A model generated the notes under the pieces. The model saw nothing but the letters and a program-made list of their open reading frames with translations. It was not told where the DNA came from and searched no databases. Positions 1 through 64,000 of a stretch of 64,000 bases of DNA are shown here, one piece after another. This stretch comes from Calditrichales bacterium (GTDB lineage Bacteria; Calditrichota; Calditrichia; Calditrichales; J004): positions 1,600,001-1,664,000 of the forward strand of contig OZ254086.1 of the NCBI GenBank assembly GCA_965267575.1, written 5' to 3'. Both the position numbers and the translations under genes were made by a program. Position 1 is the first letter of the stretch. Every line of letters starts with the position of its first letter.

Positions 1-2
1 CC

Positions 3-857
3 GCGCGTATCGCTCCCGCCGATAAAAAGCTATACGCCCTGCGTGACGTGACAGCGACGGTGCAATCCATACCGCTGATCGCCGCCTCAATTATGAGTAA
101 AAAACTGGCCGAAGGCATTGATGCCCTGGTGCTGGACGTGAAAACCGGCAGCGGTGCTTTTATGCAGGAATACGATCGCAGTAAAGAGCTGGCTCGTACA
201 CTGGTGCAAATTGGCACAGAGGCCGGTAAGGAGACCATCGCGCTGATTACCGATATGAATCAGCCGTTGGGAAACGCCGTTGGCAACTGGCTGGAGGTGC
301 GCGAGTGTATTGATATTTTGCATGGCGAGGGTCCACCGGACAGCACGGAAATTACCATCGCCCTGGCGGCGGAGATGTTGTTGCTGGGCAAGAAAGCCGA
401 CAACCGCGATGAGGGTGAAGCGCTGGCCCGGGAAATGGTGAGCAGCGGAAAGGCCTGGCAAAAGCTGCTGCAAATCGTCCGGGCGCAGGAAGGAGACACA
501 CAGGTTTTGGAAAGCCCGGACAGCTACCCAAAGGCCGCCTTTAAAAAAGAGGTCGCCGCGAAAAAATCCGGATATATCAGCGCGATGAATGCGCAGGAAA
601 TTGGCCTCTGCTCGGTGCAGCTGGGTGCCGGCCGCCAGAAATGGGAAGACAAAATCGACCCCGCCGCTGGAATTATGATGCACAAAAAAATGGGCGATCG
701 CGCCGAAAAAGGGGACACGCTGGCAACGCTTTACACGGAGAAGGAAGGAAATCTGGCCGAAGCTGAAGATCGTTTTCTGAAAGCGTTCACCATTTCCGAT
801 ACACCCGCAGAGAAGCCGAAACTGGTTTACGAGCGCCTGGATAGCGGCGACCTATGA
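3..857 (+). CDS. pdp: Pyrimidine-nucleoside/thymidine phosphorylase, 5'-truncated by window edge
   Basis: Frame is open from base 3 (ARIAPADKKLYALRDVTATV). Motifs SIPLIAASIMSKK, LVLDVKTGSGAFM, ITDMNQPLG and LGAGR are typical of the family. Confidence 0.93.
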   Translation, partial: ARIAPADKKLYALRDVTATVQSIPLIAASIMSKKLAEGIDALVLDVKTGSGAFMQEYDRSKELARTLVQIGTEAGKETIALITDMNQPLGNAVGNWLEVRECIDILHGEGPPDSTEITIALAAEMLLLGKKADNRDEGEALAREMVSSGKAWQKLLQIVRAQEGDTQVLESPDSYPKAAFKKEVAAKKSGYISAMNAQEIGLCSVQLGAGRQKWEDKIDPAAGIMMHKKMGDRAEKGDTLATLYTEKEGNLAEAEDRFLKAFTISDTPAEKPKLVYERLDSGDL

Positions 858-1645
858 AACGCCTTAACAAGCGTCAGCTCAAACGCATTGAGCACATGTT
901 CCGCGAAAAACGCGACCGCAAGGAAAAGCAGCAGATGCTGCACAGCGGTGAACTGCCCAAGTATATCGAACGCCACGTTCCGCTTATCCGCCGCCTTGCC
1001 CCCAACCTGGACCAGCTTATGATTGTGGCCAGTTTTGCAAAGCCCAAGCTTAAAATCGGCCTGATTGACCGCCTGACCGTTTTGGCCGAGATCGAAGAAC
1101 TGCAAACGATTATTTGCCTGAACAAAGTGGATCTGCTGGAGGACCGTGAGGAAGCCACAGATTTGGCCGCGATTTACCGTGATATCGGTTATGACGTGGT
1201 AATTACCTCCGCCAAAGAGAAAAGTGGCATTGAAGAGTTGTTTGAACTGATGGGCGGAAAAACCACGGCCCTGGCTGGTCACTCCGGCGTGGGTAAAAGC
1301 AGCCTGCTCAACGCGCTGGACCCGGAGCTGGAAATCCGCGTGGGGGAAGTGTCGGAGTGGAACCAGAAAGGGCGCCACACCACAACGACAGTTACAACCT
1401 ACCAGCTTTCCGGATGCATCGAGGTAATCGACCTGCCGGGCATGAAGCATGTGGATTTCCCCGATCTGCACCGCGACGAACTGCGGCTTTTCTTCCGTGA
1501 ATTTAACGAGCGGTCCGAAAGCTGCAAGTTTCGCGATTGCCTGCACATTCACGAGGACGCCTGTGCTGTAAAGCAAGCCATTGCAGAGGGAGAGATTTCA
1601 GGGGAGCGCTATAACAGCTATATGACAATTTTTAATACGCTGTAG
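854..1645 (+). CDS. rsgA: Ribosome small subunit-dependent GTPase A (circularly permuted GTPase)
   Basis: NKVD (G4), GHSGVGKSS (G1), GRHTTT (G2), DLPG (G3) and C-terminal zinc finger CKFRDCLHIHEDAC. Confidence 0.92.
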   Translation: MKRLNKRQLKRIEHMFREKRDRKEKQQMLHSGELPKYIERHVPLIRRLAPNLDQLMIVASFAKPKLKIGLIDRLTVLAEIEELQTIICLNKVDLLEDREEATDLAAIYRDIGYDVVITSAKEKSGIEELFELMGGKTTALAGHSGVGKSSLLNALDPELEIRVGEVSEWNQKGRHTTTTVTTYQLSGCIEVIDLPGMKHVDFPDLHRDELRLFFREFNERSESCKFRDCLHIHEDACAVKQAIAEGEISGERYNSYMTIFNTL

Positions 1646-1669
1646 CCGAAACTATCGGCAATCGTGTTT

Positions 1670-1764
1670 GTCATTCCTGCGCAAGCAGGAATCCGCTGTG
1701 TTTTATAGCTCGAGACTTTAGGACAGAAGGACATATTCCTGGATTCCACTTTCGTGGGAATGAC
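1670..1764. repeat. REP/dRS3-like paired palindromes (REPIN-like unit)
   Basis: GTCATTCCTGCGCAAGCAGGAATCC (1670-1694) and its inverted partner GGATTCCACTTTCGTGGGAATGAC (1741-1764); each is itself a hairpin. Confidence 0.75.
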
Positions 1765-1894
1765 TACAACGGTGTTTTGCTTGAAACATAAGGCCCGGCC
1801 CCAATAATTTTTCTAATGTGACTAATGGCCGATAAAAAGATGATCAAAGCCATTATTCTTCGTATTTTACCTGTCCACTAAAAAAGGACCCATT

Positions 1895-2431
1895 ATGAAA
1901 ATCCTGCTTGGTGTTACATCTTCGATTGCGGCCTACCGCACGCCCAACCTGGTGTCGCGGCTACGCAAAGAGGGGAGTGAGATCGTCTGCATGGTGTCGG
2001 AGCGGGCCAAAGCTTTTGTGGCGCCTCAGGCACTGGCGGTGATGAGCCAAAACCCATGCTACAGCGATGCCGATGAGTGGAAAAACACCGACGACGTGCT
2101 GCACATCCGGCTGGCGAAATGGTGTGATGTTTTTCTGCTGGCGCCGGCAACGGCCAACACGCTGGCCAAAATCGCCAACGGTTTCTGTGACAACCTGCTA
2201 ACGAGTACCGTGCGCGCCCTGGGCGACAAGCCCCTGATTGTCGCGCCGGCCATGAACACACGTATGTGGAAAAATGCTTTCACGCAGGAACATATTGATG
2301 CAATTGCAAAACATTATACGTTGACCGTAATTGACCCGGTAGAAAAGATGCTGGCCGATGGTGACCAGGGTATGGGCGGTTTGGCGGAAGATGAGACGAT
2401 CATTGCGGCCGTGAATAAAACTAAAAAGTAG
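1895..2431 (+). CDS. coaC: Stand-alone HFCD flavoprotein, phosphopantothenoylcysteine decarboxylase (CoaC)-like
   Basis: ILLGVTSSIAAY, HIRLAKWCD, APATANTLAKIANG and PAMNTRMW motifs; no CoaB domain. Confidence 0.8.
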   Translation: MKILLGVTSSIAAYRTPNLVSRLRKEGSEIVCMVSERAKAFVAPQALAVMSQNPCYSDADEWKNTDDVLHIRLAKWCDVFLLAPATANTLAKIANGFCDNLLTSTVRALGDKPLIVAPAMNTRMWKNAFTQEHIDAIAKHYTLTVIDPVEKMLADGDQGMGGLAEDETIIAAVNKTKK

Positions 2432-2511
2432 CACAAAATTTATTTCGTGACACACCGTTTGTCATTCTGAACGAAGCGAAGGGGCTTGAACCTGTCTTTG
2501 AGAGTTTTCCC

Positions 2512-2544
2512 GATCAAGATCAAGAGCATGATCATGATCAAGAG
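2512..2544. repeat. Degenerate hexamer tandem repeat (GATCAA/GAGCAT/GATCAT x5.5)
   Basis: gatcaa gatcaa gagcat gatcat gatcaa gag read directly; preceded by a REP-like half site GTCATTCTGAACGAAGCGAAG at 2461-2481. Confidence 0.6.
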
Positions 2545-2582
2545 TTTCTTCATGATTAATTGTAAAAAGGAGTAATTTAAAA

Positions 2583-4136
2583 ATGAGACCGGTATGTATA
2601 ATTATCCGCGATGGCTGGGGCTATAACGAGAATCCCAAAGGCAACGCCGTTCTGGCAGCCGATACGCCTAATGTGGACAGCTATAAGAAAAATTACCCCT
2701 GGACGCTGATAAAGACATCGGGGGAGGCCGTGGGGTTGCCTGATGGCTTTATGGGTTCCAGCGAAGTGGGCCACCTCAATATTGGCGCCGGCCGTATCGT
2801 TGTGCAGGAGCTGAAACGCATCGATGACGGCTTTAAAGATGGCTCGATCTTTGAAAATGAGAAGTGGAAAGATTTTATCAAAAGCTGGAAAGAAAACAGC
2901 TCAAACCTGCACCTGATGGGGCTGCTGCAAAACGAAGGCGTGCATGCCCACCAGGACCACCTGTTTAAAATCATGCGCCGGGCACGGCAGGAATTTGCCG
3001 ACGGCCATATTGTAATCCACCCCTTTTTGGATGGCCGCGATTCGGCGCCGAAGAGTACGCTGGAGTTTATGGCCATGCTGCGCGAGGTGATGCAGGAGGT
3101 TGGCAATTGCAGCATCGGGACGGTGATGGGACGCTATTATGCCATGGACCGCGCCGGCGACTGGAAGCTTACGGACAAGGCCTTTCACTGTCTGATAGAT
3201 GGCCAAGGCAGACAGTTTGCGAACCCCGAAGAGGCAATAAAACAATCGTACGAAAATGAAAAAACACCCGATGGTGAGGAGATGTTTGATGAGTACATCC
3301 CGCCGCTGGTATTGGAAGGCTATAAAGGGATTAACGACGGCGATTGCGTGTTCCACTTTAACTACCGCCAGGACCGCGCGCGGCAGCTGACGATGGCTTT
3401 TGTGGAGGACAACTATGAAGGCAATCGCAAGCGGCGTCCGGACGTGACCTACCTGGCTTTTACGCGCTATTACGATGAACTGAAACAATACCTGATGGGC
3501 GCCATGGGTAGCGGCGGCACGATGAACAATCTGCTGGGCGAGGTGCTGGGTAATGCCGGTTTACGCCAGTTGCGCATCTCCGAGACACAGAAATTTCCCC
3601 ATGTGACCAGCTTTTTTAACGGAAAGAAAACCACCCCGTTTAAAGGCGAAGATTGGGTGGAGATCAAAAGCAAGATCGATCCCTCCGAGTACGCGCGTTT
3701 CCCGCAAATGGAAGCAAAAGCGATCAACGAAGAGCTGTTAAAAAGGCTGGAAGAAAATCCTTATGCGCTGATTGTGTTGAACTATCCCAATGCCGATATG
3801 GTGGGACACACCGGCAGCTTTGACGCGGCAAAAAAAGCCGTGGAAACGGTGGACGCAGCCCTGGGTCCGATTGTGAAACGGCTGCTGGAATTGGATGCCC
3901 ACATCCTGTTGACGGCAGACCACGGCAACTCCGAGCAGATGGTGGATTATAACACCGGCATGACCAAAACCAGCCACACCACCTTTGACGTGGAGCTGAT
4001 CTACATCGCCAACGATGCAGGGGATAAAAAACTTAAAAGCGGCGGTAAGCTCTCCGACTTGGCCCCGACGACACTGAAGCTGCTGGGCGTCGATATACCG
4101 TCCGAAATGACGTCGAATGTCTTGATTGAGGGGTAG
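2583..4136 (+). CDS. gpmI: 2,3-bisphosphoglycerate-independent phosphoglycerate mutase
   Basis: IIRDGWG, MGSSEVGHLNIGAGR, MGRYYAMDR, NADMVGHTG, TADHGN and SHTT motifs; RBS aaggag upstream. Confidence 0.96.
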   Translation: MRPVCIIIRDGWGYNENPKGNAVLAADTPNVDSYKKNYPWTLIKTSGEAVGLPDGFMGSSEVGHLNIGAGRIVVQELKRIDDGFKDGSIFENEKWKDFIKSWKENSSNLHLMGLLQNEGVHAHQDHLFKIMRRARQEFADGHIVIHPFLDGRDSAPKSTLEFMAMLREVMQEVGNCSIGTVMGRYYAMDRAGDWKLTDKAFHCLIDGQGRQFANPEEAIKQSYENEKTPDGEEMFDEYIPPLVLEGYKGINDGDCVFHFNYRQDRARQLTMAFVEDNYEGNRKRRPDVTYLAFTRYYDELKQYLMGAMGSGGTMNNLLGEVLGNAGLRQLRISETQKFPHVTSFFNGKKTTPFKGEDWVEIKSKIDPSEYARFPQMEAKAINEELLKRLEENPYALIVLNYPNADMVGHTGSFDAAKKAVETVDAALGPIVKRLLELDAHILLTADHGNSEQMVDYNTGMTKTSHTTFDVELIYIANDAGDKKLKSGGKLSDLAPTTLKLLGVDIPSEMTSNVLIEG

Positions 4137-4188
4137 AGGGAATTTTTGATCCGCTGAAATTTGAATATTTGGCTTAGCAATTAGACTG

Positions 4189-4217
4189 TTGACACCGTAC
4201 ATACAATGACATAATAT
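4189..4217 (+). promoter_or_regulatory. Putative sigma70-type promoter for the TA operon, probably leaderless
   Basis: TTGACA-17 nt-TAATAT, ending 5 nt before the ATG at 4223; no SD sequence visible. Confidence 0.5.
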
Positions 4218-4222
4218 TTGGC

Positions 4223-4480
4223 ATGATCTACTGGGATGAGCAGAAAAATAAAAAGCTGATTGCCGAAAGAAAAATATCGTTTGAGCAAATAGCTGAAAAA
4301 ATATTAAACAAAGAATATCTGGATATTTTAGAAAATCCCAGTAGAAACGATCAGATGGTATTTATCGTAAAATTAAACGAGTATATATACGTAGTTCCGT
4401 TTGTAATAGATGATCAGGAATGTATTGTTCTAAAAACTGCTTATCCTAGTAGAAAGTTTAATAAAATGTATGGTGGTTAA
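4223..4480 (+). CDS. BrnT-like type II toxin
   Basis: 85 aa with WDEQKNKKLIAERKISFE at the N-terminus and LKTAYPSRK at the C-terminus; AT-rich; coupled to a CopG-like gene. Confidence 0.75.
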   Translation: MIYWDEQKNKKLIAERKISFEQIAEKILNKEYLDILENPSRNDQMVFIVKLNEYIYVVPFVIDDQECIVLKTAYPSRKFNKMYGG

Positions 4481-4481
4481 A

Positions 4482-4778
4482 ATGAGTAATAAAAATCTGG
4501 ATTCCTTCGAAAAGGACATTGAAAATAATGCCGATAAATTCGTTAAGGTTTCCCCAAAAACTGAAGACCGAATTAAGGGTATTATCGATAAAGCAAATGA
4601 AAAAAGCAGAATCACGTTAAGATTAAGTAATCAAACCCTTGAATTGATAAAACAAAAGGCCATGGAAGAAGGCTTACCTTATCAAACATATATTTCCAGT
4701 ATCCTCCACAAATTTGCTACAGATAAGCTTTTGGATGAAAAGCAGGTTATCAAATCGATTCAACTCCTGAATAAGTAG
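4482..4778 (+). CDS. CopG/BrnA-like antitoxin (C-terminal ribbon-helix-helix)
   Basis: RITLRLSNQTLELIKQKAMEEGLPYQTYISSILH; lies directly after the toxin gene (alternative start 4470). Confidence 0.78.
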   Translation: MSNKNLDSFEKDIENNADKFVKVSPKTEDRIKGIIDKANEKSRITLRLSNQTLELIKQKAMEEGLPYQTYISSILHKFATDKLLDEKQVIKSIQLLNK

Positions 4779-4796
4779 CACGTTTCTGTATTCTCC

Positions 4797-6239
4797 TTAC
4801 ATCTCCGCCAAACCAATAATAAGCTTTTTGTGAATGTTATTGATGGCGCTGGTTGAGCCGTTAAAATTATTGGCAATAAAGCTGAAAGCGATCAGCCTGC
4901 CCTTGCTGTCTTTCACATAACCGGAGTGGCTGCGCACACGGTTGATTAATCCCGACTTGACGCGGGCGTTATTGGCCATGGCTGTACCGCCGCCCCAATT
5001 GCTGAAAAAGCCTTCATCATCGGGATCGCCGGCTACGGCCAGGCTGTTGTAAAAGGCTTCAAATTCCGGGTGGTTTTTCATGATGCGTAAGGCCTGGACC
5101 ATATGCCGCGGCGTAACGCTGTTGGCCGGGGAAAGCCCGCAGCCGTCATAAATATGCAGCCCGTCTGTGCTTAAACCGTGTTTTTCAAAAAACCCTTCAA
5201 TGGCATTTTCCGCGCCATTCAACCCGCGCTCACCGAAAGCCTGTAAGCCCGCCATACGGCCAATAGCTTCGGCGTAAAGGTTAAAGCTGCGCTTGTTAAC
5301 TATAAAAACGATTTCTGCCAGGGTTGGGGAAAGCGTTTCGTGTAAAACGTTTTCCGGTTTGTAGTCAAATGCCTCACGGCCACTATGGGCAATTCCTTTT
5401 ACGGGGATGCCATTTTTGTTCAAATAATCCTGCACATGCTGGGCGGTAAAAAGCGCGGGATCGGGAATGGAGCCTTTTATGGAAAATTCGTTAACGCCGG
5501 CGGGGATGGTGCCACGCAATGTGGCGGCAAAGCTGCCCGGGCCGTTGTAGATGTAGCCGTTGTCGCCGGAGCCGACTGCGCCGGTTTTCATGTAGTTGAT
5601 AAAAGTGAGTCCGGGGATGTTTGGCTCGGTCCGCAGAACATCCGCGGCGCTTCCGATGCGCGAACCGGGCTTAAAAAAAAGATTGTATAGATTGTCGTTA
5701 ATGTTGAGCGCGCCCGCACCTGCACCATAATAATTGCCCAGGTCGATCCAGTACCAGTTGGGCTGTGTACTTTGTTCATCGTACAGCGCTTCGTAGCCAA
5801 CAATATCTCCACTGATAGTTTTAATTCCCTTTGCAGTGAGTACATCACGCCAGTTTTGCATCAGTTCATCAAGTGCAGTATTTCCTTCGATACGATAGCT
5901 GGCCAGGGCCGGGTCTCCGCCACCGATGATCAGCAGGTTGCCCTGCAGTGTGCCGTCTTTGATTTGGCCATCAGCGTACAGCGTGGTTTTGAAGCGGAAA
6001 TCAGAACCAAGGATATCCAGGGCCGCTGCGGAGGTCAGCAGCTTTAGCCCGGATGCCGGTGTAAGACTGAATTGCCCGTTGTGGTCGATTATGGTCTCAC
6101 CGCTTTCCACATATTCGGCGTAAAGGCCCCACTGGGCATGTCGTAAAAAGTCGCTGTTATTCCAGCTGTGGATTTGGTCTTGAGACGGCTGGGCCAGCAG
6201 GGCCGAACTTAATGCGATCAAAAAAAATATACGAGTCAT
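4797..6239 (-). CDS. dacB: D-Ala-D-Ala carboxypeptidase/endopeptidase (PBP4, peptidase S13)
   Basis: Signal peptide; PASGLK (SxxK), SFN (SxN), KSG (KTG-like), GGGDP and DGCGLS motifs. Confidence 0.92.
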   Translation of the reverse strand: MTRIFFLIALSSALLAQPSQDQIHSWNNSDFLRHAQWGLYAEYVESGETIIDHNGQFSLTPASGLKLLTSAAALDILGSDFRFKTTLYADGQIKDGTLQGNLLIIGGGDPALASYRIEGNTALDELMQNWRDVLTAKGIKTISGDIVGYEALYDEQSTQPNWYWIDLGNYYGAGAGALNINDNLYNLFFKPGSRIGSAADVLRTEPNIPGLTFINYMKTGAVGSGDNGYIYNGPGSFAATLRGTIPAGVNEFSIKGSIPDPALFTAQHVQDYLNKNGIPVKGIAHSGREAFDYKPENVLHETLSPTLAEIVFIVNKRSFNLYAEAIGRMAGLQAFGERGLNGAENAIEGFFEKHGLSTDGLHIYDGCGLSPANSVTPRHMVQALRIMKNHPEFEAFYNSLAVAGDPDDEGFFSNWGGGTAMANNARVKSGLINRVRSHSGYVKDSKGRLIAFSFIANNFNGSTSAINNIHKKLIIGLAEM

Positions 6240-6380
6240 GGCAGGCCTCGTGTTAAAATGTGCAGGTGATGGGCTGTATCAATGGCTGAATCGTTAAATG
6301 GCGGCTAAATGTTTCAAAGCGCACCCATTCAATATTTACAAATAGCCACCAACCCTATATTATGCAAACGGGTGAAAATA

Positions 6381-6411
6381 AAAAAGCCCTCGCAAGCGGC
6401 AAGGGCTTTTT
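6381..6411 (-). terminator. Intrinsic terminator, possibly bidirectional
   Basis: AAAAAGCCCT-loop-AGGGCTTTTT downstream of the beta-helix gene stop. Confidence 0.75.
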
Positions 6412-6453
6412 CGTCTGCAGGGGCAGACCTTCGGGTTTGGGGGAGCCCGATAC

Positions 6454-8094
6454 TTATTTCAATAAAACCATCTGTTTTGTAATGCTTCTTCCGTCAACGG
6501 TTAAGCGATAATAATAAATACCGCTGGCGATACCGTGACCTGTGTCATGCGCGTTCCAGCGAACATCATAGCTACCGGGCTGAAGCCGCACATCCACGAG
6601 GGTGGTTACGCGCTTTCCGACTATATCGAATATTTCCAATGTAACATGAGCCGGCCGGGTGATAGAATATTCAATCGTTGTTGCGGGGTTAAACGGGTTC
6701 GGATAGTTCGCTTCCAGCCGGAAAGATTCAGGCCCAATATGCGCATTTGAAAGGCTTGTTGCAACCCCTTCGTACTCAAACGCTCCCAAATCTATCCGCC
6801 CGCCCGGATAGTCGTCGCCATAAACAGGAGCCCCGGCGTCTATAGCCGGGCTGCCTTCCTGCAGCTTATAATTATGCGCGGCCTCATCTACAAACATGGG
6901 GTCATTGCCGGTTACGTCGTTACTGCCTGCGATGATTTCGGACGACTGAAACCAACCGTTGTAGTCGATTTCAACGATGCCGGAAAAATCGCCTGTATCG
7001 CCTTTGAAATCATTCGTGTTATAAAAGATGTTATTCATCATCGTAATGTTGGTGGCGCCACGGCTGGCAATCCAGAACAGCGGACCAGGTATGTTCACGA
7101 ATGTATTGTTACTGACTTCAATATCGATCACGCCGTCAAACTGGATACCGTAGCCGTACTTGGAGGGATCGCCGTCCAGGAAAATATTGTGGATCGTATT
7201 GTAGCGGAAAACGATATTTTCGCATTCGTCGCCGCTGATACGGAAGCCGCCGTTGCTGTCATAAAACTCATTTTCCTCGATGATCATATTGTCCGAATCT
7301 TTGTTCACCTTCAGCGCTACGCCATCACTGTCCGGCGCGTCACGGAAGCCCCACATCTTATTGCCGCGGATTATGCAGCCCTGCGTACCCTTCAGGTCAA
7401 TAGCGTTTTCACTGCCGGAACCCAGCGTGGTATAAAGCAGATTGTTTTCGATCAGGGTATTTACGTTGACGTTTTCCTTGTAAAGCTGGATACAATCGCC
7501 TTTGCAATCATAGATTGTATTGTTGCGAATGACGTTTCCGTCGCCGCCGTCCAAAATTATGCCATGGGCGTCATACTCATCGTTGCGCGTAAAATTGTAA
7601 ATGGTGCAGTTTTCAATGAGGTTGTTGTCGGCGTTGGAGATATCGATGCCGTCCCTTTGGCCGTTACGGATGGTAAGGTTTCTGAAAATGTTGTTATCGC
7701 CGTAAAGGCGAATGGCGTCATCGGTCAGGCCATCCATGTCAATTGTGAAATTTTGGAAAACCAGCCACTTGCTGTAAACGGAAATGCGGTCCTCCGGCGT
7801 TACCTGAACCTGTTCTCCCGGGTAAGCCATAATCACGATGGGCGCTCCGGACTGACCGTTAAAGTCATCCCGGAAACTGGGAGATTCAAAATAGACGCGC
7901 GCCTGGTTTTGGTCGCCGCGGATAAACAACGTGTCACCGGCGGACAAAGCGGAAAGCCCGTCGGCAATGCTGTCAAACGGATCATTAATGCTGCCGTTAC
8001 CGCCGGAAGCATTATTGTCCACATAGTAATTTTCTGCCATCAACGGCGAAAACGTCAGTAAAAATATAAAGGTTAGTATAAAAAGCCTGTACAT
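6454..8094 (-). CDS. Secreted right-handed beta-helix protein with T9SS-type C-terminal sorting domain
   Basis: Signal peptide; repeated N..I.NN.IY pattern; DPMFVD..LQEGSPAIDAG..DLGAFEY segment; C-terminal NYPNPFNPATTIEY...SGIYYYRL..KQMVLLK. Confidence 0.82.
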   Translation of the reverse strand: MYRLFILTFIFLLTFSPLMAENYYVDNNASGGNGSINDPFDSIADGLSALSAGDTLFIRGDQNQARVYFESPSFRDDFNGQSGAPIVIMAYPGEQVQVTPEDRISVYSKWLVFQNFTIDMDGLTDDAIRLYGDNNIFRNLTIRNGQRDGIDISNADNNLIENCTIYNFTRNDEYDAHGIILDGGDGNVIRNNTIYDCKGDCIQLYKENVNVNTLIENNLLYTTLGSGSENAIDLKGTQGCIIRGNKMWGFRDAPDSDGVALKVNKDSDNMIIEENEFYDSNGGFRISGDECENIVFRYNTIHNIFLDGDPSKYGYGIQFDGVIDIEVSNNTFVNIPGPLFWIASRGATNITMMNNIFYNTNDFKGDTGDFSGIVEIDYNGWFQSSEIIAGSNDVTGNDPMFVDEAAHNYKLQEGSPAIDAGAPVYGDDYPGGRIDLGAFEYEGVATSLSNAHIGPESFRLEANYPNPFNPATTIEYSITRPAHVTLEIFDIVGKRVTTLVDVRLQPGSYDVRWNAHDTGHGIASGIYYYRLTVDGRSITKQMVLLK

Positions 8095-8182
8095 CCCGGC
8101 ACTCCTTTGTGCAATTATTTTACTTTATCATTCGCCACGGCACGATATTAAGCCGTTTTGCGGCGATTGTCGTGATAAAAAC

Positions 8183-8198
8183 ACAAAATGCGTGCCAA
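8183..8198 (-). promoter_or_regulatory. Sigma54-like -24/-12 promoter upstream of the beta-helix gene
   Basis: Minus strand reads TTGGCACGCATTTTGT (TGGCAC-N5-TTGT) about 90 nt upstream of the start; same motif lies upstream of hsp20. Confidence 0.55.
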
Positions 8199-8209
8199 TA
8201 AAAAACGCG

Positions 8210-9355
8210 CTAATCCAGCGGGTTTATAAAGATACCGCGTTTTTCAATCTCGCTGATAAAGCGAAAACCGGGGATGGCCTTTTCCTGGCGTAATACGCCC
8301 CGTTCACTGATGACACCGTTAAGGATAAGCTGCATCACCACGGCAGCCGGAAAAGCCGTTGTGCGCATCATGGCGGTGAGGCCAAGCTCTTTATCGCCGT
8401 ATTCGATTGCCTGGTAGGCGATGGTCGCCTCCTTGCCTTCCTTTTGCCCTTTGGCCGATACGCGGATCAGGACTACATCATCCGAGGGATAATCGAGCAG
8501 GCTGCCCAGCATGGCCTCGAAGACGGCTCGCGTATTATACTCTTTGTCCTCATAACTGAAGCGCTTTTCCTTGTCGGTAAATCCCAGATCAATCATTGAC
8601 TTCATCAATGAACAATGGCCGGGATAGCGGATGGTTTTGTAATCGAGATTGGTGACCTGCCCTTCGAAGGTGAGCGGCAGGGTTGATGTTCCACCGGAGG
8701 TGTAAAAGGCTTCCAGGTTGCCAAACGGGCTGGGAAAATCCAGCGTCTCCAGTCCTGTCATCGACGGCCTTTTGGTAATCCTCCCGTCTTCCAGAATCAC
8801 CGCCTGCTCGATGTACTCGTTAATCAGGCCATGCGGCGAAAACACCAGTTTGTATTTAAGCGGCGTTTTCGGCTCAACAGGCAGGCCGCCAACACGAATT
8901 TTTACATCGTCCACGCGGGCAAGCTGATCCATGGCGTAGGCCGCGAGCACGGAGGCCATGCCCGGCGCCAGACCGCAGTCCGGGATAACAGTAACGCCGG
9001 CCTTTTTGGCTTCATCATGCAAGCGGAATTGTCGTTCTACGACGGTATTGTTGCCGCCCAGATCTACAAAATGGCAGCCATTTTCAACAGCGAGCTTTGT
9101 AAGCTGTGGGTTATAATCGTAAGGGACGGCGCTGATGACGCCATCGGCTTTTTCGAACAGCGGTTTTAGCTGAAAGATATTGTCCGCTTCCGCCTCTTTT
9201 ACGGTTAGGCGATCGGAGTTAAATTTATTTTGTATTTCTTTTAGCGCGGCCGGATTTTTGTCAGCTATTATTATTTGGGATTTCTTTTCGTTTTTAAGGA
9301 AATCACTAACCAGCCCGTGCGACATGCGTCCGGCGCCCAGAATTAATACTTTCAT
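8210..9355 (-). CDS. Saccharopine dehydrogenase / lysine 6-dehydrogenase family oxidoreductase
   Basis: VLILGAG Rossmann motif, DCGLAPG, VGGLP, GLINEY, TSGG, KTIRYPGH and AMMRTT; SD-like aggggg before ATG 9355. Confidence 0.88.
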   Translation of the reverse strand: MKVLILGAGRMSHGLVSDFLKNEKKSQIIIADKNPAALKEIQNKFNSDRLTVKEAEADNIFQLKPLFEKADGVISAVPYDYNPQLTKLAVENGCHFVDLGGNNTVVERQFRLHDEAKKAGVTVIPDCGLAPGMASVLAAYAMDQLARVDDVKIRVGGLPVEPKTPLKYKLVFSPHGLINEYIEQAVILEDGRITKRPSMTGLETLDFPSPFGNLEAFYTSGGTSTLPLTFEGQVTNLDYKTIRYPGHCSLMKSMIDLGFTDKEKRFSYEDKEYNTRAVFEAMLGSLLDYPSDDVVLIRVSAKGQKEGKEATIAYQAIEYGDKELGLTAMMRTTAFPAAVVMQLILNGVISERGVLRQEKAIPGFRFISEIEKRGIFINPLD

Positions 9356-9437
9356 TTTGTCCCCCTTTTTATCAGGAAATATCAAGATTGATTGTCAGTT
9401 GTAATCTACTTGAACAAAACAAAAATACGGTGAAGAA

Positions 9438-10757
9438 ATGACAAGTCATAACTTACATAAAGTGGTGATCGTTGGCGCGGGTTTTGGCGGTTTGTATGCT
9501 GCCCGTAAGCTTTCCAACAAAAAAGTGCAGGTAACGGTCATCGATAAGCGTAATTTCCACCTTTTTCAGCCTCTGCTGTACCAAGTGGCCACAGGCGGTT
9601 TATCGCCCGGTGATATTGCCTCGCCCATCCGCGCGATATTTAAGGATGCGCCCAACGTGCGTGTTATAAAAGCGGCGCTGGAGAAGATTTTACCCGAGGA
9701 AAAAACCGTGATTGCCGGAGGCAAAGAGGTACCGTTTGACACGCTGGTCATTGCGACAGGTGTGAGCCACCACTATTTCGGTAACGATCATTGGGAAAAA
9801 GACGCTCCCGGCCTGAAGACGGTGGAAGACGCGCTCACCATCCGCCAGCGTATTTTGAGCGCCTTTGAAAATGCCGAATTAGAGGAAGACCCGGAGAAGC
9901 GCAAAGCCTGGTTGCGGTTTGTGATCGTTGGCGGCGGCCCTACAGGCGTGGAACTGGCAGGCGCCCTCAGCGAACTGGCGCATTCTACCATGGTGCGCGA
10001 TTTCCGCAATTTCAGCCCCGGCGACACGGAAATTTATCTGGCGGAGGGCACGGGGCGCGTTTTGCCGCCTTTTCCAGAGAAGCTTTCCGAAAGGGCAAAA
10101 CGGTCGCTGGAAAAGCTGCGCGTGAAAGTGCTGACCGAAAGCATGGTAACGGGAATTGATGAAGACCGGGTTTATTTAAAAAACGGCGAACGCGAAGATA
10201 TACTGCAAGCCAGGACGATATTATGGGCGGCAGGCGTCAAGGCCGGTCCGGTAAGCGACATTGTCTACCATGCCACCAAGGCGGAGAGCGACAGGGCCGG
10301 GCGCATAAAAGTTAAAGATGATCTTACGATTGATGGATTCCCCGATGTCATGGTAATAGGCGACCTGGCACATTTTGAGACACCGCAAGGGCCTTTGCCG
10401 GGTGTGGCACCCGTGGCTATGCAGCAGGGGAAATACGCCGCGGAGAAGGTGGTTGCTCAAGTTAGCGGCAAGGCAACCAAACCTTTTGAGTTTTGGAACA
10501 AAGGCAATCTGGCTGTTATCGGACGAAAAGCCGCTGTTGCCGACGTGAACGGCCTGAAGTTTTCGGGATGGTTCGCCTGGCTGATCTGGATTTTTGTCCA
10601 TATCGCATATTTGATTGAATTTGATAATAAAATTAAAGTACTTTTCCAGTGGGGCTGGAATTTCTTAACCCGCAAAAGGGGTGCGCGTTTGATAACGCAA
10701 ATAGAATCCGGCTGGCAAAAAGTTAAGGGTCACGAGGAATTACAAACACATGCCTGA
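9438..10757 (+). CDS. ndh: Type II NADH:quinone oxidoreductase
   Basis: GAGFGG, HLFQPLLYQVATG, VGGGPTGVELAG, WAAGV and APVAMQQG motifs. Confidence 0.92.
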   Translation: MTSHNLHKVVIVGAGFGGLYAARKLSNKKVQVTVIDKRNFHLFQPLLYQVATGGLSPGDIASPIRAIFKDAPNVRVIKAALEKILPEEKTVIAGGKEVPFDTLVIATGVSHHYFGNDHWEKDAPGLKTVEDALTIRQRILSAFENAELEEDPEKRKAWLRFVIVGGGPTGVELAGALSELAHSTMVRDFRNFSPGDTEIYLAEGTGRVLPPFPEKLSERAKRSLEKLRVKVLTESMVTGIDEDRVYLKNGEREDILQARTILWAAGVKAGPVSDIVYHATKAESDRAGRIKVKDDLTIDGFPDVMVIGDLAHFETPQGPLPGVAPVAMQQGKYAAEKVVAQVSGKATKPFEFWNKGNLAVIGRKAAVADVNGLKFSGWFAWLIWIFVHIAYLIEFDNKIKVLFQWGWNFLTRKRGARLITQIESGWQKVKGHEELQTHA

Positions 10758-11826
10758 CATATCCGCACTGGACAGAGAAAAAATCTTACTATTGACACGC
10801 GATAACGCCTTTTTTGGACAAACCCGCAAACCATGGGTAAGCATGGATGTGGAGCTTCTGACGAGAGAAATCGAGAACAGGGGCTACAAAGTTGAAAGAC
10901 GTACATTTAGTGACGTTGTCAATGATCCGGAGGTGGTAACAAACCAGATTGTATTTTATTCTTTTAGCCACAAACTGAATGTGCGCGAATATATTTATGA
11001 TACGATTCGCCTGTTGGACAACGGTACCAACCTGATCGTTCCCAACAAGGATTTTCTCTACTGCCACGAAAACAAAGGCTACCAGGAGATTTATAAAAAG
11101 AAGCTTGGCGTGAAAAGCCTGAATGCTTTCTATTTCAGCAGCCGCCGGGAGATCGAAGACCGGGAGTTCGATTTTCCGCTGGTGTTTAAAACGGTGGATG
11201 GCTCCAATGCTACGGGCGTAAAACTGGTACATAGCAAGGAAGAATTGCTTCAAACCGTAAAGGAATTTGAATATCTGCCCGTTGTTGAAAAACTGGATCT
11301 TTTCAGGCGAAAGTATTTACGCAAAAAGAAATCTTACACGGAATACCCTAACTACTCAAACCGCCGCGATTACTATCAATACAGCGATTACATTCTTCGC
11401 GAAAAGCGCTTTATTCTGCAGCAGTTTGTGCCCAACCTGGGTTTTGATATCCGCGTTCTGGTAATGTATGACCGCTATTACATCATGAAGCGCAATGTAA
11501 AGAAAGGCGATTTCCGGGCCAGCGGGGCCAAGCTGTTCGATATGAAATATGAGCCGGACCGCGAACTCCTGGAATGGAGCCGTTCACTTTACAATAAATT
11601 TGATACGCCCTATTTCTCAATCGATGTCGGGCAGGCCGATGGAGAATACTACCTGTTTGAATACCAGGCGCTGCACATGGGCATGAACCCCATCGTTAAG
11701 TACAAGGGCTTTTACATGGATGGCCCTCAGGGCTGGCACTACGTAGAACACAAGCCGGTCATCGAAGAGGCATTTGCGCACGGCCTTACCCGCTACCTCG
11801 ATGACAGGCTTGGAAATAAGTCTTAG
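10750..11826 (+). CDS. RimK-like ATP-grasp ligase
   Basis: ENK, FPLVFK..GS...GV, FILQQFVPNLGFDIRV, DFRASG and SIDVG..YLFE motifs. Confidence 0.72.
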   Translation: MPDISALDREKILLLTRDNAFFGQTRKPWVSMDVELLTREIENRGYKVERRTFSDVVNDPEVVTNQIVFYSFSHKLNVREYIYDTIRLLDNGTNLIVPNKDFLYCHENKGYQEIYKKKLGVKSLNAFYFSSRREIEDREFDFPLVFKTVDGSNATGVKLVHSKEELLQTVKEFEYLPVVEKLDLFRRKYLRKKKSYTEYPNYSNRRDYYQYSDYILREKRFILQQFVPNLGFDIRVLVMYDRYYIMKRNVKKGDFRASGAKLFDMKYEPDRELLEWSRSLYNKFDTPYFSIDVGQADGEYYLFEYQALHMGMNPIVKYKGFYMDGPQGWHYVEHKPVIEEAFAHGLTRYLDDRLGNKS

Positions 11827-11855
11827 TCCCGGCTGACCCTGCCCGTTCAATTCCT

Positions 11856-14513
11856 CTACAGACTGAGCCAGTAGGTCGCTTTCAGCAGAAAAATGTTGTC
11901 CGGCTGGCCCGGCACAATCTTGTTGCGCAGCGAGCGATAGGTAAACGGACCGCTTTCACTGTGCTGGTCATACAAGAAACGGCTTTGCGTCCACACGAGA
12001 TAGAGAGTTGATCCTGGCCGGTACTCCCAGCGCAAGACAGCGTTGCCGCGCAACGAGCGGATCAGAAAATCGGGGTTTGAGAACGTGATCGCTTCTGCCG
12101 GTCCGTTGCCGTCATTGTCAACGATGTAATCTCCATCTTCACGCTTAAGCGTTGTTCCATCTTTTCCGTATTCGCGAAAATCATAACTGTTGCTTTGAGC
12201 CAGATATTTGAAAGTCTGATAATCGCCGGCAGAAACCAGCGGCTGCATATACATCTGGAAGCTCAGTTCAGGCGTGAAAGTAATATTTGCCCTCACGCCT
12301 GCGGAAAAGGTGTGTTGTTTCATCTCCGCGAAAATATAGCGTTTGCCAAACGTGCTTTGCGCCTGCGGATCGTCAAAGGCTCCCACCCACTGCACGTCAG
12401 GGTAGTTCCAGGAGTATTCCGGGCTGAATGTGAGGCGGATATTTTCTGCCGCTTTCCATTCGTAGCTATTCCAGAAATTATAATCACGGGAGCCGCTTGA
12501 GGAGATGTATGTAAACCCTCCCATGCCCACTACAAAATCATTGCGATCGTCGGATTGGGCATAGCTAAAAAATTCGACGCCCGGTTTGTTTATGGTCAAC
12601 GGACCGCCCCGTGTGCGCCGGTTATTTGTAGTTTGCGGATTGACAGCGCCGCCGAATTCAAATGAGTAGTAGTTATTCATTGTAAAACTAAAATTATACC
12701 AGACACCGCCCCAGGTCATGTTGCCGTCAAAATCGGACGTGCCAAAAAGAGATCCCAAAAGCTGTTTGCGTCTGAAATATTTGCCCGGTTCCGTCCAGCG
12801 GTAGCCGCCTGCGAAGTGACCGTTGATCATATTGGTGTTCCATAAAAATCCCAGGTCGTTAACTTCAAAACGCGGTTCTATTACGCCAATCGCGCTGTTC
12901 AGCAACCAGTTGCCTTTCTGCCGGTTCAGCGCAATACGCCCGGCATAGCCCGTCATGCTTTGTGCGTTGCTGTCCACCGAAGCATAGTCAAAATCCGGCC
13001 TTTGAAAATAATGCCTTGAGCTTTGCTGCAAATCCGTAATGCGCTCCTTATTGCCTGTAACATGGGACATACCTGTCCAGCCACTCAGAACCCAGGTTTT
13101 GGAGCTGTCCAGAAATACCCAGCCGTCAACGCCAAAAGCAAAAGCAGAGTTGTTCAGTTCGCTTTCAAGCTGTGGGCGGTCAAAGCTGCGCGTGGTGAGG
13201 GTTGAAATAAATCCAAGACCCTGACGGCCCTGGTTAAATTCCTTTTGCGCCCGCGCGATTCCATAATAGCTAAGCGGCTCCACTTCGCTACTCCCCGAGC
13301 TGCCATCGTCAAAGTGCAAATCCGCCCGCTCCCGTGAGGTGACGGCATGAATGGTGCCCACATTGAAATTGTTGCCTACTTTTCCGGTCACCTTTGCAGC
13401 GCCCAGAATTTTAGTTCCGTCGGGTACGTCACTCCACTGTGCATCGGGCAGGCTGCCCTGCGGTGCGCGGCCAATCCGCCGGCTGTAGAAAAAGCTGGGG
13501 TTGGACCAGTTGAATCCCCAGTTGCTGGTAGACCCGCCGTAGCCAAAGCTGAAAATAGAAGAGCCTTCAATAAAGAAAGGCCGCTTTTCCTGAAAGAACG
13601 ATTCGACATCGCTCAGGTTAACCACTGCCGGATCCACCTCCACTTGCCCGAAATCAGGATTAATGGTTGCATCGAGGGTCAGGTTTGGGGTAATGCCGTA
13701 TTTGATATCTGCGCCGAAGCCTGGCAGAAATTCGCCGTTCTGATTAAAAGGATCGTTTGACGGTCTTTGCAGGTACTCAAGTTTGCTACGGAAATAAGGG
13801 AGAATTTCCAAATTACGTGCGGCTTTAATATCTCTTAGTCCTCTCAGGTCTACGAAACGCGAAACGAAGCCGCTTTCATTGCGCGGTTTATACACAAGGT
13901 AGTCTTTTTCATTGTTACGGCTTATTTCCCGTAAAAAATTGATTCCCCATACATGCTCATCCTGAGCTTTAAAGCGCAATTGTGAAAAGGGTATACGCAT
14001 TTCGGCTATCCAGCCTTTAGGATGCAGTTGGGCCTTTCCTTCCCAAACCCCGTCCCAGGAATCATCCTCCCAGTCATCGTTGTAGAGTACGCCGTCGTAG
14101 TAGGTTCCGGCGGCACTCAGGCCGAAATAGAATCCGCTGCGCTTGTCATGATATGGATCGATATAGACACCAAACAGGTCGGAATTGAGATATTCATCGC
14201 GGCGGCTAAGCCGGGCAACGATCGAATCCGGCGCAGTGTCGTGCATGAACGCTGCGACATAGAGGTTTTCATCATCGTAGGCAAGAAATACTTCGGTCTT
14301 TTGTGTGGCTCGTTCACCTTCATTGGGGTCGCGTTGCAGAAAGTGGGTAATTGCTCTATTTTTCTTCCAGACAGCTTCATCCAGGATGCCGTCAATAACG
14401 ATAGGTATATCCGTTCGATTTGCATGCAGCACCTGCGGTCTGCTCTCGTCATTTTCTGATGCGCAAATCAGGACGGCAGAGATACATAAAATTGAAATAA
14501 CATTTCGAAGCAT
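11856..14513 (-). CDS. CBM9-like N-terminal domain plus DUF5916 outer-membrane protein
   Basis: IVIDGILDEAVW, YDDENLYVA, WIAEMRIPFSQLRF and LDATINPDFGQVEVD..EKRPFFIEG motifs; beta-barrel-like C-terminus ending KATYWLSL. Confidence 0.8.
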   Translation of the reverse strand: MLRNVISILCISAVLICASENDESRPQVLHANRTDIPIVIDGILDEAVWKKNRAITHFLQRDPNEGERATQKTEVFLAYDDENLYVAAFMHDTAPDSIVARLSRRDEYLNSDLFGVYIDPYHDKRSGFYFGLSAAGTYYDGVLYNDDWEDDSWDGVWEGKAQLHPKGWIAEMRIPFSQLRFKAQDEHVWGINFLREISRNNEKDYLVYKPRNESGFVSRFVDLRGLRDIKAARNLEILPYFRSKLEYLQRPSNDPFNQNGEFLPGFGADIKYGITPNLTLDATINPDFGQVEVDPAVVNLSDVESFFQEKRPFFIEGSSIFSFGYGGSTSNWGFNWSNPSFFYSRRIGRAPQGSLPDAQWSDVPDGTKILGAAKVTGKVGNNFNVGTIHAVTSRERADLHFDDGSSGSSEVEPLSYYGIARAQKEFNQGRQGLGFISTLTTRSFDRPQLESELNNSAFAFGVDGWVFLDSSKTWVLSGWTGMSHVTGNKERITDLQQSSRHYFQRPDFDYASVDSNAQSMTGYAGRIALNRQKGNWLLNSAIGVIEPRFEVNDLGFLWNTNMINGHFAGGYRWTEPGKYFRRKQLLGSLFGTSDFDGNMTWGGVWYNFSFTMNNYYSFEFGGAVNPQTTNNRRTRGGPLTINKPGVEFFSYAQSDDRNDFVVGMGGFTYISSSGSRDYNFWNSYEWKAAENIRLTFSPEYSWNYPDVQWVGAFDDPQAQSTFGKRYIFAEMKQHTFSAGVRANITFTPELSFQMYMQPLVSAGDYQTFKYLAQSNSYDFREYGKDGTTLKREDGDYIVDNDGNGPAEAITFSNPDFLIRSLRGNAVLRWEYRPGSTLYLVWTQSRFLYDQHSESGPFTYRSLRNKIVPGQPDNIFLLKATYWLSL

Positions 14514-14569
14514 AACTCCCCCTGAGTTTTTGCCGGACAAAACTGTTTTCCCTTAAAGACGTAAGGAGG

Positions 14570-15352
14570 ATGAAAAAGTTAGCGGTTATGGGAAAATTAA
14601 TAAAAACAAAAGCCCTGGTAATGGGTGCCATCAGATGGAAGGAATCTTCAAAGATTGTAACCCTGTACACGCGCGAATTTGGCAAACAGAAAATTATTGC
14701 CCGTGGCGCCTATCGCAAAAACAGCCCGCTTGCCGGCATTCTGGAAACAATGAATTATGTGGAAGTGGTACTGGATTTTAAGAGCAGCAGGGAACTCAAT
14801 TTGCTGCGTGAGATCAACCTTGAAAGCGGGTTCAACAAGCTACGTTCTCAATTTGATGCGTTTATGTACGGCATGGCGCTTCTGGAAATTATCAATCAGG
14901 TTTTTGAAGAAAATGATTCCGACAGCCTGTTTTTTGACTTCACAATCACGCAACTCGACCAGCTCGAGCAGCTAAAACAGCCGCAGGTGGGAGCTACTTA
15001 TTTTTTGCTTAAACTATTATCTTTCCTGGGCTTTAAACCGCAATTGGCCGATTGTCAATCGGGTGATACACAATTATGTGCCGAATACGTACACCTTAGT
15101 ATGGAGAGCGGCGATGTATATTGCAGCCAATGCGGTCTTCGCGGAGACAGTTATGTCACTTTATCAAAGGCTGAATATATTTGGCTCCGAGACTTACAAA
15201 ACGCCCATCACCGCCGAATATACCAATGGGAGTCTCTGCAATCTTTTTGCCCGAATGTAATAGGAAGGCTTATTAAATATTTGAATTATCATTTGCAACA
15301 TACGGTACATATCGAATCTTTGTCACTGACAGAAGATGGACAAATAGCTTAA
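14570..15352 (-). other. Antisense ORFs over recO are not annotated separately (see recO entry)
   Basis: No supported minus-strand product here; region is explained by the plus-strand recO. Confidence 0.05.
14570..15352 (+). CDS. recO: DNA repair protein RecO (start may be 14588)
   Basis: KESSKIVTLYTREFGK..IARGA OB-fold, FLLKLLSFLGFKPQL..C..C..C zinc region; adjacent to the GlyRS gene. Confidence 0.88.
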   Translation: MKKLAVMGKLIKTKALVMGAIRWKESSKIVTLYTREFGKQKIIARGAYRKNSPLAGILETMNYVEVVLDFKSSRELNLLREINLESGFNKLRSQFDAFMYGMALLEIINQVFEENDSDSLFFDFTITQLDQLEQLKQPQVGATYFLLKLLSFLGFKPQLADCQSGDTQLCAEYVHLSMESGDVYCSQCGLRGDSYVTLSKAEYIWLRDLQNAHHRRIYQWESLQSFCPNVIGRLIKYLNYHLQHTVHIESLSLTEDGQIA

Positions 15353-15443
15353 ATATAGCATTGAGTAGGAAAATGATTAGTGCTTTTTTATTATTTGTCA
15401 TAAATTATGCGGCTGAATATTTAGTGCATAAAGGAGGAATTTA

Positions 15444-16907
15444 GTGGCGCAAAAATCAGCCAACGGACTAATGGACAAAATTGTATCTCTTGCAAAGCGC
15501 AGGGGTTTCATTTTTCAAAGCAGTGAAATTTACGGCGGGATAAACTCCTGCTATGATTACGGCCCTCTCGGCGTAGAGCTGAAGCAAAATATTAAAGAGC
15601 TGTGGTGGAAGGCCATGGTTTATGAACGTGAGGATGTCGAAGGTGTCGATGCCAGCATTCTGATGCACCCTCGCGTTTGGGAAGCCAGCGGACACGTGGA
15701 GGGATTCTCGGATCCGATGATCGACTGTAAAGAAAGCAAGGCGCGCTACCGCCAGGACAAGCTTTTTGTTTACCTGCCCGAAAACGGGGCTAAAAACGAG
15801 TTGCTTTATGCCTACCCGGACGGGCAACCTGATTATATAGCAAAAAAACTCAAAAAAGAGGGAATCGATCCGAGCCAATTAAAAAGCGTGCCTCTGTCGG
15901 AAATAGATCCCTCGGAGTATGGTCGTGTGGTGGGCCCGGATGTAAAGACGCCCGGTACACTCACCGAACCTCGGCTGTTTAATTTAATGTTTAAAACATT
16001 TATGGGGCCCGTTGAAAGCGCGGCCAATATTGTCTATTTACGTCCCGAAACCGCGCAGGGCATTTTTGTGAATTTTCACAATGTACGCGAAGCTTCCCGC
16101 CAGAAGCTTCCGTTTGGTATTGCCCAGATCGGCAAAGCATTTCGTAACGAGATCACACCGGGCAATTTTACATTCCGTACGCGCGAGTTTGAGCAAATGG
16201 AAATGCAATTTTTTGTGCGTCCCGGAGAAGATGAGAAGTGGTTTGAATACTGGAAGGAAAAACGCAAATCGTGGTATAAGCGCATCGGCCTGAAAGAGTC
16301 GAAGTTGCGCTTTCATGCGCACGGTCCGGATGAGCTGGCCCATTATGCCAAGGCTGCATTTGATATTGAGTATGAATTTCCTTTTGAATGGCAGGAAATC
16401 GAAGGCATTCATAACCGTACGGATTTTGATTTGTCGCGCCACGCTGAATACAGCGGCAAAGACATGCGCTATTTTGATCCCGAAACGCAGGAAAAGTTCA
16501 TACCCTATGTTATTGAAACATCTATCGGCTGCGACCGGACGGTGTTAACCTGCATTATTGACGCATATGAAGAAGAGGAAGACAGAGTAGTGCTAAAATT
16601 TGCACCGGCGGTGGCACCTTTTAAGGCGGCGGTTTTTCCGCTGGTCAAAAAAGATGGTATGCCCGAGATTGCGCGCAACATTATCACAGACTTGCGCGGC
16701 GATTATCGCGTATTTTACGATGAAAGCGGTTCCGTCGGTCGTCGTTACAGGCGGCAGGATGAAGCGGGAACGCCTTTCTGCATTACTGTGGACAGCGAAA
16801 CGCTAGAAAATGGCTCCGTTACAATCCGTCACCGCGACACGATGGAACAGTTGCGCGTAGACAAGAGCCAAATTAAGAAATACCTGGACGATCAATTAAA
16901 AGTCTGA
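15444..16907 (+). CDS. glyQS: Glycine--tRNA ligase, homodimeric (eukaryote/archaea-type)
   Basis: [54 protein letters not shown] and [13 protein letters not shown] motifs. Confidence 0.96.
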
Positions 16908-16916
16908 CGAGGAATA

Positions 16917-18050
16917 GTGTCACACTCAAAAGCTGAGCAAAAGAACAGTACTCTTTTTGTCCGTGAGGTGAAAATTGTTACGGTTCTTTCAGTTATATCT
17001 TTAGCGTTGCTTGCGGTTGAAATAAACATTCTACCCACCCTTGATGGTCTTGAACCAATTATGGTGGTTAATGTTGGCCTTTATTATATAATAGTTTTTC
17101 TGATTTGGAGATCAGCCAAGCTTTCATTAGCTAACAAAACTGTTTCTAAATTCTTTCTATTTGAGTTTGTCGTAATAGCAGTTTATTCATCTTTCGGGCT
17201 TATAGTATTTTCTCCGCTTACCCTGGATATATACATTATTTCATTTAATTTGAATTTTCTGATTGTGCCAGCAATCCTATTGATGACAACAACTTATATC
17301 TTTTTTTACTCATTAACGCCAAAGCTTCCAAGAAAGAATATAATATATATATCCATTTTTATTTCTATACTTGTTACGGTGTTGGTCAATCTAAATATTA
17401 ATATTTCCAATGATCTCTTCCAGCATAACTTTGACACCGACAGCTTACCAAATAAAATTACCGAAAACGCCTATTATGTTCATCTAATAAACCTGTCGTT
17501 TTTGATTTTTATTTGGGTGACTTATCACCAGGGAAATTACATATTGTCTGAATATTTACCTTCCGTTATTAGCATGCATACGCTTATGATTATGAACGAA
17601 ATATATCAATTATATAATATTAATAATCTCATTGATAACTTTGTATCTGCCCAATATTTTAACATGTTGCTAAATATCGGTTTTTTAAGTGTGTGGGTTA
17701 TTCGCTTGCGCTATATTTCGGACCCCACTAATAAAAAGAACGAGCATTATGTTCTAAATTATGATCTTTTGCGAGATTTTGTTAATAAGCCTAAAAACAA
17801 CTTATTGGAGATCGTCTTAAAAAAATGGGGCCGGATGCGCGTTTATACTGTTTCTATATTTCTGTTTACAATTATCAGTATACCTCTCCTTTTTTTGGGC
17901 AATTTAAATCATTTTATGCGTATTAACATGTTGTTGCTTGTATTTTTCTGGATGGGTGGTATGGTATACGCAGTCTACTACACGCAGAAGCGATGGCTAA
18001 AACAGATTCGCTTTATGATCAACAAACCCAAAAAAAGAGCAGAATCTTAA
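16917..18050 (+). CDS. Polytopic membrane protein of unknown function
   Basis: 377 aa with roughly 9-10 hydrophobic segments; visibly AT-rich; directly upstream of a soluble hybrid kinase. Confidence 0.65.
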   Translation: MSHSKAEQKNSTLFVREVKIVTVLSVISLALLAVEINILPTLDGLEPIMVVNVGLYYIIVFLIWRSAKLSLANKTVSKFFLFEFVVIAVYSSFGLIVFSPLTLDIYIISFNLNFLIVPAILLMTTTYIFFYSLTPKLPRKNIIYISIFISILVTVLVNLNINISNDLFQHNFDTDSLPNKITENAYYVHLINLSFLIFIWVTYHQGNYILSEYLPSVISMHTLMIMNEIYQLYNINNLIDNFVSAQYFNMLLNIGFLSVWVIRLRYISDPTNKKNEHYVLNYDLLRDFVNKPKNNLLEIVLKKWGRMRVYTVSIFLFTIISIPLLFLGNLNHFMRINMLLLVFFWMGGMVYAVYYTQKRWLKQIRFMINKPKKRAES

Positions 18051-18068
18051 TCCCCCGGGAGTTCTTAA

Positions 18069-19562
18069 ATGGAGAACCGTTTATCAGAATTAATTGATGA
18101 GCTACACGATGGGTTTTGTTCGATTCGTATGGATGGTGAACTCGTTTATGCGAACCAAAGCGCACACAAGCTTTTAAAAATTTCGGATACGGATAATTAC
18201 AATTTTTTCGAAGACTTTGTCCGCGACAAAAAGCTGATTTCTGAGTTAAAGGAAAACATAACTAAACGGCTTTCCATCAAGGATGTGGAATGCGATCTCT
18301 TTAATAGTGAAAAGCACAATTTCCCCGTTATCTTAACGGCAAACCCGATCCGCGATATTGACGGCGACACCATCGGTATGGCCCTTTTGTTTAAGGATAT
18401 GAGCACACTGGCGGCGATGCATGCGCAACTGGTGCAGGCACAGAAGATGGAAAGCGTGGGTATGCTTACCGCCGGCATTGCGCATGAATTTAACAATATC
18501 TTAGCGGGCATTATCCCCAATGCCGAACTCATCAAAATGACCATTGAAGCGGAAAACCCCAATTATACCCGCGCCGATTCAATACATAAATCCGCCCAAC
18601 GCGCCGCCAGTTTTATAAAGCAGCTGCTGAGTTTTGCCCGCAACGATGATGTTAAAGAAAACATTTCTCTTAATCTGGCACAAACGGTTTCTGAGACGCT
18701 GGAAATAATGGGCAAATTGTTCGGCAAGGAGATTACTGTTGAAAATGAATTGCCGGTATCCCTGCCGCCTATCAAAGCAGATCCCACTCGCGTGCAACAG
18801 ATTATTATGAATCTGGCGATTAATGCCCGGGATGCTATCCAGAACAGCGGTACGATTACATTTACCGCAGAAGCCGTTGCCCTGCAAAATGAAGCTGAGA
18901 ACGGTCTGCAACCCGGACGATACGTCAAATTAAGCATTGAGGATACGGGCAAGGGCATTGAAAAACACAATCTGGATAAGATATTTAATCCCTTTTTTAC
19001 CACAAAGGAGCCGGGCAAAGGAACAGGACTGGGACTTTCCGTTGTGTATGGAATCGTTAAAAATCTAAAGGGCCATATTACTGTCCATTCTGTTGCAAAC
19101 CAGGGAACGCGTTTTGATGTTTTTCTGCCCGTATCAGAATACGCGCCTCAAGGTGAAACCGAGCAACCCTATGTGGATACGCGAAAACGCAACAAGACAA
19201 TCCTGATTGTTGAAGATGAAAAAGTTATCCGTGAAATGGCCAAGGATATGTTGAGCTATCTTGGGTTTGAAACAATCGCAGTACAAGATGCGATCGAAGC
19301 GCTGGAGGTTTATCGCAGGCAACAGGTGGACATTGATATGGTTCTGCTTGACCTGATTATGCCACGCATGAATGGCGTAACCTGCCTGCATAAAATGCGC
19401 GAGATAAACCCGGAAGTACAGGTGGTTATTACGTCGGGCGTTGGCGAAGTAAATAAGCGCGATGATATGTTAAGAATAGGCGCTGTCGATTACATTGAAA
19501 AACCTTACAGCATCAAGGCTTTCGACGAATTGTTTAGCAGGATAATCAGCAGCGCCCAATAA
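18069..19562 (+). CDS. Cytoplasmic PAS-histidine kinase-receiver hybrid (CckA-like architecture)
   Basis: H-box AGIAHEFNNIL, N-box MNLAINARDA, DTGKGI, FFTTKEPGKGTGLGLS, receiver ILIVEDE..LLDLIMP; no TM segment. Confidence 0.92.
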   Translation: MENRLSELIDELHDGFCSIRMDGELVYANQSAHKLLKISDTDNYNFFEDFVRDKKLISELKENITKRLSIKDVECDLFNSEKHNFPVILTANPIRDIDGDTIGMALLFKDMSTLAAMHAQLVQAQKMESVGMLTAGIAHEFNNILAGIIPNAELIKMTIEAENPNYTRADSIHKSAQRAASFIKQLLSFARNDDVKENISLNLAQTVSETLEIMGKLFGKEITVENELPVSLPPIKADPTRVQQIIMNLAINARDAIQNSGTITFTAEAVALQNEAENGLQPGRYVKLSIEDTGKGIEKHNLDKIFNPFFTTKEPGKGTGLGLSVVYGIVKNLKGHITVHSVANQGTRFDVFLPVSEYAPQGETEQPYVDTRKRNKTILIVEDEKVIREMAKDMLSYLGFETIAVQDAIEALEVYRRQQVDIDMVLLDLIMPRMNGVTCLHKMREINPEVQVVITSGVGEVNKRDDMLRIGAVDYIEKPYSIKAFDELFSRIISSAQ

Positions 19563-19564
19563 TT

Positions 19565-20689
19565 TTACTTATAAAAGCCTTCCAGACAATCTAAAATGTA
19601 TTCTTTTTGTTCCGCTGTCAGCTCCGGATAAATAGGAATTGCAATGGTTTCATCCGCTGCTTTTTCCGCAACCGGAAACTCCCCCTTCTTATAGCCCAGA
19701 TACTTAAAGCATTGTTGATTATTGAACGTTACCGGGTAGTATACCTCACAGCCGACATTTTTTTCCTTTAGATATTGTAGCAGCTCATCCCTGCGTGGTA
19801 CACGTAATACATACTGATTGTAAATGTGCCGATAACCCGGCTTGCTGTAAGGCGTTGTTATTATGCCGTCCAGACCTCGTTCCTTAATACCGGCTGAATA
19901 GTATTCCGCATTTTTCTGACGGCCTTTTGTCCACTCATCCAGGTACTTTAGTTTTATGTCCAGCACCACGGCCTGCAAGGCATCCAGACGAAAATTTCCG
20001 CCTATCATGGCGTGATAGTATTTAGGGTTGGCGCCATGGTTGCGCAGGTAGGTCATTTTGTCAAAAAGCTCTTTGCTTTCTGTTGTTACCAGGCCGCCAT
20101 CGCCAAAGCCACCCAAATTTTTGCTGGGGAAGAAAGAGAAACAGCCAATCGTGCCAAATGTACCCGCTCTTTGGCCCTTGTTGTCTTCGGTGCCAATGGC
20201 CTGGGCCGCATCTTCAATAACGTGCAGATTGTGCTTTTCAGCGATCCGCATTATAGCTTCCATGTCCGCTAACTGCCCGTAGAGGTGAACAGGAATGATC
20301 GCCTTTGTTCTGGGTGTTATGGCGTCTTCAATTTTAGCAGGGTCTATGTTATAGGTGTCTGCTTTGATATCTACAAAAACGGGCTTTGCATTCAGCCGCG
20401 AAACACAGCCGGCCGTCGCAAAAAACGAATAAACCGGTACAATAACCTCATCATCCGGTTGAATATCGAGAGCCATCAGTGCCTGTAACAATGCATCGGT
20501 GCCCGAAGAAACGCCAAGGGCGTAAGTGCTGCCGCAATAGCCGGCAATGTTGCATTCGAATTCACCGACCCGTGGTCCCATAATAAAATACTGGGAATCC
20601 ATAACCTCTTTCACTGCTGGTTCGATCTCAGCGCGCAGCTTTTCATATTGCGCCTTTAGGTCTAACAGCGGTACTGTAATGTTATCCAT
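19565..20689 (-). CDS. DegT/DnrJ/EryC1/StrS sugar aminotransferase
   Basis: VSSGTDAL, IIPVHLYGQ, VIEDAAQAIG, SFFPSKNLGGFGDGG and NFRLDALQA motifs. Confidence 0.93.
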   Translation of the reverse strand: MDNITVPLLDLKAQYEKLRAEIEPAVKEVMDSQYFIMGPRVGEFECNIAGYCGSTYALGVSSGTDALLQALMALDIQPDDEVIVPVYSFFATAGCVSRLNAKPVFVDIKADTYNIDPAKIEDAITPRTKAIIPVHLYGQLADMEAIMRIAEKHNLHVIEDAAQAIGTEDNKGQRAGTFGTIGCFSFFPSKNLGGFGDGGLVTTESKELFDKMTYLRNHGANPKYYHAMIGGNFRLDALQAVVLDIKLKYLDEWTKGRQKNAEYYSAGIKERGLDGIITTPYSKPGYRHIYNQYVLRVPRRDELLQYLKEKNVGCEVYYPVTFNNQQCFKYLGYKKGEFPVAEKAADETIAIPIYPELTAEQKEYILDCLEGFYK

Positions 20690-20715
20690 GTGCTAAATAT
20701 CCTTATTTGTTAGAT

Positions 20716-21669
20716 TTATTTGCCCTTTTTTAATTCATGCAGAATATTAAGAAATATTCCTGCCAATTTATTGTATTTTCTTATTTCAAAATATGGTACC
20801 TGCCTGGCGCCAAATGAGCGGAAGAAACGTTCTATTGGTTCGATCATGCTACCCTCAAAGTCAAAAACTTTTCCGTTATCAAAAGCGAAGCGAATAGCCT
20901 CCCACATAATAAGTGAACCTGCACCACTTGATCTAAACTTACTGTCACTGCCTCCCATCAAATAGTACACAGTTGTTTTGTCCCAAACAAGATATATACC
21001 GGCGTGATAATTTCCCTGCGCATCTTTGGCCAACAGGATACGCCGTACATTTTCCTTTAGGCATGCGGCATCGAGATTTAAAAAATCCTCTTTGGAATAG
21101 GGCATCTCTTTGCCCTGGCGCGCGAACGTTTTTGAGTTTAACCTGTAAAACAATTCAGGATCGTCGGATTCGCTAATATACAGACTCTTGGAAGCTTTTT
21201 TTATCTGTCTGCGAATACTTTCCTTAACGTTTTGTAATGCCTCTTCCTCCTTTTGCGGTTCCAGCCTGTAGGTATACCTGGTTGTTTGCCGATACCCGGC
21301 CCAATACCAGGGCAGCCAATTTGTCACCGCGGGACTAAACGAGACATTGAATTTGTGAAAATCCGGTAATTCCGTCCTCAATTCCGTCGTAAGTTTTTGT
21401 TCGTAGCTTAGTCGATTATAATAGTTTTGCTCTTTGGGATATATTATAAGCGGTCCAAGATAGGGGGTAAACGGCGGTTTAACGATCGATCTGATCAGGC
21501 TCTTTTCTTTAAAGTTAACCGGAAAAAGAAGGCCAGGTTCGTTACCGTGATTTATAACTATTGCACGCCACTTTTCTCCGCAAACTGCATCCAACCACCA
21601 AGGTTGAAAAAAGATTGGAGCAGAATCCAGACTGGCGATTGTTTTTGCGTAAAGTTCTTTGCTATGCAT
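20716..21669 (-). CDS. FemAB-like GNAT family acyl/aminoacyl transferase
   Basis: FFQPWWLDAV, PFTPYLGP, TTRYTY and FDFEGSMIEPIERFFRSFGA motifs typical of glycan-locus GNATs. Confidence 0.78.
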   Translation of the reverse strand: MHSKELYAKTIASLDSAPIFFQPWWLDAVCGEKWRAIVINHGNEPGLLFPVNFKEKSLIRSIVKPPFTPYLGPLIIYPKEQNYYNRLSYEQKLTTELRTELPDFHKFNVSFSPAVTNWLPWYWAGYRQTTRYTYRLEPQKEEEALQNVKESIRRQIKKASKSLYISESDDPELFYRLNSKTFARQGKEMPYSKEDFLNLDAACLKENVRRILLAKDAQGNYHAGIYLVWDKTTVYYLMGGSDSKFRSSGAGSLIMWEAIRFAFDNGKVFDFEGSMIEPIERFFRSFGARQVPYFEIRKYNKLAGIFLNILHELKKGK

Positions 21670-22612
21670 AATAGTCTTGCATTTTTACCAAAGCATTTTC
21701 AAGCATCTGTTTTTCTTCAGTCTTTTTGTTTTTGATTTCCTTTTCGCCGATTAAAATTGGTTTGGCTGAATGACGCTTTATCGGTTGTATCCGCAAAATT
21801 CCCCAAACATTATTTATTTCTTTTTCCGGTCTTTCCTTAAAGTTTTCAAACCGGATTTCCGCATGATGCTTAAAGCGTGTTATATCGCGTTCAACATGTT
21901 TTTCAATCGCCAGTATTTGGCCGATAATCTGCTCAGGCCATGGTCTGTCTTGCAGGTCTTGATATTCCGGTGGAACTACCGACCACCATTTTTGCGGATC
22001 GTTATTTGCCTTAAGCCGCGCTTCACGGATAGAGAGCGCTGTGTCAATAATATTGCGTTTAATACGGATAATTTTAGCATCAGGCCAAACCTTTGCAATT
22101 GCTTGCAGTCGCAATGTAGTCATCAAATTTTTAAAGACTAGGGGCTGCTGATAGCGCAGGAAAGCCTGGCCAATAGCACAATTTAACGCATTTGCCAAAT
22201 CCGTTTCTATTTCCGTAATAAGGTTCGCGCTACCGGTACTGTTTTTTGGGAACCACTTGTACCAAAGTCTTCCGCTTTCGCTGGGTGCGTGTAATCCGCA
22301 TTGCTGCGTGTTGCCTAAATTACTTTTGTAGCAGTTATGCGGCTTGTCGTTAAAAAAAATTCTGCTTAAAGCCGATCCAATACGGGGATTACGATAAAAC
22401 ATATCAACCAGATTATCTACATAAATAACCTTATAAATATTTGTAATGTATTGATAAATCAATGTAGAGCCACTTCTGGGTGGTCCGACAAGAAATATAA
22501 TATTTTTCCCGTTGTCCGTTGTTTCCGGCTTTTTCAATAGCGCCTTTTCGATGACGCTTAAGAAAGGGCTGCCGTATTTTGCGAAAAGATGTAATGGATA
22601 TGAGATGTCCAC
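21662..22612 (-). CDS. PAPS-dependent sulfotransferase
   Basis: 5'-PSB loop FLVGPPRSGSTL and 3'-PB motif IIRIKRNIIDTALS. Confidence 0.85.
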   Translation of the reverse strand: MDISYPLHLFAKYGSPFLSVIEKALLKKPETTDNGKNIIFLVGPPRSGSTLIYQYITNIYKVIYVDNLVDMFYRNPRIGSALSRIFFNDKPHNCYKSNLGNTQQCGLHAPSESGRLWYKWFPKNSTGSANLITEIETDLANALNCAIGQAFLRYQQPLVFKNLMTTLRLQAIAKVWPDAKIIRIKRNIIDTALSIREARLKANNDPQKWWSVVPPEYQDLQDRPWPEQIIGQILAIEKHVERDITRFKHHAEIRFENFKERPEKEINNVWGILRIQPIKRHSAKPILIGEKEIKNKKTEEKQMLENALVKMQDYYA

Positions 22613-23890
22613 TTAGGTCGTTACTCCAAACTTGGCTCGTATATTTCTATTCAGCAAATAAAGAATCAACAAATAATAACCACCCGCTGTGACCGAAAAG
22701 GCGCTTAACATTAAAATTACGTTATCCTGAAATAGATACATAGCACCGAAGCGTACAGCAAGAGAAATCAGGGTTAGAATAAATAATGACTCCTGTTTAT
22801 CGATAACCGAAAATGTCTGACTAATGGGAGAGGCAATGAATTGTGCAAGCAGGAAAAATGTCATTATCTGCATATACAAAGCGCTTTGGCTCCATTCCGC
22901 CTCCAAAAGTATATCCACGGCCAAAGGTGCAAAAAGTAATATACCAATCGCTGGAAGCAGACCGACTTTACCTAGTTTTTTTATAGATGATATGAAGAAT
23001 GAATGCAATTTTTCCGCACTCTTGTTATAAGCGTCGCTTGCTGATTTAATATAAACCTGTGAAACAGAGCGACTAACCATGCGGAACGGTGTGGCGGCGA
23101 ATTTATTTGCCATCATATACAAACCAACCACTGCTTCATTAAAAAAAGCACTAAACATAAAAACAGGCAACTGCATGGCGAAGGTATTTACGAAAACGCT
23201 CGGGGTATTGATAAACGCGAATTTGCGATATTGCCAGTAAATTCGTCCCAGGTCATTAAACCAGCCAGACATGTTTTTTGGGCTGGTTCCCTTGAGGCCG
23301 AAGAAACAAACTGCGACGAATCCGCAAATTTGAGCAATTATCAGAAAAGTGGCGTTGCGCCCCCAAATGAGTCCAAGCGCCAATGCCGAAAGTTGTATCA
23401 ATAGAGCCTGTACAACTCGCAAGACAGAAAGCCGTGAAAATTTTTTATCCCGAATTAATATGTATTGGACAATCTGCCACAGACCCATAAAAAAAACACC
23501 CAGGATGACATAATAGAGGTAATCATAAAGCAATTCCGCGCTCAGCAGGCGAAAAACCTCATGTCCGAAAAATAAAAAGACCACACTGCACAGCAGAGTG
23601 AATAAGATCAGATTCAAAAAAGCCACAAGAGTGATTTTGTCTGCCTCTTCCTGGCTGGTAGGTATGACAATAGCCAGCTCATAGCGCAAAGATCCCACGA
23701 CGCTCAGGCTGGTGGCTGTTGATAAAAAAAGCTGAAGATTACCAAAGTCACTTTTTGTAAAAATGCGTGTTAGCACGGGCAGTGCTATTAATGTAATTAC
23801 CTGAGCCGCCAGTGAGCCGGTAAAAATATCCAGAACGTTCTTGTTAAATTCCGAGCCATACAGGCGCTTTTTTAAGCTTCTAAGATCCAT
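22613..23890 (-). CDS. wzx: Wzx-type oligosaccharide flippase
   Basis: AQVITLIALPVLTRIF..DFG, SLRYELAIV and VVGLYMMA motifs; about 12 TM segments. Confidence 0.85.
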   Translation of the reverse strand: MDLRSLKKRLYGSEFNKNVLDIFTGSLAAQVITLIALPVLTRIFTKSDFGNLQLFLSTATSLSVVGSLRYELAIVIPTSQEEADKITLVAFLNLILFTLLCSVVFLFFGHEVFRLLSAELLYDYLYYVILGVFFMGLWQIVQYILIRDKKFSRLSVLRVVQALLIQLSALALGLIWGRNATFLIIAQICGFVAVCFFGLKGTSPKNMSGWFNDLGRIYWQYRKFAFINTPSVFVNTFAMQLPVFMFSAFFNEAVVGLYMMANKFAATPFRMVSRSVSQVYIKSASDAYNKSAEKLHSFFISSIKKLGKVGLLPAIGILLFAPLAVDILLEAEWSQSALYMQIMTFFLLAQFIASPISQTFSVIDKQESLFILTLISLAVRFGAMYLFQDNVILMLSAFSVTAGGYYLLILYLLNRNIRAKFGVTT

Positions 23891-25283
23891 GAACCTGTCT
23901 GGAATCTTTGTCTGGAAAGTGTACTTTTTGATCCCGGCTCCGGATTTCCTTGAGAAATGCACCAGGCAAAATGGATTTGACGTTGCACTCCGTCAGCCGG
24001 GCCAGAATATCTTTATAGAGCTTTGTTACCCCGGGATATTCTTCTTCTTCAAAAAAGCTGTTATGCCACAAAAGCACGAAAAGACCTGAATATTTTTCAC
24101 AAATCTCTACCATGTTTTTAACGGCTTTATAGGCACCCCTTGCATCCAGATTCATATAATCGAAAAGCGTTCTGTCCATAAGGCACAACGGATATTCCCA
24201 AACGTCTATAATGCGCCCTTTTTCCAAATCGTAAGGCTTAAACGGCAGGCAGTAGCCGTTTCGCCAGCCGATCATATCCGCAAAGCCCCAGCTTGAGTCA
24301 TATTTAAGACCCACGCGTTCATGTATCCGCAGCGTATCGGGATATTTAAAGCTGAGCCAGTGCTGTCTGACGCCTTGTATCGATTGCGGCGCATAGCCGT
24401 CGAGCTCTTCGTAATTGGCTTGCAATATATGTCTGTTTTTGCGTGAGGCATATGTACTGTGCAAACCTATTTCATCCCCGGATTCGGTTATGAATTGCAT
24501 CAACTCGGTTATTCTTTTTTCGCTGAAGCGATATTTTGCGTCGATTTTCTTGTCTCCTGCCGGCAGGAAAAACCAGGTGGAGCGCAGATCATACTTTTTG
24601 CCCAGGCCTTTTAGCCAGCGAAAATTCCAGTAGCTATTATTTTTGCCTGTTATATAGTTATGCGCAGCTTCGAGAATGCCGGGCAGATGACGCGCTTTTT
24701 TCTCCTTTATCAAAGACAGAGTAGCCATTTTAATGCGGCCGATTGTCCATTTGTCAACGCGATCCACGTCGTGGGTTAGCATTACACCCATATCACAATC
24801 CTGCCAGAGGCTTCTTTTCCTGAAGGGGATTCCATGTATTTTACAAAATTTGAAGCATGCTTTTTCGAGGATAGAAAACCATTGGCTAACAACGGGATAA
24901 GCCATTTTGTAAAACCGGCTTTGTATACTGTCTGAAAATTTAAACCGCTTGAGACGATCGCCCTTGTAAGGAAGGGTTTCCTGGTATCCGGATAGCAGGT
25001 AAAAGGCGGCCTTAAAGATATCATGCTTAAATATAATGTTTCCCGATTTGTCAAATACGTACCACTCTTTTGATGGAGAACACGGGAAAAGAACCGGCGT
25101 GTCGTTAATGGTAAATTCCTTATCGGGTCCGCCGTTTGAAGGTGGCATAAAAATAGCGGGGCCGGATAAAGGTTTGTCGTCGCCATAACTTAAATGACGT
25201 GCCAGAGAGCTAATTTCAAAGTGATTCATGTGCAGGTGATAGAGAATGTATTCTACCTGATCGTTGTTTAGTGCCTGTTCCAT
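23880..25283 (-). CDS. Polysaccharide deacetylase-like protein (NodB/DUF7033-type)
   Basis: DIF.AAFYLLSGYQE, LTHDVD, EIGLHS, GVRQHWL, YDSS.GF and LLWHNS motifs; start overlaps the upstream GT4 stop (TGATG). Confidence 0.8.
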   Translation of the reverse strand: MEQALNNDQVEYILYHLHMNHFEISSLARHLSYGDDKPLSGPAIFMPPSNGGPDKEFTINDTPVLFPCSPSKEWYVFDKSGNIIFKHDIFKAAFYLLSGYQETLPYKGDRLKRFKFSDSIQSRFYKMAYPVVSQWFSILEKACFKFCKIHGIPFRKRSLWQDCDMGVMLTHDVDRVDKWTIGRIKMATLSLIKEKKARHLPGILEAAHNYITGKNNSYWNFRWLKGLGKKYDLRSTWFFLPAGDKKIDAKYRFSEKRITELMQFITESGDEIGLHSTYASRKNRHILQANYEELDGYAPQSIQGVRQHWLSFKYPDTLRIHERVGLKYDSSWGFADMIGWRNGYCLPFKPYDLEKGRIIDVWEYPLCLMDRTLFDYMNLDARGAYKAVKNMVEICEKYSGLFVLLWHNSFFEEEEYPGVTKLYKDILARLTECNVKSILPGAFLKEIRSRDQKVHFPDKDSRQVHGS

Positions 25284-26515
25284 CAGGTCAATCTCTTTTT
25301 GTAAAACTCGACCATTGGCTCGATTGTTTGATCCCAAAAAACGGGACTGTCCTTTAATAGCTTTTTAGATCCGGATTCAGCTGATTTCTTAAATTCCCCG
25401 TATTGCCCGTGAATTTTTTCTATCGCTTGGGAAACCGCTCCTTCCTCTACTTCCGTGACGGCCAGCCCCAAGCCGTTTTTTTCAACAAATTCCCTCATCA
25501 TGGTGGCGTTGCTGGTAACAATGGGCTTACCCATAGCCATATACTGGTACATTTTAGTGGCGATCGTATTGTTGATCTCTCTACTAACGGGGTGCGGGAT
25601 AAAAATGCAGATTTCTGAAGCCGCGATGTAGGAAGCCAGTTTATCAACCGTCAACCAACCAAGAAATTCAACGTGTCTTTCAACACCAAGCTCTTTGGCC
25701 AATTCCAGCGGATGTTTCATGCGTGCCGCAACTCTTCCGGCGACAACAAACCTGACATTGGGAATCTGTTTTCTAAGCCGTGGCAGGCTTTTAATAACAA
25801 CATCTACGCCCCGTAAAACATCGATGGCGCCCGCGTAAAAAATCATGAAATCGTTTTTATACTTCTCTACAATTTTAGCATCAATATTTTCAGGACTAAA
25901 CCAACGCCGGTGCGGCGTGTTGGGCACTGTAATTATTTTATTCGCGTTTATTCCCACTTCATATATATATAATTCTCTTAACTTGTCCGTCACGGTGATC
26001 ACAAGGTCAGCTTGATTAAGGTACTTTCTTTCGAACTTCTTCCAGTTGCCGAGATGTTTTACGATTTTGCCGAGAAGCGTATTGTAGTGAGCTGTGTTAA
26101 CGACCCAGTTGCTCCAGTATTCGTGCTGATCGCAGACGACTTTGAAGCCTGTTTCAGCAGCCAGCTTAATGACAATGTCCGTCATCGGCAGATCATGAAT
26201 ATGAACTACGTCCGGATGGCTTTCGGCGATAAACTTTTTTATTTGGCGCTTCCAGATGAAACGGTAAAAGGGAAGTACTAAATAGGCTGCCCCAAGCTTT
26301 TTTACGATCCAATAAGGAATGTGAAAACGATTGATTTTTATACCATAGTAGTTTTCTGACCTTTTGTAGTTCTTTGATTTTGAATAGCATAACAGATGGA
26401 CCTCGAAACCGTTTTCGATAAGGCTCAACGCTTCTTTCTCCGGCCGGTCATCCGGCGGGAAGTCCCGTTCCAGGATCATGCCCACGCGGGGATTTTTAAC
26501 TTTTTTCTTTGTCAT
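25283..26515 (-). CDS. GT4 family glycosyltransferase
   Basis: FPPDDRPEKEA, HIHDLP, YAG...RG and TKMYQYMAMGKPIV motifs. Confidence 0.88.
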   Translation of the reverse strand: MTKKKVKNPRVGMILERDFPPDDRPEKEALSLIENGFEVHLLCYSKSKNYKRSENYYGIKINRFHIPYWIVKKLGAAYLVLPFYRFIWKRQIKKFIAESHPDVVHIHDLPMTDIVIKLAAETGFKVVCDQHEYWSNWVVNTAHYNTLLGKIVKHLGNWKKFERKYLNQADLVITVTDKLRELYIYEVGINANKIITVPNTPHRRWFSPENIDAKIVEKYKNDFMIFYAGAIDVLRGVDVVIKSLPRLRKQIPNVRFVVAGRVAARMKHPLELAKELGVERHVEFLGWLTVDKLASYIAASEICIFIPHPVSREINNTIATKMYQYMAMGKPIVTSNATMMREFVEKNGLGLAVTEVEEGAVSQAIEKIHGQYGEFKKSAESGSKKLLKDSPVFWDQTIEPMVEFYKKRLT

Positions 26516-27038
26516 ATAAAACCAGATGTTCTTCGGCTGTTAAGCGTTGTTTCAGTTTTTCGTATTCGGCGCTGTTCAGCGTTAAAACGGAAATCTTGCG
26601 CTCAATCAGTTGCTCGGTTTTCCGTGTTACCCGTTCCACTTCCTGCATGTTGATATTGTCACCCACCAGTACCAGGTCGATCAGACCGCTGTCTTTACCG
26701 CTGGCATAATCGCCGCGCACAAAAGCAAAACGCAGGTCGCCGATGCGGTTGATAATATTATTGATCACGCTGGAAATGCCGGTGGATTTAAGCACAATAT
26801 TGCGGATATCCTCAAACAGCGGATGAGTGGTGTTGGCTTTGTAGATCTTTTGCCGGCCGTCGGTTTCGGCATGCAGCAGATGGGCTTCACTGAGTTTGTT
26901 CAACTCGACGCGGATGCCGTTTGTCGATTCGCCAAACTCCGTGGCCAGTTGACGCAGATAGCCGCGCGTGTCGGGATTAAGAAAAAACTTAAGCAGCAGC
27001 CGTATGCGTGTTTGCGATGTAATTATTGAATCGAGCAT
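26496..27038 (-). CDS. Winged-HTH plus degenerate nucleotidyltransferase regulator (polysaccharide-locus type)
   Basis: ITSQTRIRLLLKFFLNP..GYLRQLA.EFGESTNGIRVELNKL HTH; GDYASGKDSGLIDLVLVG NTase-like segment. Confidence 0.78.
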   Translation of the reverse strand: MLDSIITSQTRIRLLLKFFLNPDTRGYLRQLATEFGESTNGIRVELNKLSEAHLLHAETDGRQKIYKANTTHPLFEDIRNIVLKSTGISSVINNIINRIGDLRFAFVRGDYASGKDSGLIDLVLVGDNINMQEVERVTRKTEQLIERKISVLTLNSAEYEKLKQRLTAEEHLVLYDKEKS

Positions 27039-27046
27039 TTATCTTT

Positions 27047-27098
27047 TATGAGTAAAATAATTGCTCGTAAATGTACGGGTCAATCTGCTCTATGTCAA
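27047..27098 (-). promoter_or_regulatory. Sigma70-type promoter with a downstream inverted-repeat operator
   Basis: Minus strand TTGACA (27098-27093), 17 nt, TACATT (27075-27070), followed by imperfect palindrome TATGAGTAA-N5-TTGCTCGTA (27047-27069). Confidence 0.65.
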
Positions 27099-27136
27099 TA
27101 GTGAATTAGGGTTGGGATGCAGGAAATAAGAAAATG

Positions 27137-29011
27137 TCACTTTCCGATTGTGGCGTTATCGTAAAGCTCTTCCGCCCAGCGCAGTAAAAACTCCAGGCCG
27201 GCCAGTTTCAGGGCATGCTCGAGTTGGTGCAGCGAGCTGCCTTCATTGGCGCGCAAGTCATCCAGCCAGATATCAAAAGCGGGCTTTTCAATAATTGCTG
27301 ATAGTTTTTCGGGATTAGCCAGATAATCAGCTACGGGCGAATCGGCGAGCAGATGGCGGTATAGCGGCATGTAGTCCCAGGCTGCTTGGAGATGCGTCTT
27401 TACAGGAACGCCGGCCTTGTTTAGCAGCTTGTTGCGCATTCGGGCCGATTGCTTCCAGGCATAGCGCAGGTAGAAGGGGATAAAGGTAAGCGCATTCTTC
27501 GGCACCATGTTGATACCGCCGAAATCGGTTCTTTCCCGTGCCAGCTTCGGATCGATGGCGTACATGACGGCGCGTTGAAAATTGGACTTGTTCCAGCGCC
27601 ATTTGGGCGGCAAAGGCAGGCCGATCTCCAGGTTGCGGCGCAGCAGAAGCGGGGAAAATGAACGGTAAAGGGAATTAGCCACGCTGTTGGCGATTACCGC
27701 GTAGTTTTGCCAGCGCGTCAGCGAAAATTTGTCTATCTGCATGGAAACGGGCAGGTGCTCGTAACCGCTGATGCTGTCATTCAGCATGTCGAGAAAGTAA
27801 TCGGCGGAGTCCGCTTTCACCTTCATGAAGGTATCGTTGAAAAAAGAGTCGGGGTAGTTTTTGTTGAGCGGGCGCAGCTTCAAAAACATGGATGGATTGA
27901 TCTTACCTGGCTCGCGGTACAGGTTGAGCGTGTAAACTTCTTCCCAGAAGCAGTCTTTGTAAAAGGGGCCGCCCGCGCCGTTTATCAGGCTGTCGCCATA
28001 CTGCGCCTGCTGCTCGCGCATGTAGAGGATGCGTCCTAAGAGGTAGCCCGGCTCATCGCCGCTGCCCAGTAAAAGCGCCTTTTCAAACAGCCCCGCATAA
28101 CGCTCTCTAAAGTCATCTTTTAATTGTATGGTATGATGTTCGATGTTGTGACGCTTTACCAGCTCGCGTACTTTAGCCACTTCCACAAAATCATCTTTGC
28201 CGTAGGTGCTGGTGTTAAAGCCCAGGCCCTGGCTGCGGAAAGAGGCCACCAAAAGGCGCGAATCCTGGCCCAGTGTTAAATCCATGCAGGGATTCTGTGT
28301 CAGTTTGTTCAACAGCCGGGCTGTCTCGCGTGTCTGTTGCACCATAAGCTCCACGTTTTCACGGAAGCTTTTTGGCGTAACGGCATCCGGAAATTGCCAG
28401 TAGCTTTCGCGGACGATTTCCCGGTCAACCGTATAGACAGACGCCGGTTGTAAACGATCGACCCCTGTAAAAACCGTGCGCTCACTTAGCAGGTAATATC
28501 GCCAGAACAATTCGTTCAGGGCGTGCAGATCGGGTTGCGGTTTGATAAAGGCGCTGCAGGTGAGAGCAAAGGGCGTCACCATAAAAAGGCCGTCTTTTTC
28601 GGCGATATAGTTGATGCGGCTTTTGATGATGTCATTGCCGATGACGAAAATGTCTTTCTGCGCGTCATACAGCTTAATCACGTAATGGCCGTCGAGCTGG
28701 TCAAAAAGGGCCTTGCCTTTGCGCCGGTAAAGCTGCCACAATTCGGACGCGTTATAGACTTTGGTTTCGTTAAGTGCGAACACGCTGCCCTCAACCGCCA
28801 GCCAGCTACCGTCCTCCTCGCGGTGAAAAATATTGCCGTCCTCCTCGCGGCGCAGGATGGCCAGCCGCCCGCGGGTCACAGGCAAAAACTCCATCTGCAC
28901 GAAAAACGATCCGTAATTAGTGCGGAGAAACGCTTCCAGAGCGCGACACATTTGGTCAAAGCGGGCATGACTTCCGCCCTGCTTTTGTCCGAAAAGAATA
29001 ACCGCTGCCAT
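27137..29011 (-). CDS. Asparagine synthetase-like (AsnB fold) amidotransferase/ligase, atypical
   Basis: Ntn-like N-domain (LDGHYVI, RTVFTGVDRLQPA), PP-loop variant DLTLGQDSR, LINGAGG; no N-terminal Cys. Confidence 0.7.
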   Translation of the reverse strand: MAAVILFGQKQGGSHARFDQMCRALEAFLRTNYGSFFVQMEFLPVTRGRLAILRREEDGNIFHREEDGSWLAVEGSVFALNETKVYNASELWQLYRRKGKALFDQLDGHYVIKLYDAQKDIFVIGNDIIKSRINYIAEKDGLFMVTPFALTCSAFIKPQPDLHALNELFWRYYLLSERTVFTGVDRLQPASVYTVDREIVRESYWQFPDAVTPKSFRENVELMVQQTRETARLLNKLTQNPCMDLTLGQDSRLLVASFRSQGLGFNTSTYGKDDFVEVAKVRELVKRHNIEHHTIQLKDDFRERYAGLFEKALLLGSGDEPGYLLGRILYMREQQAQYGDSLINGAGGPFYKDCFWEEVYTLNLYREPGKINPSMFLKLRPLNKNYPDSFFNDTFMKVKADSADYFLDMLNDSISGYEHLPVSMQIDKFSLTRWQNYAVIANSVANSLYRSFSPLLLRRNLEIGLPLPPKWRWNKSNFQRAVMYAIDPKLARERTDFGGINMVPKNALTFIPFYLRYAWKQSARMRNKLLNKAGVPVKTHLQAAWDYMPLYRHLLADSPVADYLANPEKLSAIIEKPAFDIWLDDLRANEGSSLHQLEHALKLAGLEFLLRWAEELYDNATIGK

Positions 29012-30006
29012 TACAACCGACCTATCTTTTTTAACGCTTTGTATTTCACCGTGTACATACGCAGCGCGTTTACGATTGTATCCTGCGCGCGGAAAATATC
29101 GGCGTATTGTTTAAATACATCGATCCCCGTAAGGCGGTGCATCATGTCCAGCTGGTTTACATGCAGGCGTTGGTAGGCGATGGTAGCGGGATCAATCTCC
29201 GGGTGCCACGGCGCCAGGCACAGATTGTAGCGTGACCAGAAGCCAAGGTCATAGTGCGGCAACACTTTGGATACAGTCTCAACACCCTGATCAAAAAGGA
29301 CGCGCGCGGTTTTATCATCCGGGAAAACACGTACAAAATCATACAACCCGCACAGTGCGAAAATTTTGCCATTCAAAACCATGGTCGGCACCTTGGAGGT
29401 GTATTCTTCATAAAACGGCCCCCACTCCGTAAACGAGGTGACACCGCCTTCTGCCACCGGATGATGAAACGATTTCAAGGCATCTTTAGCCATTGTCGCG
29501 TATTTTTCCTCATTCGTCAGTTGAAATGCGCGCAGCAAAATGGACAGGCCGCGGCTTTGTGAAAAGGCCGATTGCCACGGTCCCGGATTTTTATACTGCG
29601 GCAGCGCCACATCGGTAAGCCAGCGCGCGCCAAGCGTTTCGTCGCGGTGGGCATTGCCATAAAACCAGTCGGCAAATTTCAAAAAACGTTTCTTGTCGCT
29701 ATCCGAATGGGTCTCCAACCAGGTGTGAAAAATGGCCAGCCCCATCTGCCCGATCGAGATGGGGAAATAGACAAACTCCTTGTCGGTCACATCGATGTAG
29801 GTGCGGTTGATAGGAATGCCGTTTGCATCAAACTTTTTGATCAGCGCCTGGTCCTTGCCGGTGGAGAGGCGCTGTTCGCGGAAGATAAAATAGTAATGCT
29901 TCAATTCCTGTCCGTGCAGATCCCGCGGGATCTCATATCGCACCTTCAGGCTTCTCCAGTCCTGGAGAAACTTGTCCAGCATAAACAGCTTTTTTTTCAA
30001 ACTCAT
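29011..30006 (-). CDS. D-glucuronyl C5-epimerase family protein
   Basis: PISIGQMGL, WQSAFSQSRGLS, FYEEY..VPTMVLNGKIFALCGLYD, YDLGFWSRYNL and YQRLHVNQL correspond to conserved GLCE motifs. Confidence 0.85.
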   Translation of the reverse strand: MSLKKKLFMLDKFLQDWRSLKVRYEIPRDLHGQELKHYYFIFREQRLSTGKDQALIKKFDANGIPINRTYIDVTDKEFVYFPISIGQMGLAIFHTWLETHSDSDKKRFLKFADWFYGNAHRDETLGARWLTDVALPQYKNPGPWQSAFSQSRGLSILLRAFQLTNEEKYATMAKDALKSFHHPVAEGGVTSFTEWGPFYEEYTSKVPTMVLNGKIFALCGLYDFVRVFPDDKTARVLFDQGVETVSKVLPHYDLGFWSRYNLCLAPWHPEIDPATIAYQRLHVNQLDMMHRLTGIDVFKQYADIFRAQDTIVNALRMYTVKYKALKKIGRL

Positions 30007-31292
30007 GCAACTATCTCGTCAAAAATCCGGGCCAGTTCGCCGGTTAATGTTTTTCGCTCATAACGGTCGATTGCCTTAGCCGGCGGCGTTAAATTATCAC
30101 CGCTTTGCCAGCGGCCGTACAGGTTGCGCAGCCAATGCAGGGCGTCGTCACTTTTTGAAAAAAGGCGCCCGCTTTCGGTTTCGTTCAGGATTTCCGCGGC
30201 TTCTCCGGTAAAGGGGCTTAAAGCCACAACCGGCCGCCGTGCCGCCAGATATTCAAACAGCTTGCCGGGCAGATGTCCCTCATAATGCGTTGTTTTTTCC
30301 GTAAAAAGCAGCAGAACCGCAGCCCCGCTCATGATGCGCAGTGCTTCCCTGTGCGCCACGTACCCCGGAAAACGCAGCCCGCTCCAGTCACCAAAAATAT
30401 TTTCGATATCGGAGCGGATATGTGATGCCACTTTGCCTGCCAGCGTTAAGCGTACTTTTTTCTTCCGTTCATCATCCGCGTTTATCCACCCGGCCAGTGC
30501 CCTGAAAAAGCGCGGATAATAGCGGTTTTCGTTAAGACCCCCTACATATGCCAGATCAAAACAATCTGTTTCAGGCGAGGGCATATTCTCAAAGTCCGGC
30601 GCGTCAAAGCCATTAGGCAAAATGTAGATGTTTTTGTCTTCCGGTTTTTCCAGCAGGCCGGCGAATTTTTTGCTGACGCAGACGGCCAGGTCGCATTGCT
30701 GTAAAACTTTACGCTCCAGCGCACGATCCTTTTTTGTAGCCCGTTGGCTGCGCTGCTCACCATAATAGTGAATGCGGCTCCAGGGATCTCGGAAATCGGC
30801 CACCCATTTTAGCCCGTGCTTTTGCGCCAGTTTCATGGCAATAAGGTGGCTGGTTGGCGGCGGCGAGGTAGACCATACAACCGCCGGCTTGTGCTCGCGA
30901 ATGATCTTATCCGCCGTGGAAAGCGCGAAGGGCAGCCAAAATTTTTTGGCATCCGGGATAAACCAGTTCATGCGGATAGAGTGGGCCAGACGTTGCTTCC
31001 AGCTCAGGTTTTTCTGGGCAAGAACGCCCACAGTCGTTTCCCCGCTGCCGCGTCCTGCAAACCGTCGGTAAAGCGCGTCCGGCTCCGGGTTGCGGCTACG
31101 AAACACCGGCACCTCCGGTGGTACTTCCTCCGCGAGGGAGGCATCCGTGGCCGGGTAAACGCCGTCCTTAACCGTGAGCACAACCGGCTGCCAGCCAAAG
31201 TGCGGCAGGTAGCGCGCAAACTTCAGCGGACGCTGCACGCCCGGCCCACCCGCGGGCGGCCAGTAATAGCTGATCATCAGGACTTTGTTCAT
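30003..31292 (-). CDS. GT4 family glycosyltransferase
   Basis: YYWPPAGGPGVQR, STSPPPTSH, WVADFRDPW and PGKLFEYLAA motifs. Confidence 0.88.
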   Translation of the reverse strand: MNKVLMISYYWPPAGGPGVQRPLKFARYLPHFGWQPVVLTVKDGVYPATDASLAEEVPPEVPVFRSRNPEPDALYRRFAGRGSGETTVGVLAQKNLSWKQRLAHSIRMNWFIPDAKKFWLPFALSTADKIIREHKPAVVWSTSPPPTSHLIAMKLAQKHGLKWVADFRDPWSRIHYYGEQRSQRATKKDRALERKVLQQCDLAVCVSKKFAGLLEKPEDKNIYILPNGFDAPDFENMPSPETDCFDLAYVGGLNENRYYPRFFRALAGWINADDERKKKVRLTLAGKVASHIRSDIENIFGDWSGLRFPGYVAHREALRIMSGAAVLLLFTEKTTHYEGHLPGKLFEYLAARRPVVALSPFTGEAAEILNETESGRLFSKSDDALHWLRNLYGRWQSGDNLTPPAKAIDRYERKTLTGELARIFDEIVA

Positions 31293-33790
31293 TGTCCGCT
31301 TTGGGCCGCTTTCTTCCTTTGGCGGATAATTCCGCTGAGCAGCGTCCAGGCGATGATCAGGTAAACGATGCCCAGGGAGACGCTGGCGTAGGCCACGTTG
31401 CGGTAGTAGGACGCCGGCTCAAAACGAAGATCCACGCTATGCTGTCCCGGCGCAATAACAACGGATTGCAGGGCGTGGTTGGTTCTGTAAATTGCCTGTG
31501 TCTCCTGGTCGTCAACATAGAGGTGCCAGCCCGGCGGATAGTGCAGCTCTGAAATAACCAGCAGGCTTTGCTTGTCCGTGTAAACCTCCAGGGAAAGCAG
31601 GTTGGGATTAAACTCCTTCACTGTCACTTTATGACTGTCCGGTATGGCAATCGATTCGGCGAGCGGCTGCTCCAGTATGGCGATACTGTCGGGGTCGAAT
31701 TCGGGTGAATTTATAAAACGCAGGCGATCGTATTCGTCCTCAATCACGCGGGTCTGGCCGACGAAAAAGGCGCGCGCGTTGCTATCGCTAAAGCGGTAAA
31801 CAAACTGTTTCTGGTCCTCATCGCGGAAGGCCGGCTGCAGTTGCGGATGCGGAACGGCCTGCGGCATCACAACGTATTTCACGTTAAGCATCTCCAGCAC
31901 ATTCCAGTTGATCGGCAGGCGTTGGTCCCAGCCGTTAAAAATACAGTTTTCAACAATCTCCTCAATCGTGTACATCTTGATCGGTGTATAACCGCCCACC
32001 GTCTGGTGAGAATAGGCCCAGCGGTTGTTATCAAAACCTTCCACCGGCAAAATGCGGAACAGATCGTCATCATCGTTGATGAAGCGGTCAGCCGGCGTGG
32101 CACGGAAATAGTTGCGCTCCAGGCGCTCACGATCGATATAATCCTTGCTGACGCGCTCGCGGATACCGACCAGGTCAACCAGCGTGATCACGATAAAGGC
32201 CAGCACCAGGGCGCCAAAAGCTACTTTCTTTTTGAGATAGGCAAATAGCAATCCGCCGGCAACGAGCACAATCAGGAAATAGCGCAGCAAGTCATCCATA
32301 AACATTTCCTGCCGGGCCTGGGAGATCAGTTGTTGCACATTGGCCTGGTAAGATTCACCGGTTTTTACGAATTCCGCGCCCTGACCGTAGAGAAAAATGA
32401 CAATACCCAAAGCAATAAATGATCCGATGCAGGCGAACAGCAACTTCTGCTGTTTTGAGTCCCCCTCTCCTGAAAAAATCTGCCACAACGCGTTTAACCC
32501 GAAGGCGGCAAACAGGGCGATGATAAACGATGTAACGGTCACGCTCATCATCGGGGCGCGGAATTTGTTAAAGAAGGGTACGTAGTTGTAAAAGAGGCTG
32601 TAAAACCAGGACATGTGGCGCCCGAAAGAGAGCAGCACAAGGAACACGGCAAAAATCCCCAACCCGATGATCAGCGGTTTTTTGCGGTTAAAAACAATCC
32701 CGATCAGCGCCAGCAGAAGCGTAAGCACGCCCATATATTCGTAACTCTGCGTAAAGGGCATTTCGCCCCAATAGCCCGGTATGGTGCGTCCCTTAAGCTG
32801 GCTGACGGCGTCACCCTCATATTTCTCGCCGGACATACCGCCGAAGATGCGCGGCACAAACCAGGTAAGGATTTCTTCAGGGGCTGTGGACCATTGCGTG
32901 GCATATTCTATCGACACGCCATCGTCGCGGTCCAGGTTTTCTGGTTTTTGCGGCTGCTGCAGGTTGATCGTGGTTTTACCGCGCTTGGAGTAGGGCAGAT
33001 ACTCGCGGGCGTTAAACAACGGTTGCGCGGCCATCAATACGGCCAGGGCCACGGCGGCAAATACCATCAAAGTGGACAATCCAAAACGTTTGAAATTTTT
33101 CTCCAGTGCGTCCTTTAAAATGGGGTAAACACCGATGCTGAAAATCAGCAAACCGCTGTAGAATACGATCTGGTAATGTTGCGTGCGTATTTGCAGCCCG
33201 AAAGCCAGCGCAAACAGCGCCATGGCAAACAGCGTTCTTTTTTCCAGGAAATAGAGAAAGGTCAGCGTGATCCATGGCAGCATCATCAGGGCGCGGAATT
33301 TGGTGTAGTGCCCCTCCAGGTAGAGCGATTTGTAATGCGGCATCAGCACAAAGGCCAGGCTGCCAAGAAAGGCCACAAGCGGGCGCATTTTCAGCCAGCG
33401 TAACAGCAGGTAGGTGCCCAGGGCGGCAAAGAGATAATAGATGAACACGTTGTTGGTCAGCCGGCCCAGCCAGTGCAAAATATCATCCGCGGAAAAGGTA
33501 ACCGGATTGATTCGCTGGTAGCGCGGCATTCCGGCAAAAAGATAAGGATTCCACAAAGCGCGGTCGCCGCTCTCCTCTTCAAATTCTTTTACCTGGTTGT
33601 TGGCGCCGATCGAAGCAACCACATCCACACCCTGTGGCGACAAGCCGTCAATAACCATAGGCTTGAGCAAAAATACCATAATGATGGTGAGCAGAACCGG
33701 AAAGAGAATATCCTGCTGCCGCGTGTTTAGGCCGAACCCTTTTTTCTCCGTCGTCTCTTTTTTGCGTTTCGGTTGACTCTTTTTAGCCAT
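31289..33790 (-). CDS. YfhO-family polytopic membrane protein (GT-C-like)
   Basis: LWNPYLFAGMP, HYQIVFY, YWGEMPFT, FNKFRAP, GGYTPIK, LEMLNVKY and SELHYPPGW motifs. Confidence 0.82.
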   Translation of the reverse strand: MAKKSQPKRKKETTEKKGFGLNTRQQDILFPVLLTIIMVFLLKPMVIDGLSPQGVDVVASIGANNQVKEFEEESGDRALWNPYLFAGMPRYQRINPVTFSADDILHWLGRLTNNVFIYYLFAALGTYLLLRWLKMRPLVAFLGSLAFVLMPHYKSLYLEGHYTKFRALMMLPWITLTFLYFLEKRTLFAMALFALAFGLQIRTQHYQIVFYSGLLIFSIGVYPILKDALEKNFKRFGLSTLMVFAAVALAVLMAAQPLFNAREYLPYSKRGKTTINLQQPQKPENLDRDDGVSIEYATQWSTAPEEILTWFVPRIFGGMSGEKYEGDAVSQLKGRTIPGYWGEMPFTQSYEYMGVLTLLLALIGIVFNRKKPLIIGLGIFAVFLVLLSFGRHMSWFYSLFYNYVPFFNKFRAPMMSVTVTSFIIALFAAFGLNALWQIFSGEGDSKQQKLLFACIGSFIALGIVIFLYGQGAEFVKTGESYQANVQQLISQARQEMFMDDLLRYFLIVLVAGGLLFAYLKKKVAFGALVLAFIVITLVDLVGIRERVSKDYIDRERLERNYFRATPADRFINDDDDLFRILPVEGFDNNRWAYSHQTVGGYTPIKMYTIEEIVENCIFNGWDQRLPINWNVLEMLNVKYVVMPQAVPHPQLQPAFRDEDQKQFVYRFSDSNARAFFVGQTRVIEDEYDRLRFINSPEFDPDSIAILEQPLAESIAIPDSHKVTVKEFNPNLLSLEVYTDKQSLLVISELHYPPGWHLYVDDQETQAIYRTNHALQSVVIAPGQHSVDLRFEPASYYRNVAYASVSLGIVYLIIAWTLLSGIIRQRKKAAQSGQ

Positions 33791-33807
33791 TAACAGCTCC
33801 TGACTCT

Positions 33808-34848
33808 TTATTTATAATAGTTTTTCCTGAAACCGCTATGCGCGCCTTTGCCCAAGATAATACGACGCGTGAAATTGTACAAAAAGCCCAGGCCATAGCC
33901 CAAAACCTGCGCCGGCATCACCAGCGGCAACCATAACGCCGGCCGGAACGAACGGTACATGATAATGGCGTCGATCAACGAAAAAATCAGGCCGAGGCAG
34001 GCCAGCGTAAAGCCAGCGTAAAAAATATTTAGCGCGATTGTATTGAACGGCGCGAGCAGACACACCAGTATAATCAAAAGCGTGGCAATAGCGGGCAGGG
34101 CATGCAGCGGCTCCAGCATCATGCGGTCTATTTTATACAGGTTGATGCGTGCTACGCCCCAGTTGAATACCTGCTTAAAAAAGCGCCGCAGATTGGTGCG
34201 TCTTTTGTGGTAAACCGGGGCGTCAACAAAGACCACACGGGCGCCGCTTTTGATAATACGGTGGCTGTACTCGATATCCTGGCCGTGACGCAGCGCGCCA
34301 AAGCCGCCTATTTTTTGCCACAGCTCGCGGCTTAGCCCCATGTTGAAAGAGCGCGGGTAAAATTTAGCCAGCTTTTTACCCTTGCGTCCGCGCAGGCCGC
34401 CGGTCAGCAAAAAGGAAGTCATCGAGTAGTTGATAGCCTTAAGCAGTGGCGAAAACTCCTCGTGAAACGTGTCGGGGCCGCCAAAAGCGTCTGCCCCGGA
34501 TGAGCTTAATTCTTCGTCAATTTTTTTTAGCCAGTCCGCGGGCATGGTTACGTCGGAGTCGACAAAAATAAAAAAGCTGCCCTGTGCCTTTTCCATGGCC
34601 AGGTTGCGAGCGGCGCCGGGGCCCTGGTTTTTCTGGCGGATGTAGCGCAGGTGGTAGACATTCTGCTTTTGTACCGCAATAGCCAGCTCCCTGGTGGAAT
34701 CCGTTGAGCCGTCATCGGAAAGAATGACTTCAAAACGATCCCGCGGGAAATCCAGCATCGAAAGCGATTGCAGCAGTTCGCGCAACTCGCTCGCGCGGTT
34801 AAACGTGGGGATGATAATGGAATAAGTGTGTGAACGGGTTGTACTCAT
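33808..34848 (-). CDS. GT2 family glycosyltransferase with C-terminal TM helices
   Basis: SIIIPTFNR, DDGSTD, NQGPGAARN, FVDSD, PRSFNMG, GQDIE and VYHKRR motifs. Confidence 0.9.
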   Translation of the reverse strand: MSTTRSHTYSIIIPTFNRASELRELLQSLSMLDFPRDRFEVILSDDGSTDSTRELAIAVQKQNVYHLRYIRQKNQGPGAARNLAMEKAQGSFFIFVDSDVTMPADWLKKIDEELSSSGADAFGGPDTFHEEFSPLLKAINYSMTSFLLTGGLRGRKGKKLAKFYPRSFNMGLSRELWQKIGGFGALRHGQDIEYSHRIIKSGARVVFVDAPVYHKRRTNLRRFFKQVFNWGVARINLYKIDRMMLEPLHALPAIATLLIILVCLLAPFNTIALNIFYAGFTLACLGLIFSLIDAIIMYRSFRPALWLPLVMPAQVLGYGLGFLYNFTRRIILGKGAHSGFRKNYYK

Positions 34849-34862
34849 TCAGCCGTGGCCGC

Positions 34863-35786
34863 TCAGTTTAGCTCGTCTTTGACGGTGTAGTCGATAGAGG
34901 TGCCCCGTGTGTTGATCAGCATTTCGCCGATAAGCCCGAGCGAGAAAAACTGCACACCCACGATGATCAGCAAAACACCGAGGAAAAACAGCGGGCGCTG
35001 ACCAATGCCATAGCCCTGGAACCATAAGACGGAAAGATAGATCAGGATGATTACGCCCAAAACGGAAGCACCCAGCCCCAGGAAACCAAAAAGATGCAGC
35101 GGCTTCTGGCGGAAACGCGTTATGAACAAAACGGTCAGCAGATCGAAAAAGCCGTTAAAGAAGCGTTTGACGCCAAATTTGGAACGGCCAAATTTGCGGG
35201 CGTGATGCTTTACCACAAGCTCGCCGACGTTAAAGCCCAGCCAATGGGCCAGCACGGGCAGGTAGCGGTGCAGCTCTCCGTAAACCGGGATTGCCTTGAT
35301 GACCGCGCTGCGATACGCCTTAAGGCCGCAGTTGAAGTCGTGAATGTGAATGCCGGTAAGCATGCGCGTTACAGCATTAAACAATTTGGATGGCAGGGTT
35401 TTGCTCAGCGGGTCGTTGCGTTTTTGCTTCCAGCCGCTTACCAGGTCCAGCCCCTCGTTGATCTTTTGGACCAGGTTGGGGATTTCCGCCGGGTCGTCTT
35501 GCAGGTCGGCGTCCATGGTGATCACGATATTGCCGCGCGTTCTTTTAAAGCCCTCGGAGAGTGCGGCGCTTTTACCGAAATTGCGGTTGAAACGCACAAC
35601 GCGGATATAACCGTACTGCTGCTTAAGCTTTTTTAAAATATTAAAGGAGTCATCGGTGCTGCCATCATCCACAAAAATGATCTCGTGGGTTTTGGAAACC
35701 TTTTTAAGCTGCTCATCAATGCGGCGTGTCAGTTCGGGGAGGGATTCGGCCTCGTTAAAAAGAGGTACAACGATCGATATTTCCAT
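34863..35786 (-). CDS. GT2 polyprenol-phosphate glycosyltransferase (ArnC/DPM-like)
   Basis: VVPLFNEAESL, RNFGKSAAL, ITMDADLQDDP, HDFNCGLKAYR and YGELHRYLP motifs; two C-terminal TMs. Confidence 0.9.
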   Translation of the reverse strand: MEISIVVPLFNEAESLPELTRRIDEQLKKVSKTHEIIFVDDGSTDDSFNILKKLKQQYGYIRVVRFNRNFGKSAALSEGFKRTRGNIVITMDADLQDDPAEIPNLVQKINEGLDLVSGWKQKRNDPLSKTLPSKLFNAVTRMLTGIHIHDFNCGLKAYRSAVIKAIPVYGELHRYLPVLAHWLGFNVGELVVKHHARKFGRSKFGVKRFFNGFFDLLTVLFITRFRQKPLHLFGFLGLGASVLGVIILIYLSVLWFQGYGIGQRPLFFLGVLLIIVGVQFFSLGLIGEMLINTRGTSIDYTVKDELN

Positions 35787-35805
35787 AAAGCGCAAAATAC
35801 ATTCA

Positions 35806-36579
35806 TTATAATGAGAGGTCTATTTGGGTCGCGGAATCGGAAATGTGAATATTATAGCGCTCGGCAGCGATCGGTTCATTGATTTGCAGGCCGGTATAGA
35901 TAATAGTCACACCCTGCTTCTCATCCGGACGAACGAAATTTACGAGGTGCGGGAAATAAATGCCATTTACTTTGCGGAAGTTGTCGTATTCTTTATAAAA
36001 TTGCAGTTGCTCTTCCAGGTAATACTCGATACGCGTGATCAGGTAATTTTCCGGATCAAACCAGATATGGTAGCTGTAGGCGCCGTTGGAGGCTTCCAGG
36101 TAATATTGGTCGTCGCGGACGGAGTAGCTTTGCTTCTGCAGCACATTAAAGCTGTTTTGCGCGGTAAAAAGATCGCTAAGCTGGTCCACATCCATTGGAA
36201 ACTGCAGGAAACGCCTGCCGCTGAGTTGCGCGCGATCGCCGGTGTAAAACTGGTTCATGGCCTGGTTGTAAAAAACAAAGCGGCTTTTGGAGAAATAGAC
36301 TTTTCCCAGGCGCATGCCAAACGGGCCGGTAACGGTAATTAAAAGACTGTCGCTTTCGTTGCGCAAAATTTCTGCGCTCAGGTTGCCGGAATATTCCGGC
36401 GTATCCAGCGTAATGCGCATGTCTCCGCTAATTGTTTTGATTGCATCCTGCCACTCCGCGTTATGACGCAAAAGCAGCTGGTAATCGGTTTTTTCTGCAT
36501 CGGGTTTTGTCGTGCTGAAATAGGCGCATCCCTGCAAAAAGAAGGCGAGCGATAACAATACTAATAATTTTTTCATCAA
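35806..36579 (-). CDS. DUF4292-like lipoprotein (LolA/LolB-like fold)
   Basis: Lipobox FLQGC; DSLLITVTGPFG and YDNFRKVNGIYFP segments; follows a TPR gene. Confidence 0.65.
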   Translation of the reverse strand: MMKKLLVLLSLAFFLQGCAYFSTTKPDAEKTDYQLLLRHNAEWQDAIKTISGDMRITLDTPEYSGNLSAEILRNESDSLLITVTGPFGMRLGKVYFSKSRFVFYNQAMNQFYTGDRAQLSGRRFLQFPMDVDQLSDLFTAQNSFNVLQKQSYSVRDDQYYLEASNGAYSYHIWFDPENYLITRIEYYLEEQLQFYKEYDNFRKVNGIYFPHLVNFVRPDEKQGVTIIYTGLQINEPIAAERYNIHISDSATQIDLSL

Positions 36580-38267
36580 TATGAATGTGCTTCCAGTTTA
36601 TCGTTTACAGATTTGTTTCCGGGATCTAATTCAAATGCTTTCTGCCAGCTGGCGCGGGCCTGCTCCACATTGTCCAGCTTAAAAAAGATATCACCAAGGT
36701 GCTCCCAGACCACCGCCGATTCGGGACGTACTTCCAGTGATTTTTGCACCCACTCCAGCGCGCCGTCATAGTCTCCCATTTTGTAGAGTATCCAGCCGTA
36801 GGTGTCGAGGTAGGCGCCGTTTTCCGGTTCCGCGGTAATTGCCTTGCGCGACATCTCGAGGGCTTCCTCCAGACGCAGGTCCCTTTCCACCAGGCTCCAG
36901 GCGTAGTTATTCAGAAGCAGCGGATTATCGGGCAGTTGCTGCAGGCCAAATTCGTAAATGCTGTCGCTTTTGGCGACCATGTTCAGTTCCTCATACACAA
37001 TAGGCAGGGAACTAAGCGCGTTCAGGTTGGATGGATCCAGTACGAGGGCGCGGTTGAATGGGCCAACGGCTTCACGGAATTTCTTTTGCTGTTGCAGCGA
37101 AATGCCGTACCACGACCACAATTCCGCGTCGCGTGGCAGATGACTCACGGCATCGCGGAAGTTGGCGGAAACGGCTTCCTTGTCGCCCATATCGGAATAT
37201 GTGAAGCCCAGAAAAAGCCAGCCATAGCGGTTTTTAGGATCGGAGTTTACAATTTCCTGAAAATAGCCGGCGGCGTCCTGGTAATTCTTACTTTCCAGTT
37301 CAATGCGTCCCAGCAGGTCGTAAACACCCCAGGGAACATCCTTGCGGCTGGCCAGTGGCAGCAATAACTCGCGCGTTTGTTCCGGCTGATCCAGAAAATA
37401 GTGCGCTTCGGCCATCATGATACGTGCCGTTAAATTGTCGCCCTTATTTAAAACGGGCTGATATAGATTGATCACTTCCTGGTACATGCGCTGCTCGCGG
37501 AAGAGCAGGGCCAGGTTATTCATGGCCTCGCTGTTGCCGGGGTCCAGCTCCAGCGCTTTGCGAAAACTCTTTATTGCAGGGGCGGTTTCACCCAGGTTAT
37601 CCTGAGCCTCGGCACGCAACTCCCAAATGGTGCTGTTTGTAGAATCGATCTCCAGCCACTCATTGATATATTTCAGCGCGTTTCTGAAATCGTCCTGCTC
37701 CACGTATGCTTCTACAATCTGCTTGAGCACAGTCTGGCTTTTGCCGTAAATATGCAGCAGGTCTTCGTAAAGCCTGGCCTTGCCGGCCACGTCATCATTT
37801 TTTTCATAGAGGAAGAAAAGAAAATTACGCGCTTCCTCGTTCAGCGGGTCCAGTGCCAGGATTTTTTCGTAGGTGCCAATGGCCAGGCTATCCTTGCGCT
37901 GGCGGAAATAGACCTCGCCCAAAAGGGTCAGCGTCTCAATGTTGTCAGGCTCCAGGGAGCGGGCTTTGCTCAGATGGTAATAGGCCGGTTCCAGCTCGTT
38001 CAGCTTGATGTAATTTTCGGCCAGGCTGTTGCAGATCGTGGCCGAGGTTGTATCATAGATCTGTGCTTTGTGGAACTGGATCAACGCTTCGCTGTAGCGT
38101 TCTTCCATTTGCAGGTACAGGCCTTTAAGAAAGTATTCCCGGGCCTTAAAGGATATTTGTTCCTGCTCATGCGTTTCGCTTTCAACAGTGCTTTTACGCA
38201 GCGCGGAACAACCCTGAATGGAGAGGGAACCGATCACAAAAATCAAAAGTAATATGGGCGTCTTCAT
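36576..38267 (-). CDS. TPR-repeat lipoprotein
   Basis: Lipobox SIQGC; many TPR repeats; LNNYAWSL..AYLDTYGWILYK..EHLGDI C-terminal signature. Confidence 0.88.
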   Translation of the reverse strand: MKTPILLLIFVIGSLSIQGCSALRKSTVESETHEQEQISFKAREYFLKGLYLQMEERYSEALIQFHKAQIYDTTSATICNSLAENYIKLNELEPAYYHLSKARSLEPDNIETLTLLGEVYFRQRKDSLAIGTYEKILALDPLNEEARNFLFFLYEKNDDVAGKARLYEDLLHIYGKSQTVLKQIVEAYVEQDDFRNALKYINEWLEIDSTNSTIWELRAEAQDNLGETAPAIKSFRKALELDPGNSEAMNNLALLFREQRMYQEVINLYQPVLNKGDNLTARIMMAEAHYFLDQPEQTRELLLPLASRKDVPWGVYDLLGRIELESKNYQDAAGYFQEIVNSDPKNRYGWLFLGFTYSDMGDKEAVSANFRDAVSHLPRDAELWSWYGISLQQQKKFREAVGPFNRALVLDPSNLNALSSLPIVYEELNMVAKSDSIYEFGLQQLPDNPLLLNNYAWSLVERDLRLEEALEMSRKAITAEPENGAYLDTYGWILYKMGDYDGALEWVQKSLEVRPESAVVWEHLGDIFFKLDNVEQARASWQKAFELDPGNKSVNDKLEAHSY

Positions 38268-38413
38268 AAGCCGCTAAATATAGGTTTTACAGTTAAGGAT
38301 AACAAGGCCGCTTTCTTGCGAATGTTTCGGCTTTTGGTTAGCTTTCTTGCGCAATAAAAGCATCCCGTCCGGCACGGGATTATAGAACAGGTCATCAAAA
38401 AAGTTCCGGATTA

Positions 38414-40576
38414 ATGAAACGAAAAAAAAGAAACAACACTTCCTCGAATATTTCCCCGTTTAAAAGCAGTGCCTCTCAAACCGTGTTCAAGCCCAGTTTT
38501 TCAGAAGCCTTTAAAGATAAAAAACATTGGCTGATTATTTCCGTGCTGGCGGTTGTCGTCATCGGAGGCCTTATTTTTTTCTGGCAAATCAGCCGTGACC
38601 TGCCGCCTCTGGCTAAACTGGAACGGATTGAACCGGCCATGGCCACACAGGTCTATTCGTCCAACGGGGAAATCCTGCACTCCTTTTTTACATCCAACAG
38701 GGCCTATACGCCATATGACCGTATCCCCTCGCATGTAATTGACGCCTTGCTTTCGCGCGAAGACCGCAGCTTTTACGATCATTGGGGCATCAACCTGATG
38801 GGTATCGCCCGGGCCATCATTGTCGATATCCGTGAAATGGCTATCGTGGAAGGGGGCAGCACACTGACAATGCAGCTGGCCAAAAACCTCTACTTTGGCC
38901 GTGAACAGACTTTTACAAGAAAAATCAAGGAAGCCTTGACCGCCATCCAGATCGAGAAGACCTATTCTAAAAACGAAATTCTCGAGATGTACCTCAATGT
39001 AAATGATTTTGGTAATAATGCGTTTGGTATACAGGCTGCCGCGAGACGCTATTTTGATAAACCCGTTGAAGACATAACGGTGGATGAAGCCGCGCTGCTC
39101 ATCGGTATTTTAAAAGGCACCACACGCTATTCGCCCATTCGTCACCCGGAGCGTGCAAAGCACCAGCGCAACGTGGTACTAAGTACCATGGTCAGCAATG
39201 ACATGCTGAGCAAAGAAGCCTTCGACAGTCTTAAACAAAAACCATTGGGGTTAAACCTCAACGATCCAAATGAAATGAAAACGGCGCCCTATTTCACGGA
39301 ATTCATCCGGCGTCAACTGAACAGCCTGCAGGACTCGCTGGGGGTAAATATCTATGAAGACGGATTGCGGGTTTACACGACGCTTAATACAAAATTTCAG
39401 CACTATATGGAGAAGGCCGTAGAAAAGCACATCGACGCGGTGCAACAGCGAGTACGTAACCAGCGTGCTTTCAGGGAATTGCAGGAAACCCTGAGTGATT
39501 CGGCTTTTAATGAAGTAACTACCGTGCAGATCGCTTTTACAGCATTGAACCCGCACAACGGCCATATCCTGGCGATGATCGGCGGGCGCGATTTCAGCAA
39601 GTCCAAATTCAACCGCGCCACCCAGGCACGCAGACAGCCCGGTTCGGCCTTTAAGCCGTTCCTCTACACCGCGGCGATCGACAATGGGTTCTCACCCGTG
39701 GACCAGTATCTCAACCAGCCCACGGTAGAGATCAACCCCGATGGCACGCGCTGGACGCCGGAAAATTATGACAAATCCGTCGGCGGGCTGACCACCTTGC
39801 GCGAAGCGCTGTACCGCTCACTTAACCTAGTGGCCGTGCGCCTTATCGCCGATGTAAATCCGCGCAATGTGGCGCGTTATGCCAAAGCGCTGGGTCTTTC
39901 CACGCAAATTCGACCTTTCTCCTCGCTGGCACTTGGCAGCTCTGAGGTGATACCCCTTGAACTGACTGCGGCCTATGGCACATTCGCCAATAACGGCCTG
40001 CTTGTTGAACCGATCGGTATTATCCGCATCGAGGACCGCAACGGCAACATCATTTACCGCGATACGCCGCGGCCCAGCGAAGCGCTTTCGCCGGAGACAG
40101 CCCATATCGTGCGCGACATGATGGAAGATGTAGTGCGCCGCGGAACGGGTTACGCCCTGATACGTGACTATGGTTTATATAATCTGCCTTTGGCCGGAAA
40201 AACCGGTACCACCAACGACTTTACCGATGCCTGGTTTGTGGGGTATACGCCGGACATAGCCGCCAGTGTCTGGGTGGGGCTGGACGATCCGCAGATGAGC
40301 CTGGGACCGGGTATGACCGGCTCCGTGGCCGCCTTGCCCATGTGGGGCGAGTTTGTAAGTACGGTTTATGACAGTGTGGATTTTATCCATGGCCGTTTTG
40401 TTGATTCGCCGGGTGTGCTGAATGTGGAGGTATGCCTGGAAAGCAAAAAGCTGGCAACTCCTTACTGCCCCAATACGGTAACCGATCTGTTCACCGTGCG
40501 CAATAAACCCGCTGCCACCTGCGAAATTCACGGCGGCTTTGATTCAGTTAAGAAGACGCGGAAGAGGAGATTTTAA
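38414..40576 (+). CDS. Class A penicillin-binding protein (PBP1A family)
   Basis: Transglycosylase EDRSFYDHWG, GGSTLTMQLAKN and RKIKE motifs; transpeptidase SAFK, SLN and KTGT motifs. Confidence 0.94.
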   Translation: MKRKKRNNTSSNISPFKSSASQTVFKPSFSEAFKDKKHWLIISVLAVVVIGGLIFFWQISRDLPPLAKLERIEPAMATQVYSSNGEILHSFFTSNRAYTPYDRIPSHVIDALLSREDRSFYDHWGINLMGIARAIIVDIREMAIVEGGSTLTMQLAKNLYFGREQTFTRKIKEALTAIQIEKTYSKNEILEMYLNVNDFGNNAFGIQAAARRYFDKPVEDITVDEAALLIGILKGTTRYSPIRHPERAKHQRNVVLSTMVSNDMLSKEAFDSLKQKPLGLNLNDPNEMKTAPYFTEFIRRQLNSLQDSLGVNIYEDGLRVYTTLNTKFQHYMEKAVEKHIDAVQQRVRNQRAFRELQETLSDSAFNEVTTVQIAFTALNPHNGHILAMIGGRDFSKSKFNRATQARRQPGSAFKPFLYTAAIDNGFSPVDQYLNQPTVEINPDGTRWTPENYDKSVGGLTTLREALYRSLNLVAVRLIADVNPRNVARYAKALGLSTQIRPFSSLALGSSEVIPLELTAAYGTFANNGLLVEPIGIIRIEDRNGNIIYRDTPRPSEALSPETAHIVRDMMEDVVRRGTGYALIRDYGLYNLPLAGKTGTTNDFTDAWFVGYTPDIAASVWVGLDDPQMSLGPGMTGSVAALPMWGEFVSTVYDSVDFIHGRFVDSPGVLNVEVCLESKKLATPYCPNTVTDLFTVRNKPAATCEIHGGFDSVKKTRKRRF

Positions 40577-40613
40577 TTATTCTTATCGAGCCGGGTAATA
40601 ATTTCAACTTAGT

Positions 40614-41015
40614 TTAGCCTGCTTTGACAAGTTCTAAAAATTCTCTCGGCGTTATAATTTTGATCGGAGAATTAGCCCTCACGTCCAATAAATCCTTGTC
40701 ACCCGTAATAAGAACGGCTGCTTTACTTTTTATAGAAAGGGCGAGGATCTTCTCATCATCCTTGTCTCGAAGTGCCAAAGGCGATGGTTCATTTGCATAG
40801 GTACATACTTCAAAGTGGTTTAGATAATTGAGAATATTTTTAACCGAAGTATCCGGCATTTTAAACTTCTTGAGCAGAGCATTTTTGAGTTCGGCAAGGA
40901 CCACATCGCCAATGACAAGCTCGTGTTCCTTGACTATAATTCTAAAAATATCAGCAGACAAACCACGCGAGACAAAGGCGCTTATCAGCACATTTGTATC
41001 CAGGAAAATCCTCAA
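40614..41015 (-). CDS. PIN-domain toxin
   Basis: IFLDTNVLISA, LAEL, RDKDDEKILA and LITGDKDLL motifs. Confidence 0.88.
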   Translation of the reverse strand: MRIFLDTNVLISAFVSRGLSADIFRIIVKEHELVIGDVVLAELKNALLKKFKMPDTSVKNILNYLNHFEVCTYANEPSPLALRDKDDEKILALSIKSKAAVLITGDKDLLDVRANSPIKIITPREFLELVKAG

Positions 41016-41230
41016 GAGATTTCCCTAAATACATCTTCATCTGTAAGGATATTTTTGCTTTCGCCGTAGGGCAGAGATTGTTCACGCAGTACCTCATACA
41101 TCTGCAGAAGTAGCTGACGACGCAGTGATTCACGGACCACTTCACTGCGCTTGCGCCTCTGCTGTTTGGCGACGGCGTTTAACAAATCGTTTAGCTCGTC
41201 ATCAAGACGGATGGTGATAGCATTTTTCAT
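41012..41230 (-). CDS. Ribbon-helix-helix (CopG) antitoxin
   Basis: MKNAITIRLDDEL...RSEVVRESLRR; overlaps the PIN gene start; tandem TGTnnnACA boxes immediately upstream (41230-41248). Confidence 0.82.
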   Translation of the reverse strand: MKNAITIRLDDELNDLLNAVAKQQRRKRSEVVRESLRRQLLLQMYEVLREQSLPYGESKNILTDEDVFREIS

Positions 41231-41337
41231 GTCATACAATGTAATACATGGAGCTTGAGGCCGCAAGAAATTGAATTTGATCGGGCCATATGGGATCGCA
41301 TGCCTTTGCAGCTTTTGAAGGCGTAGATGCTTCTTAC

Positions 41338-41700
41338 TTACGCAAAGTCATCATCCGCCTTGTTGGGATCAACAGCCTGGTATTTTTTATGTAGACGATA
41401 TGAATATTTTGTAAGAACAAAAATTATGATAAAGGAAAATGTGATCGTAAAGAAATTGAATTCCATATTACCCTTATACATATCGTAAATTACCCGTCCG
41501 ATCATAATTAACATATAAGTGCCTATATTTCCGCTGTCTGCAATCTCCGCCTGTCGTGGGCTTTTGGGGCGTATATAGTCTTTATAGAAAAGGATGAATC
41601 CCACCTGTTCCAAGACAAAAGAAACAATAAAAAAAGCAATAACTATTATATGCGCTTTTCCGATTGAAATTAAGACGGAGATGAATGATTCTGTTAGCAT
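41338..41700 (-). CDS. Putative membrane immunity protein (family B, copy 1)
   Basis: 120 aa with 3 hydrophobic segments, directly downstream of toxin tip B1; near-identical to 47481-47855. Confidence 0.65.
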   Translation of the reverse strand: MLTESFISVLISIGKAHIIVIAFFIVSFVLEQVGFILFYKDYIRPKSPRQAEIADSGNIGTYMLIMIGRVIYDMYKGNMEFNFFTITFSFIIIFVLTKYSYRLHKKYQAVDPNKADDDFA

Positions 41701-41715
41701 TTACTTTACGTCTCT

Positions 41716-42127
41716 TTATGGGTTAACAGCGCGATCTATTGTATGTATCCTTTGCATAAAAATTCCCGGTACATAAAATGGTTTATAATAATTCCCTGCT
41801 GGACCACCGATTTCCCGGCTGGCTCCAATGCTAATGGCAGTTAACAATAAGTCATTAACGACCGGAGCGTTTTGTAAGTAGAAATTATAATAACGAAGCC
41901 CAACCTCTATTGCCTTGCCTGAAGCAGCAGCAATACCTTCACCCGCATAGCTCACGCCAAGCGCAGCCGCTCCACTGGATGCTGCAATGGCGCCAATATA
42001 CCGCCTGATGTAATGGCGGTTAAGCCCGCCGCCAGCGTCTTAAAAGCCGCCTGCCGGCGCTGGATGTCGGGATCGTCGGCTAACCATTGTTGGATGTCAT
42101 CCCAGTCGTATGGGCTTAGGCTGGCTT
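41716..42127 (-). pseudogene. Headless polymorphic toxin tip B1 (frameshifted)
   Basis: Shared linker LSPYDWDDIQQWLADDPDIQRRQAAFKTLAAG..AVSYAGEG followed by a unique tip. A 2-bp insertion relative to copy B2 (ttggCGccatt vs ttggccatt) breaks the frame. Confidence 0.65.
41935..42127. repeat. ~190 bp direct repeat (type-B linker), partner at 47252-47442
   Basis: Near-identical sequence read directly at both positions. Confidence 0.9.
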
Positions 42128-42130
42128 ACA

Positions 42131-42910
42131 TTATTTAATCTCAACCCTTATCTTCCACTTAGAGCTTGCCTCACTACTCGTTACCTTCAAAAAAAGCTTC
42201 GTCACACCTCTCAGGCGGGTTTCCGTTTTTATTCTGCCATTAGTAGTGGTCATTTCTGTGGTAAACAGTTCTTTTCCGCTCTTGTCCGTAACATTTAACT
42301 GATCGGCTTCTTTATAAAATTCATAGGTTAGTTTTAGCTTTGTTTCGTAACCAGATAGTAGAACTTCCTTTGTTAGGCTGCCTGTTCCAGCGAATTCTTC
42401 GTTAAGTTCACGGTAGAATGTTTTGGAGCTATCTTCAGGAATATAATCATCCTTGTTAAACGAATTACACACCTGTTTTCCCTGTTTATCAAAACATAAT
42501 TCCATCTCTTTGTTAGATAATTGCTTTAAGTGAAAACTTAGCTTGCTTGACTTTTCAAATAATCCACTAAAAGAACCGTCATAACTTTCTAAAACAGTTC
42601 TTTCACTTAAAATCAATTCTTTTCCAGAAGGGTCATAGTGCCAAGTTCCTTTTTCAGTCATTGAAGTATAGGCTCCATTTATTCTTATGTCATTGTCCTT
42701 TAGTTTCCCCGTTAACTCATAGGAACCAATATCAGCGGCAATTGGATTATAAACGAAATACTTGTGATCTGACCTAAAAATAATAATATCTTGATATTCA
42801 CAATAATTGCATATCAGGAACCAGCTTCCCAATAATTTTTCTTCTTGTGGCTCGGAGCACGCAGTATTGCTTAACAACAGAACAAGAAACGCTATTTTAA
42901 TTATTAACAT
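42131..42910 (-). CDS. Lipoprotein, putative immunity protein for the M23 toxin tip
   Basis: Lipobox LLSNTAC then EEKLLGSW (lipocalin-like start); start overlaps the toxin stop (TAATG). Confidence 0.7.
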   Translation of the reverse strand: MLIIKIAFLVLLLSNTACSEPQEEKLLGSWFLICNYCEYQDIIIFRSDHKYFVYNPIAADIGSYELTGKLKDNDIRINGAYTSMTEKGTWHYDPSGKELILSERTVLESYDGSFSGLFEKSSKLSFHLKQLSNKEMELCFDKQGKQVCNSFNKDDYIPEDSSKTFYRELNEEFAGTGSLTKEVLLSGYETKLKLTYEFYKEADQLNVTDKSGKELFTTEMTTTNGRIKTETRLRGVTKLFLKVTSSEASSKWKIRVEIK

Positions 42911-43741
42911 TATTTTAGTCCTGGAAAGTATGGTGTTGGGTTAACCCAAGTTCTGTTAAGTCTCATCTGCAAATGAATATGAGGCGTTACATGAGGGGGA
43001 TATCCTAAACCTTGTAAATTCACTGATTGTCCAACAATATCACCTGGACTTACTTTTCTCCATCCACCTTGTATTGGTCCTACATAAAGAAGTTCTAATT
43101 TATCAAATCCAATGTTTGGATCGCTAGGAATAATTACAATAGTTGGTATGTCAATAGTTCGTCCATCCTTAAGTTTCTTTGGAAAAGAAGAATTAATAGC
43201 TCTGCCGGAAACAGGTGAAACAATATCCTGCCCATCAACGCTTAGAAAGTCTATTCCGTAATGTAGCCTATTTCCTCTTGGTGCCCCATAATGCCCCTGA
43301 CCTCCATCATCATTTCTAATGCCAAGCCCGGTTGGGTTGGTTAGGGTATTTCCCGCTCCTTGTTCAGAAACCCAGTAATAATACTCTAATGCTGCTACTT
43401 TGCCATCAACAATGCCGCCAGGCACACGCACAAGTCTTCCAACCAGATTACCTGAAACGGTTGTTTCTTCAAATTCCACGCCTGTATTCGCTGAAACATC
43501 TAAATACATTGAGAATAAACGTTCATTCACAATATGCCCATTGAACATGAAAGTAGTTCCCCCATAAGCCGGATGTCGCCACATTTCTGCAGGGCCGGAT
43601 GAAAGTTGGTTCAGCATCGATTCAAAGTCAACATCTATAGGCGAACTGTCCGCCCGCCCGTCCGGGTCATAGAAGTTGGGGGCGTTGTTGCGGTTGAATT
43701 TGTAGGGGTTGGCCCATTGCCGCGCCGGGTCGGTGGTGTGT
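42910..43741 (-). pseudogene. Headless Rhs C-terminal cassette with M23 peptidase toxin domain
   Basis: HTTDP..YDPDGR core end; tip GHYGAPRGNRLHYGIDF (HxxxD) and PHIHLQ (HxH), ending VNPTPY. The listed GTG start (43803) lies in an unrelated remnant. Confidence 0.82.
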
Positions 43742-43899
43742 CCCTTTACATCTGGACTTACGCTTTGCTCCAGCAAACACGCCGCCGTTGCACCCACTCT
43801 CACAACTCCAACACCTAGAACAACAGCTTTAAACCCAGCCTGCCGGCGTTGAATGTGTTGGGTTCACTGGTATTATAAGCAAATTGATACTTACAAATT

Positions 43900-44262
43900 T
43901 TAAGACATCATTATGGAAATCGTCAATGGTATCAAATATATCAAGATAACTAAAGTCGAATTAACGATATTAACTTCCTTTTGATGCTTTTCTTGTATTT
44001 TAACTATGCGCCTTTTTGTGAAATACAAATATACCGCCGTCCACCATATTATTAAAAACGGTAAGAAAATCGCCTTATTTGTGGAGCTGTCTTTTGAAAA
44101 ACTAATAAATATTTGGAAATCTAAGTAATATGACAGCAATACATGCAAAAAGCCCACATGAATAAGCATCGCTAACATAACTAAACCAGCAGTAATGAAC
44201 CTAGGGGTTTCATTTCTTCTTGCAATCAAAGGGTATAAAATAGCAAATAAATAACTGTACAT
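43900..44262 (-). CDS. Putative membrane immunity protein (family A)
   Basis: MYSYLFAILY..RRNETPRF..FLPF..VYLYFT..IYLIPL; paralogous to three other array genes; follows tip A1. Confidence 0.72.
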   Translation of the reverse strand: MYSYLFAILYPLIARRNETPRFITAGLVMLAMLIHVGFLHVLLSYYLDFQIFISFSKDSSTNKAIFLPFLIIWWTAVYLYFTKRRIVKIQEKHQKEVNIVNSTLVILIYLIPLTISIMMS

Positions 44263-44304
44263 AATTTACTCCAAAAATCGTCGCCATATTTTTCTTGTTT
44301 ATCT

Positions 44305-45110
44305 TCAATCATCAAAAATGTGTTCCGTTATCGAACGACCCGACGCGAATTGAAAAGTGATATCAAATGCATAATAGGTTGCAGCAAGCGTCCAGCCAAG
44401 CGGCCCTGATGCTAATACGCCTGCGGCAATAAAGCCGCCTTGAATAAGTAAGTCTGCTGTATGGTGATTTTCCCAACCATTACTAAGGCCATCGTAAACC
44501 GTTAACCCAGAGCCAGTTATACCCAAAGCAGTCCCACTAGCTTTGACAAATTTCAAATAAGGCTGTGCGGCTTTAACGCTGCGGTTCAGTGCTGCAGCCA
44601 GGTGGATCGTTTCGCCTTTAACGCCGTTCACAACACTCATAAAGCCAATTATATTTGCTAAATCTTTTGCTAAATCAGTATCGCCTCTCCAATACCAGTA
44701 TGCTTCCCCTTTTAAATCCCATTCAGAACCAGCAGTGCGAGTGTACGCTGCGCCAACTCTTATCCAACGACCTCCGGGTTGTGGGTCTGGAGGCCCGCCA
44801 GTAATGATTATTTTATCTACTTGATTTCTCGATATGGCGCTTTCAAGCCATGGCAAAAAGAAAGTGGCATCTACCGCTTTGCCGTCTATTTCAAAGCCCG
44901 TACCCCCATAAGCCGGATGCCGCCACATTTCTGCAGGGCCGGATGAAAGTTGATTAAGCATAGATTCAAAGTCAACATCTATGGGTGAACTGTCCGCCCG
45001 CCCGTCCGGGTCATAGAAGTTGGGCGCGTTGTTGCGGTTAAATTTGTAGGGGTTGGCCCATTGCCGTGCCGGGTCGGTTGTGTGCCTCTCGTCAAAGCCG
45101 GGTCTTATTA
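44305..45110 (-). pseudogene. Headless Rhs C-terminal cassette, hydrophobic toxin tip A1
   Basis: Degenerate RxYDPALxRW upstream of 45086, then intact HTTDP..DPDGR, linker and tip ending SITEHIFDD. Confidence 0.8.
44570..45086. repeat. ~515 bp near-identical direct repeat, partner at 45817-46333; shorter third copy at 43560-43741
   Basis: Sequences match at a 1247 bp offset (for example ttgccgtgcc at 45061 and 46308). Confidence 0.92.
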
Positions 45111-45170
45111 CGGTCTTGGGGGGCAGGTCATGGACTTTCCCCGCTCAACATGGCGTGATGCGCATGATTT

Positions 45171-45554
45171 TTACAAGGTAAAGGATATAAAAACCGACAA
45201 TGGAATAAGATATATAAAAACAACAAATAATATATTTTTAAAACTATGAATTCTTTCACCCTGATAGCTATTTAGGGTTTTTTTTATACGTTTTGGACTA
45301 AAATAAAGGTAAACTCCAACCATAAAAAAAAGAATGATAGGCAATGTACTGTACTTAGCTGTAAGGTTTGCCTCGGACATAAAATCGTAAATACCAAAAT
45401 ATTTTAACATTGCTAAGATACAAAAAACATGCATCCAAATAGCAACGAATACTACAACGGATGTTCCGAGTCTTGGGGTTTCATGGTTCCGTTCTTTTAA
45501 TTTTGTATAAAAAAAACCAAACAAAAAACTATACATGACTTCATTGCCTTTCAT
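45171..45554 (-). CDS. Putative membrane immunity protein (family A)
   Basis: MYSFLFGFFY..RNHETPRL..KYSTLPI..YLYFSPKRIK..IHSFKN..IYLIPL; starts 1 nt after the tip A2 stop. Confidence 0.75.
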   Translation of the reverse strand: MKGNEVMYSFLFGFFYTKLKERNHETPRLGTSVVVFVAIWMHVFCILAMLKYFGIYDFMSEANLTAKYSTLPIILFFMVGVYLYFSPKRIKKTLNSYQGERIHSFKNILFVVFIYLIPLSVFISFTL

Positions 45555-46538
45555 TTAATCAAAGAGATGTTCGGTTATCGAACGCCCTGAGGCGTATTGA
45601 AAGGTCATATCGACAGCATAATAACTGGCTGCGAGAGTCCAGCCAATTGGACCAGTAGCCGCAAGCCCTAAACCAATAAAGCCCCCCTGCAAAACTAAAT
45701 CTGCTACATGATGGGCATCCCATCCATTTGAAAGTGCATCAGCAAAAGTTAGCGCAACACCAATTCCACCCAAAACAGTACCAGTACCCTTAACCAAATT
45801 AAGATAGGGTTTGGTGGCTTTCACGCTGCGGTTCAGTGCTGCGGCCAGGTGAATCGTTTCGCCTTTAACGCCGTTCACAACACTCATAAAGCCAATTATA
45901 TTTGCTAAATCTTTTGCTAAATCAGTATCGCCTCTCCAATACCAGTATGCTTCCCCTTTTAAATCCCATTCAGAACCAGCAGTGCGAGTGTACGCTGCGC
46001 CAACTCTTATCCAACGACCTCCGGGTTGTGGGTCTGGAGGCCCGCCAGTAATGATTATTTTATCTACTTGATTTCTCGATATGGCGCTTTCAAGCCATGG
46101 CAAAAAGAAAGTGGCATCTACCGCTTTGCCGTCTATTTCAAAGCCCGTACCCCCATAAGCCGGATGCCGCCACATTTCTGCAGGGCCGGATGAAAGTTGA
46201 TTAAGCATAGATTCAAAGTCAACATCTATGGGTGAACTGTCCGCCCGCCCGTCCGGGTCATAGAAGTTGGGCGCGTTGTTGCGGTTAAATTTGTAGGGGT
46301 TGGCCCATTGCCGTGCCGGGTCGGTTGTGTGCCAACGTGCCAGGGCCGGGTCGTAATCCCGCCAACCAAAATGGTATTTCGCCAAGCCGGCTTCGGTATC
46401 CAGCTCTTTGGTGCTGAATTTAAGCTGGGTGTTGGTATTACCGCTGTTATAGGAGAGCCCGCCCATCTGCAGGCCAAAGGGGTAATAATCATCCTTGCTG
46501 ACGATTATGCCGTTTTCGTTAACTATCTTCTTTAAGTG
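45555..46538 (-). pseudogene. Longest orphan Rhs cassette: Rhs-associated core remnant plus toxin tip A2
   Basis: Open frame KIVNENGIIVSKDDYYPFGLQM..KFSTKELDTEAGLAKYHFGWRDYDPALARWHTTDP..NPY..N...YDPDGR matches the Rhs core consensus; internal ATG at 46466. Confidence 0.88.
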
Positions 46539-46611
46539 CTATATTGCCTTTAACGCAGGAATAGCGATAGGACGTAAAACCAATAGGCAGGTTTTTCAGC
46601 TTCCCATTTTA

Positions 46612-46971
46612 TTAACCATTCAAGTTATCGAAATTATTTTTCGTTGGATCTATTGGCGTAAATTTTAGGTGGATCTTGCCAAATATAATTGCAAGCAATA
46701 AGACTAAAACGAACCAAACCAAAAATGAAAAGCCTTCAGGATCGTCGTGATACGCTCTCAGATCATTAAATAGAACAAGTAGGTTGACGAAAAAATAGAA
46801 TAAGGCCGCTAGAACCGCAGCGCCGTCAGCCATAAATTTATTTTTTGGCGCCTTAAGATTAGACCATAACAAATATAAAAACTTTATTCGATTTTCAATA
46901 AGAAAACTAAGCAGATACAATATTCCTACTACAATTGTACCTTCAACAATAATTGATATCGTGTATTGCAT
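46612..46971 (-). CDS. Putative membrane immunity protein for tip B2
   Basis: 119 aa with 3 hydrophobic segments; starts immediately after the tip B2 stop. Confidence 0.65.
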   Translation of the reverse strand: MQYTISIIVEGTIVVGILYLLSFLIENRIKFLYLLWSNLKAPKNKFMADGAAVLAALFYFFVNLLVLFNDLRAYHDDPEGFSFLVWFVLVLLLAIIFGKIHLKFTPIDPTKNNFDNLNG

Positions 46972-46972
46972 A

Positions 46973-47442
46973 TTACTTCGGTAAAATTTGTATTATCTGC
47001 CCCATAATGTAACCGCTAATTCCCGGCCACCCACCAGCGCTAGCATCTGAGCCATATGAACTTGCAACACCATGAACAAATTGTGAAATCCCTTGATAAT
47101 TCCTTGTTGCAATATATAATGCCTGAGCGGTAGCAGCATTAGCCATATATATTGACGAATTTATCATCATCACTGCTTCCGCCTGGGCGGTTGTGGCAGC
47201 AATATAAAACTGTTCTGACACATATGGTAGTGTCGATTTAACTGCGGCAAAACCTTCACCCGCATAGCTTACGGCAAGCGCAGCCGCTCCACTGGATGCT
47301 GCAATGGCCAATATACCGCCCGATGTAATGGCGGTTAATCCCGCCGCCAGCGTCTTAAAAGCCGCCTGCCGGCGCTGGATGTCGGGATCGTCGGCTAACC
47401 ATTGCTGGATGTCATCCCAGTCGTATGGGCTTAGGCTGGCTT
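46973..47442 (-). pseudogene. Headless polymorphic toxin tip B2
   Basis: In-frame type-B linker followed by a unique Ala/Gly-rich tip ending GYIMGQIIQILPK; no convincing start codon. Confidence 0.65.
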
Positions 47443-47480
47443 TGTTTCAGCAGCAATGACTACTGGGCGTTGCTTCTTGT

Positions 47481-47855
47481 CTACGTAAAATCGTCATCCG
47501 CTTTATTGGGATCAATGGACTGGTATTTTTTATGTAGACGATATGAATATTTTGTAAGAACAAAAATTATGATAAAGGAAAATGTGATCGTAAAGAAATT
47601 GAATTCCATATTACCCTTATACATATCGTAAATTACCCGTCCGATCATAATTAACATATAAGTGCCTATATTTCTGCTGTCTGCAATCTCCGCCTGTCGT
47701 GGGCTTTTGGGGCGTATATAGTCTTTATAGAAAAGGATGAATCCCACCTGTTCCAAGACAAAAGAAACAATAAAAAAAGCAATAACTATTATATGCGCTT
47801 TTCCGATTGAAATTAAGACGGAGATGAATGATTCTATTAAAATCGTGACCATCAT
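47481..47855 (-). CDS. Putative membrane immunity protein (family B, copy 2; orphan)
   Basis: Near-identical to 41338-41700 with a different N-terminus; no cognate tip upstream; overlaps the stop of the previous gene. Confidence 0.65.
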   Translation of the reverse strand: MMVTILIESFISVLISIGKAHIIVIAFFIVSFVLEQVGFILFYKDYIRPKSPRQAEIADSRNIGTYMLIMIGRVIYDMYKGNMEFNFFTITFSFIIIFVLTKYSYRLHKKYQSIDPNKADDDFT

Positions 47856-48226
47856 GATGACAAGTAAATAATAATGGATAAAGGCACTATGTAGATTAGA
47901 GCAACAAAAACACTGTTTTTAAAACTATGAATATTTTCTTCGCCGTATTTAGCCAAAATGCTTTTTATACGCTTTGGAGAAAAATACAAATATGCAAAAA
48001 GCCAAATAACAATAACAATTGGCAAAAAACTGTATTTGTTTGAAAATTGCCCGTCAGGAAAAACGTCCATAACTGAATAGCCAAAAAACTCCCTTATTAT
48101 TGCGTCCAACGATAAGACATGAAATAGCACCGCTAGGAATACTGATCCCGCAGCATTAAATCTCGGCCCGCCACTATTTCTTTTTTTAATTAAGTGATAA
48201 AAAAAGGCGAAAACTAAATTATACAT
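47852..48226 (-). CDS. Putative membrane immunity protein (family A)
   Basis: MYNLVFAFFY..KRNSGGPRF..NKYSFLPI..YLYFSPKRIK..IHSFKN; follows tip A3. Confidence 0.75.
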   Translation of the reverse strand: MYNLVFAFFYHLIKKRNSGGPRFNAAGSVFLAVLFHVLSLDAIIREFFGYSVMDVFPDGQFSNKYSFLPIVIVIWLFAYLYFSPKRIKSILAKYGEENIHSFKNSVFVALIYIVPLSIIIYLSS

Positions 48227-48240
48227 ATTCTTTTATCCTC

Positions 48241-48655
48241 TCAATCAAATATATGCTCTGTTATTGAACGACCTGATGCGTATTGAAAAGTAATGTCAAA
48301 AGCGTAATACGTAGCAGCCAGTGTCCATCCGATCGGATTAGACCCGGCCGCTATGCCAACAACTATAAAAGTTGTTTGTAGGGCTAAGTCAGCATAATGA
48401 TGATTTTCCAATCCGTTTGTATGCGCATCAAGAGCTGTTAAACCAAGCCCTGTAAATCCCAATGCCGTACCAGTACCTTTTACCAAATTAAGATAAGGTT
48501 TTGCCGCTTTCACGCTGCGGTTCAGTGCTGCGGCCAGGTGAATCGTTTCGCCCTTGACGCCGTTCACAACACCCATAAACCCAATTATATTTGCTAAATC
48601 AGAGGCCGTGTTGTCCGTATCATATTCGTTCCAAATCTGTATTGTCGAATGCAGT
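48241..48655 (-). pseudogene. Truncated toxin tip A3
   Basis: DLANIIGFMGVVNGVKGETIHLAAALNRSVKA..HHYAD..PIGWTLAATYYAFDITFQYASGRSITEHIFD; lacks the DPDG region. Confidence 0.78.
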
Positions 48656-48656
48656 T

Positions 48657-49048
48657 CTAGAATAAGATTGGTAAACAAATAAAAAACAACAAAATGCTAC
48701 CAATCAAATAAGCCAAAACTATAGCCGTACCTCTTTTTTTTTGTTTAATGTGTTCTCCTTTATACTTATCTATTAAACCATCCCATTTGTCTTTATTATA
48801 CAAAGCAAAATGCAGGGCAAACCATACTATTATTAGTATAATACTTACAATATCTCCCGAGGATAAAAAATCAGCTATATTTAGCTTAAATGGAGTAACA
48901 GCTTCAAGTAAGCTCAAGAACGTAAGCATTAAAAAAAATGTACTGTTGCCAAAGTAATGACGACGTTAAAAACTGGAGTATCACCTCTTTTTAAAGCCCA
49001 CGAATATAATTTATAAATTATGTAATCGTACTTAAAAAACATATTCAT
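48657..49048 (-). pseudogene. Immunity-like membrane gene frameshifted in a T8 tract
   Basis: MNMFFKYDYIIYKLYSWALKRGDTPVFNVVITLATVHFF hits TAA right after the T8 run (plus-strand A8 at 48931-48938); one extra T joins it to ORF 48657-48929. Confidence 0.7.
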
Positions 49049-49158
49049 AAACTACCTTTAGTCATTTGCTGCATCTACCCAATCGCCCCAAAATCCTTCC
49101 ATATCACCAACAATATCTAATTCTCATTTGTCAAAAAAATGTGCTCCGTACTGAGTGC

Positions 49159-49524
49159 CTAAAATTTAACCATTATGATAAATGGAATAATATATATCAA
49201 CGAAACAACAATAATATTTTTTAACGAAAGAATATTTATATTTTCATATTTCTTTAGTAATTGCGCAATCTTTTTGGGTGTATAATAAAGGTATACGCCA
49301 ACCCAAATTAGAATTACAATCGGAAGAAACGAATACTTGTTATTGAAATACTCTTTAGAGAAAACATCGGAGATGGAAAAGTCCCAAAAAGCGTTTACCA
49401 ATGAGTTCAAACATAGAATGTGCAGCAAAACCGCCAAGTGTAGCAGGCCAGAAGTTTCAAACCTCGGTCTTTCGTGTTTCTTCTCAATTAGGCGATAAAA
49501 GAAAGCAAATAAATATTGGTACAT
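49159..49524 (-). CDS. Putative membrane immunity protein (family A)
   Basis: MYQYLFAFFY..KKHERPRF..NKYSFLPI..VYLYYTPKKI..SLKN..IYIIP; follows tip remnant A4. Confidence 0.75.
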   Translation of the reverse strand: MYQYLFAFFYRLIEKKHERPRFETSGLLHLAVLLHILCLNSLVNAFWDFSISDVFSKEYFNNKYSFLPIVILIWVGVYLYYTPKKIAQLLKKYENINILSLKNIIVVSLIYIIPFIIMVKF

Positions 49525-49552
49525 GAATTTCCCTTAAAAACTAAGATTACAA

Positions 49553-49665
49553 TTAATCAAATATATGCTCTGTTATTGAACAATCTGATGCGTATTGAAA
49601 GGTGATATCAAACGCATAATAGGTTGCAGCAAGCGTCCAGCCAAGCGGCCACGATACTAATACGC
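49553..49665 (-). pseudogene. Toxin tip A4 remnant (last ~36 codons)
   Basis: Translates as VLVSWPLGWTLAATYYAFDITFQYASDCSITEHIFD*. Confidence 0.78.
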
Positions 49666-49722
49666 GCCCCGCTCAACAAATACGCAGTTCACGCCTCGGG
49701 GCGTGATTGGATTTTTCAACAT

Positions 49723-49833
49723 TTACCGTTCCTGTGCGTCCACCAGCACCCGCGTGCTGCCGTCATCTTCTATCACGGCTATTTTCCCGGAGAGGCCGTA
49801 GGTGAGTGTGCGGGAAAGAGTCCCTTCCTTCAT
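49723..49833 (-). pseudogene. Degraded Rhs core remnant
   Basis: Translates as MKEGTLSRTLTYGLSGKIAVIEDDGSTRVLVDAQER*; GSTRVLVDA resembles the Rhs (DHL)GSTRxxxD motif. Confidence 0.5.
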
Positions 49834-49847
49834 CTTTCATCTTTGCT

Positions 49848-51050
49848 TCACTTCAACCAGGCCAGCGGGTCATAGGTCTGGTTGCCGCCGTAGATTTCAA
49901 AATGCAGCTTGGAGCCGGCCAGCGCGCCGCTGTCGCCCACCCGGGCGATGACCTGGTTGTTGTCCACGATATCATTTTTCTGCACGTAAATTTCGCCAAG
50001 ATGCGAATAGACCGTGTAGTAGCCGTGCCCGTGATCGATGATCACCGTGTTGCCGTAGCCGGAAAGGTAGGTGATCATGCGGACGACGCCGGTGAAAACG
50101 GACTTTACGGGGGCGCCCAGCTTGCTGGAGATCTCGATGCCGCTGTTGGTGACGTAGGTTTTGGAAGCCGCGTCGTATTGCTTACCAAACTTGCTGATCA
50201 CTTTGCCTGAGACGGGCCAGGGCAGCCGGCCCTTGCCTTTTTTAAAATCATCAAAATCGATAACGACCGGCGCTTCGGCAGGTCGCGGGCTATCCGGTTT
50301 TTGCGTCCGCTGCCGTTCCAGGGCCAGCTTGCGTTCGCGTTCCAGCGTGGCAATAAGTTGGGTCAGCTTTTCACGCTCCTGTTGTTTTTGCGTGATCTGC
50401 CTTTGGTAAAAGGATTCGTCTTTTTTGACGCTGGCCAGTAGTTGCTGCTTCTCATCCAGGCGGGCTTTGTAGCGCTGTTCTTCGGCCAGCTTCTCACGCA
50501 GGCTGCGGTTTTTTGCTTCCAGGTCGGTGGTGAGCCGGCGCTGAAGTTCGCGGATCCTGTTTTCCTTTTCCTCAATCTGGCGGATCGTTTTTTCATCCTG
50601 TTCCGCGATGCGTGCCAGGTAGCGGTAGCGTATCAGCGCCTGGTTCAGCGACTGCGCCGTCAGGATCAATTCAAGGTCGCGGACCTTGCCGTGCTTATAA
50701 GTGTAAACCAGCCGCTGGGCGTATAGGTCTTTCAGTTTTTGCAGCTTGTCGCGGGTGTCGCGAAGTTCCAGGCGGCTGTTTTTGAGGCGCTGCTCCAGCA
50801 GGCGTTGTTCGCGCAAAAGCAGACCTTTGGTGCGGGCGATCAGGGCGATCTCCTTATCAATCTGGTTTACCTGCTGGTCGATGCTGCCGGCCTTTTTCTC
50901 CGTGGACTGCAACTGCTTTTTCAGCGAGTCGATTTCATCGCGGATGGCATCGAGGCGCGAGCGGTTTTGGCGCAGTTGTGTGTCATAATCCTGTGCCGGC
51001 ACAGAAACCAGCAAAGCCATCAGGGCGATCGTTAAGACTCTAAAACGCAT
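49848..51050 (-). CDS. envC: Murein hydrolase activator EnvC family (coiled coil plus degenerate M23)
   Basis: Signal peptide, long coiled coil, KGRLPWPVSG, NSGIEI (first metal-binding His absent), YGNTVIIDHG and LHFEI. Confidence 0.85.
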   Translation of the reverse strand: MRFRVLTIALMALLVSVPAQDYDTQLRQNRSRLDAIRDEIDSLKKQLQSTEKKAGSIDQQVNQIDKEIALIARTKGLLLREQRLLEQRLKNSRLELRDTRDKLQKLKDLYAQRLVYTYKHGKVRDLELILTAQSLNQALIRYRYLARIAEQDEKTIRQIEEKENRIRELQRRLTTDLEAKNRSLREKLAEEQRYKARLDEKQQLLASVKKDESFYQRQITQKQQEREKLTQLIATLERERKLALERQRTQKPDSPRPAEAPVVIDFDDFKKGKGRLPWPVSGKVISKFGKQYDAASKTYVTNSGIEISSKLGAPVKSVFTGVVRMITYLSGYGNTVIIDHGHGYYTVYSHLGEIYVQKNDIVDNNQVIARVGDSGALAGSKLHFEIYGGNQTYDPLAWLK

Positions 51051-51846
51051 ATTGAAATCCAAGTCCATGACTGATATTGAGAATAGGATGCAGTTCCAAT
51101 GCATAATCTAAAACAAAAGGCCCGTTTTTGTAAGCAGCCCCGGCCGAAAAAACGTCCTGATCGCGCACGCCACCCAACAGATCAAACTGCTCCAGCACTT
51201 CCACCGCCAAACCAATGTGGTAGGTGAAATCGTAAAGTTCATCTTTAAAGATATCAAAATTCAGCACTATACCCGAAGCAGCCGCGTAGCTAAAAGCCAG
51301 CGCGCCCTGCAGCGGCACCTGCTCGCCGGATTGCCCCAGTTCCGGGCGCAAAATGTTATCGGCGACCGCGGCAATGGTAATAGACTGTACAGGCCGGTAT
51401 TGCAATGCAACGGAAAAGGAGACAGCACCGGCGGAGCCATAGCGTTCAATCGAAAGCTGGTAAAAATGGAATGCCACGCCCGTCTGCAGTTGTCCGTCCA
51501 GCCAGCTATAGGCGGTGCCCCAGGCGATGTCGTTTTCGCCGTAAAGAGGATTGCCAAAGCGGTTGAGAGCCACGGCGTGGTTTAAACCCAGGGCCTTAAA
51601 GCTGCCCTGAACGGCCAGACCATTCAGACCTTCCACACCCCAGTAAGTGCGGTAAAACAGGTCAATCCGTACTCGTTCGCTAAGAGCAATTGTCGCCGGA
51701 TTGGCGAACAGGCTGAAGGATGTGGCTGCGGCTCGTCCGGACAAACCCAGCGCCATATAGCGGGTGCCGGGAAGCCTGGCCTCAAAGGCGGCTTGCAGCG
51801 GAAATGCGATCAGAAGTGTGATAAAGAGAAAGCGTTTCAGGGCCAT
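51040..51846 (-). CDS. PorV/PorQ-like outer-membrane beta-barrel protein
   Basis: Signal peptide, GTRYMALG..FANPA N-terminal motif, amphipathic strands, C-terminal LDYAL..HP.L..SH..GFQYAF. Confidence 0.6.
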   Translation of the reverse strand: MALKRFLFITLLIAFPLQAAFEARLPGTRYMALGLSGRAAATSFSLFANPATIALSERVRIDLFYRTYWGVEGLNGLAVQGSFKALGLNHAVALNRFGNPLYGENDIAWGTAYSWLDGQLQTGVAFHFYQLSIERYGSAGAVSFSVALQYRPVQSITIAAVADNILRPELGQSGEQVPLQGALAFSYAAASGIVLNFDIFKDELYDFTYHIGLAVEVLEQFDLLGGVRDQDVFSAGAAYKNGPFVLDYALELHPILNISHGLGFQYAF

Positions 51847-51934
51847 GCGCCTGATCCTTTAAACGGTGCGCACATAGCATATTGAAAGCATGGGAAATAT
51901 TCAAGTTAATAAACGATTTCAGTTTTAATAGTTA

Positions 51935-53068
51935 TTATCGATTTTTAATACGCTTTATATAAGCGTCCCATACACTCAAGAATGTTTCCAAATTTGATGG
52001 AGACAGTAGAGAATTCAGATTAAAAGAAGGTCTTCGATTTATCGAATCTTCGGGAAGTTTAATTCCCGGAATTTTATTTAATTTTCTTAACAAATCCAAA
52101 CGATTAGACTTCTCATTATAAATAGGTTTTTCCTTGATCCATTGAAAGGAAATTTCAACTGTCGCATTTGTCCATATTGAAAACATAAAATATTTACTAT
52201 CACTATAATCAAGCATAGGAACTAATGAGCCCAATTTCTGTCCTTTACCCCACCAAACTCTTAAGCCATTCTTTTCCGTCCAGCTTAGAATATTTTCTAC
52301 GAGGTCTGAAATATCTCTTCCAAAGTCTTGCCCTATTCGCTCTAAAAACGACTCCCGGGTCCACTGAGTCTTGGCGCTTTGTAAACGTGATTTTTTTTGC
52401 TTGACAATTGAGTTTTGCCCGACGACACGGGGAACAAGTGTCTTTCTGGATCCGGACGAAAACTGTTTTATTTCTACTCCCAATATCTCTGCCGGATTCA
52501 TTTGTTCATTTAAAAATTCAATAATTCCTCTCAATTCAGTGGGTATTTCATCAGCGACTATTAAAAGCCGGATTTGACCAATTTTTAAATTGTCTTCTAC
52601 TTTTTGCCAAAAAGCCGCGTAATCTTCTTCAATTTCTAAAACGCTGCGTAGCTTATCTTTTGCGTCCAAGCCGTTTTTTTGACAAAAGACTTCAAATGTA
52701 GCTTGTAGCTTTTCGGCGTTCCAATATGTTACAGCATTAGCTGCATACTCCAAGATTTGTCCGATCACTTCGCGCCTTATTCGCGTATCAGAACTACGTT
52801 TTACTTCTACCAACGTAGGTATACCGTCCTGATCAAGGAATAAGTGATCAACATACCAACGACTTATTCCTTCATCATTGTCGAATACGGATGCCTCTTT
52901 GGCGATTAAAACCCATCTTCTTGGATTTAAGTCATCTATTTGATCACCGGGAATCAGGTTTGGGTAGCTGACAAGTAATTTCTGTAGTATAAGTTCGGTA
53001 TCATAGGCCCTCTCATGCATTTCAACGAGACTGCCGTCTTGTTCGATAAGAAATATTCCGTTGCTCAA
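51935..53068 (-). CDS. PD-(D/E)xK nuclease-like protein (NucS/EndoMS-like N-domain)
   Basis: E..LQ.LL..YP, VDHLFLDQDGIPTLVEVKR and RREVIGQILEYAA motifs; AT-rich; TTG start with SD-like gggg (alternative ATG 53128). Confidence 0.65.
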   Translation of the reverse strand: MSNGIFLIEQDGSLVEMHERAYDTELILQKLLVSYPNLIPGDQIDDLNPRRWVLIAKEASVFDNDEGISRWYVDHLFLDQDGIPTLVEVKRSSDTRIRREVIGQILEYAANAVTYWNAEKLQATFEVFCQKNGLDAKDKLRSVLEIEEDYAAFWQKVEDNLKIGQIRLLIVADEIPTELRGIIEFLNEQMNPAEILGVEIKQFSSGSRKTLVPRVVGQNSIVKQKKSRLQSAKTQWTRESFLERIGQDFGRDISDLVENILSWTEKNGLRVWWGKGQKLGSLVPMLDYSDSKYFMFSIWTNATVEISFQWIKEKPIYNEKSNRLDLLRKLNKIPGIKLPEDSINRRPSFNLNSLLSPSNLETFLSVWDAYIKRIKNR

Positions 53069-53155
53069 ATGACCCCCATGAAAATATCTATCAAATTTAT
53101 ACACTAAACGGTATAAATTCGATAGCATTTTTGATGCGGGCCATTTTAAGTGAGG

Positions 53156-53479
53156 TCATTTTTTCACCGGCATTTCCGCAATTTCCGAAACTTCCAGTGT
53201 ACCGCCGGTTTCCAGGAAGGGGCAGGATTTGGCCATCTCCAGGACGTGTTCCATGGTGTCTGCCTCCACCAGCGTATAGCCGGACATCTTTGTGTCGCTG
53301 CCGGATTTAGCCAGGCCGTTTGCAGCAACGGTGTGGGTATTTTTAAAAGGATTGGCCGGACTGATAGCGGCCTCGCCGAGGCCGTTTAGCCACTCCATGT
53401 ATCTGGCAAAATTCTTTTTGCCTTCCTCCGGGGTTGCCGGCGGGTTACCACCGAGATAGACGATAGCGTAGCGGGGCAT
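53156..53479 (-). CDS. YciI-related protein
   Basis: YMEWL..LG, SGYTLVEAD...LEMAKSCPFL..GGTLEV motifs. Confidence 0.75.
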   Translation of the reverse strand: MPRYAIVYLGGNPPATPEEGKKNFARYMEWLNGLGEAAISPANPFKNTHTVAANGLAKSGSDTKMSGYTLVEADTMEHVLEMAKSCPFLETGGTLEVSEIAEMPVKK

Positions 53480-53501
53480 AGGCGTATCTCCTGTCTAGAG
53501 T

Positions 53502-53741
53502 TTATTCATCCTCCGAAATCGAGGTCCGGGAGCGGATTTCCTTCAATACATCCGTAATTTCCGCGGTGGTAATTCCAGTATTGACGCCTTTTACATTTAA
53601 AGGTGACTCGTTTTCTTCAGCAGGAAGTAAAATAAAAGAAGAACCATCTCTTCGTTTGATCAAAACCTTTCCTTCTATCCTGGCTTTCTCCAAAACGGCC
53701 GCAAAGTTTTGTCTTGCTTCAGAGTATGTGTAGGTTGTCAT
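53502..53741 (-). CDS. Phd/YefM family antitoxin
   Basis: MTTYTYSEARQNFAAVLEKA...VLIKRRDG. Confidence 0.85.
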   Translation of the reverse strand: MTTYTYSEARQNFAAVLEKARIEGKVLIKRRDGSSFILLPAEENESPLNVKGVNTGITTAEITDVLKEIRSRTSISEDE

Positions 53742-53743
53742 TT

Positions 53744-54109
53744 TTAGACCTCAATTAGATTTATTCCTTCACTTGAAGCTATGTCAACAAGAGCATTGTC
53801 CAAAGAAATTAAAGGACAATTTAACTCTTTACATGCCACGATAAAGTATGCATCATATGCATATATTGAATATCGATATGAGACCAATAGCGCATCATCA
53901 AGGTTTATGTCCAAAAACCGAATGGGAATTTCCTGATAATACTTTATTGCTTGAAGTGCTTTTTTGCTGGTCAGACGTTTTCTTCGAAACATTGCTGAAA
54001 ACGCATTTCCAACTTCCCAGTGTAACGAAGCAGGTGCAAAAAGTTCAGCGCTTTTTGTAATTTTGACAATTCGATGCTTTGTTTCTTCGTTTAAAAGAAC
54101 CGCTATTAC
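53744..54109 (-). pseudogene. VapC/PIN toxin lacking its N-terminus
   Basis: Frame extends upstream of 53992 as VIAVLLNEETK..APASLHWEVGNAFSAM and contains YAYDAYF and LISLD. The start codon and the first D(T/A)S motif are missing. Confidence 0.75.
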
Positions 54110-54194
54110 AAAATACGTAAGGGAAACGTTAAATCAGCACACGTTTTTTCATCACAAAAAATATGTATATTGTGGACTTAATTGATAGAAGGAC

Positions 54195-55055
54195 ATGCTT
54201 TTGTTTTACAATGATCCGCAGATTAAAAAAGCAATTCTGGAAATGATTGAACGGGCCCTGGTAGAAGACATCGGGCCGGGTGACGTGACCACCGAGGCCA
54301 TTGGTGCTGCCGGGCGCGAAGCAAAGGCAACCGTTATCGCTAAATCCGATTGTGTGGTGGCCGGGTTGTGGGTCTTTGCCAAAACCTTCCAGCTGCTGAA
54401 GCGCGACGTGGATGTGCGCTTTTTGTGCGACGAAGGCGCTGCCGTAAAAAAGGGGGATGTGATCGCCCATGTCAGCGGACCGGCGTCCACCCTGCTCTCG
54501 GCCGAACGAACCGCGCTCAATTTTTTACAACGCATGAGCGGCATCGCCAGCCAAACGCGCCTTTTTGTCGAAGCCGTTAAAGGCACCAAAACCCGCATTC
54601 TGGATACACGCAAAACCGCGCCGGGACTGCGGCTGACCGATAAGTGGGCAGTCGTGCTGGGCGGGGGAAACAATCACCGTATGGGTTTGTATGATATGGC
54701 AATGATCAAGGAGAACCACATTGCGGCGGCGGGGGGCATCAAAGAAGCTGTGAAGCGCGTGCGCGATCATGCCCGAGATAAGATCGGACTGGTGGTGGAA
54801 ATAACCATGGCCGGGCAGCTGGAACAACTTAAAAACCTAAAGGTAAACAGAATTCTTCTCGACAATATGTCGTTAGAAGAGATGCGCGAAGCCGTCGCGC
54901 TGAACAACGGACGTTTTGAGCTGGAAGCCTCAGGAAATGTCTCCCTCGAAAACGCAAAGGAAATAGCCCAAACTGGTGTAGATTTTATCTCTGTGGGCAG
55001 CCTGACGCATTCGGTTAAGGCGGCCGATATAAGTATGATTTTTGACCAGGAGTAA
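54195..55055 (+). CDS. nadC: Nicotinate-nucleotide diphosphorylase (carboxylating)
   Basis: EDIGPGDVTT, ERTALNFLQRMSGIA, LDTRKTAPG, NHRMGLYD, ILLDNM and EASGN motifs. Confidence 0.96.
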   Translation: MLLFYNDPQIKKAILEMIERALVEDIGPGDVTTEAIGAAGREAKATVIAKSDCVVAGLWVFAKTFQLLKRDVDVRFLCDEGAAVKKGDVIAHVSGPASTLLSAERTALNFLQRMSGIASQTRLFVEAVKGTKTRILDTRKTAPGLRLTDKWAVVLGGGNNHRMGLYDMAMIKENHIAAAGGIKEAVKRVRDHARDKIGLVVEITMAGQLEQLKNLKVNRILLDNMSLEEMREAVALNNGRFELEASGNVSLENAKEIAQTGVDFISVGSLTHSVKAADISMIFDQE

Positions 55056-55063
55056 AAAAAGCA

Positions 55064-56104
55064 ATGCGATATGAAGAGCTTTTTGAGCAGATGTATGAAA
55101 AACTGCAGCACGTTATGCCTGAGCTGTACATCCGCTACAAGGCCAAAGTGGCCCATGAAATTCTGCAATTGAAAAAAGAGCGTAATGCCGTCATTTTGGG
55201 GCACAATTACATGGAGCCGGCGCTGTATCATTTTATCCCCGATTTCAAGGGCGATTCGCTGGAGCTGAGCCGTAAGGCCGCCGAGGCGGAAGGCGACGTG
55301 ATCGTATTTTGCGGCGTGGAATTCATGGCCGAGACCGCAAAAATACTGAGCCCGGATAAAACGGTGTTGATTCCATCCGACAAGGCCGGATGCTCGCTGG
55401 CCTCCAGCATCACCGCGGAGGATGTGCGCGCCCTGAAAACCAAATACCCCGGCGTGCCTGTGGTCACTTATGTTAACACCTACGCCGATGTCAAAGCGGA
55501 AAGCGACATCTGCTGTACTTCGGGCAACGCCAGGCAGGTGGTGGAATCACTAAAAAGTGACAGCGTTATTTTCCTGCCCGACGAATTTTTGGCCGGTAAC
55601 ATTGCCCAGGAAACGGGCAAGAAACTGATCTTCCCCGATATGCAATCTAAAAACGGCAATAGTAACGGCGCCCTGCAGGCCAACCAAATGGTGGGCTGGA
55701 AAGGCCGCTGCGAAGTGCATGACAAATTCACCGTCGACGATGTAAAACGCGTACGTGAACAGCATCCTGATGTGCTGGTTCTGGCGCACCCCGAGTGCAG
55801 CCCGGAAGTGACGGAAGCCGCAGACTATTCCGGCTCCACTTCGGCCATGGTGCGCTATGTGGAGGAAAGCAACGCCCCGCGCTACCTGCTGCTTACCGAA
55901 TGCGCCATGGGTGACAACATTGCCGCGGCCAACCCGCAAAAAGAGATGCTGCGTTTGTGCAGCGTGCGCTGCCCGCACATGGCCCAGATCACGCTGGATG
56001 ACACGCTGGAATGCCTCAAGCAGATGCGCTATGAAATCACCGTGCCTAAAGAGGTGAGCGACAAAGCGCGCCGCGCCGTGGAACGGATGCTCGAAATAGG
56101 CTGA
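55064..56104 (+). CDS. nadA: Quinolinate synthase
   Basis: ILGHNY, GDSLEL, FCGVEFMAETAKIL, AGCSLA, YVNT, CEVH, AHPEC and CPHM (three Fe-S Cys). Confidence 0.96.
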   Translation: MRYEELFEQMYEKLQHVMPELYIRYKAKVAHEILQLKKERNAVILGHNYMEPALYHFIPDFKGDSLELSRKAAEAEGDVIVFCGVEFMAETAKILSPDKTVLIPSDKAGCSLASSITAEDVRALKTKYPGVPVVTYVNTYADVKAESDICCTSGNARQVVESLKSDSVIFLPDEFLAGNIAQETGKKLIFPDMQSKNGNSNGALQANQMVGWKGRCEVHDKFTVDDVKRVREQHPDVLVLAHPECSPEVTEAADYSGSTSAMVRYVEESNAPRYLLLTECAMGDNIAAANPQKEMLRLCSVRCPHMAQITLDDTLECLKQMRYEITVPKEVSDKARRAVERMLEIG

Positions 56105-57672
56105 TGCAGGAACTGGTCAAGGGCGATGTGCTGATCGTTGGCGGTGGCATCGCCGGTGGTATTGCCGCCTACCTGCTGGCCGAAAAAGGTGTTTCGGTGG
56201 TTTTGGCCAACCGCGCTTCCGAAGAAAGCGGCAGCAACACCTGGTATGCCCAGGGTGGCATCATCTATACTCATCCAGACGACACCCCGCAAAAATGCTT
56301 TGAAGACATCAATCACGCCGGCGATGGCATTTGTTATCCTGAAGCCGTGCGCCAGTTGTGCGAACAGGGGCCGGGCTACGTCCGCGATATCCTGATTGAG
56401 GCGCTGGGTATTGAATTTGACCGTGATGCAGACGGCAGCCTTTCGCAAATCGCAGAAGGCGGCCATTCCGTGCCGCGCATCATCCACTCCGCGGACGCCA
56501 CCGGTAAAGCCATCCAAAACGCGCTTATTGACCGCTTACAAAATCATCCTAACATACATTTTTTAAACGGCTTTACAGCGATTGATCTGTTGACGCCGGA
56601 GCACCATTCGCTGGACCGCCTCTCCATTTACGAACCGCGCCGTTGTGTAGGCGCCTACCTGCTGGAGCAAAGCTCCGGTCGTGTTGTGCGCGCCATTGCG
56701 TCGAATACGATTTTAGCGACGGGCGGGCTGGGGCGCATTTTTCTGCGTACGACAAATCCGGTCGGTGCGCGCGGTGACGGTATCGCCATGGCCAACCGTG
56801 CCGGCGCGCGTATCATCAACCTGGAGTATGTGCAGTTTCATCCCACCGCCCTGTTTCATCCCGGGGCCACCAGTTTCCTGATCTCCGAAGCCGCCCGTGG
56901 AGCCGGCGCGCGTCTGATGAATGCCTCCGGTGAATATTTTATGGAACGCTACGACGCGGAATGGCGCGACCTGGCACCTCGTGATGTGGTGGCCCGCGCT
57001 ATCCATTACGAAATGCTTCATGAAGGCAGTGAATGCGTCTATCTTGATTTTGCTTCGTTCCTGACTCCGGAAAAGATTGTCCACAAATTCCCGACGATTT
57101 ACGCCTTTTGCAAAAAACAAGGCTATGACATCACCCAAAAGCCTTTGCCTGTTGTGCCTTCTGCGCACTACTCCTGCGGCGGTATCTGGGTCGACTTGAA
57201 GGGTCGCACCACCATTGAAGACCTCTACGCCGTGGGCGAGGTTAGCTGCACAGGATTGCATGGAGCCAACCGGCTGGCCAGCAGCTCGCTTTTGGAAGGC
57301 CTGGTTTGGGCGGCCAAAGCTGCAGAAGACATCATGACAAAGGACGAACGGCCGCTGTATGAGCAATCGCTTATCCCGCCCTGGGACGCCGCCGATGAAT
57401 TTGAGCCCGACCCGGCGTTGATTGCCCAGGATTTTGCGACCATCCGCAACATTATGTGGAACTATGTCGGCCTGGTGCGTAACCGCCATCGTCTGCAGCG
57501 CGCCCACCGGGAACTGCGCCAATTGGAGCAGGAAATCGAACGCTTTTACCGCAAAACCAAACTCGCCGATGCGTTAATCGGCTTGCGTAACGCCGTGCGC
57601 ACCGCGGTATTGGTGACTTCCGCTGCATGGGAAAACCGCAAAAGCCGCGGCTGCCATTACCGGGAAGATTGA
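56104..57672 (+). CDS. nadB: L-aspartate oxidase
   Basis: GGGIAG, AQGGI, EGGHS..RIIH, QFHPT, LISEAARG, LAPRDVVAR, AHYSCGG and GLHGANRLASSSLLEG motifs. Confidence 0.95.
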   Translation: MQELVKGDVLIVGGGIAGGIAAYLLAEKGVSVVLANRASEESGSNTWYAQGGIIYTHPDDTPQKCFEDINHAGDGICYPEAVRQLCEQGPGYVRDILIEALGIEFDRDADGSLSQIAEGGHSVPRIIHSADATGKAIQNALIDRLQNHPNIHFLNGFTAIDLLTPEHHSLDRLSIYEPRRCVGAYLLEQSSGRVVRAIASNTILATGGLGRIFLRTTNPVGARGDGIAMANRAGARIINLEYVQFHPTALFHPGATSFLISEAARGAGARLMNASGEYFMERYDAEWRDLAPRDVVARAIHYEMLHEGSECVYLDFASFLTPEKIVHKFPTIYAFCKKQGYDITQKPLPVVPSAHYSCGGIWVDLKGRTTIEDLYAVGEVSCTGLHGANRLASSSLLEGLVWAAKAAEDIMTKDERPLYEQSLIPPWDAADEFEPDPALIAQDFATIRNIMWNYVGLVRNRHRLQRAHRELRQLEQEIERFYRKTKLADALIGLRNAVRTAVLVTSAAWENRKSRGCHYRED

Positions 57673-57756
57673 CCGTCTCCATGCCGTTGCAGGCATAAAC
57701 ACCATTTTGTTTTTAATAACAGCACCATTAGATTCTGCCAAAAAAATATCGTAATT

Positions 57757-58902
57757 ATGTCCGTTTATTTAGATCACTCCGCCACCACACCCATCGATCC
57801 TTCCGTTGCTGAAGCCATGCATCAATGGCTGCTTGAAAAAAGCGGCAATCCGTCCAGCCCGCACCGTGACGGGCAAAAAGCCAAAATACGGTTGGAGCAG
57901 GTCCGCGATGCCGTTGCTGCAGAACTTAACTGCCTGCCCAAAGAGATAACCTTTACCAGCGGCGGTACGGAAAGCAACAACCTGGCCCTGATCGGCGCGG
58001 CCACGGCCCAGCGGGAAAAGGGCCGGCACGTCATCGTCTCGGCCATCGAACACCCGTCTGTTTTAGGCGCCGCGCAGTACCTGAAGCAAAACGGCCTTGA
58101 GGTAGAACGGGCCCTGCCCGGGCGGGATGGCGTTGTAAGCGTTGAAACCATACAAAAGATGCTCCGTGAAGACACCATCCTCCTTTCGCTGATGCTGGTG
58201 AATAACGAGACCGGTGTTTTCCAGCCGCTGGATGAACTTGCTGCCCTGTGCCGGGAAAGAGATGTGGCCCTGCACTGCGACGCCATCCAGGCTTTTGCCA
58301 AATTCCCCATTGACCTGGATAAAACGGCCGTGGATTTCCTGAGCTTTTCGGCTCATAAAATAAACGGGCCGGCAGGAGTGGGCGGCTTGTTTGTGCGCAG
58401 CGGTGTACCCCTGGAAGCGCGCTCATATGGCGGCGGGCAAGAATCTAACCGCCGCCCCGGAACAGAGAATATGACAGGGATTGTTGGTCTCGGCGCCGCG
58501 CTTGAGCTTTACCGGAGTAAAGGTGAGAACCTGCGCCGGATGGAAGAGTTGCGGAATTTTTTTGAAAGCGAGTTAAAACAAAAACATACATCCTCCGTCA
58601 TAATTGGCGCGGATGGCCCGCGTTCGCCGTTTATCAGTTGTGTGGCATTTCCGGGCATTGATAACCAGGCCATGCTGCTCAACCTGGATATGGCCGGTGT
58701 TTCGGCTTCGGTGGGATCGGCCTGCAGCTCGGGCAGCATTAAGCAGTCTCATGTTTTGCAGGCCATGAAGTTGGATGAGAATATTATCGGTTCGGCTTTA
58801 CGTTTCAGCTTTGGGCTGTCTACGACAAAAGAAGATCTTCGTAAGGCATTAAAGGCAATCGATACTGTTACGGAACGTTTGGGCCGCCAGGCGGTCGTTT
58901 AA
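57757..58902 (+). CDS. iscS: Cysteine desulfurase (IscS/NifS group I)
   Basis: YLDHSATTP, GNPSS, FTSGGTESNN, SAHKINGP, RPGTEN and SVGSACSSG motifs. Confidence 0.9.
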   Translation: MSVYLDHSATTPIDPSVAEAMHQWLLEKSGNPSSPHRDGQKAKIRLEQVRDAVAAELNCLPKEITFTSGGTESNNLALIGAATAQREKGRHVIVSAIEHPSVLGAAQYLKQNGLEVERALPGRDGVVSVETIQKMLREDTILLSLMLVNNETGVFQPLDELAALCRERDVALHCDAIQAFAKFPIDLDKTAVDFLSFSAHKINGPAGVGGLFVRSGVPLEARSYGGGQESNRRPGTENMTGIVGLGAALELYRSKGENLRRMEELRNFFESELKQKHTSSVIIGADGPRSPFISCVAFPGIDNQAMLLNLDMAGVSASVGSACSSGSIKQSHVLQAMKLDENIIGSALRFSFGLSTTKEDLRKALKAIDTVTERLGRQAVV

Positions 58903-58919
58903 GGAGAAAAACTATTTCT

Positions 58920-60710
58920 ATGCAATCGGATGAACTAAGCGGGAAGCTATATGACTCTGCGCTGCTCAAGCGCATGTTCTCTTACACAAGGCCTTTCAAA
59001 AAACTCGTTGCCGGCGCCGTAGGACTGATCATCGTTGCGTCCATGCTGCAACTCGCCGCACCCTATCTGACCAAGCAAGCCATTGATGTCTATATTCGCG
59101 GGGATAATCTGGACGGGCTTTACGGGATTGTGGCCCTCTATTTTGTTGTGTTGATCGCTATTTTCATTGTCCAGTACGGCCAGACCTACACAACGCAGCT
59201 ATTGGGTCAGAAACTGATGTACAACCTGCGTTCGAAGATTTTTCATCACCTGCAAAGCCTGTCGCTTAGTTTTTTTGATAAAAACCCCGTTGGACGCCTG
59301 ATGACGCGGGTAACATCCGATGTGGAGTCGCTAAACCAGATGTTTACACAGGGCGTTGTGGCGATCTTTGGTAATATTTTTCTGTTGGCCGGTATTATCA
59401 GCATCATGCTCTCCATCAACGTAGAGCTGGCTTTGTGGACCTTTACTGTCATCCCGATGCTGTTTATTATTACGGCCATTTTCAAGCGTAAGGTGCGCGT
59501 TGCTTTCCGCGAAATCCGCAAATGGCTGGCGCAAATAAATAGCTACCTGCAGGAAAATATTACCGGCATGAGCATTGTGCAGATTTTCAATCGTCAGCAA
59601 AAAAACTACGACAAGTTTGCTGACATCAACATGGAGCACACAAAGGCCCACGTGCGTACCGTGTTTTATTATGCCGTTTTCTATCCGGCCATCGAGCTGG
59701 TAAGCGCTATCGCCCTGGCCATTGTGCTGGTGCGCGGCGGTCTGCTTAAGGTCGATCAGGCTACCACCTACGGCGCACTCGTAGCCTTCATTCAGTACGC
59801 ACAAATGTTCTTTCGGCCGATCAGCGAACTTTCGGACAAAATCAATATTTTACAGGGAGCGATTGCATCCGCTGAACGCATTTTCAAGTTGCTGGACACA
59901 CCGCCGCGGATTACCTCAATCACTAATCACGTGAAAAGCGTTCCTCTGAAAGGCGACATTCAATTCCGCGATGTCTTTTTTGCTTATGAACAAGAAAACT
60001 ATGTGCTGAAAGATGTTTCCTTTAAAATCCCACCTGGTACGTCCGTGGCGATTGTGGGCCATACGGGCGCGGGAAAGACCACGCTGATAAATCTGCTTGG
60101 GCGGCAGTATGAAATAAACAAAGGCGAGATCCTGATCGACGGTAAAAATATCAAGGATTATGAGCTGCGACATTTGCGGCGCACAATGGCCGTTGTATTA
60201 CAGGATGTTTTTCTTTTCTCCGGGACAATTTTTGAAAATGTCGGACTGGGCAATCCGGACATAACAAGGGAAATGGTGATCGAAGCCTGCAAAAAGGTGA
60301 ATGCCCACCGCTTTATCGAGAGCCTTCCGGACAAATATGATACCGTGTTAAACGAACGCGGCTCGATTCTTTCCATGGGCCAGCGGCAGCTGCTTTCTTT
60401 TGCCCGGGCGCTGGTCGTAAGTCCGCAAATCCTGATTCTGGACGAAGCCACATCAAATATTGATACCGAAACGGAAATACTGATTCAGGATGCGCTCGAC
60501 TACATGATGCGCGACAGAACATCAATTATAATCGCGCATCGCTTATCCACCATCAAACACGTGGATAATATTCTTGTGTTTCATAAGGGATATTTAAAAG
60601 AGATCGGGTCACACGAAGAACTGCTTCAAAAAAAGGGATTGTATCATCAGCTCTACAGGCTGCAATATGAGGACCAGGAAGAAATACCTCAAGAACTCAT
60701 CGCAAAGTAG
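58920..60710 (+). CDS. ABC exporter, fused TMD-NBD (MdlB/MsbA-like)
   Basis: GHTGAGKT Walker A, LSMGQRQL signature, LILDEATS and IAHRLST motifs. Confidence 0.93.
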   Translation: MQSDELSGKLYDSALLKRMFSYTRPFKKLVAGAVGLIIVASMLQLAAPYLTKQAIDVYIRGDNLDGLYGIVALYFVVLIAIFIVQYGQTYTTQLLGQKLMYNLRSKIFHHLQSLSLSFFDKNPVGRLMTRVTSDVESLNQMFTQGVVAIFGNIFLLAGIISIMLSINVELALWTFTVIPMLFIITAIFKRKVRVAFREIRKWLAQINSYLQENITGMSIVQIFNRQQKNYDKFADINMEHTKAHVRTVFYYAVFYPAIELVSAIALAIVLVRGGLLKVDQATTYGALVAFIQYAQMFFRPISELSDKINILQGAIASAERIFKLLDTPPRITSITNHVKSVPLKGDIQFRDVFFAYEQENYVLKDVSFKIPPGTSVAIVGHTGAGKTTLINLLGRQYEINKGEILIDGKNIKDYELRHLRRTMAVVLQDVFLFSGTIFENVGLGNPDITREMVIEACKKVNAHRFIESLPDKYDTVLNERGSILSMGQRQLLSFARALVVSPQILILDEATSNIDTETEILIQDALDYMMRDRTSIIIAHRLSTIKHVDNILVFHKGYLKEIGSHEELLQKKGLYHQLYRLQYEDQEEIPQELIAK

Positions 60711-60853
60711 AAGGTGTGTTACTATGTTTAACGTATTAGCGTGTTAAGGTTTTTGTCTATCCTCATTCAGGTCGTCATCACAATCGAAATCGTCTCGCCC
60801 GGCTATTCCATTACTGCCTACTCAACCAATCAGAAAATTCTATACCCACACAT

Positions 60854-60885
60854 AAAAAAAGGCAGGCTGTTTCCAACCTGCCTTT
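60854..60885 (-). terminator. Intrinsic terminator of hsp20
   Basis: Minus strand AAAGGCAGG-loop-CCTGCCTTTTTTT about 20 nt after the stop. Confidence 0.8.
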
Positions 60886-60903
60886 AAGCGTTTGCTACAA
60901 GCC

Positions 60904-61344
60904 TTACTTCACTTTGATGTCGATTTGCTTGGGCTTGGCTTCTTCAGCTTTCGGCAATACAACCGTCAGGATACCATCTTTGTAGGTAGCATCAATTTTG
61001 TCCTGAACAACTGAAGTATGGAAGCTCAGTGAACGGCTGAAACTGCCATAGCTGCGTTCAATGCGATGGAAGTTCTTGTCTTTGCGCTCACTCTCATTGC
61101 CTTTCTGGCCGCTGATCGTAAGCATGCCGTCATGGTAGTTGATATTGATATCTTTTTTATCAACTCCGGGCACTTCCGCGGTGATAATGAACTCATTGTC
61201 ATTTTCTTCGATATCCACGCGCGGGCTTATCTGAACATCGGCATCGCTTAGCAATTGATTGCTGAAAAAGTCGTCTATAAAACGACCCATATCGCGATTG
61301 ATATCAAGTAAAGTGCGGTTCGGGTTCCAACGTGTTAACATCAT
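60904..61344 (-). CDS. Hsp20/alpha-crystallin small heat-shock protein
   Basis: PRVDIEE, AEVPGV, ERSYGSFSRS and ATYKDGILTVVLPK motifs; SD caggagg. Confidence 0.95.
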   Translation of the reverse strand: MMLTRWNPNRTLLDINRDMGRFIDDFFSNQLLSDADVQISPRVDIEENDNEFIITAEVPGVDKKDININYHDGMLTISGQKGNESERKDKNFHRIERSYGSFSRSLSFHTSVVQDKIDATYKDGILTVVLPKAEEAKPKQIDIKVK

Positions 61345-61394
61345 TACACCTCCTGTTAGATTGGTTTGTTTTGTTGATTCTGCCCATAATTAAT

Positions 61395-61410
61395 ACAAGG
61401 TGCGTGCCAA
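61395..61410 (-). promoter_or_regulatory. Sigma54-like -24/-12 promoter of hsp20
   Basis: Minus strand TTGGCACGCACCTTGT about 50 nt upstream of the start. Confidence 0.62.
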
Positions 61411-61499
61411 AAATTAAAGTAAGTGAGCTAAGATGTTGTAAAAGTTAAACTTAAGGGGATTTAAATAAAAACAGATAATTGAAGTCTTAAACAGGAGTA

Positions 61500-61533
61500 T
61501 GACCATATGGCGCATAAGTGCGTCATATGGTCA
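61500..61533. promoter_or_regulatory. 15-bp inverted repeat, candidate enhancer (bEBP) site
   Basis: TGACCATATGGCGCA-TAAG-TGCGTCATATGGTCA with one mismatch, about 90 bp upstream of the sigma54-like site; no U-tract follows on the minus strand. Confidence 0.5.
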
Positions 61534-61566
61534 GCAAAAAATATGTCAAAATTTAAAGAGGGTCGT

Positions 61567-61971
61567 TTATTTTTGCAGTTCTTCCTTGATTTTCAGGATA
61601 GCGCTGGCGAAACCGTTCATGCGCCGGTTGGTGATGGAGCTGCCCAGTCCAAGCTTATTCAAAACATTCTGTTCGTCCACGGCAAGAATTTCATCAGCGG
61701 AATGCCCGTTAAAGGATTGCTCTAAAAGATACAGCATCCCGCGTACGATTTGCGCTTCGGAGTCCGTCTTCACGCTGACCGATCCGTTTTCACGGCTTAC
61801 AACGACCCACGTTTCGGAGGCGCAGCCATATACTTTGGTTTGATCATTGCGCAGCTCCGGCGGCAGGCCCTCGGCTTTTCTGGCCATATCGACCAGGTAT
61901 TCCATTTTTTCCATGCCCTCAAGGAAGTCAAAAACTTCGCTGAGTTCTTTCATCTTATCTTCAATTGTCAT
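61567..61971 (-). CDS. sufE: SufE family sulfur-acceptor protein
   Basis: KVYGCASETWV, TDSEAQIVRG and LGLGSSITNRRMNG motifs. Confidence 0.9.
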   Translation of the reverse strand: MTIEDKMKELSEVFDFLEGMEKMEYLVDMARKAEGLPPELRNDQTKVYGCASETWVVVSRENGSVSVKTDSEAQIVRGMLYLLEQSFNGHSADEILAVDEQNVLNKLGLGSSITNRRMNGFASAILKIKEELQK

Positions 61972-62071
61972 AATACTTAAAAGGGTTTTTAGTAATAAAT
62001 TTTCACTTTGCAGCCGCGATATTGTTCACTTAAGCGCAACGAAAATCAAACGGCAATAAATCCACAAAATT

Positions 62072-63397
62072 TCAGCGTGTCGGTTTAAATTGTTCAATTT
62101 CCTTTTTCCACTGCAGTACCCCTTCGTGGTTGTAAATTTCAATCTCTATGCGCCGTTCTTTACGCGGGCCCTTGAAATGCATCAAGGCAAAATTTTGTTC
62201 GGTTACCAACGTGCCGTCCACGCGATGTTTATTGTCCTCCTGATTTTCCCATGAACCCGAAGTAAGCGGCGAAACGGTCAGGTCCCAAAAACTGTCGCCG
62301 TCTTTTCTGGCAAGGCGGGACAATTCCGTAATATGCCTGTCTCCGGTCAGAAAAATAACGTCGGTAATGGCTTCCCGCTCAATGGTGTCCAAAATGTATT
62401 CACGCTCTTCTGGGGCGAGGTTTATATAGGTCTCGTGTTTGGGCACGCTGTTCAGCATCTGTCCGCCCATTACAATAATTTTAAAAGCGGCATTACTGCT
62501 TTTAAGACCGTCGATAAGCCATTGGATTTGCTTTTTTCCCAGCACGGTGGGCTCGCCGGTCACGCGGTGATTGGCGCTGCGGTGGTAACGGTTATCCAGC
62601 AAAAAGAAATCCACATCGCCCCATTGGAATTTGGACGTCAGGCCGGGCAGATCTTCAAAACCGTAGGTCAGGTTACCCCAAAACAGCTTGAAAACTGTCA
62701 GCGCATTCTCCTTTTGAAACCAGGAGCGGTCGCTGTTGTTAGGGCCATAATCATGGTCATCCCAGATAGCGTAGTTATGCGTTGAGGCGAACAGCGGTTG
62801 CAGGTATTCCTGGCTGCGCGTATGGGTGTAGCGATACAACATTCCCGTCCGCGTATTCCAGTCTGGTTCACGGTAATAAACGTTATCGCCGATCCAGATC
62901 ATGGCATCGGGCTTTTTAGCGATGATGTGGTCAAATATTTCAAAGTTGCGACCGTATGGCTGGCCCGGCCGGTCTAAAGGCTGGTCGTTCACATAGAAGC
63001 AGCTGCCTGCCGCGATCGTAAAATCGGGCGGATCCGTGCGCCATTTCCATAACGCTTGTGTCTGGAATTCCGTCGGATAAGGAAAATCCACTTTTTTCCC
63101 GTTGATGTGCAGATCGTAATGGTAGCGTTTACCGGGCATAACCTCATCGGCGATCAGCTTTGCGGTGAAAGCGTCCTTTTTGCCCGTGCGGATTGTGTCG
63201 GTTGAAAACGTCGCTTCAGGCGACTCAATATTATGGTAGGTAAAATTCACATCGGCCGGTTGATTGGTTTGGACCCACAGCAAAACTTCGCGCATTTCGC
63301 TGTAGCCCAGCATCGGGCCGGATTGCAGCAGATTGTGCTGGGCGGAAAGCAACAGCGGCATCAGGAGCATTAGAGACAAAAGCAGTTTCTTAATCAT
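62072..63397 (-). CDS. phoD: Alkaline phosphatase D family metallophosphatase
   Basis: Sec-type signal peptide; GSC, WIGDNVY, IWDDHD, LLDNRY and LTGDRH motifs. Confidence 0.85.
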   Translation of the reverse strand: MIKKLLLSLMLLMPLLLSAQHNLLQSGPMLGYSEMREVLLWVQTNQPADVNFTYHNIESPEATFSTDTIRTGKKDAFTAKLIADEVMPGKRYHYDLHINGKKVDFPYPTEFQTQALWKWRTDPPDFTIAAGSCFYVNDQPLDRPGQPYGRNFEIFDHIIAKKPDAMIWIGDNVYYREPDWNTRTGMLYRYTHTRSQEYLQPLFASTHNYAIWDDHDYGPNNSDRSWFQKENALTVFKLFWGNLTYGFEDLPGLTSKFQWGDVDFFLLDNRYHRSANHRVTGEPTVLGKKQIQWLIDGLKSSNAAFKIIVMGGQMLNSVPKHETYINLAPEEREYILDTIEREAITDVIFLTGDRHITELSRLARKDGDSFWDLTVSPLTSGSWENQEDNKHRVDGTLVTEQNFALMHFKGPRKERRIEIEIYNHEGVLQWKKEIEQFKPTR

Positions 63398-63497
63398 AAT
63401 TTTTCCCCAGGGTTGAGACAATCAAAAATATAAAACTATTTAGTATGAGAAAACCCGGACCTGCTTTGCGACCGGAACCGGTGGGACAAAACAACTC

Positions 63498-63998
63498 TCA
63501 CAGCTTGTCTTTGAAAAAGGATTTGGCATTTCTAAATGCCATTTTCTGTGCAATACGGTCGCCGAATTCTTCCGAAATCCGTTGAACAATATCGGGATAG
63601 CGTGAAGCATTAGCCTGCTCAGGATGATATATCTCGCCGCGGCTGGGGTCTGTGCTGAAAAAAAAGTCTGCCCCAAATGCCAGACTGTCTTCCGCACCCT
63701 TTTTGAGAGCATATTCAATGTGCTTGTAAATGTAATCCGGCTTTTCCGGATTCAGGTAAGCTTTCATAAAGTTGATGCCCGTCAGACTTTTCCGTTCGAT
63801 CAGTCTTTCCAGAAGATCATCCGGCAAGTTTCGGGGATGATTATACACCGAACGCATATTGGAATGGCTGGCCAGTACTTTTGTGCGTATTGAATGTTCT
63901 TCAATATAATCGAGTGTGTCCCGTGCGCTTTGGTCAGAGGCATGGGAAATGTCGACGGCGCAGGGCCTGCCATCGAGCCAGTCCAGCAAAACGCGGCC
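63498..63998 (-). CDS. Membrane dipeptidase (peptidase M19) family, 5' end beyond the window
   Basis: VDISHAS, LASHSN, HPRNLPD, GINF and AFGADF motifs; frame is open to the window edge. Confidence 0.85.
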   Translation of the reverse strand, partial: GRVLLDWLDGRPCAVDISHASDQSARDTLDYIEEHSIRTKVLASHSNMRSVYNHPRNLPDDLLERLIERKSLTGINFMKAYLNPEKPDYIYKHIEYALKKGAEDSLAFGADFFFSTDPSRGEIYHPEQANASRYPDIVQRISEEFGDRIAQKMAFRNAKSFFKDKL

Positions 63999-64000
63999 AT

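Follow-up and report, generated by a model that had tools for sequence, protein, structure and literature searches.

A probable parentless orphan Rhs array with mostly intact partner genes in a Calditrichales bacterium

What does a bacterium keep when it carries a row of Rhs toxin ends and partner genes, and no full-length rhs gene that could deliver them? This question is raised by a 9.3-kb insert of low GC content (40% compared to 51-55% in the flanks) in a member of the Calditrichota, a little studied host group for whose Rhs systems a literature search gave no relevant paper. The type of locus is familiar: it is probably an ordinary orphan Rhs array that lacks its parent and would serve as an immunity reserve. 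We analysed a stretch of 64,000 nucleotides (the window) from a genome that is a single contig of 4.73 Mb, 98.2% complete by markers and not proven to be gap-free.

Layout, genomic site and assembly of the array

The insert sits between envC and pbp1A; in 7 of 12 relatives these adjoin each other, the site being empty. Its 5′ flank is a host gene for an envC-like M23 coiled-coil protein (49848..51104, minus strand; PF01551, E 1.4e-25; NF008644 score under the cut-off) that is present in all 12 relatives searched, and its 3′ flank is the host gene pbp1A (38414..40576, plus strand; TIGR02074, 599 bits). The cassette array itself (41338-49670) is co-oriented on the minus strand. It comprises six Rhs toxin-tip fragments, which belong to three families and each have a partner gene behind them, as well as four stubs; the partner ORFs number nine in total, and the cassettes are linked by core or linker sequence whose repetition greatly exceeds chance. 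Eight partners are intact from start to stop, namely seven predicted small membrane proteins and one predicted lipoprotein, and the ninth (48657-49048) is broken. The original prediction had arrived at the same numbers of tips, partners and intact partners, while its three short remnants have become four.

An RHH antitoxin gene (41012-41266) and a PIN toxin gene (40614-41015) on the minus strand (together 40614..41266; PF01402, PF13470; TIGR00305, 60.3 bits) belong to the same inserted stretch. At the opposite end, a stub of 48 nt with a hairpin (49667..49714) is a terminal piece of a non-coding element of ~420 nt and matches copies in the genome at C1:251002, 1997109 and 4065638 (85-90%). No tyrosine recombinase was detected among the scanned neighbours, a subset of the window ORFs (PIN, RHH, pbp1A, envC, a PorV-like ORF, a 397-aa ORF without assignment and Phd-PIN), and the window contains no tRNA. 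The single Rfam match in the window (E 0.82, below gathering) was rejected. Promoter-like matches showed a modest excess (38 versus 24.3 +/- 5.0 in shuffles), none of them tied to the array.

The assembly was checked with the contigs of four sequencing runs, all of one sample that is possibly the assembly's own source. In 4/4 runs the unique segments were covered at 10-16.5x compared to 10-15x in the flanks, repeats showed the collapsed depth that is expected of them, and no variant letters, indels or joints were listed over the array, bearing in mind that contigs drop rare variants. Listed contigs cross the junctions to envC and pbp1A and those between cassettes, and no piece covers the whole array. 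Two loose contig ends (41927 and 48694) were also observed, which are not in the genome.

Toxin-tip families and their partners

The main family in the window, family A, is represented by three tips and five partners and combines a three-helix tip with a partner of three transmembrane (TM) helices. A1 (45555..46538) is the sole cassette with a whole Rhs core, followed by a linker and the family-A tip in an open frame of 327 codons without a shell; its intact 3-TM partner iA1 (45171..45554) matches NF053699 (E 1e-6). A2 (44305..45087) consists of the last third of the core, a linker identical to that of A1 and a divergent tip (66% amino acid identity to A1, dN 0.24, dS 1.28), with an identical run between both cassettes of 481 nt (46333-45853, offset 1247), and is followed by the intact 3-TM partner iA2 (43900..44262; NF053699, E 5.9e-4). 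A3 (48241..48640), an open frame with a short linker and no core, shares 75% amino acid identity with A1 residues 204-327 and matches NF053698 (E 2.1e-5); its partner iA3 (47852..48226) is an intact 124-aa protein with 3 TM (NF053699, E 1.6e-4). Further upstream, A4 (49553..49666) retains the last ~31 codons of a tip with 77% amino acid identity to the A1 end. It precedes iA4 (49159..49524), an intact 121-aa partner with three TM helices predicted by hydropathy and 41-50% identity to iA1-iA3, for which no Bfi1 match was found at E<=0.1. Hence four divergent family-A partners (38-50% identity) are intact, one of them after a mere 31-codon stub. The A5 stub (49127..49159) comprises ~10 codons that by eye resemble a family-A tip end and are too short for statistics. 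The adjoining X stub (49058..49126), ~21 codons ending directly before iX, is judging by its position probably the end of the lost iX toxin. iX (48657..49048) is the broken Bfi1-like partner. Its reading frame shifts near 48930 in a T8 run, and a contig crosses this site without difference in 4/4 runs; the 3′ part of iX matches NF053699 (E 8.1e-6).

Family B is represented by B1 (46973..47442), an open frame of tip and linker without core, and B2 (41716..42127), in which a 2-nt indel relative to B1 causes a frameshift near 41992; their DNA is 95.5% identical over 201 nt. The partners iB1 (46612..46971; 119 aa, 3 TM) and iB2 (41338..41700; 120 aa) are intact membrane proteins that resemble ORFs downstream of Rhs-core ORFs in the genome G010 (29%, E 1e-6, and 33%, E 5e-16, respectively). 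Among fetched loci, the B1 linker resembles the C-terminal part of an Rhs-core ORF of G005 (40% over 43 aa, E 1.7e-6). Pairwise comparisons of the B1 and B2 tips with the G010 tip were not significant (E 1.3 and 0.034), so that the assignment of the family-B tip derives from linker and partner homology only. An additional intact partner without its own toxin upstream, the iB copy (47481..47855), duplicates iB2: it is 96.5% identical to 41328-41696 over 369 nt, with six synonymous and six non-synonymous differences.

The third family is that of the M23 cassette (42910..43745), which combines the last third of the core and a short linker with an M23 peptidase tip and is fused in frame to the B3 stub (43746..43863), a family-B linker remnant (repeat family D15) that matches the B1/B2 linker at 82% over 28 nt. 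The tip contains both metal-binding motifs, HxxxD and HxH (pattern search), and reaches 20.4 bits with PF01551, below the gathering cut-off of 28.7; its Atlas score to M23 clusters is 0.97, and the ten best matches all lie in the family, the nearest clusters being mostly phage M23 proteins. It is followed by iM23 (42131..42910), an intact 259-aa predicted lipoprotein whose hydrophobic N-terminus ends in Cys (by eye), with no Pfam or NCBIfam match. M23 tip and iM23 are paired by position, and most likely the tip is a peptidoglycan endopeptidase with the lipoprotein as its blocker; iM23 would likely be a periplasmic inhibitor. Acinetobacter T6SS effectors, as described (PMC6833914), similarly carry the two metal-binding motifs in an M23 domain and have a predicted lipoprotein downstream, whereas here the domain is an Rhs tip.

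Outside the genome, a profile built from the window's five partners alone matched the next ORF after the tip in 36 of 38 loci. The pairing of family-A tip and partner thereby holds beyond this array, which bears out the description of the cassettes as orphan Rhs-CT/partner modules. A TIGR03696 match accompanied the family-A tip, as the end of other Rhs proteins, in 27 of 41 hand-picked cases, which were chosen from 106 tip matches with longer ones favoured. The A1 C-terminal region found four proteins of >1,100 aa in a profile-free HMMER search and none among 7,051 candidates in a word-index search for long proteins; a word-index search with the partner alignment gave six matches, five of them the window's own.

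By sequence, family A appears to be distantly related to Bfe1/Bfi1 of Bacteroides fragilis (PMC6692515, PMC13035841). In the window, all three tips (E 2e-5 to 0.014) and four of the five partners (E 1e-6 to 6e-4) match, as do 16 of 31 tip rows (Bfe1 C-terminal region) and 20 of 31 partner rows (Bfi1) of the family alignments at E<=0.01, with best scores for NF053698 and NF053699 far under the curated cut-offs (24.2 versus 315 bits and 28.8 versus 100 bits). The tips match the last ~80 model positions, a region described as predicted transmembrane in Bfe1, and toxin and partner thus point to the same system. In contrast to Bfe1, a T6SS cargo effector, family A is an Rhs tip without the Hcp-loading N-terminal region, as the matches begin at model position 224-226 of 313. 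VipB and Hcp gave no match in the genome (G000), with models that may miss Bacteroidota-type systems, and a GldL search for a type IX system gave no match in any control genome and was therefore uninformative. Bte2/VasX was also considered as a relative and dropped on its description (PMC12718326). The structure model of the family-A tip contains three helices (pLDDT 84); the fold search with it returned generic helical bundles (best Z 7.7) and was uninformative, and the predicted complex of tip A1 with iA1 reached a median score of 0.18 (mark 0.32). Bfe1 is reported to kill once sent to the periplasm (PMC6692515), and by analogy with its C-terminal region the family-A toxin most likely acts on the membrane; it would work from the periplasmic side and be blocked by the 3-TM partner.

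State of the array and the search for a parent gene

A key point of the original prediction, an Rhs core at 46250-46538, was confirmed: TIGR03696 matches the A1 core at 46248-46487 with 56.4 bits (cut-off 32.5). The core is whole in A1 only, reduced to its last third in A2 and M23, and lacking in A3, B1 and B2. The core pieces of A1 and M23 differ by ten synonymous and no non-synonymous changes in 59 codons, which indicates that both cores derived from working genes. The single whole core lies mid-array, whereas simple serial displacement predicts it at the 5′ end.

The toxin fragments had been called mostly start-less or frameshifted, which overstates their decay. A frameshift occurs in B2 alone, and the five remaining fragments are open frames truncated at the 5′ end, all of which hold an in-frame ATG, GTG or TTG and none an Rhs N-terminus. 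One frameshift in 3,885 nt of toxin DNA compares with one in 3,758 nt of partner DNA, which gives no sign of selection for immunity alone. The identical repeat of 481 nt suggests that the array was rearranged recently, and the intactness of the partners may therefore merely reflect their youth. The proposed retention of an immunity bank remains plausible, with partners and toxins alike in frameshift load.

A parent gene elsewhere in the genome, one of the two fates proposed for it, was not found. BLASTN with 41001-50000 against the 4.73-Mb contig yielded outside matches of just 46-71 nt, and those of 56-71 nt lie in the genome's other arrays (80-84% identity). Twelve long or shell-bearing Rhs queries retrieved core fragments only; the nearest relative's shell matched G007 and G005 and nothing in the genome itself. 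An RHS_repeat search was empty although a Tc-type gene is present, and is thus too blunt for proving absence. This Tc-type gene is the sole long Rhs of the genome (32% core identity). Compared by exact-match length, the array's core sequence shares at most 8 nt with it and 11-14 nt with the genome's PKD-type genes. The A1 core clusters with the shell-bearing Rhs of the relatives G005 and G007 (support 100/99), and its placement among the PKD-type cores of this genome was rejected (p-AU 0.012); the first core tree lacked nine rows, including the Tc-type core, and the second tree, the source of the support values, omits that core as well. Among 75 loci of a metagenome scan for a close parent the best core identity was 63%, and window tips and partners matched none of these loci at E<=1e-3. 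With no acceptor in the genome, the silent toxin library that had been proposed is not reloadable here by ordinary homologous recombination. Deletion of a head rhs beside envC would fit, unproven as it is, and the array may also have arrived already headless.

Elsewhere in the genome (C1:251-257 kb) lie intact genes without a YD shell that encode a signal peptide, a PKD domain, an Rhs core and a toxin. Four proteins of other origin show the same architecture with a variable tip. The structure model of such a mini-Rhs protein is confident over the PKD domain only (mean pLDDT 44), and the titles listed in literature searches contained no description of shell-less PKD-Rhs proteins.

A relic array and its possible role

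In Bacteroidales rAID arrays, pdif-like recombinase sites lie between the genes. These arrays (PMC12247911), Vibrio T6SS orphan immunity arrays (PMC5361080) and polyimmunity loci (PMC3482391) are described as holding divergent paralogous immunity genes without a deliverable toxin, as seen here. Toxin fragments, absent from polyimmunity loci by definition, are however interleaved in our array, and in contrast to polyimmunity loci and rAID there is no recombinase among the scanned neighbours. Closer are the orphan rhs-CT/rhsI arrays (PMC2935791, PMC3150448, PMC5727410), for which core fragments that differ in length but share one orientation, variable tips with a small partner gene behind each, low GC and some frameshifts are described. 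Unlike these, the present array has no intact rhs with matching core upstream or elsewhere, its breakpoints also lie post-core and inside paralogous tips, and three of six fragments are coreless.

Taken as a whole, the locus is best read as a parentless relic of an orphan Rhs array whose intact partners would now guard against incoming toxins, an explanation that we favour though it is far from certain. Cassettes would have accumulated behind a full-length rhs as its C-terminal end was displaced time and again, by crossovers that fell within the core, in the linkers after it and inside paralogous tips, and the head gene would have been lost here or before transfer. Today the tips would be undeliverable, while the eight intact partners would shield the cell against same-family toxins of neighbours, much as an orphan CdiI of E. 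coli EC93 is reported to be produced and protective (PMC3150448). A smaller yet substantial probability attaches to neutral debris, i.e. a recently acquired or decapitated array, silent and decaying, with partners intact for lack of time. The equal lesion load, the broken iX and an eroded 5′ end, where stubs lie next to a piece of a repeated element, all suit this, as does the report that orphaned immunity genes of Snodgrassella gain nonsense mutations (PMC5727410); eight of nine partners whole amid many breakpoints, and dN 0.022 versus dS 0.08 in the duplicated iB pair (small numbers), argue against it.

The most likely role is that of an antidote store and not of a reloadable weapon. A live swap library, with a full-length rhs in other cells or the genome's own shell-less PKD-core genes (C1:247-257 kb) as acceptor, appears improbable: five of six tips are open frames, A1 and A2 were recently homogenised, 56-71-nt matches to other arrays exist and orphan-module swaps have been demonstrated in other bacteria (PMC3150448), but against this stand the missing shell gene, the very short exact core matches, the placement of the core in a different clade from the PKD-type genes, the distant metagenome cores and four runs' contigs without joints. 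Still less probable are internal toxin-antitoxin modules, in which internal starts would allow translation of the tip frames and the products would act in the cell. In-frame starts, the PIN-RHH pair that closes the insert and the precedent of Salmonella rhs-CT/rhsI (PMC7043789) speak for them; the periplasmic killing by Bfe1, the need of M23 for peptidoglycan, the lacking Rhs N-termini and the absence of a clear ribosome-binding site before the A1 and A2 ATGs (by eye) speak against. Several long near-identical repeats, the lack of a single spanning contig and the reliance on one sample could suggest a chimera of strains or loci, a concern voiced with the original prediction; given single-copy depth of unique segments in four runs and crossed junctions without variants, this is scarcely credible.

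We regard as doubtful a bolder scenario, in which the lineage would have given up shell-type Rhs delivery for exported mini-Rhs toxins and the array, retained once the shell gene was abandoned, would be a bank of several expressed antidote alleles against a widespread membrane toxin of the Bfe1 type and would rarely feed tips to mini-Rhs genes via short core homology. Family A constitutes an Rhs tip and partner family without a Pfam model, found mostly in Bacteroidota; such tips or partners may be on record already in additional files of Zhang 2012. Family A is tied to the C-terminal part of Bfe1, a gut effector, and provides natural allele series for specificity studies. The array also draws attention to the Rhs systems of Calditrichota, among them the candidate shell-less genes that lie beyond the window. 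This acceptor-free genome sets apart the two uses that have been suggested for orphan modules, namely swapping of toxins and storage of immunity, and would so bear on why such arrays persist.

Layout and insertion site of the cassette array

The studied genome (G000) is a single contig (C1) of 4,732,520 bases with a completeness of 98.2%; the window corresponds to C1:1600001-1664000. A 9.3-kb stretch separates envC (49848-51104, minus strand) from pbp1A (38414-40576, plus strand), and its array part, comprising Rhs toxin-tip and partner cassettes (41338-49670), has a GC content of 40% compared to 51-55% in the flanks. In the 5' to 3' direction of the minus strand, the order is a hairpin stub, the A4 stub, the partner ORF iA4 (the prefix i marks partners), the A5 and X stubs, iX, A3, iA3, a copy of iB, B1 and iB1, followed by A1, iA1, A2, iA2, a B3 stub fused to M23, iM23, B2, iB2 and an RHH-PIN pair. 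This confirms the observation of a cassette array on one strand with eight of nine partners intact; a T8 run marks the break in the ninth, iX. The original prediction had described the toxin fragments as mostly start-less or frameshifted. This description exaggerates their decay: five of the six fragments are open frames with their 5' end cut off, and a frameshift occurs in B2 only. The expected Rhs-associated core was recovered by the TIGR03696 profile, with a whole core present in A1 (56.4 bits versus a cut-off of 32.5).

In seven of 12 relatives, pbp1A adjoins envC with a gap of about 370 nt or less. The other five carry a different gene after envC, and no Rhs-like ORF was seen by eye in their 1.5-kb envC flanks. 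Hence, the array represents an insertion in this lineage.

An assembly artefact is extremely improbable. Unique array segments showed a depth of 10-16.5x, similar to that of the flanks, repeats showed collapsed depth, and neither variant letters, indels nor joints occurred over the array in the contigs of four out of four runs, which stem from one sample that is possibly the assembly's own source and are thus not independent. Among the contig pieces listed (54 more exist), some crossed the envC and pbp1A edges, the site where iX is broken and the majority of cassette junctions, and none spanned the whole array.

Further toxin-antitoxin genes in the window are the RHH-PIN pair at the array end (40614-41266), a Phd-PIN pair (53502-54133) and a CopG-like antitoxin (4434-4778). 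A low-GC ORF of 397 aa (51935-53128), without assignment in Pfam and NCBIfam, is inserted between a conserved PorV-like gene and the nad genes, and a polysaccharide synthesis cluster (19565-35819) includes a sulfotransferase and a D-glucuronyl C5-epimerase domain.

Search for a parent rhs and other Rhs genes of the genome

Of the nine genomic cores detected with TIGR03696, the first is that of A1, six lie at C1:247-257 kb, another lies at C1:1859 kb and the last belongs to a 2,522-aa gene of the SpvB/TcdB type. This gene adjoins a 3,160-aa TcA-like gene in a Tc-like locus (C1:84358-102525, L100), and its core shares 32% identity with that of A1, the longest exact DNA match being 8 nt. The named homologues of the genome's Rhs cores originate from Calditrichota. 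The original prediction had offered a parent elsewhere in the genome, and none was found: BLASTN of the array returned outside matches of just 46-71 nt, and matches of 12 long or shell-bearing Rhs queries were confined to cores and tips. The nearest full-length relative, a 2,514-aa protein of the related genome G007, contains RHS_repeat and DUF6443. Its YD-repeat shell matched in G007 and G005, and had no match in G000, G004, G008 or five further genomes. A tree built from 21 cores placed A1 with the G005/G007 shell type (support 100/99). From this tree and the shell and BLASTN searches we conclude that the parent was a long shell-type rhs that was not found in this genome. In G007 (locus L031, C64:10000-28000), the full-length gene lies amid genes resembling, by eye, a type II secretion or pilus cluster, which is a possible export route.

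The array at C1:247-257 kb includes genes that consist of a start methionine with a hydrophobic leader, a PKD domain, an Rhs core and a variable tip, and a YD shell is absent from them. Three are intact, including one that terminates in Ntox33, and a stop interrupts a fourth; each intact gene (C1:251752-257240; L098:7753-13241) is followed by a different partner ORF. The predicted fold supports the PKD domain, which matches a collagenase PKD with a TM-score of 0.89. The layout recurs in four proteins from other sources (P0115-P0118), where identity within the first 150 residues is 36-86%. Across a further 85 genomes of the phylum, part of the PKD domain was detected in G010 only. Placing the A1 core in a clade with these PKD-type cores was rejected (p-AU 0.012). 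As their cores belong to another clade, these genes are not the parent of the array. They are a candidate shell-less Rhs class and are more novel than the array itself. A PIN-like ORF (C1:258477-258881), recognised by eye, heads their array.

A third parentless Rhs array (C1:1858900-1863100, L099), whose fragments carry a CBM96-like domain ahead of the core, shares 87% DNA identity with the fragment C1:250333-250741. Whole or partial copies of a non-coding element of ~420 nt with internal inverted repeats (C1:250673-251095, 1997017-1997439 and 4065307-4065730; pieces in the window at 49667-49714 and 45141-45170) occur in or beside all three arrays, beside a lone Imm53 gene and at one site without toxin genes. 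Parentless sets exist beyond this genome: G011, a single contig of the same order, has eight cores, every frame being at most 560 aa, and at C1:4836000-4850000 and 49000-55500 (L035, L036) its cores are interleaved with transposase-like ORFs.

Toxin tips, partners and assembly of the cassettes

HMMER over 1.84 billion representatives yielded 106 family-A matches. Two were proteins of the window itself, and almost all of the others fell on the last ~80 residues. Of 41 hand-picked matches, 27 had a TIGR03696 match and four exceeded 1,100 aa. A partner profile built solely from the window's five partners matched the next ORF after the tip in 36 of 38 genome loci, whose titles point mainly to Bacteroidota, with E<1e-3 (E 0.004 and 0.007 in the other two); in total, it matched 50 of the 691 ORFs of at least 80 aa at these loci. 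Family-A tips are predicted to fold into three helices, their own hydropathy lying below the threshold used, and the partners show three hydrophobic segments. The tips resemble the terminal part of the Bfe1 model and the partners resemble Bfi1, the two forming a Bacteroides fragilis effector/immunity pair; both matches are weak and concordant. Bfe1 is reported to be lethal once directed to the periplasm (PMC6692515), and C-terminal transmembrane regions have been predicted for it (PMC13035841). By analogy, we infer that the family-A toxin may act on membranes and be countered by an antidote in the inner membrane. In other genomes (L054, L055, L087), several family-A/Bfi1-like partner genes stand in a row behind short tip stubs, resembling the 5' end of the array.

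The M23 tip contains both metal-binding motifs and was placed with M23 peptidases by Atlas (0.97). Directly after it, iM23 resembles a lipoprotein, which looks like what is expected of a periplasmic inhibitor. Family B had no family match; its linker also occurs in an Rhs tip region of G005 and its partners match ORFs placed after Rhs tips in G010.

A1 and A2 have an identical stretch of 481 nt, beyond which their tips show 66% amino acid identity (dN 0.24, dS 1.28). In M23, just the initial ~185 nt of this repeat are present (94%), and its core piece differs from that of A1 by 10 synonymous and no non-synonymous changes in 59 codons. The similarity of A3 begins later, about 120 codons before the end, and B1 and B2 have ~200 nt in common before diverging. 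The tips are old, shaped by selection on working genes, and were later shuffled at several nested homology points. The cassettes may have piled up by C-terminal displacement, as described for rhs tips (PMC2935791), extended to crossovers inside the tip. This scheme leaves shared 5' cut points unexplained: A2 (45087) and M23 (43740-43745) begin within about 5 nt of one core position, and B1 (47442) and B2 (42127) at the same base, each with differing upstream DNA.

Present function of the array

The original prediction of orphan toxin and partner cassettes is borne out by the 36 of 38 loci; its parent within the genome is not. We consider it fairly probable that the array is a putative immunity reserve, whose partners would protect against incoming toxins and whose tips would not be deliverable. 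A silent toxin library for swapping, as originally proposed, lacks an acceptor rhs for reloading in this genome; therefore, tips cannot be loaded onto a shell by ordinary recombination, and a live library is improbable. VipB and Hcp had no match in the genome. Internal toxin-antitoxin action of the cassettes (compare PMC7043789) appears even more doubtful. That the array is debris is unlikely, yet carries more weight than these two: lesions are equally frequent in toxin DNA (one per 3,885 nt) and partner DNA (one per 3,758 nt), and orphaned immunity genes are reported to decay in Snodgrassella (PMC5727410).

Orphan and truncated Rhs modules have been described as common (preprint 10.1101/2025.05.08.652813). 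Relevant literature on Rhs in Calditrichota was not found in a search covering mostly non-subscription literature. Orphan arrays behind rhs and cdiA work in the same way as the array, which also resembles Vibrio immunity arrays (PMC5361080). Its interleaved toxin fragments set it apart from a polyimmunity locus in the sense of PMC3482391, and it differs from an rAID array (PMC12247911), as no recombinase was seen beside it. As an immunity reserve, the array could still be effective: by analogy to the orphan CdiI of E. coli EC93, reported to be produced and functional (PMC3150448), its partners could still be able to protect.

Follow-up and report, generated by a model that had tools for sequence, protein, structure and literature searches.

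An island array of orphan Rhs toxin modules and three-TM immunity genes in a Calditrichales genome

On one strand of a Calditrichales genome, a run of short hydrophobic proteins, each followed by a small membrane protein, raises the question of whether these are toxins with their immunity proteins, to which family they belong, how they might kill and whether this cell could deliver them. We analyzed the 64,000-nucleotide stretch of contig OZ254086.1 that contains them, hereafter the window.

An array of orphan Rhs modules

A ~9 kb low-GC island (~40.6-49.7 kb of the window; GC 0.37-0.43 vs 0.47-0.56 in the flanks) is inserted between the genes for PBP1A and an M23 peptidase. In the relative G003 these two genes adjoin and the island segment is missing. 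The island is foreign to this genome, in which the toxin and immunity families described below are restricted to the window; they are present in one of 40 relatives. A profile built from three of the toxin tips matched only four places in the 4.73-Mb genome (E 1e-76 to 4e-15), which is far beyond chance. Arrayed here are orphan C-terminal toxin modules of the Rhs (YD-repeat) type, with an immunity gene behind each of them:

40614..41266, minus strand: VapBC-like PIN toxin and ribbon-helix-helix (RHH) antitoxin (PIN_3 E 1.2e-13, RHH_1 E 3.1e-5)
41338..42039, minus strand: second copy of an Ala/Gly-rich tip (42039..41716) with a membrane protein (41700..41338), the downstream end of the array
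42131..42910, minus strand: probable lipoprotein that would protect against the M23-like tip, judged by position only
42910..43863, minus strand: tip with an M23/LytM-like peptidase domain (HYGID .. HIHLQ; partial Peptidase_M23 match, E 0.0011, below cut-off)
43900..44262, minus strand: immunity B (family alignment; three hydrophobic segments)
44305..45144, minus strand: tip B, orphan module, 279 aa (alignments to the other tips)
45171..45554, minus strand: immunity A, 3-TM membrane protein (family-conserved start MY.. at 45536)
45555..46538, minus strand: tip A, orphan Rhs C-terminal module, 327 aa stop-to-stop
45815..45852, no strand assigned: recombination (mosaic) junction of tips A and B at codons ..NRSVKA (windowed identity scan)
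46612..46971, minus strand: small 3-TM protein behind the first Ala/Gly-rich tip, putative immunity by position only
46973..47446, minus strand: first copy of the Ala/Gly-rich tip, hydrophobic and of another type (5' part 94-98% identical to 41927-42127)
47481..47855, minus strand: small membrane protein, displaced orphan immunity-like gene (near-copy of 41338-41700, 96% over 300 nt)
47852..48226, minus strand: immunity C (family alignment)
48241..48696, minus strand: tip C, 151 aa, N-terminally truncated with a complete toxin domain (alignments to the other tips)
48657..49051, minus strand: fifth immunity-like gene, divergent and frameshifted (hhalign vs the family, probability 76%, E 2.4e-5)
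49159..49524, minus strand: immunity D (family profile E 8.4e-38)
49553..49672, minus strand: remnant D, a fourth tip reduced to its last 39 codons (tip profile E 3.8e-15)

The three intact hydrophobic tips and the 39-codon remnant form one toxin family, set by an ~85-aa C-terminal domain. Tip A is composed of the end of an Rhs core (..YDPALARW..DPDGR), a ~135-aa pre-toxin region and the hydrophobic toxin domain in its last 85-120 residues. Residues 18-97 of tip A matched the Rhs_assc_core model TIGR03696 above its cut-off (E 3.2e-14, 53 bits), and a PDB search with tip A returned TcC/YenC/RHS2 cores. Tip B holds only the last Rhs-core residues (HTTDPARQ..DPDGR), followed by the pre-toxin region of tip A and a divergent hydrophobic toxin domain. 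Remnant D lies at the upstream island edge, with a stop codon just upstream, and the PIN/RHH pair forms the opposite edge of the segment absent between PBP1A and M23 in G003. The consensus of the toxin domain runs from a hydrophobic helix through D..NGW.NHH.AD, a second hydrophobic helix, P.GW and a third hydrophobic helix (..D..) to [ST]G[KR]SITE.[LI]FD, which is the very C-terminus of the protein.

Behind each tip, after a gap of 0-42 nt, comes a gene for a protein of 120-127 aa with three hydrophobic segments; the four proteins are paralogues that share 37-50% pairwise identity. An earlier note, made from the letters of this DNA, had described much of this arrangement and is borne out: HHxAD, P(L/I)GW and SITEH(I/L)FD do not vary between the tips, its fourth copy (A4, here remnant D, 49672..49553) keeps only the last part, the hydrophobic tips match no nuclease or deaminase family, and a three-segment paralogue of about the ~120 aa it gave stands behind each of the four. 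A fifth, decayed immunity-like ORF, absent from that note, is read in the overlapping frames 49051..48929 and 48965..48657 (six-frame search E 3.9e-4). Nor did the note recognise the tips as orphan Rhs modules, set in a foreign island that lacks a delivery scaffold.

The sister cassettes differ in their toxins. The M23-like tip begins with the first ~60 pre-toxin residues of tips A and B (182 nt shared, 94.5% identical) and matched LECT2, which has the M23 fold, at E 0.002. The ORF behind it has a signal-peptide-like N-terminus with a Cys and overlaps the stop codon of the tip; neither this ORF nor the first Ala/Gly-rich tip matched a known family.

Recombination, radiation and delivery

The tips had been described as nearly identical up to RSVKA and, beyond it, as evolving under diversifying selection. 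The first statement holds for tips A and B, which are 100% identical in DNA across 45853-46333 (~480 nt); over the wider stretch 45811-46333 (523 nt) only 6 mismatches appear, none of them above position 45852. Past the junction, their identity falls to ~65%, or ~62-78% per 50-nt interval. Tip C has in common with them just the final 134 nt ahead of the junction (92.5% identity). Selection for diversity finds no footing, since behind the junction dN/dS is 0.07-0.17 with saturated dS (1.5-2.9), and the abrupt change at RSVKA marks a site of recombination. The window toxins form an exclusive clade of their own and the window immunities likewise; therefore the cassettes radiated together, toxins and immunities jointly, as lineage-specific clades. 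The pairing of toxin tips with cognate small membrane immunity proteins, as had been proposed, is supported.

We found no full-length rhs gene with a core matching the tips in this genome, and no match to the sheath subunit TssC, the one T6SS marker searched, in an assembly that is 98% complete; therefore the tips are probably undeliverable here. Most likely the island would act as a store of immunity genes and as a reserve for recombination. The 480 identical nucleotides of tips A and B indicate recent recombination of the array, which therefore may not be inert. It is unlikely, on our estimate, that the tips are still weapons in this cell, using an unrecognised delivery route or being swapped regularly into a full-length rhs gene. 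Such use would fit the recent recombination, the intact ORFs with ATG starts of tips A and B, and the presence in the genome of further rhs arrays and of an SpvB/Rhs protein of 2522 aa. However, the pre-toxin region and core end of the tips were found nowhere else in the genome, the other rhs loci resemble the tip cassettes over no more than 56-71 nt at 82-86%, truncation affects both tip C and remnant D, and TssC gave no match.

The toxin family and its proposed mode of action

A HMMER search with the tip profile (1.84 billion entries) returned 127 representatives at E <= 1e-3, three of them low-complexity false hits. The other 124 cluster representatives carry the ~85-aa domain at the extreme C-terminus, 36 with an Rhs core; RHS_repeat, DUF6443 or SpvB/FG-GAP domains occur in the long members. 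Of 42 loci in species genomes, 39 belong to Bacteroidota according to the record titles. The tip domain is widespread, ending many Bacteroidota Rhs proteins, and almost without exception a member of the same 3-TM immunity family is encoded next: a downstream ORF is present at 40 of the 42 loci, and 38 of these 40 are recognised by an HMM for which only the four window immunities were used. Toxin and immunity distances are correlated (Mantel r 0.64; 0 of 2000 permutations reached it). No Pfam model covers either family.

We compared both families with Bfe1/Bfi1, a tested T6SS pair of B. fragilis, solely through the NCBIfam models NF053698 (Bfe1, 313 positions) and NF053699 (Bfi1, 131 positions). 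Tips C, B and A matched NF053698 at E 2.3e-5, 0.0035 and 0.016, always on profile positions 224-307 (residues 63-148 of tip C align with positions 225-306), and 21 of the 124 family representatives did so at E <= 1e-3 (best 6e-7), all inspected matches falling on positions 212-307. Three of the four window immunities matched NF053699 full-length (A 1e-6, C 1.6e-4, B 5.9e-4), with immunity A colinear over positions 3-118, while immunity D had no match to this model at E <= 0.1; among the downstream ORFs of the tip family, 24 of 40 matched at E <= 0.01 (best 4.6e-8). These scores are far under the curated cut-offs (15-24 bits vs 315 for Bfe1; 20-29 bits vs 100 for Bfi1); therefore the window proteins are not Bfe1/Bfi1 equivalogs. 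Matches of hydrophobic proteins can also be driven by composition. The colinear matches are nevertheless repeated and the family is widespread on Bacteroidota Rhs proteins, so the pair is not undescribed, as had been thought possible. Judged by these profiles, tip and immunity appear to be a new divergent branch, distantly related to the transmembrane C-terminus of Bfe1 and to Bfi1.

AF2 modelling of the last 125 residues of tip A gave helices at 41-69, 73-91, 96-115 and 119-124, with pLDDT 79-92 over residues 51-125, and two hydrophobic blocks, 15 and 30 residues long, emerge when hydropathy is averaged over the family. Immunity A was predicted with pLDDT 91 and pTM 0.82 (helices 2-15, 21-46, 60-78, 81-90 and 99-120), and the immunity loop charges agree with the positive-inside rule. 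Fold searches gave no significant match, only generic helical-bundle matches.

We consider it likely that the array consists of orphan Rhs cassettes with a Bfe1/Bfi1-related, membrane-acting toxin and a 3-TM immunity protein, undeliverable in this genome. We propose that the toxin domain, once freed from the Rhs shell, would form a three-helix hydrophobic bundle and enter the cytoplasmic membrane of the target from the periplasmic side, where, probably in the form of an ionophore or an oligomeric pore, it would kill by breaking the membrane barrier or the proton-motive force. The immunity protein, with its N-terminus predicted inside, three TM helices and its C-terminus outside, would block its own toxin within the membrane by binding the first and second helices, which are variable. 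The proposed site of action draws on Bfe1, which is lethal once directed to the periplasm (PMC6692515, in excerpt) and whose part beyond the soluble residues 1-242 is predicted to be transmembrane, and on the sister cassette, where an M23-like cell-wall peptidase follows the same pre-toxin linker. Pore formation itself is suggested by analogy, and the excerpted literature on Bfe1 held no experiment showing how it kills.

A less likely alternative is a membrane-embedded binder or enzyme. On this reading a polar cluster (D, N, W, HH and D of the first turn; D and the S.TE..FD tail), gathered at one end of the bundle, would bind a metal, a lipid-phosphate carrier (such as undecaprenyl phosphate or lipid II) or an essential envelope protein, and the blocked target would lead to death. 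In tip B, D146, H155, H156, D159, D189, T201, E202 and D206 are 78-97% conserved across the family while the intervening helices vary, a pattern closer to that of a catalytic or binding site than to plain pore lining. An up-down-up bundle would put them at the same end, a placement derived from the AF2 helix order and the antiparallel three-helix-bundle fold matches. Excerpts of two papers are also consistent with a bound target: counterselection with Bfe1 gave no spontaneous resistant mutants (PMC6692515), and the Bacteroides effector BteO has a transmembrane helix and acts non-enzymatically, by binding OmpA rather than as a pore (PMC12541434). However, the tips match no enzyme family, the domain is very small, and a divergent subgroup lacks the HH pair (for example G011, which reads ASNILD, and P0115, P0127 and P0128); a membrane immunity protein is compatible with either reading.

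True membership of the colicin pore-forming family, implied when the tips were called colicin-like, is very improbable. The tips do pair hydrophobic helices with a membrane immunity protein, and one language-model neighbour cluster carries PF01024 (score 0.91, 142 shared features, a weak lead), but PF01024 was matched neither by the tips at E <= 0.1 nor by 50 family members at E <= 0.001, and no colicin was among the PDB sequence matches at E <= 10 or the fold matches listed. The colicin pore domain is a ~200-aa ten-helix bundle, whereas the tip domain has three or four helices in ~85-120 aa. Least credible of all is a cytoplasmic HNH/EndoVII-type nuclease of the xHH polymorphic-toxin group (Tox-AHH, -GHH, -SHH and similar), for although the H-H pair of the NHH motif is conserved in 90-94% of members, no Pfam nuclease family matched, the motif lies between two hydrophobic helices of an all-helical model without a beta-hairpin, the immunity proteins are polytopic membrane proteins, and Bfe1 kills from the periplasm.

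Comparison with known systems

The membrane-acting toxin that we favour shares with the colicin pore-forming domain (PF01024) the countering of a hydrophobic helical toxin by a small inner-membrane immunity protein, and insertion of a hydrophobic helical hairpin is plausibly common to both; the tip domain differs in being much smaller and in the lack of a sequence match or listed fold match.

Bfe1/Bfi1 (B. fragilis 638R, GA3 T6SS) is closer. The C-terminal 85-95 residues of the tip match Bfe1 positions 212-307, the immunity matches the Bfi1 model over its whole length, and in both systems the toxin gene precedes a small membrane immunity gene. Residues 1-242 of Bfe1 are soluble and the remainder is predicted to be transmembrane (PMC13035841, in excerpt). 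In contrast, the tips do not match the N-terminal Hcp-loading and soluble parts of Bfe1, which is Hcp-carried cargo, whereas the tip domain ends an Rhs protein; Bfe1/Bfi1 is a T6SS pair, whereas this genome gave no TssC match; and bfi1 was found by tBLASTn in only 35 B. fragilis strains (PMC6692515, in excerpt), whereas the family described here extends across Bacteroidota.

In its layout the array resembles orphan rhs/cdiA-CT modules and C-terminal displacement arrays, with stacked truncated toxin 3' ends, each with an immunity gene, and sharp junctions between conserved upstream sequence and a divergent tip. Here, however, no parental full-length rhs gene was found anywhere in the genome, and the array is an island between two housekeeping genes.

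For the mode of action, Tse5 (RhsP1)/Tsi5 of Pseudomonas aeruginosa offers the nearest parallel. Tse5 is an Rhs protein whose 149-aa C-terminal fragment is a membrane-inserting, depolarising pore former (PMC9637101, in excerpt), and Tsi5 has predicted transmembrane segments and an inner-membrane location (PMC9637101, PMC10684867, both in excerpt). A search of the PDB sequences with the tip profile gave no match to Tse5 at E <= 10, but the deposited chain may lack the toxin part. Tse5 differs in its delivery by the T6SS through VgrG, and Tsi5 in having two predicted TM segments vs three in the immunity family described here. By analogy, Tse5/Tsi5 is the best model for how the tip family may work.

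The cassette array and its island

The minus strand of the window carries a run of short genes over ~41.3–49.7 kb. These comprise C-terminal toxin modules of Rhs proteins (tips A, B and C, and the remnant D), their cognate ~120-aa immunity genes and further cassettes.

Features of the array, listed from its upstream end
49672..49553, minus strand: remnant of a toxin tip (D), 39 codons, the most upstream element
49524..49159, minus strand: immunity D
49051..48657, minus strand: immunity-like gene, frameshifted
48696..48241, minus strand: tip C
48226..47852, minus strand: immunity C
47855..47481, minus strand: small membrane gene
47446..46973, minus strand: Ala/Gly-rich tip, copy 1
46971..46612, minus strand: membrane gene behind Ala/Gly-rich tip copy 1
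46538..45555, minus strand: tip A
45554..45171, minus strand: immunity A
45144..44305, minus strand: tip B
44262..43900, minus strand: immunity B
43863..42910, minus strand: M23-like tip
42910..42131, minus strand: lipoprotein-like gene behind the M23-like tip, 259 aa
42039..41716, minus strand: Ala/Gly-rich tip, copy 2
41700..41338, minus strand: membrane gene behind Ala/Gly-rich tip copy 2

The motifs and the tip/immunity pairs described in the earlier note are present: the motifs are invariant among the tips, and the four paralogous immunities, with pairwise identities of 37–50%, have three hydrophobic segments each. Tip and immunity are separated by 0–42 nt. A profile of the three tips matched four places in the whole 4.73-Mb single-contig genome and an immunity-family profile matched five, all in the window. 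The observation is real and well delimited.

The GC content is 0.37–0.43 over 41–50 kb, compared with 0.47–0.56 in the flanks. In relative G003, which belongs to the same family but to a different genus, 36 bp separate the M23 peptidase and PBP1A genes, and the genes beyond this pair follow the same order as in the window. Since the two genes adjoin in G003, the segment of ~40.6–49.7 kb, which includes a PIN/RHH pair, is extra in this genome. We found no tRNA genes in 36–54 kb, no terminal inverted repeats at the island and no Rfam match in 40–51 kb. Among 40 relatives, the tip and immunity families occur in one (G011), at one locus. In G011, which belongs to another family, locus L057 (G011:C1:4837524-4840775) holds two orphan Rhs tips. 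One of them has a divergent version of the window's toxin domain, without the HH pair, and a gene for a 113-aa membrane protein of the MY.. type comes next. At the upstream edge of the island, a hairpin-bearing stretch of 29–35 nt (window 49667-49700) has copies at genome positions 1997081-1997109 (100%) and 251002-251036 (91%, inside another rhs orphan array); it could represent a repetitive element or a site of recombination. Just past the conserved M23 and beta-barrel genes, a 397-aa ORF (51935-53128, minus strand, GC 0.38) has no Pfam match.

Tip A matches TIGR03696, the Rhs-associated core that directly precedes the toxin, with an E-value of 3.2e-14 and 53.2 bits (cut-off 32.5 bits). A PDB sequence search with tip A returned the Rhs cores of TcC, YenC2 and RHS2; the only other match, to BLF1 (E 0.01), fell on the Cys-free pre-toxin linker and was taken as chance. 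In tip B and the M23-like tip, the core is reduced to its last residues, up to DPDG. The tip ORFs of the island span 151–327 aa, with none above 327 aa, and no full-length YD-repeat shell was found upstream in the same gene for the window tips. Nine Rhs-core matches occur in the genome, where the sole long Rhs protein, of 2522 aa, is 1.5 Mb distant with an unrelated core end. The window tips are thus orphan modules. Their pre-toxin region occurs nowhere else in the genome, and their DNA similarity to its other rhs loci is limited to 56–71 nt at 82–86%. TssC (PF05943), the sole T6SS marker searched, had no match in this 98%-complete genome. The island illustrates how a genome without a detectable launcher can store immunity genes against the toxins of neighbours. 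Outside the window, the 2522-aa protein (near 96 kb, C1:94957-102525) combines a SpvB-like N-terminus with an Rhs core, and a second orphan array at C1:247-257 kb encodes short signal-peptide proteins ending in an Rhs core and diverse tips.

The array includes other cassette types. The M23/LytM-like peptidase tip (HYGID .. HIHLQ), which with the next gene spans 42131-43863 on the minus strand, has a pre-toxin linker in common with tips of the same array, and the 259-aa lipoprotein-like gene behind it has no family match; this cassette probably encodes an Rhs toxin that degrades the cell wall, together with an immunity protein of the periplasm. The two Ala/Gly-rich hydrophobic tips (46973-47446 and 41716-42039, minus strand) are 94–98% identical in their 5' part and then diverge completely, with small membrane genes behind them that differ from each other. 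We consider them another putative type of membrane toxin, without a name and unrelated to the first. A 300-nt stretch over a small membrane gene is duplicated (47471-47770 and 41328-41627, 96% identity, 6.1 kb apart), as if the replacement of a cassette had left its immunity gene behind as a displaced orphan.

The toxin domain and its immunity partner

We searched 1.84 billion representative sequences with the tip profile and obtained 127 matches at E <= 1e-3, 32 of them at E <= 1e-10. Three (P0004, P0051 and P0118) were multi-stretch low-complexity false matches and were dropped. In all 124 remaining members the match is the extreme C-terminus of the protein, and among the 50 longest matches none has this terminus covered by a Pfam model. 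The N-terminal parts of the long members carry RHS_repeat, DUF6443, or SpvB with FG-GAP, the Rhs_assc_core is found in 36 of the 124, and source names read 'RHS repeat-associated'. Full-length Rhs proteins ending in this domain include P0016 (2198 aa; SpvB, FG-GAP, RHS_repeat), P0029 and P0050 (both DUF6443). Within species genomes we confirmed 42 loci, using a scan seeded with 12 closer sequences that selects members with W[QK][NP]HHTAD or TG[KR]SITEN[LI] and is therefore biased to typical members. Judged by record title, Bacteroidota account for 39 of them, chiefly Chitinophagaceae, Flavobacteriales, Cytophagales and Bacteroidales; the remaining three are in MAGs labelled Saccharibacteria, Akkermansia and Calditrichia. 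The conserved positions are listed below; the HH pair is absent in a small divergent subgroup.

Residue conservation over the 124 members (tip B numbering)
T143: 85%
D146: 91%
H155: 94%
H156: 90%
A158: 95%
D159: 97%
P176: 97%
G178: 94%
W179: 79%
D189: 81%
G197: 88%
S199: 85%
T201: 93%
E202: 78%
D206: 89%

Of the 42 loci, 40 had a downstream ORF (at least 70 aa, starting −40 to +250 nt from the toxin stop). When we trained an HMM on the four window immunities alone, it recognized 38 of these 40 ORFs at E <= 1e-3 (best 4.4e-27), missing those of L048 and L055. Pfam holds no model for the immunity family, a scan of 38 members giving scattered membrane noise, and with neither partner represented in Pfam both go unannotated in Bacteroidota Rhs loci. 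A word-index search with immunity A alone returned only itself, and one with the family alignment returned 21 proteins with no name or a generic one, none named Bfi1. Toxin and immunity identity matrices for 35 pairs were correlated (Mantel r 0.64, reached by none of 2000 permutations), which indicates co-inheritance and is not proof of specificity, since linked genes have a common history.

Relation to Bfe1/Bfi1 and evolution of the cassettes

The only family that recurred in NCBIfam scans was Bfe1/Bfi1 (NF053698/NF053699), the effector and immunity pair of the B. fragilis 638R GA3 T6SS. The window tips matched NF053698 on profile positions 224–307 of 313, with E-values of 0.016, 0.0035 and 2.3e-5 and scores of 14.7, 16.9 and 24.0 bits that do not reach the curated cut-off of 315 bits. 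Among the 124 relatives, 21 matched at E <= 1e-3 (best 6e-7). All inspected matches fall within positions 212–307, and positions 1–211, which include the N-terminal Hcp-loading part, had no match from the tips or the inspected relatives. Three of the four window immunities matched NF053699 colinearly over positions 3–118 of 131 (E 1e-6, 1.6e-4 and 5.9e-4; 19.8–28.7 bits, below the curated cut-off of 100 bits); the fourth had no match to this model. At other loci, 24 of 40 downstream ORFs matched the Bfi1 model at E <= 0.01 (best 4.6e-8).

With scores far under the curated cut-offs, the window proteins are not Bfe1/Bfi1 equivalogs. Composition alone hardly explains how two independent families match the corresponding members of one tested pair, and on these profile matches the tip and immunity families are very probably homologous to Bfe1 and Bfi1, through a distant, sub-threshold relation. 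The suggestion of the earlier note that the pair may be undescribed gives way to this relation. The window pair is a new divergent branch of Rhs polymorphic toxin modules within the Bfe1/Bfi1 superfamily. The useful new points are the link to this superfamily, the list of motifs, the absence of Pfam models and the presence of an orphan island in a genome for which the search returned no launcher.

Bfe1 is reported to be soluble over residues 1-242 and predicted to be transmembrane beyond them (PMC13035841). Directed to the periplasm it kills Bacteroides with no escapers, it is a standard counterselection toxin in Bacteroides genetics, and tBLASTn is reported to have found bfi1 in only 35 B. 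fragilis strains (PMC6692515). The literature excerpts covered here give no biochemical killing mechanism for Bfe1, and the excerpts on Bfe1, homologs and Rhs proteins draw no link between Bfe1 and Rhs-borne homologs. The transmembrane end of Bfe1 is now placed in a family that counts at least 124 sequence clusters. Its strongly conserved residues form a well-defined set for mutation, and its many natural pairs of toxin and immunity protein offer material for specificity tests.

Over 45853-46333, tips A and B do not differ at all; past this stretch their identity drops to 62–78%. The break, at the RSVKA codons between the common pre-toxin region and the toxin domain, is a recombination junction. 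Behind it, the three tip sequences give dS of 1.5–2.9, which is saturated, and dN/dS of 0.07–0.17. The toxin domains are old alleles under purifying selection, and the diversifying selection proposed earlier is not seen in these values. We built a tree of 159 tip domains that omits database copies of the window itself, the three false matches and rows below 80–85 residues. In it, the three tips of the window make up a clade of their own on a long stem (support 100/100). The four window immunities likewise form one clade in a tree of 57 rows (SH-aLRT 94), with a Calditrichia MAG as the nearest outsider. Thus, the cassettes radiated together within one lineage. The immunities diverged faster than the tips (35–43% versus 68–73% identity). 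The tips differ from one another in helices one and two, and are almost invariant beyond P.GW.

Structural models and proposed mode of action

We used AF2 to model the last 125 residues of tip A from 36 sequences (mean pLDDT 71.6, pTM 0.55). From residue 51 onwards, ten-residue blocks have pLDDT values of 79–92, and the model has helices at 41–69, 73–91, 96–115 and 119–124, four in the confident part. Averaged over the family, hydropathy is moderate in a first block of 15 residues and strong in a second one of 30 residues, which P.GW interrupts; the turn between them, NGW.NHH.AD, and the tail are polar. Going by the helix order in the model, an up-down-up bundle would bring the conserved acidic and His residues, from both the first turn and the tail, to one end and P.GW to the other. 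Foldseek against the PDB gave no match at E <= 0.001 for either the tip or the immunity protein. A wide VIA search with the tip reached a best Z of 7.1 (rmsd 2.5 Å over 74 residues) with designed antiparallel three-helix bundles; no chain among 48,161 had Z >= 8, and 7.1 is under the chance level for helical bundles. No known fold can be named for the modelled tip from these searches. An Atlas search gave weak leads to a colicin-bearing cluster (0.91) and a glycine-zipper cluster (0.89), and the Atlas model of relative P0005 was poor (pTM 0.32). The immunity model (pLDDT 91.1, pTM 0.82) has helices at 2–15, 21–46, 60–78, 81–90 and 99–120, loop charges that fit an inside N-terminus, three membrane spans and an outside C-terminus, and conserved residues H36, P66, N101 and P112-L113.

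Our analysis shows an Rhs-borne toxin domain and a membrane immunity family related to a proven toxin/immunity pair. We propose that the toxin domain would enter the inner membrane of the target from the periplasm and destroy the membrane barrier or proton-motive force, and that the immunity protein would block it by contact within the membrane. This proposal is supported by the toxicity of periplasmic Bfe1, by immunity proteins that are themselves membrane proteins, and by the sister cassette in which the same linker carries a cell-wall peptidase.

The main rival reading is that the conserved polar cluster is a binding or catalytic site and not a pore. The first turn contributes D, N, W, HH and D to this cluster and the C-terminal end contributes D and S-I-T-E-x-x-F-D; in a membrane bundle of three helices, all of them would sit together at one end. 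The Bfe1-like superfamily would then provide a tiny site at the membrane face that captures a metal or the lipid-phosphate carrier of cell-wall synthesis, instead of a passive pore. We regard the version with such a capture site as unlikely; if true, it would account for the absence of resistant escapers against Bfe1, and a class of toxins found across an entire phylum would turn out to act in a new way. For the rival reading in general, BteO illustrates that a Bacteroides effector can have a membrane helix without being a pore (PMC12541434).

Membership in the colicins, as implied by the term 'colicin-like' in the earlier note, finds no counterpart in the searches. The tips gave no match to the colicin pore-forming domain (PF01024) at E <= 0.1, 50 relatives gave none at E <= 0.001, and a PDB profile search listed no colicin chain at E <= 10. 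As for the ten-helix colicin fold, the tip model has four helices in its confident part, and the Foldseek and VIA results are those given above for the tip (zero at E <= 0.001; best Z 7.1, to designed three-helix bundles). An HNH/EndoVII xHH nuclease was rejected, with no Pfam nuclease match and an HH region modelled as all-helical, without a beta-beta-alpha metal finger.

For membrane attack from the periplasm, the closest working model, by analogy, is Tse5-CT, described in the published excerpts as a 149-aa Rhs-borne pore former with a membrane immunity protein, Tsi5 (PMC9637101, PMC10684867).
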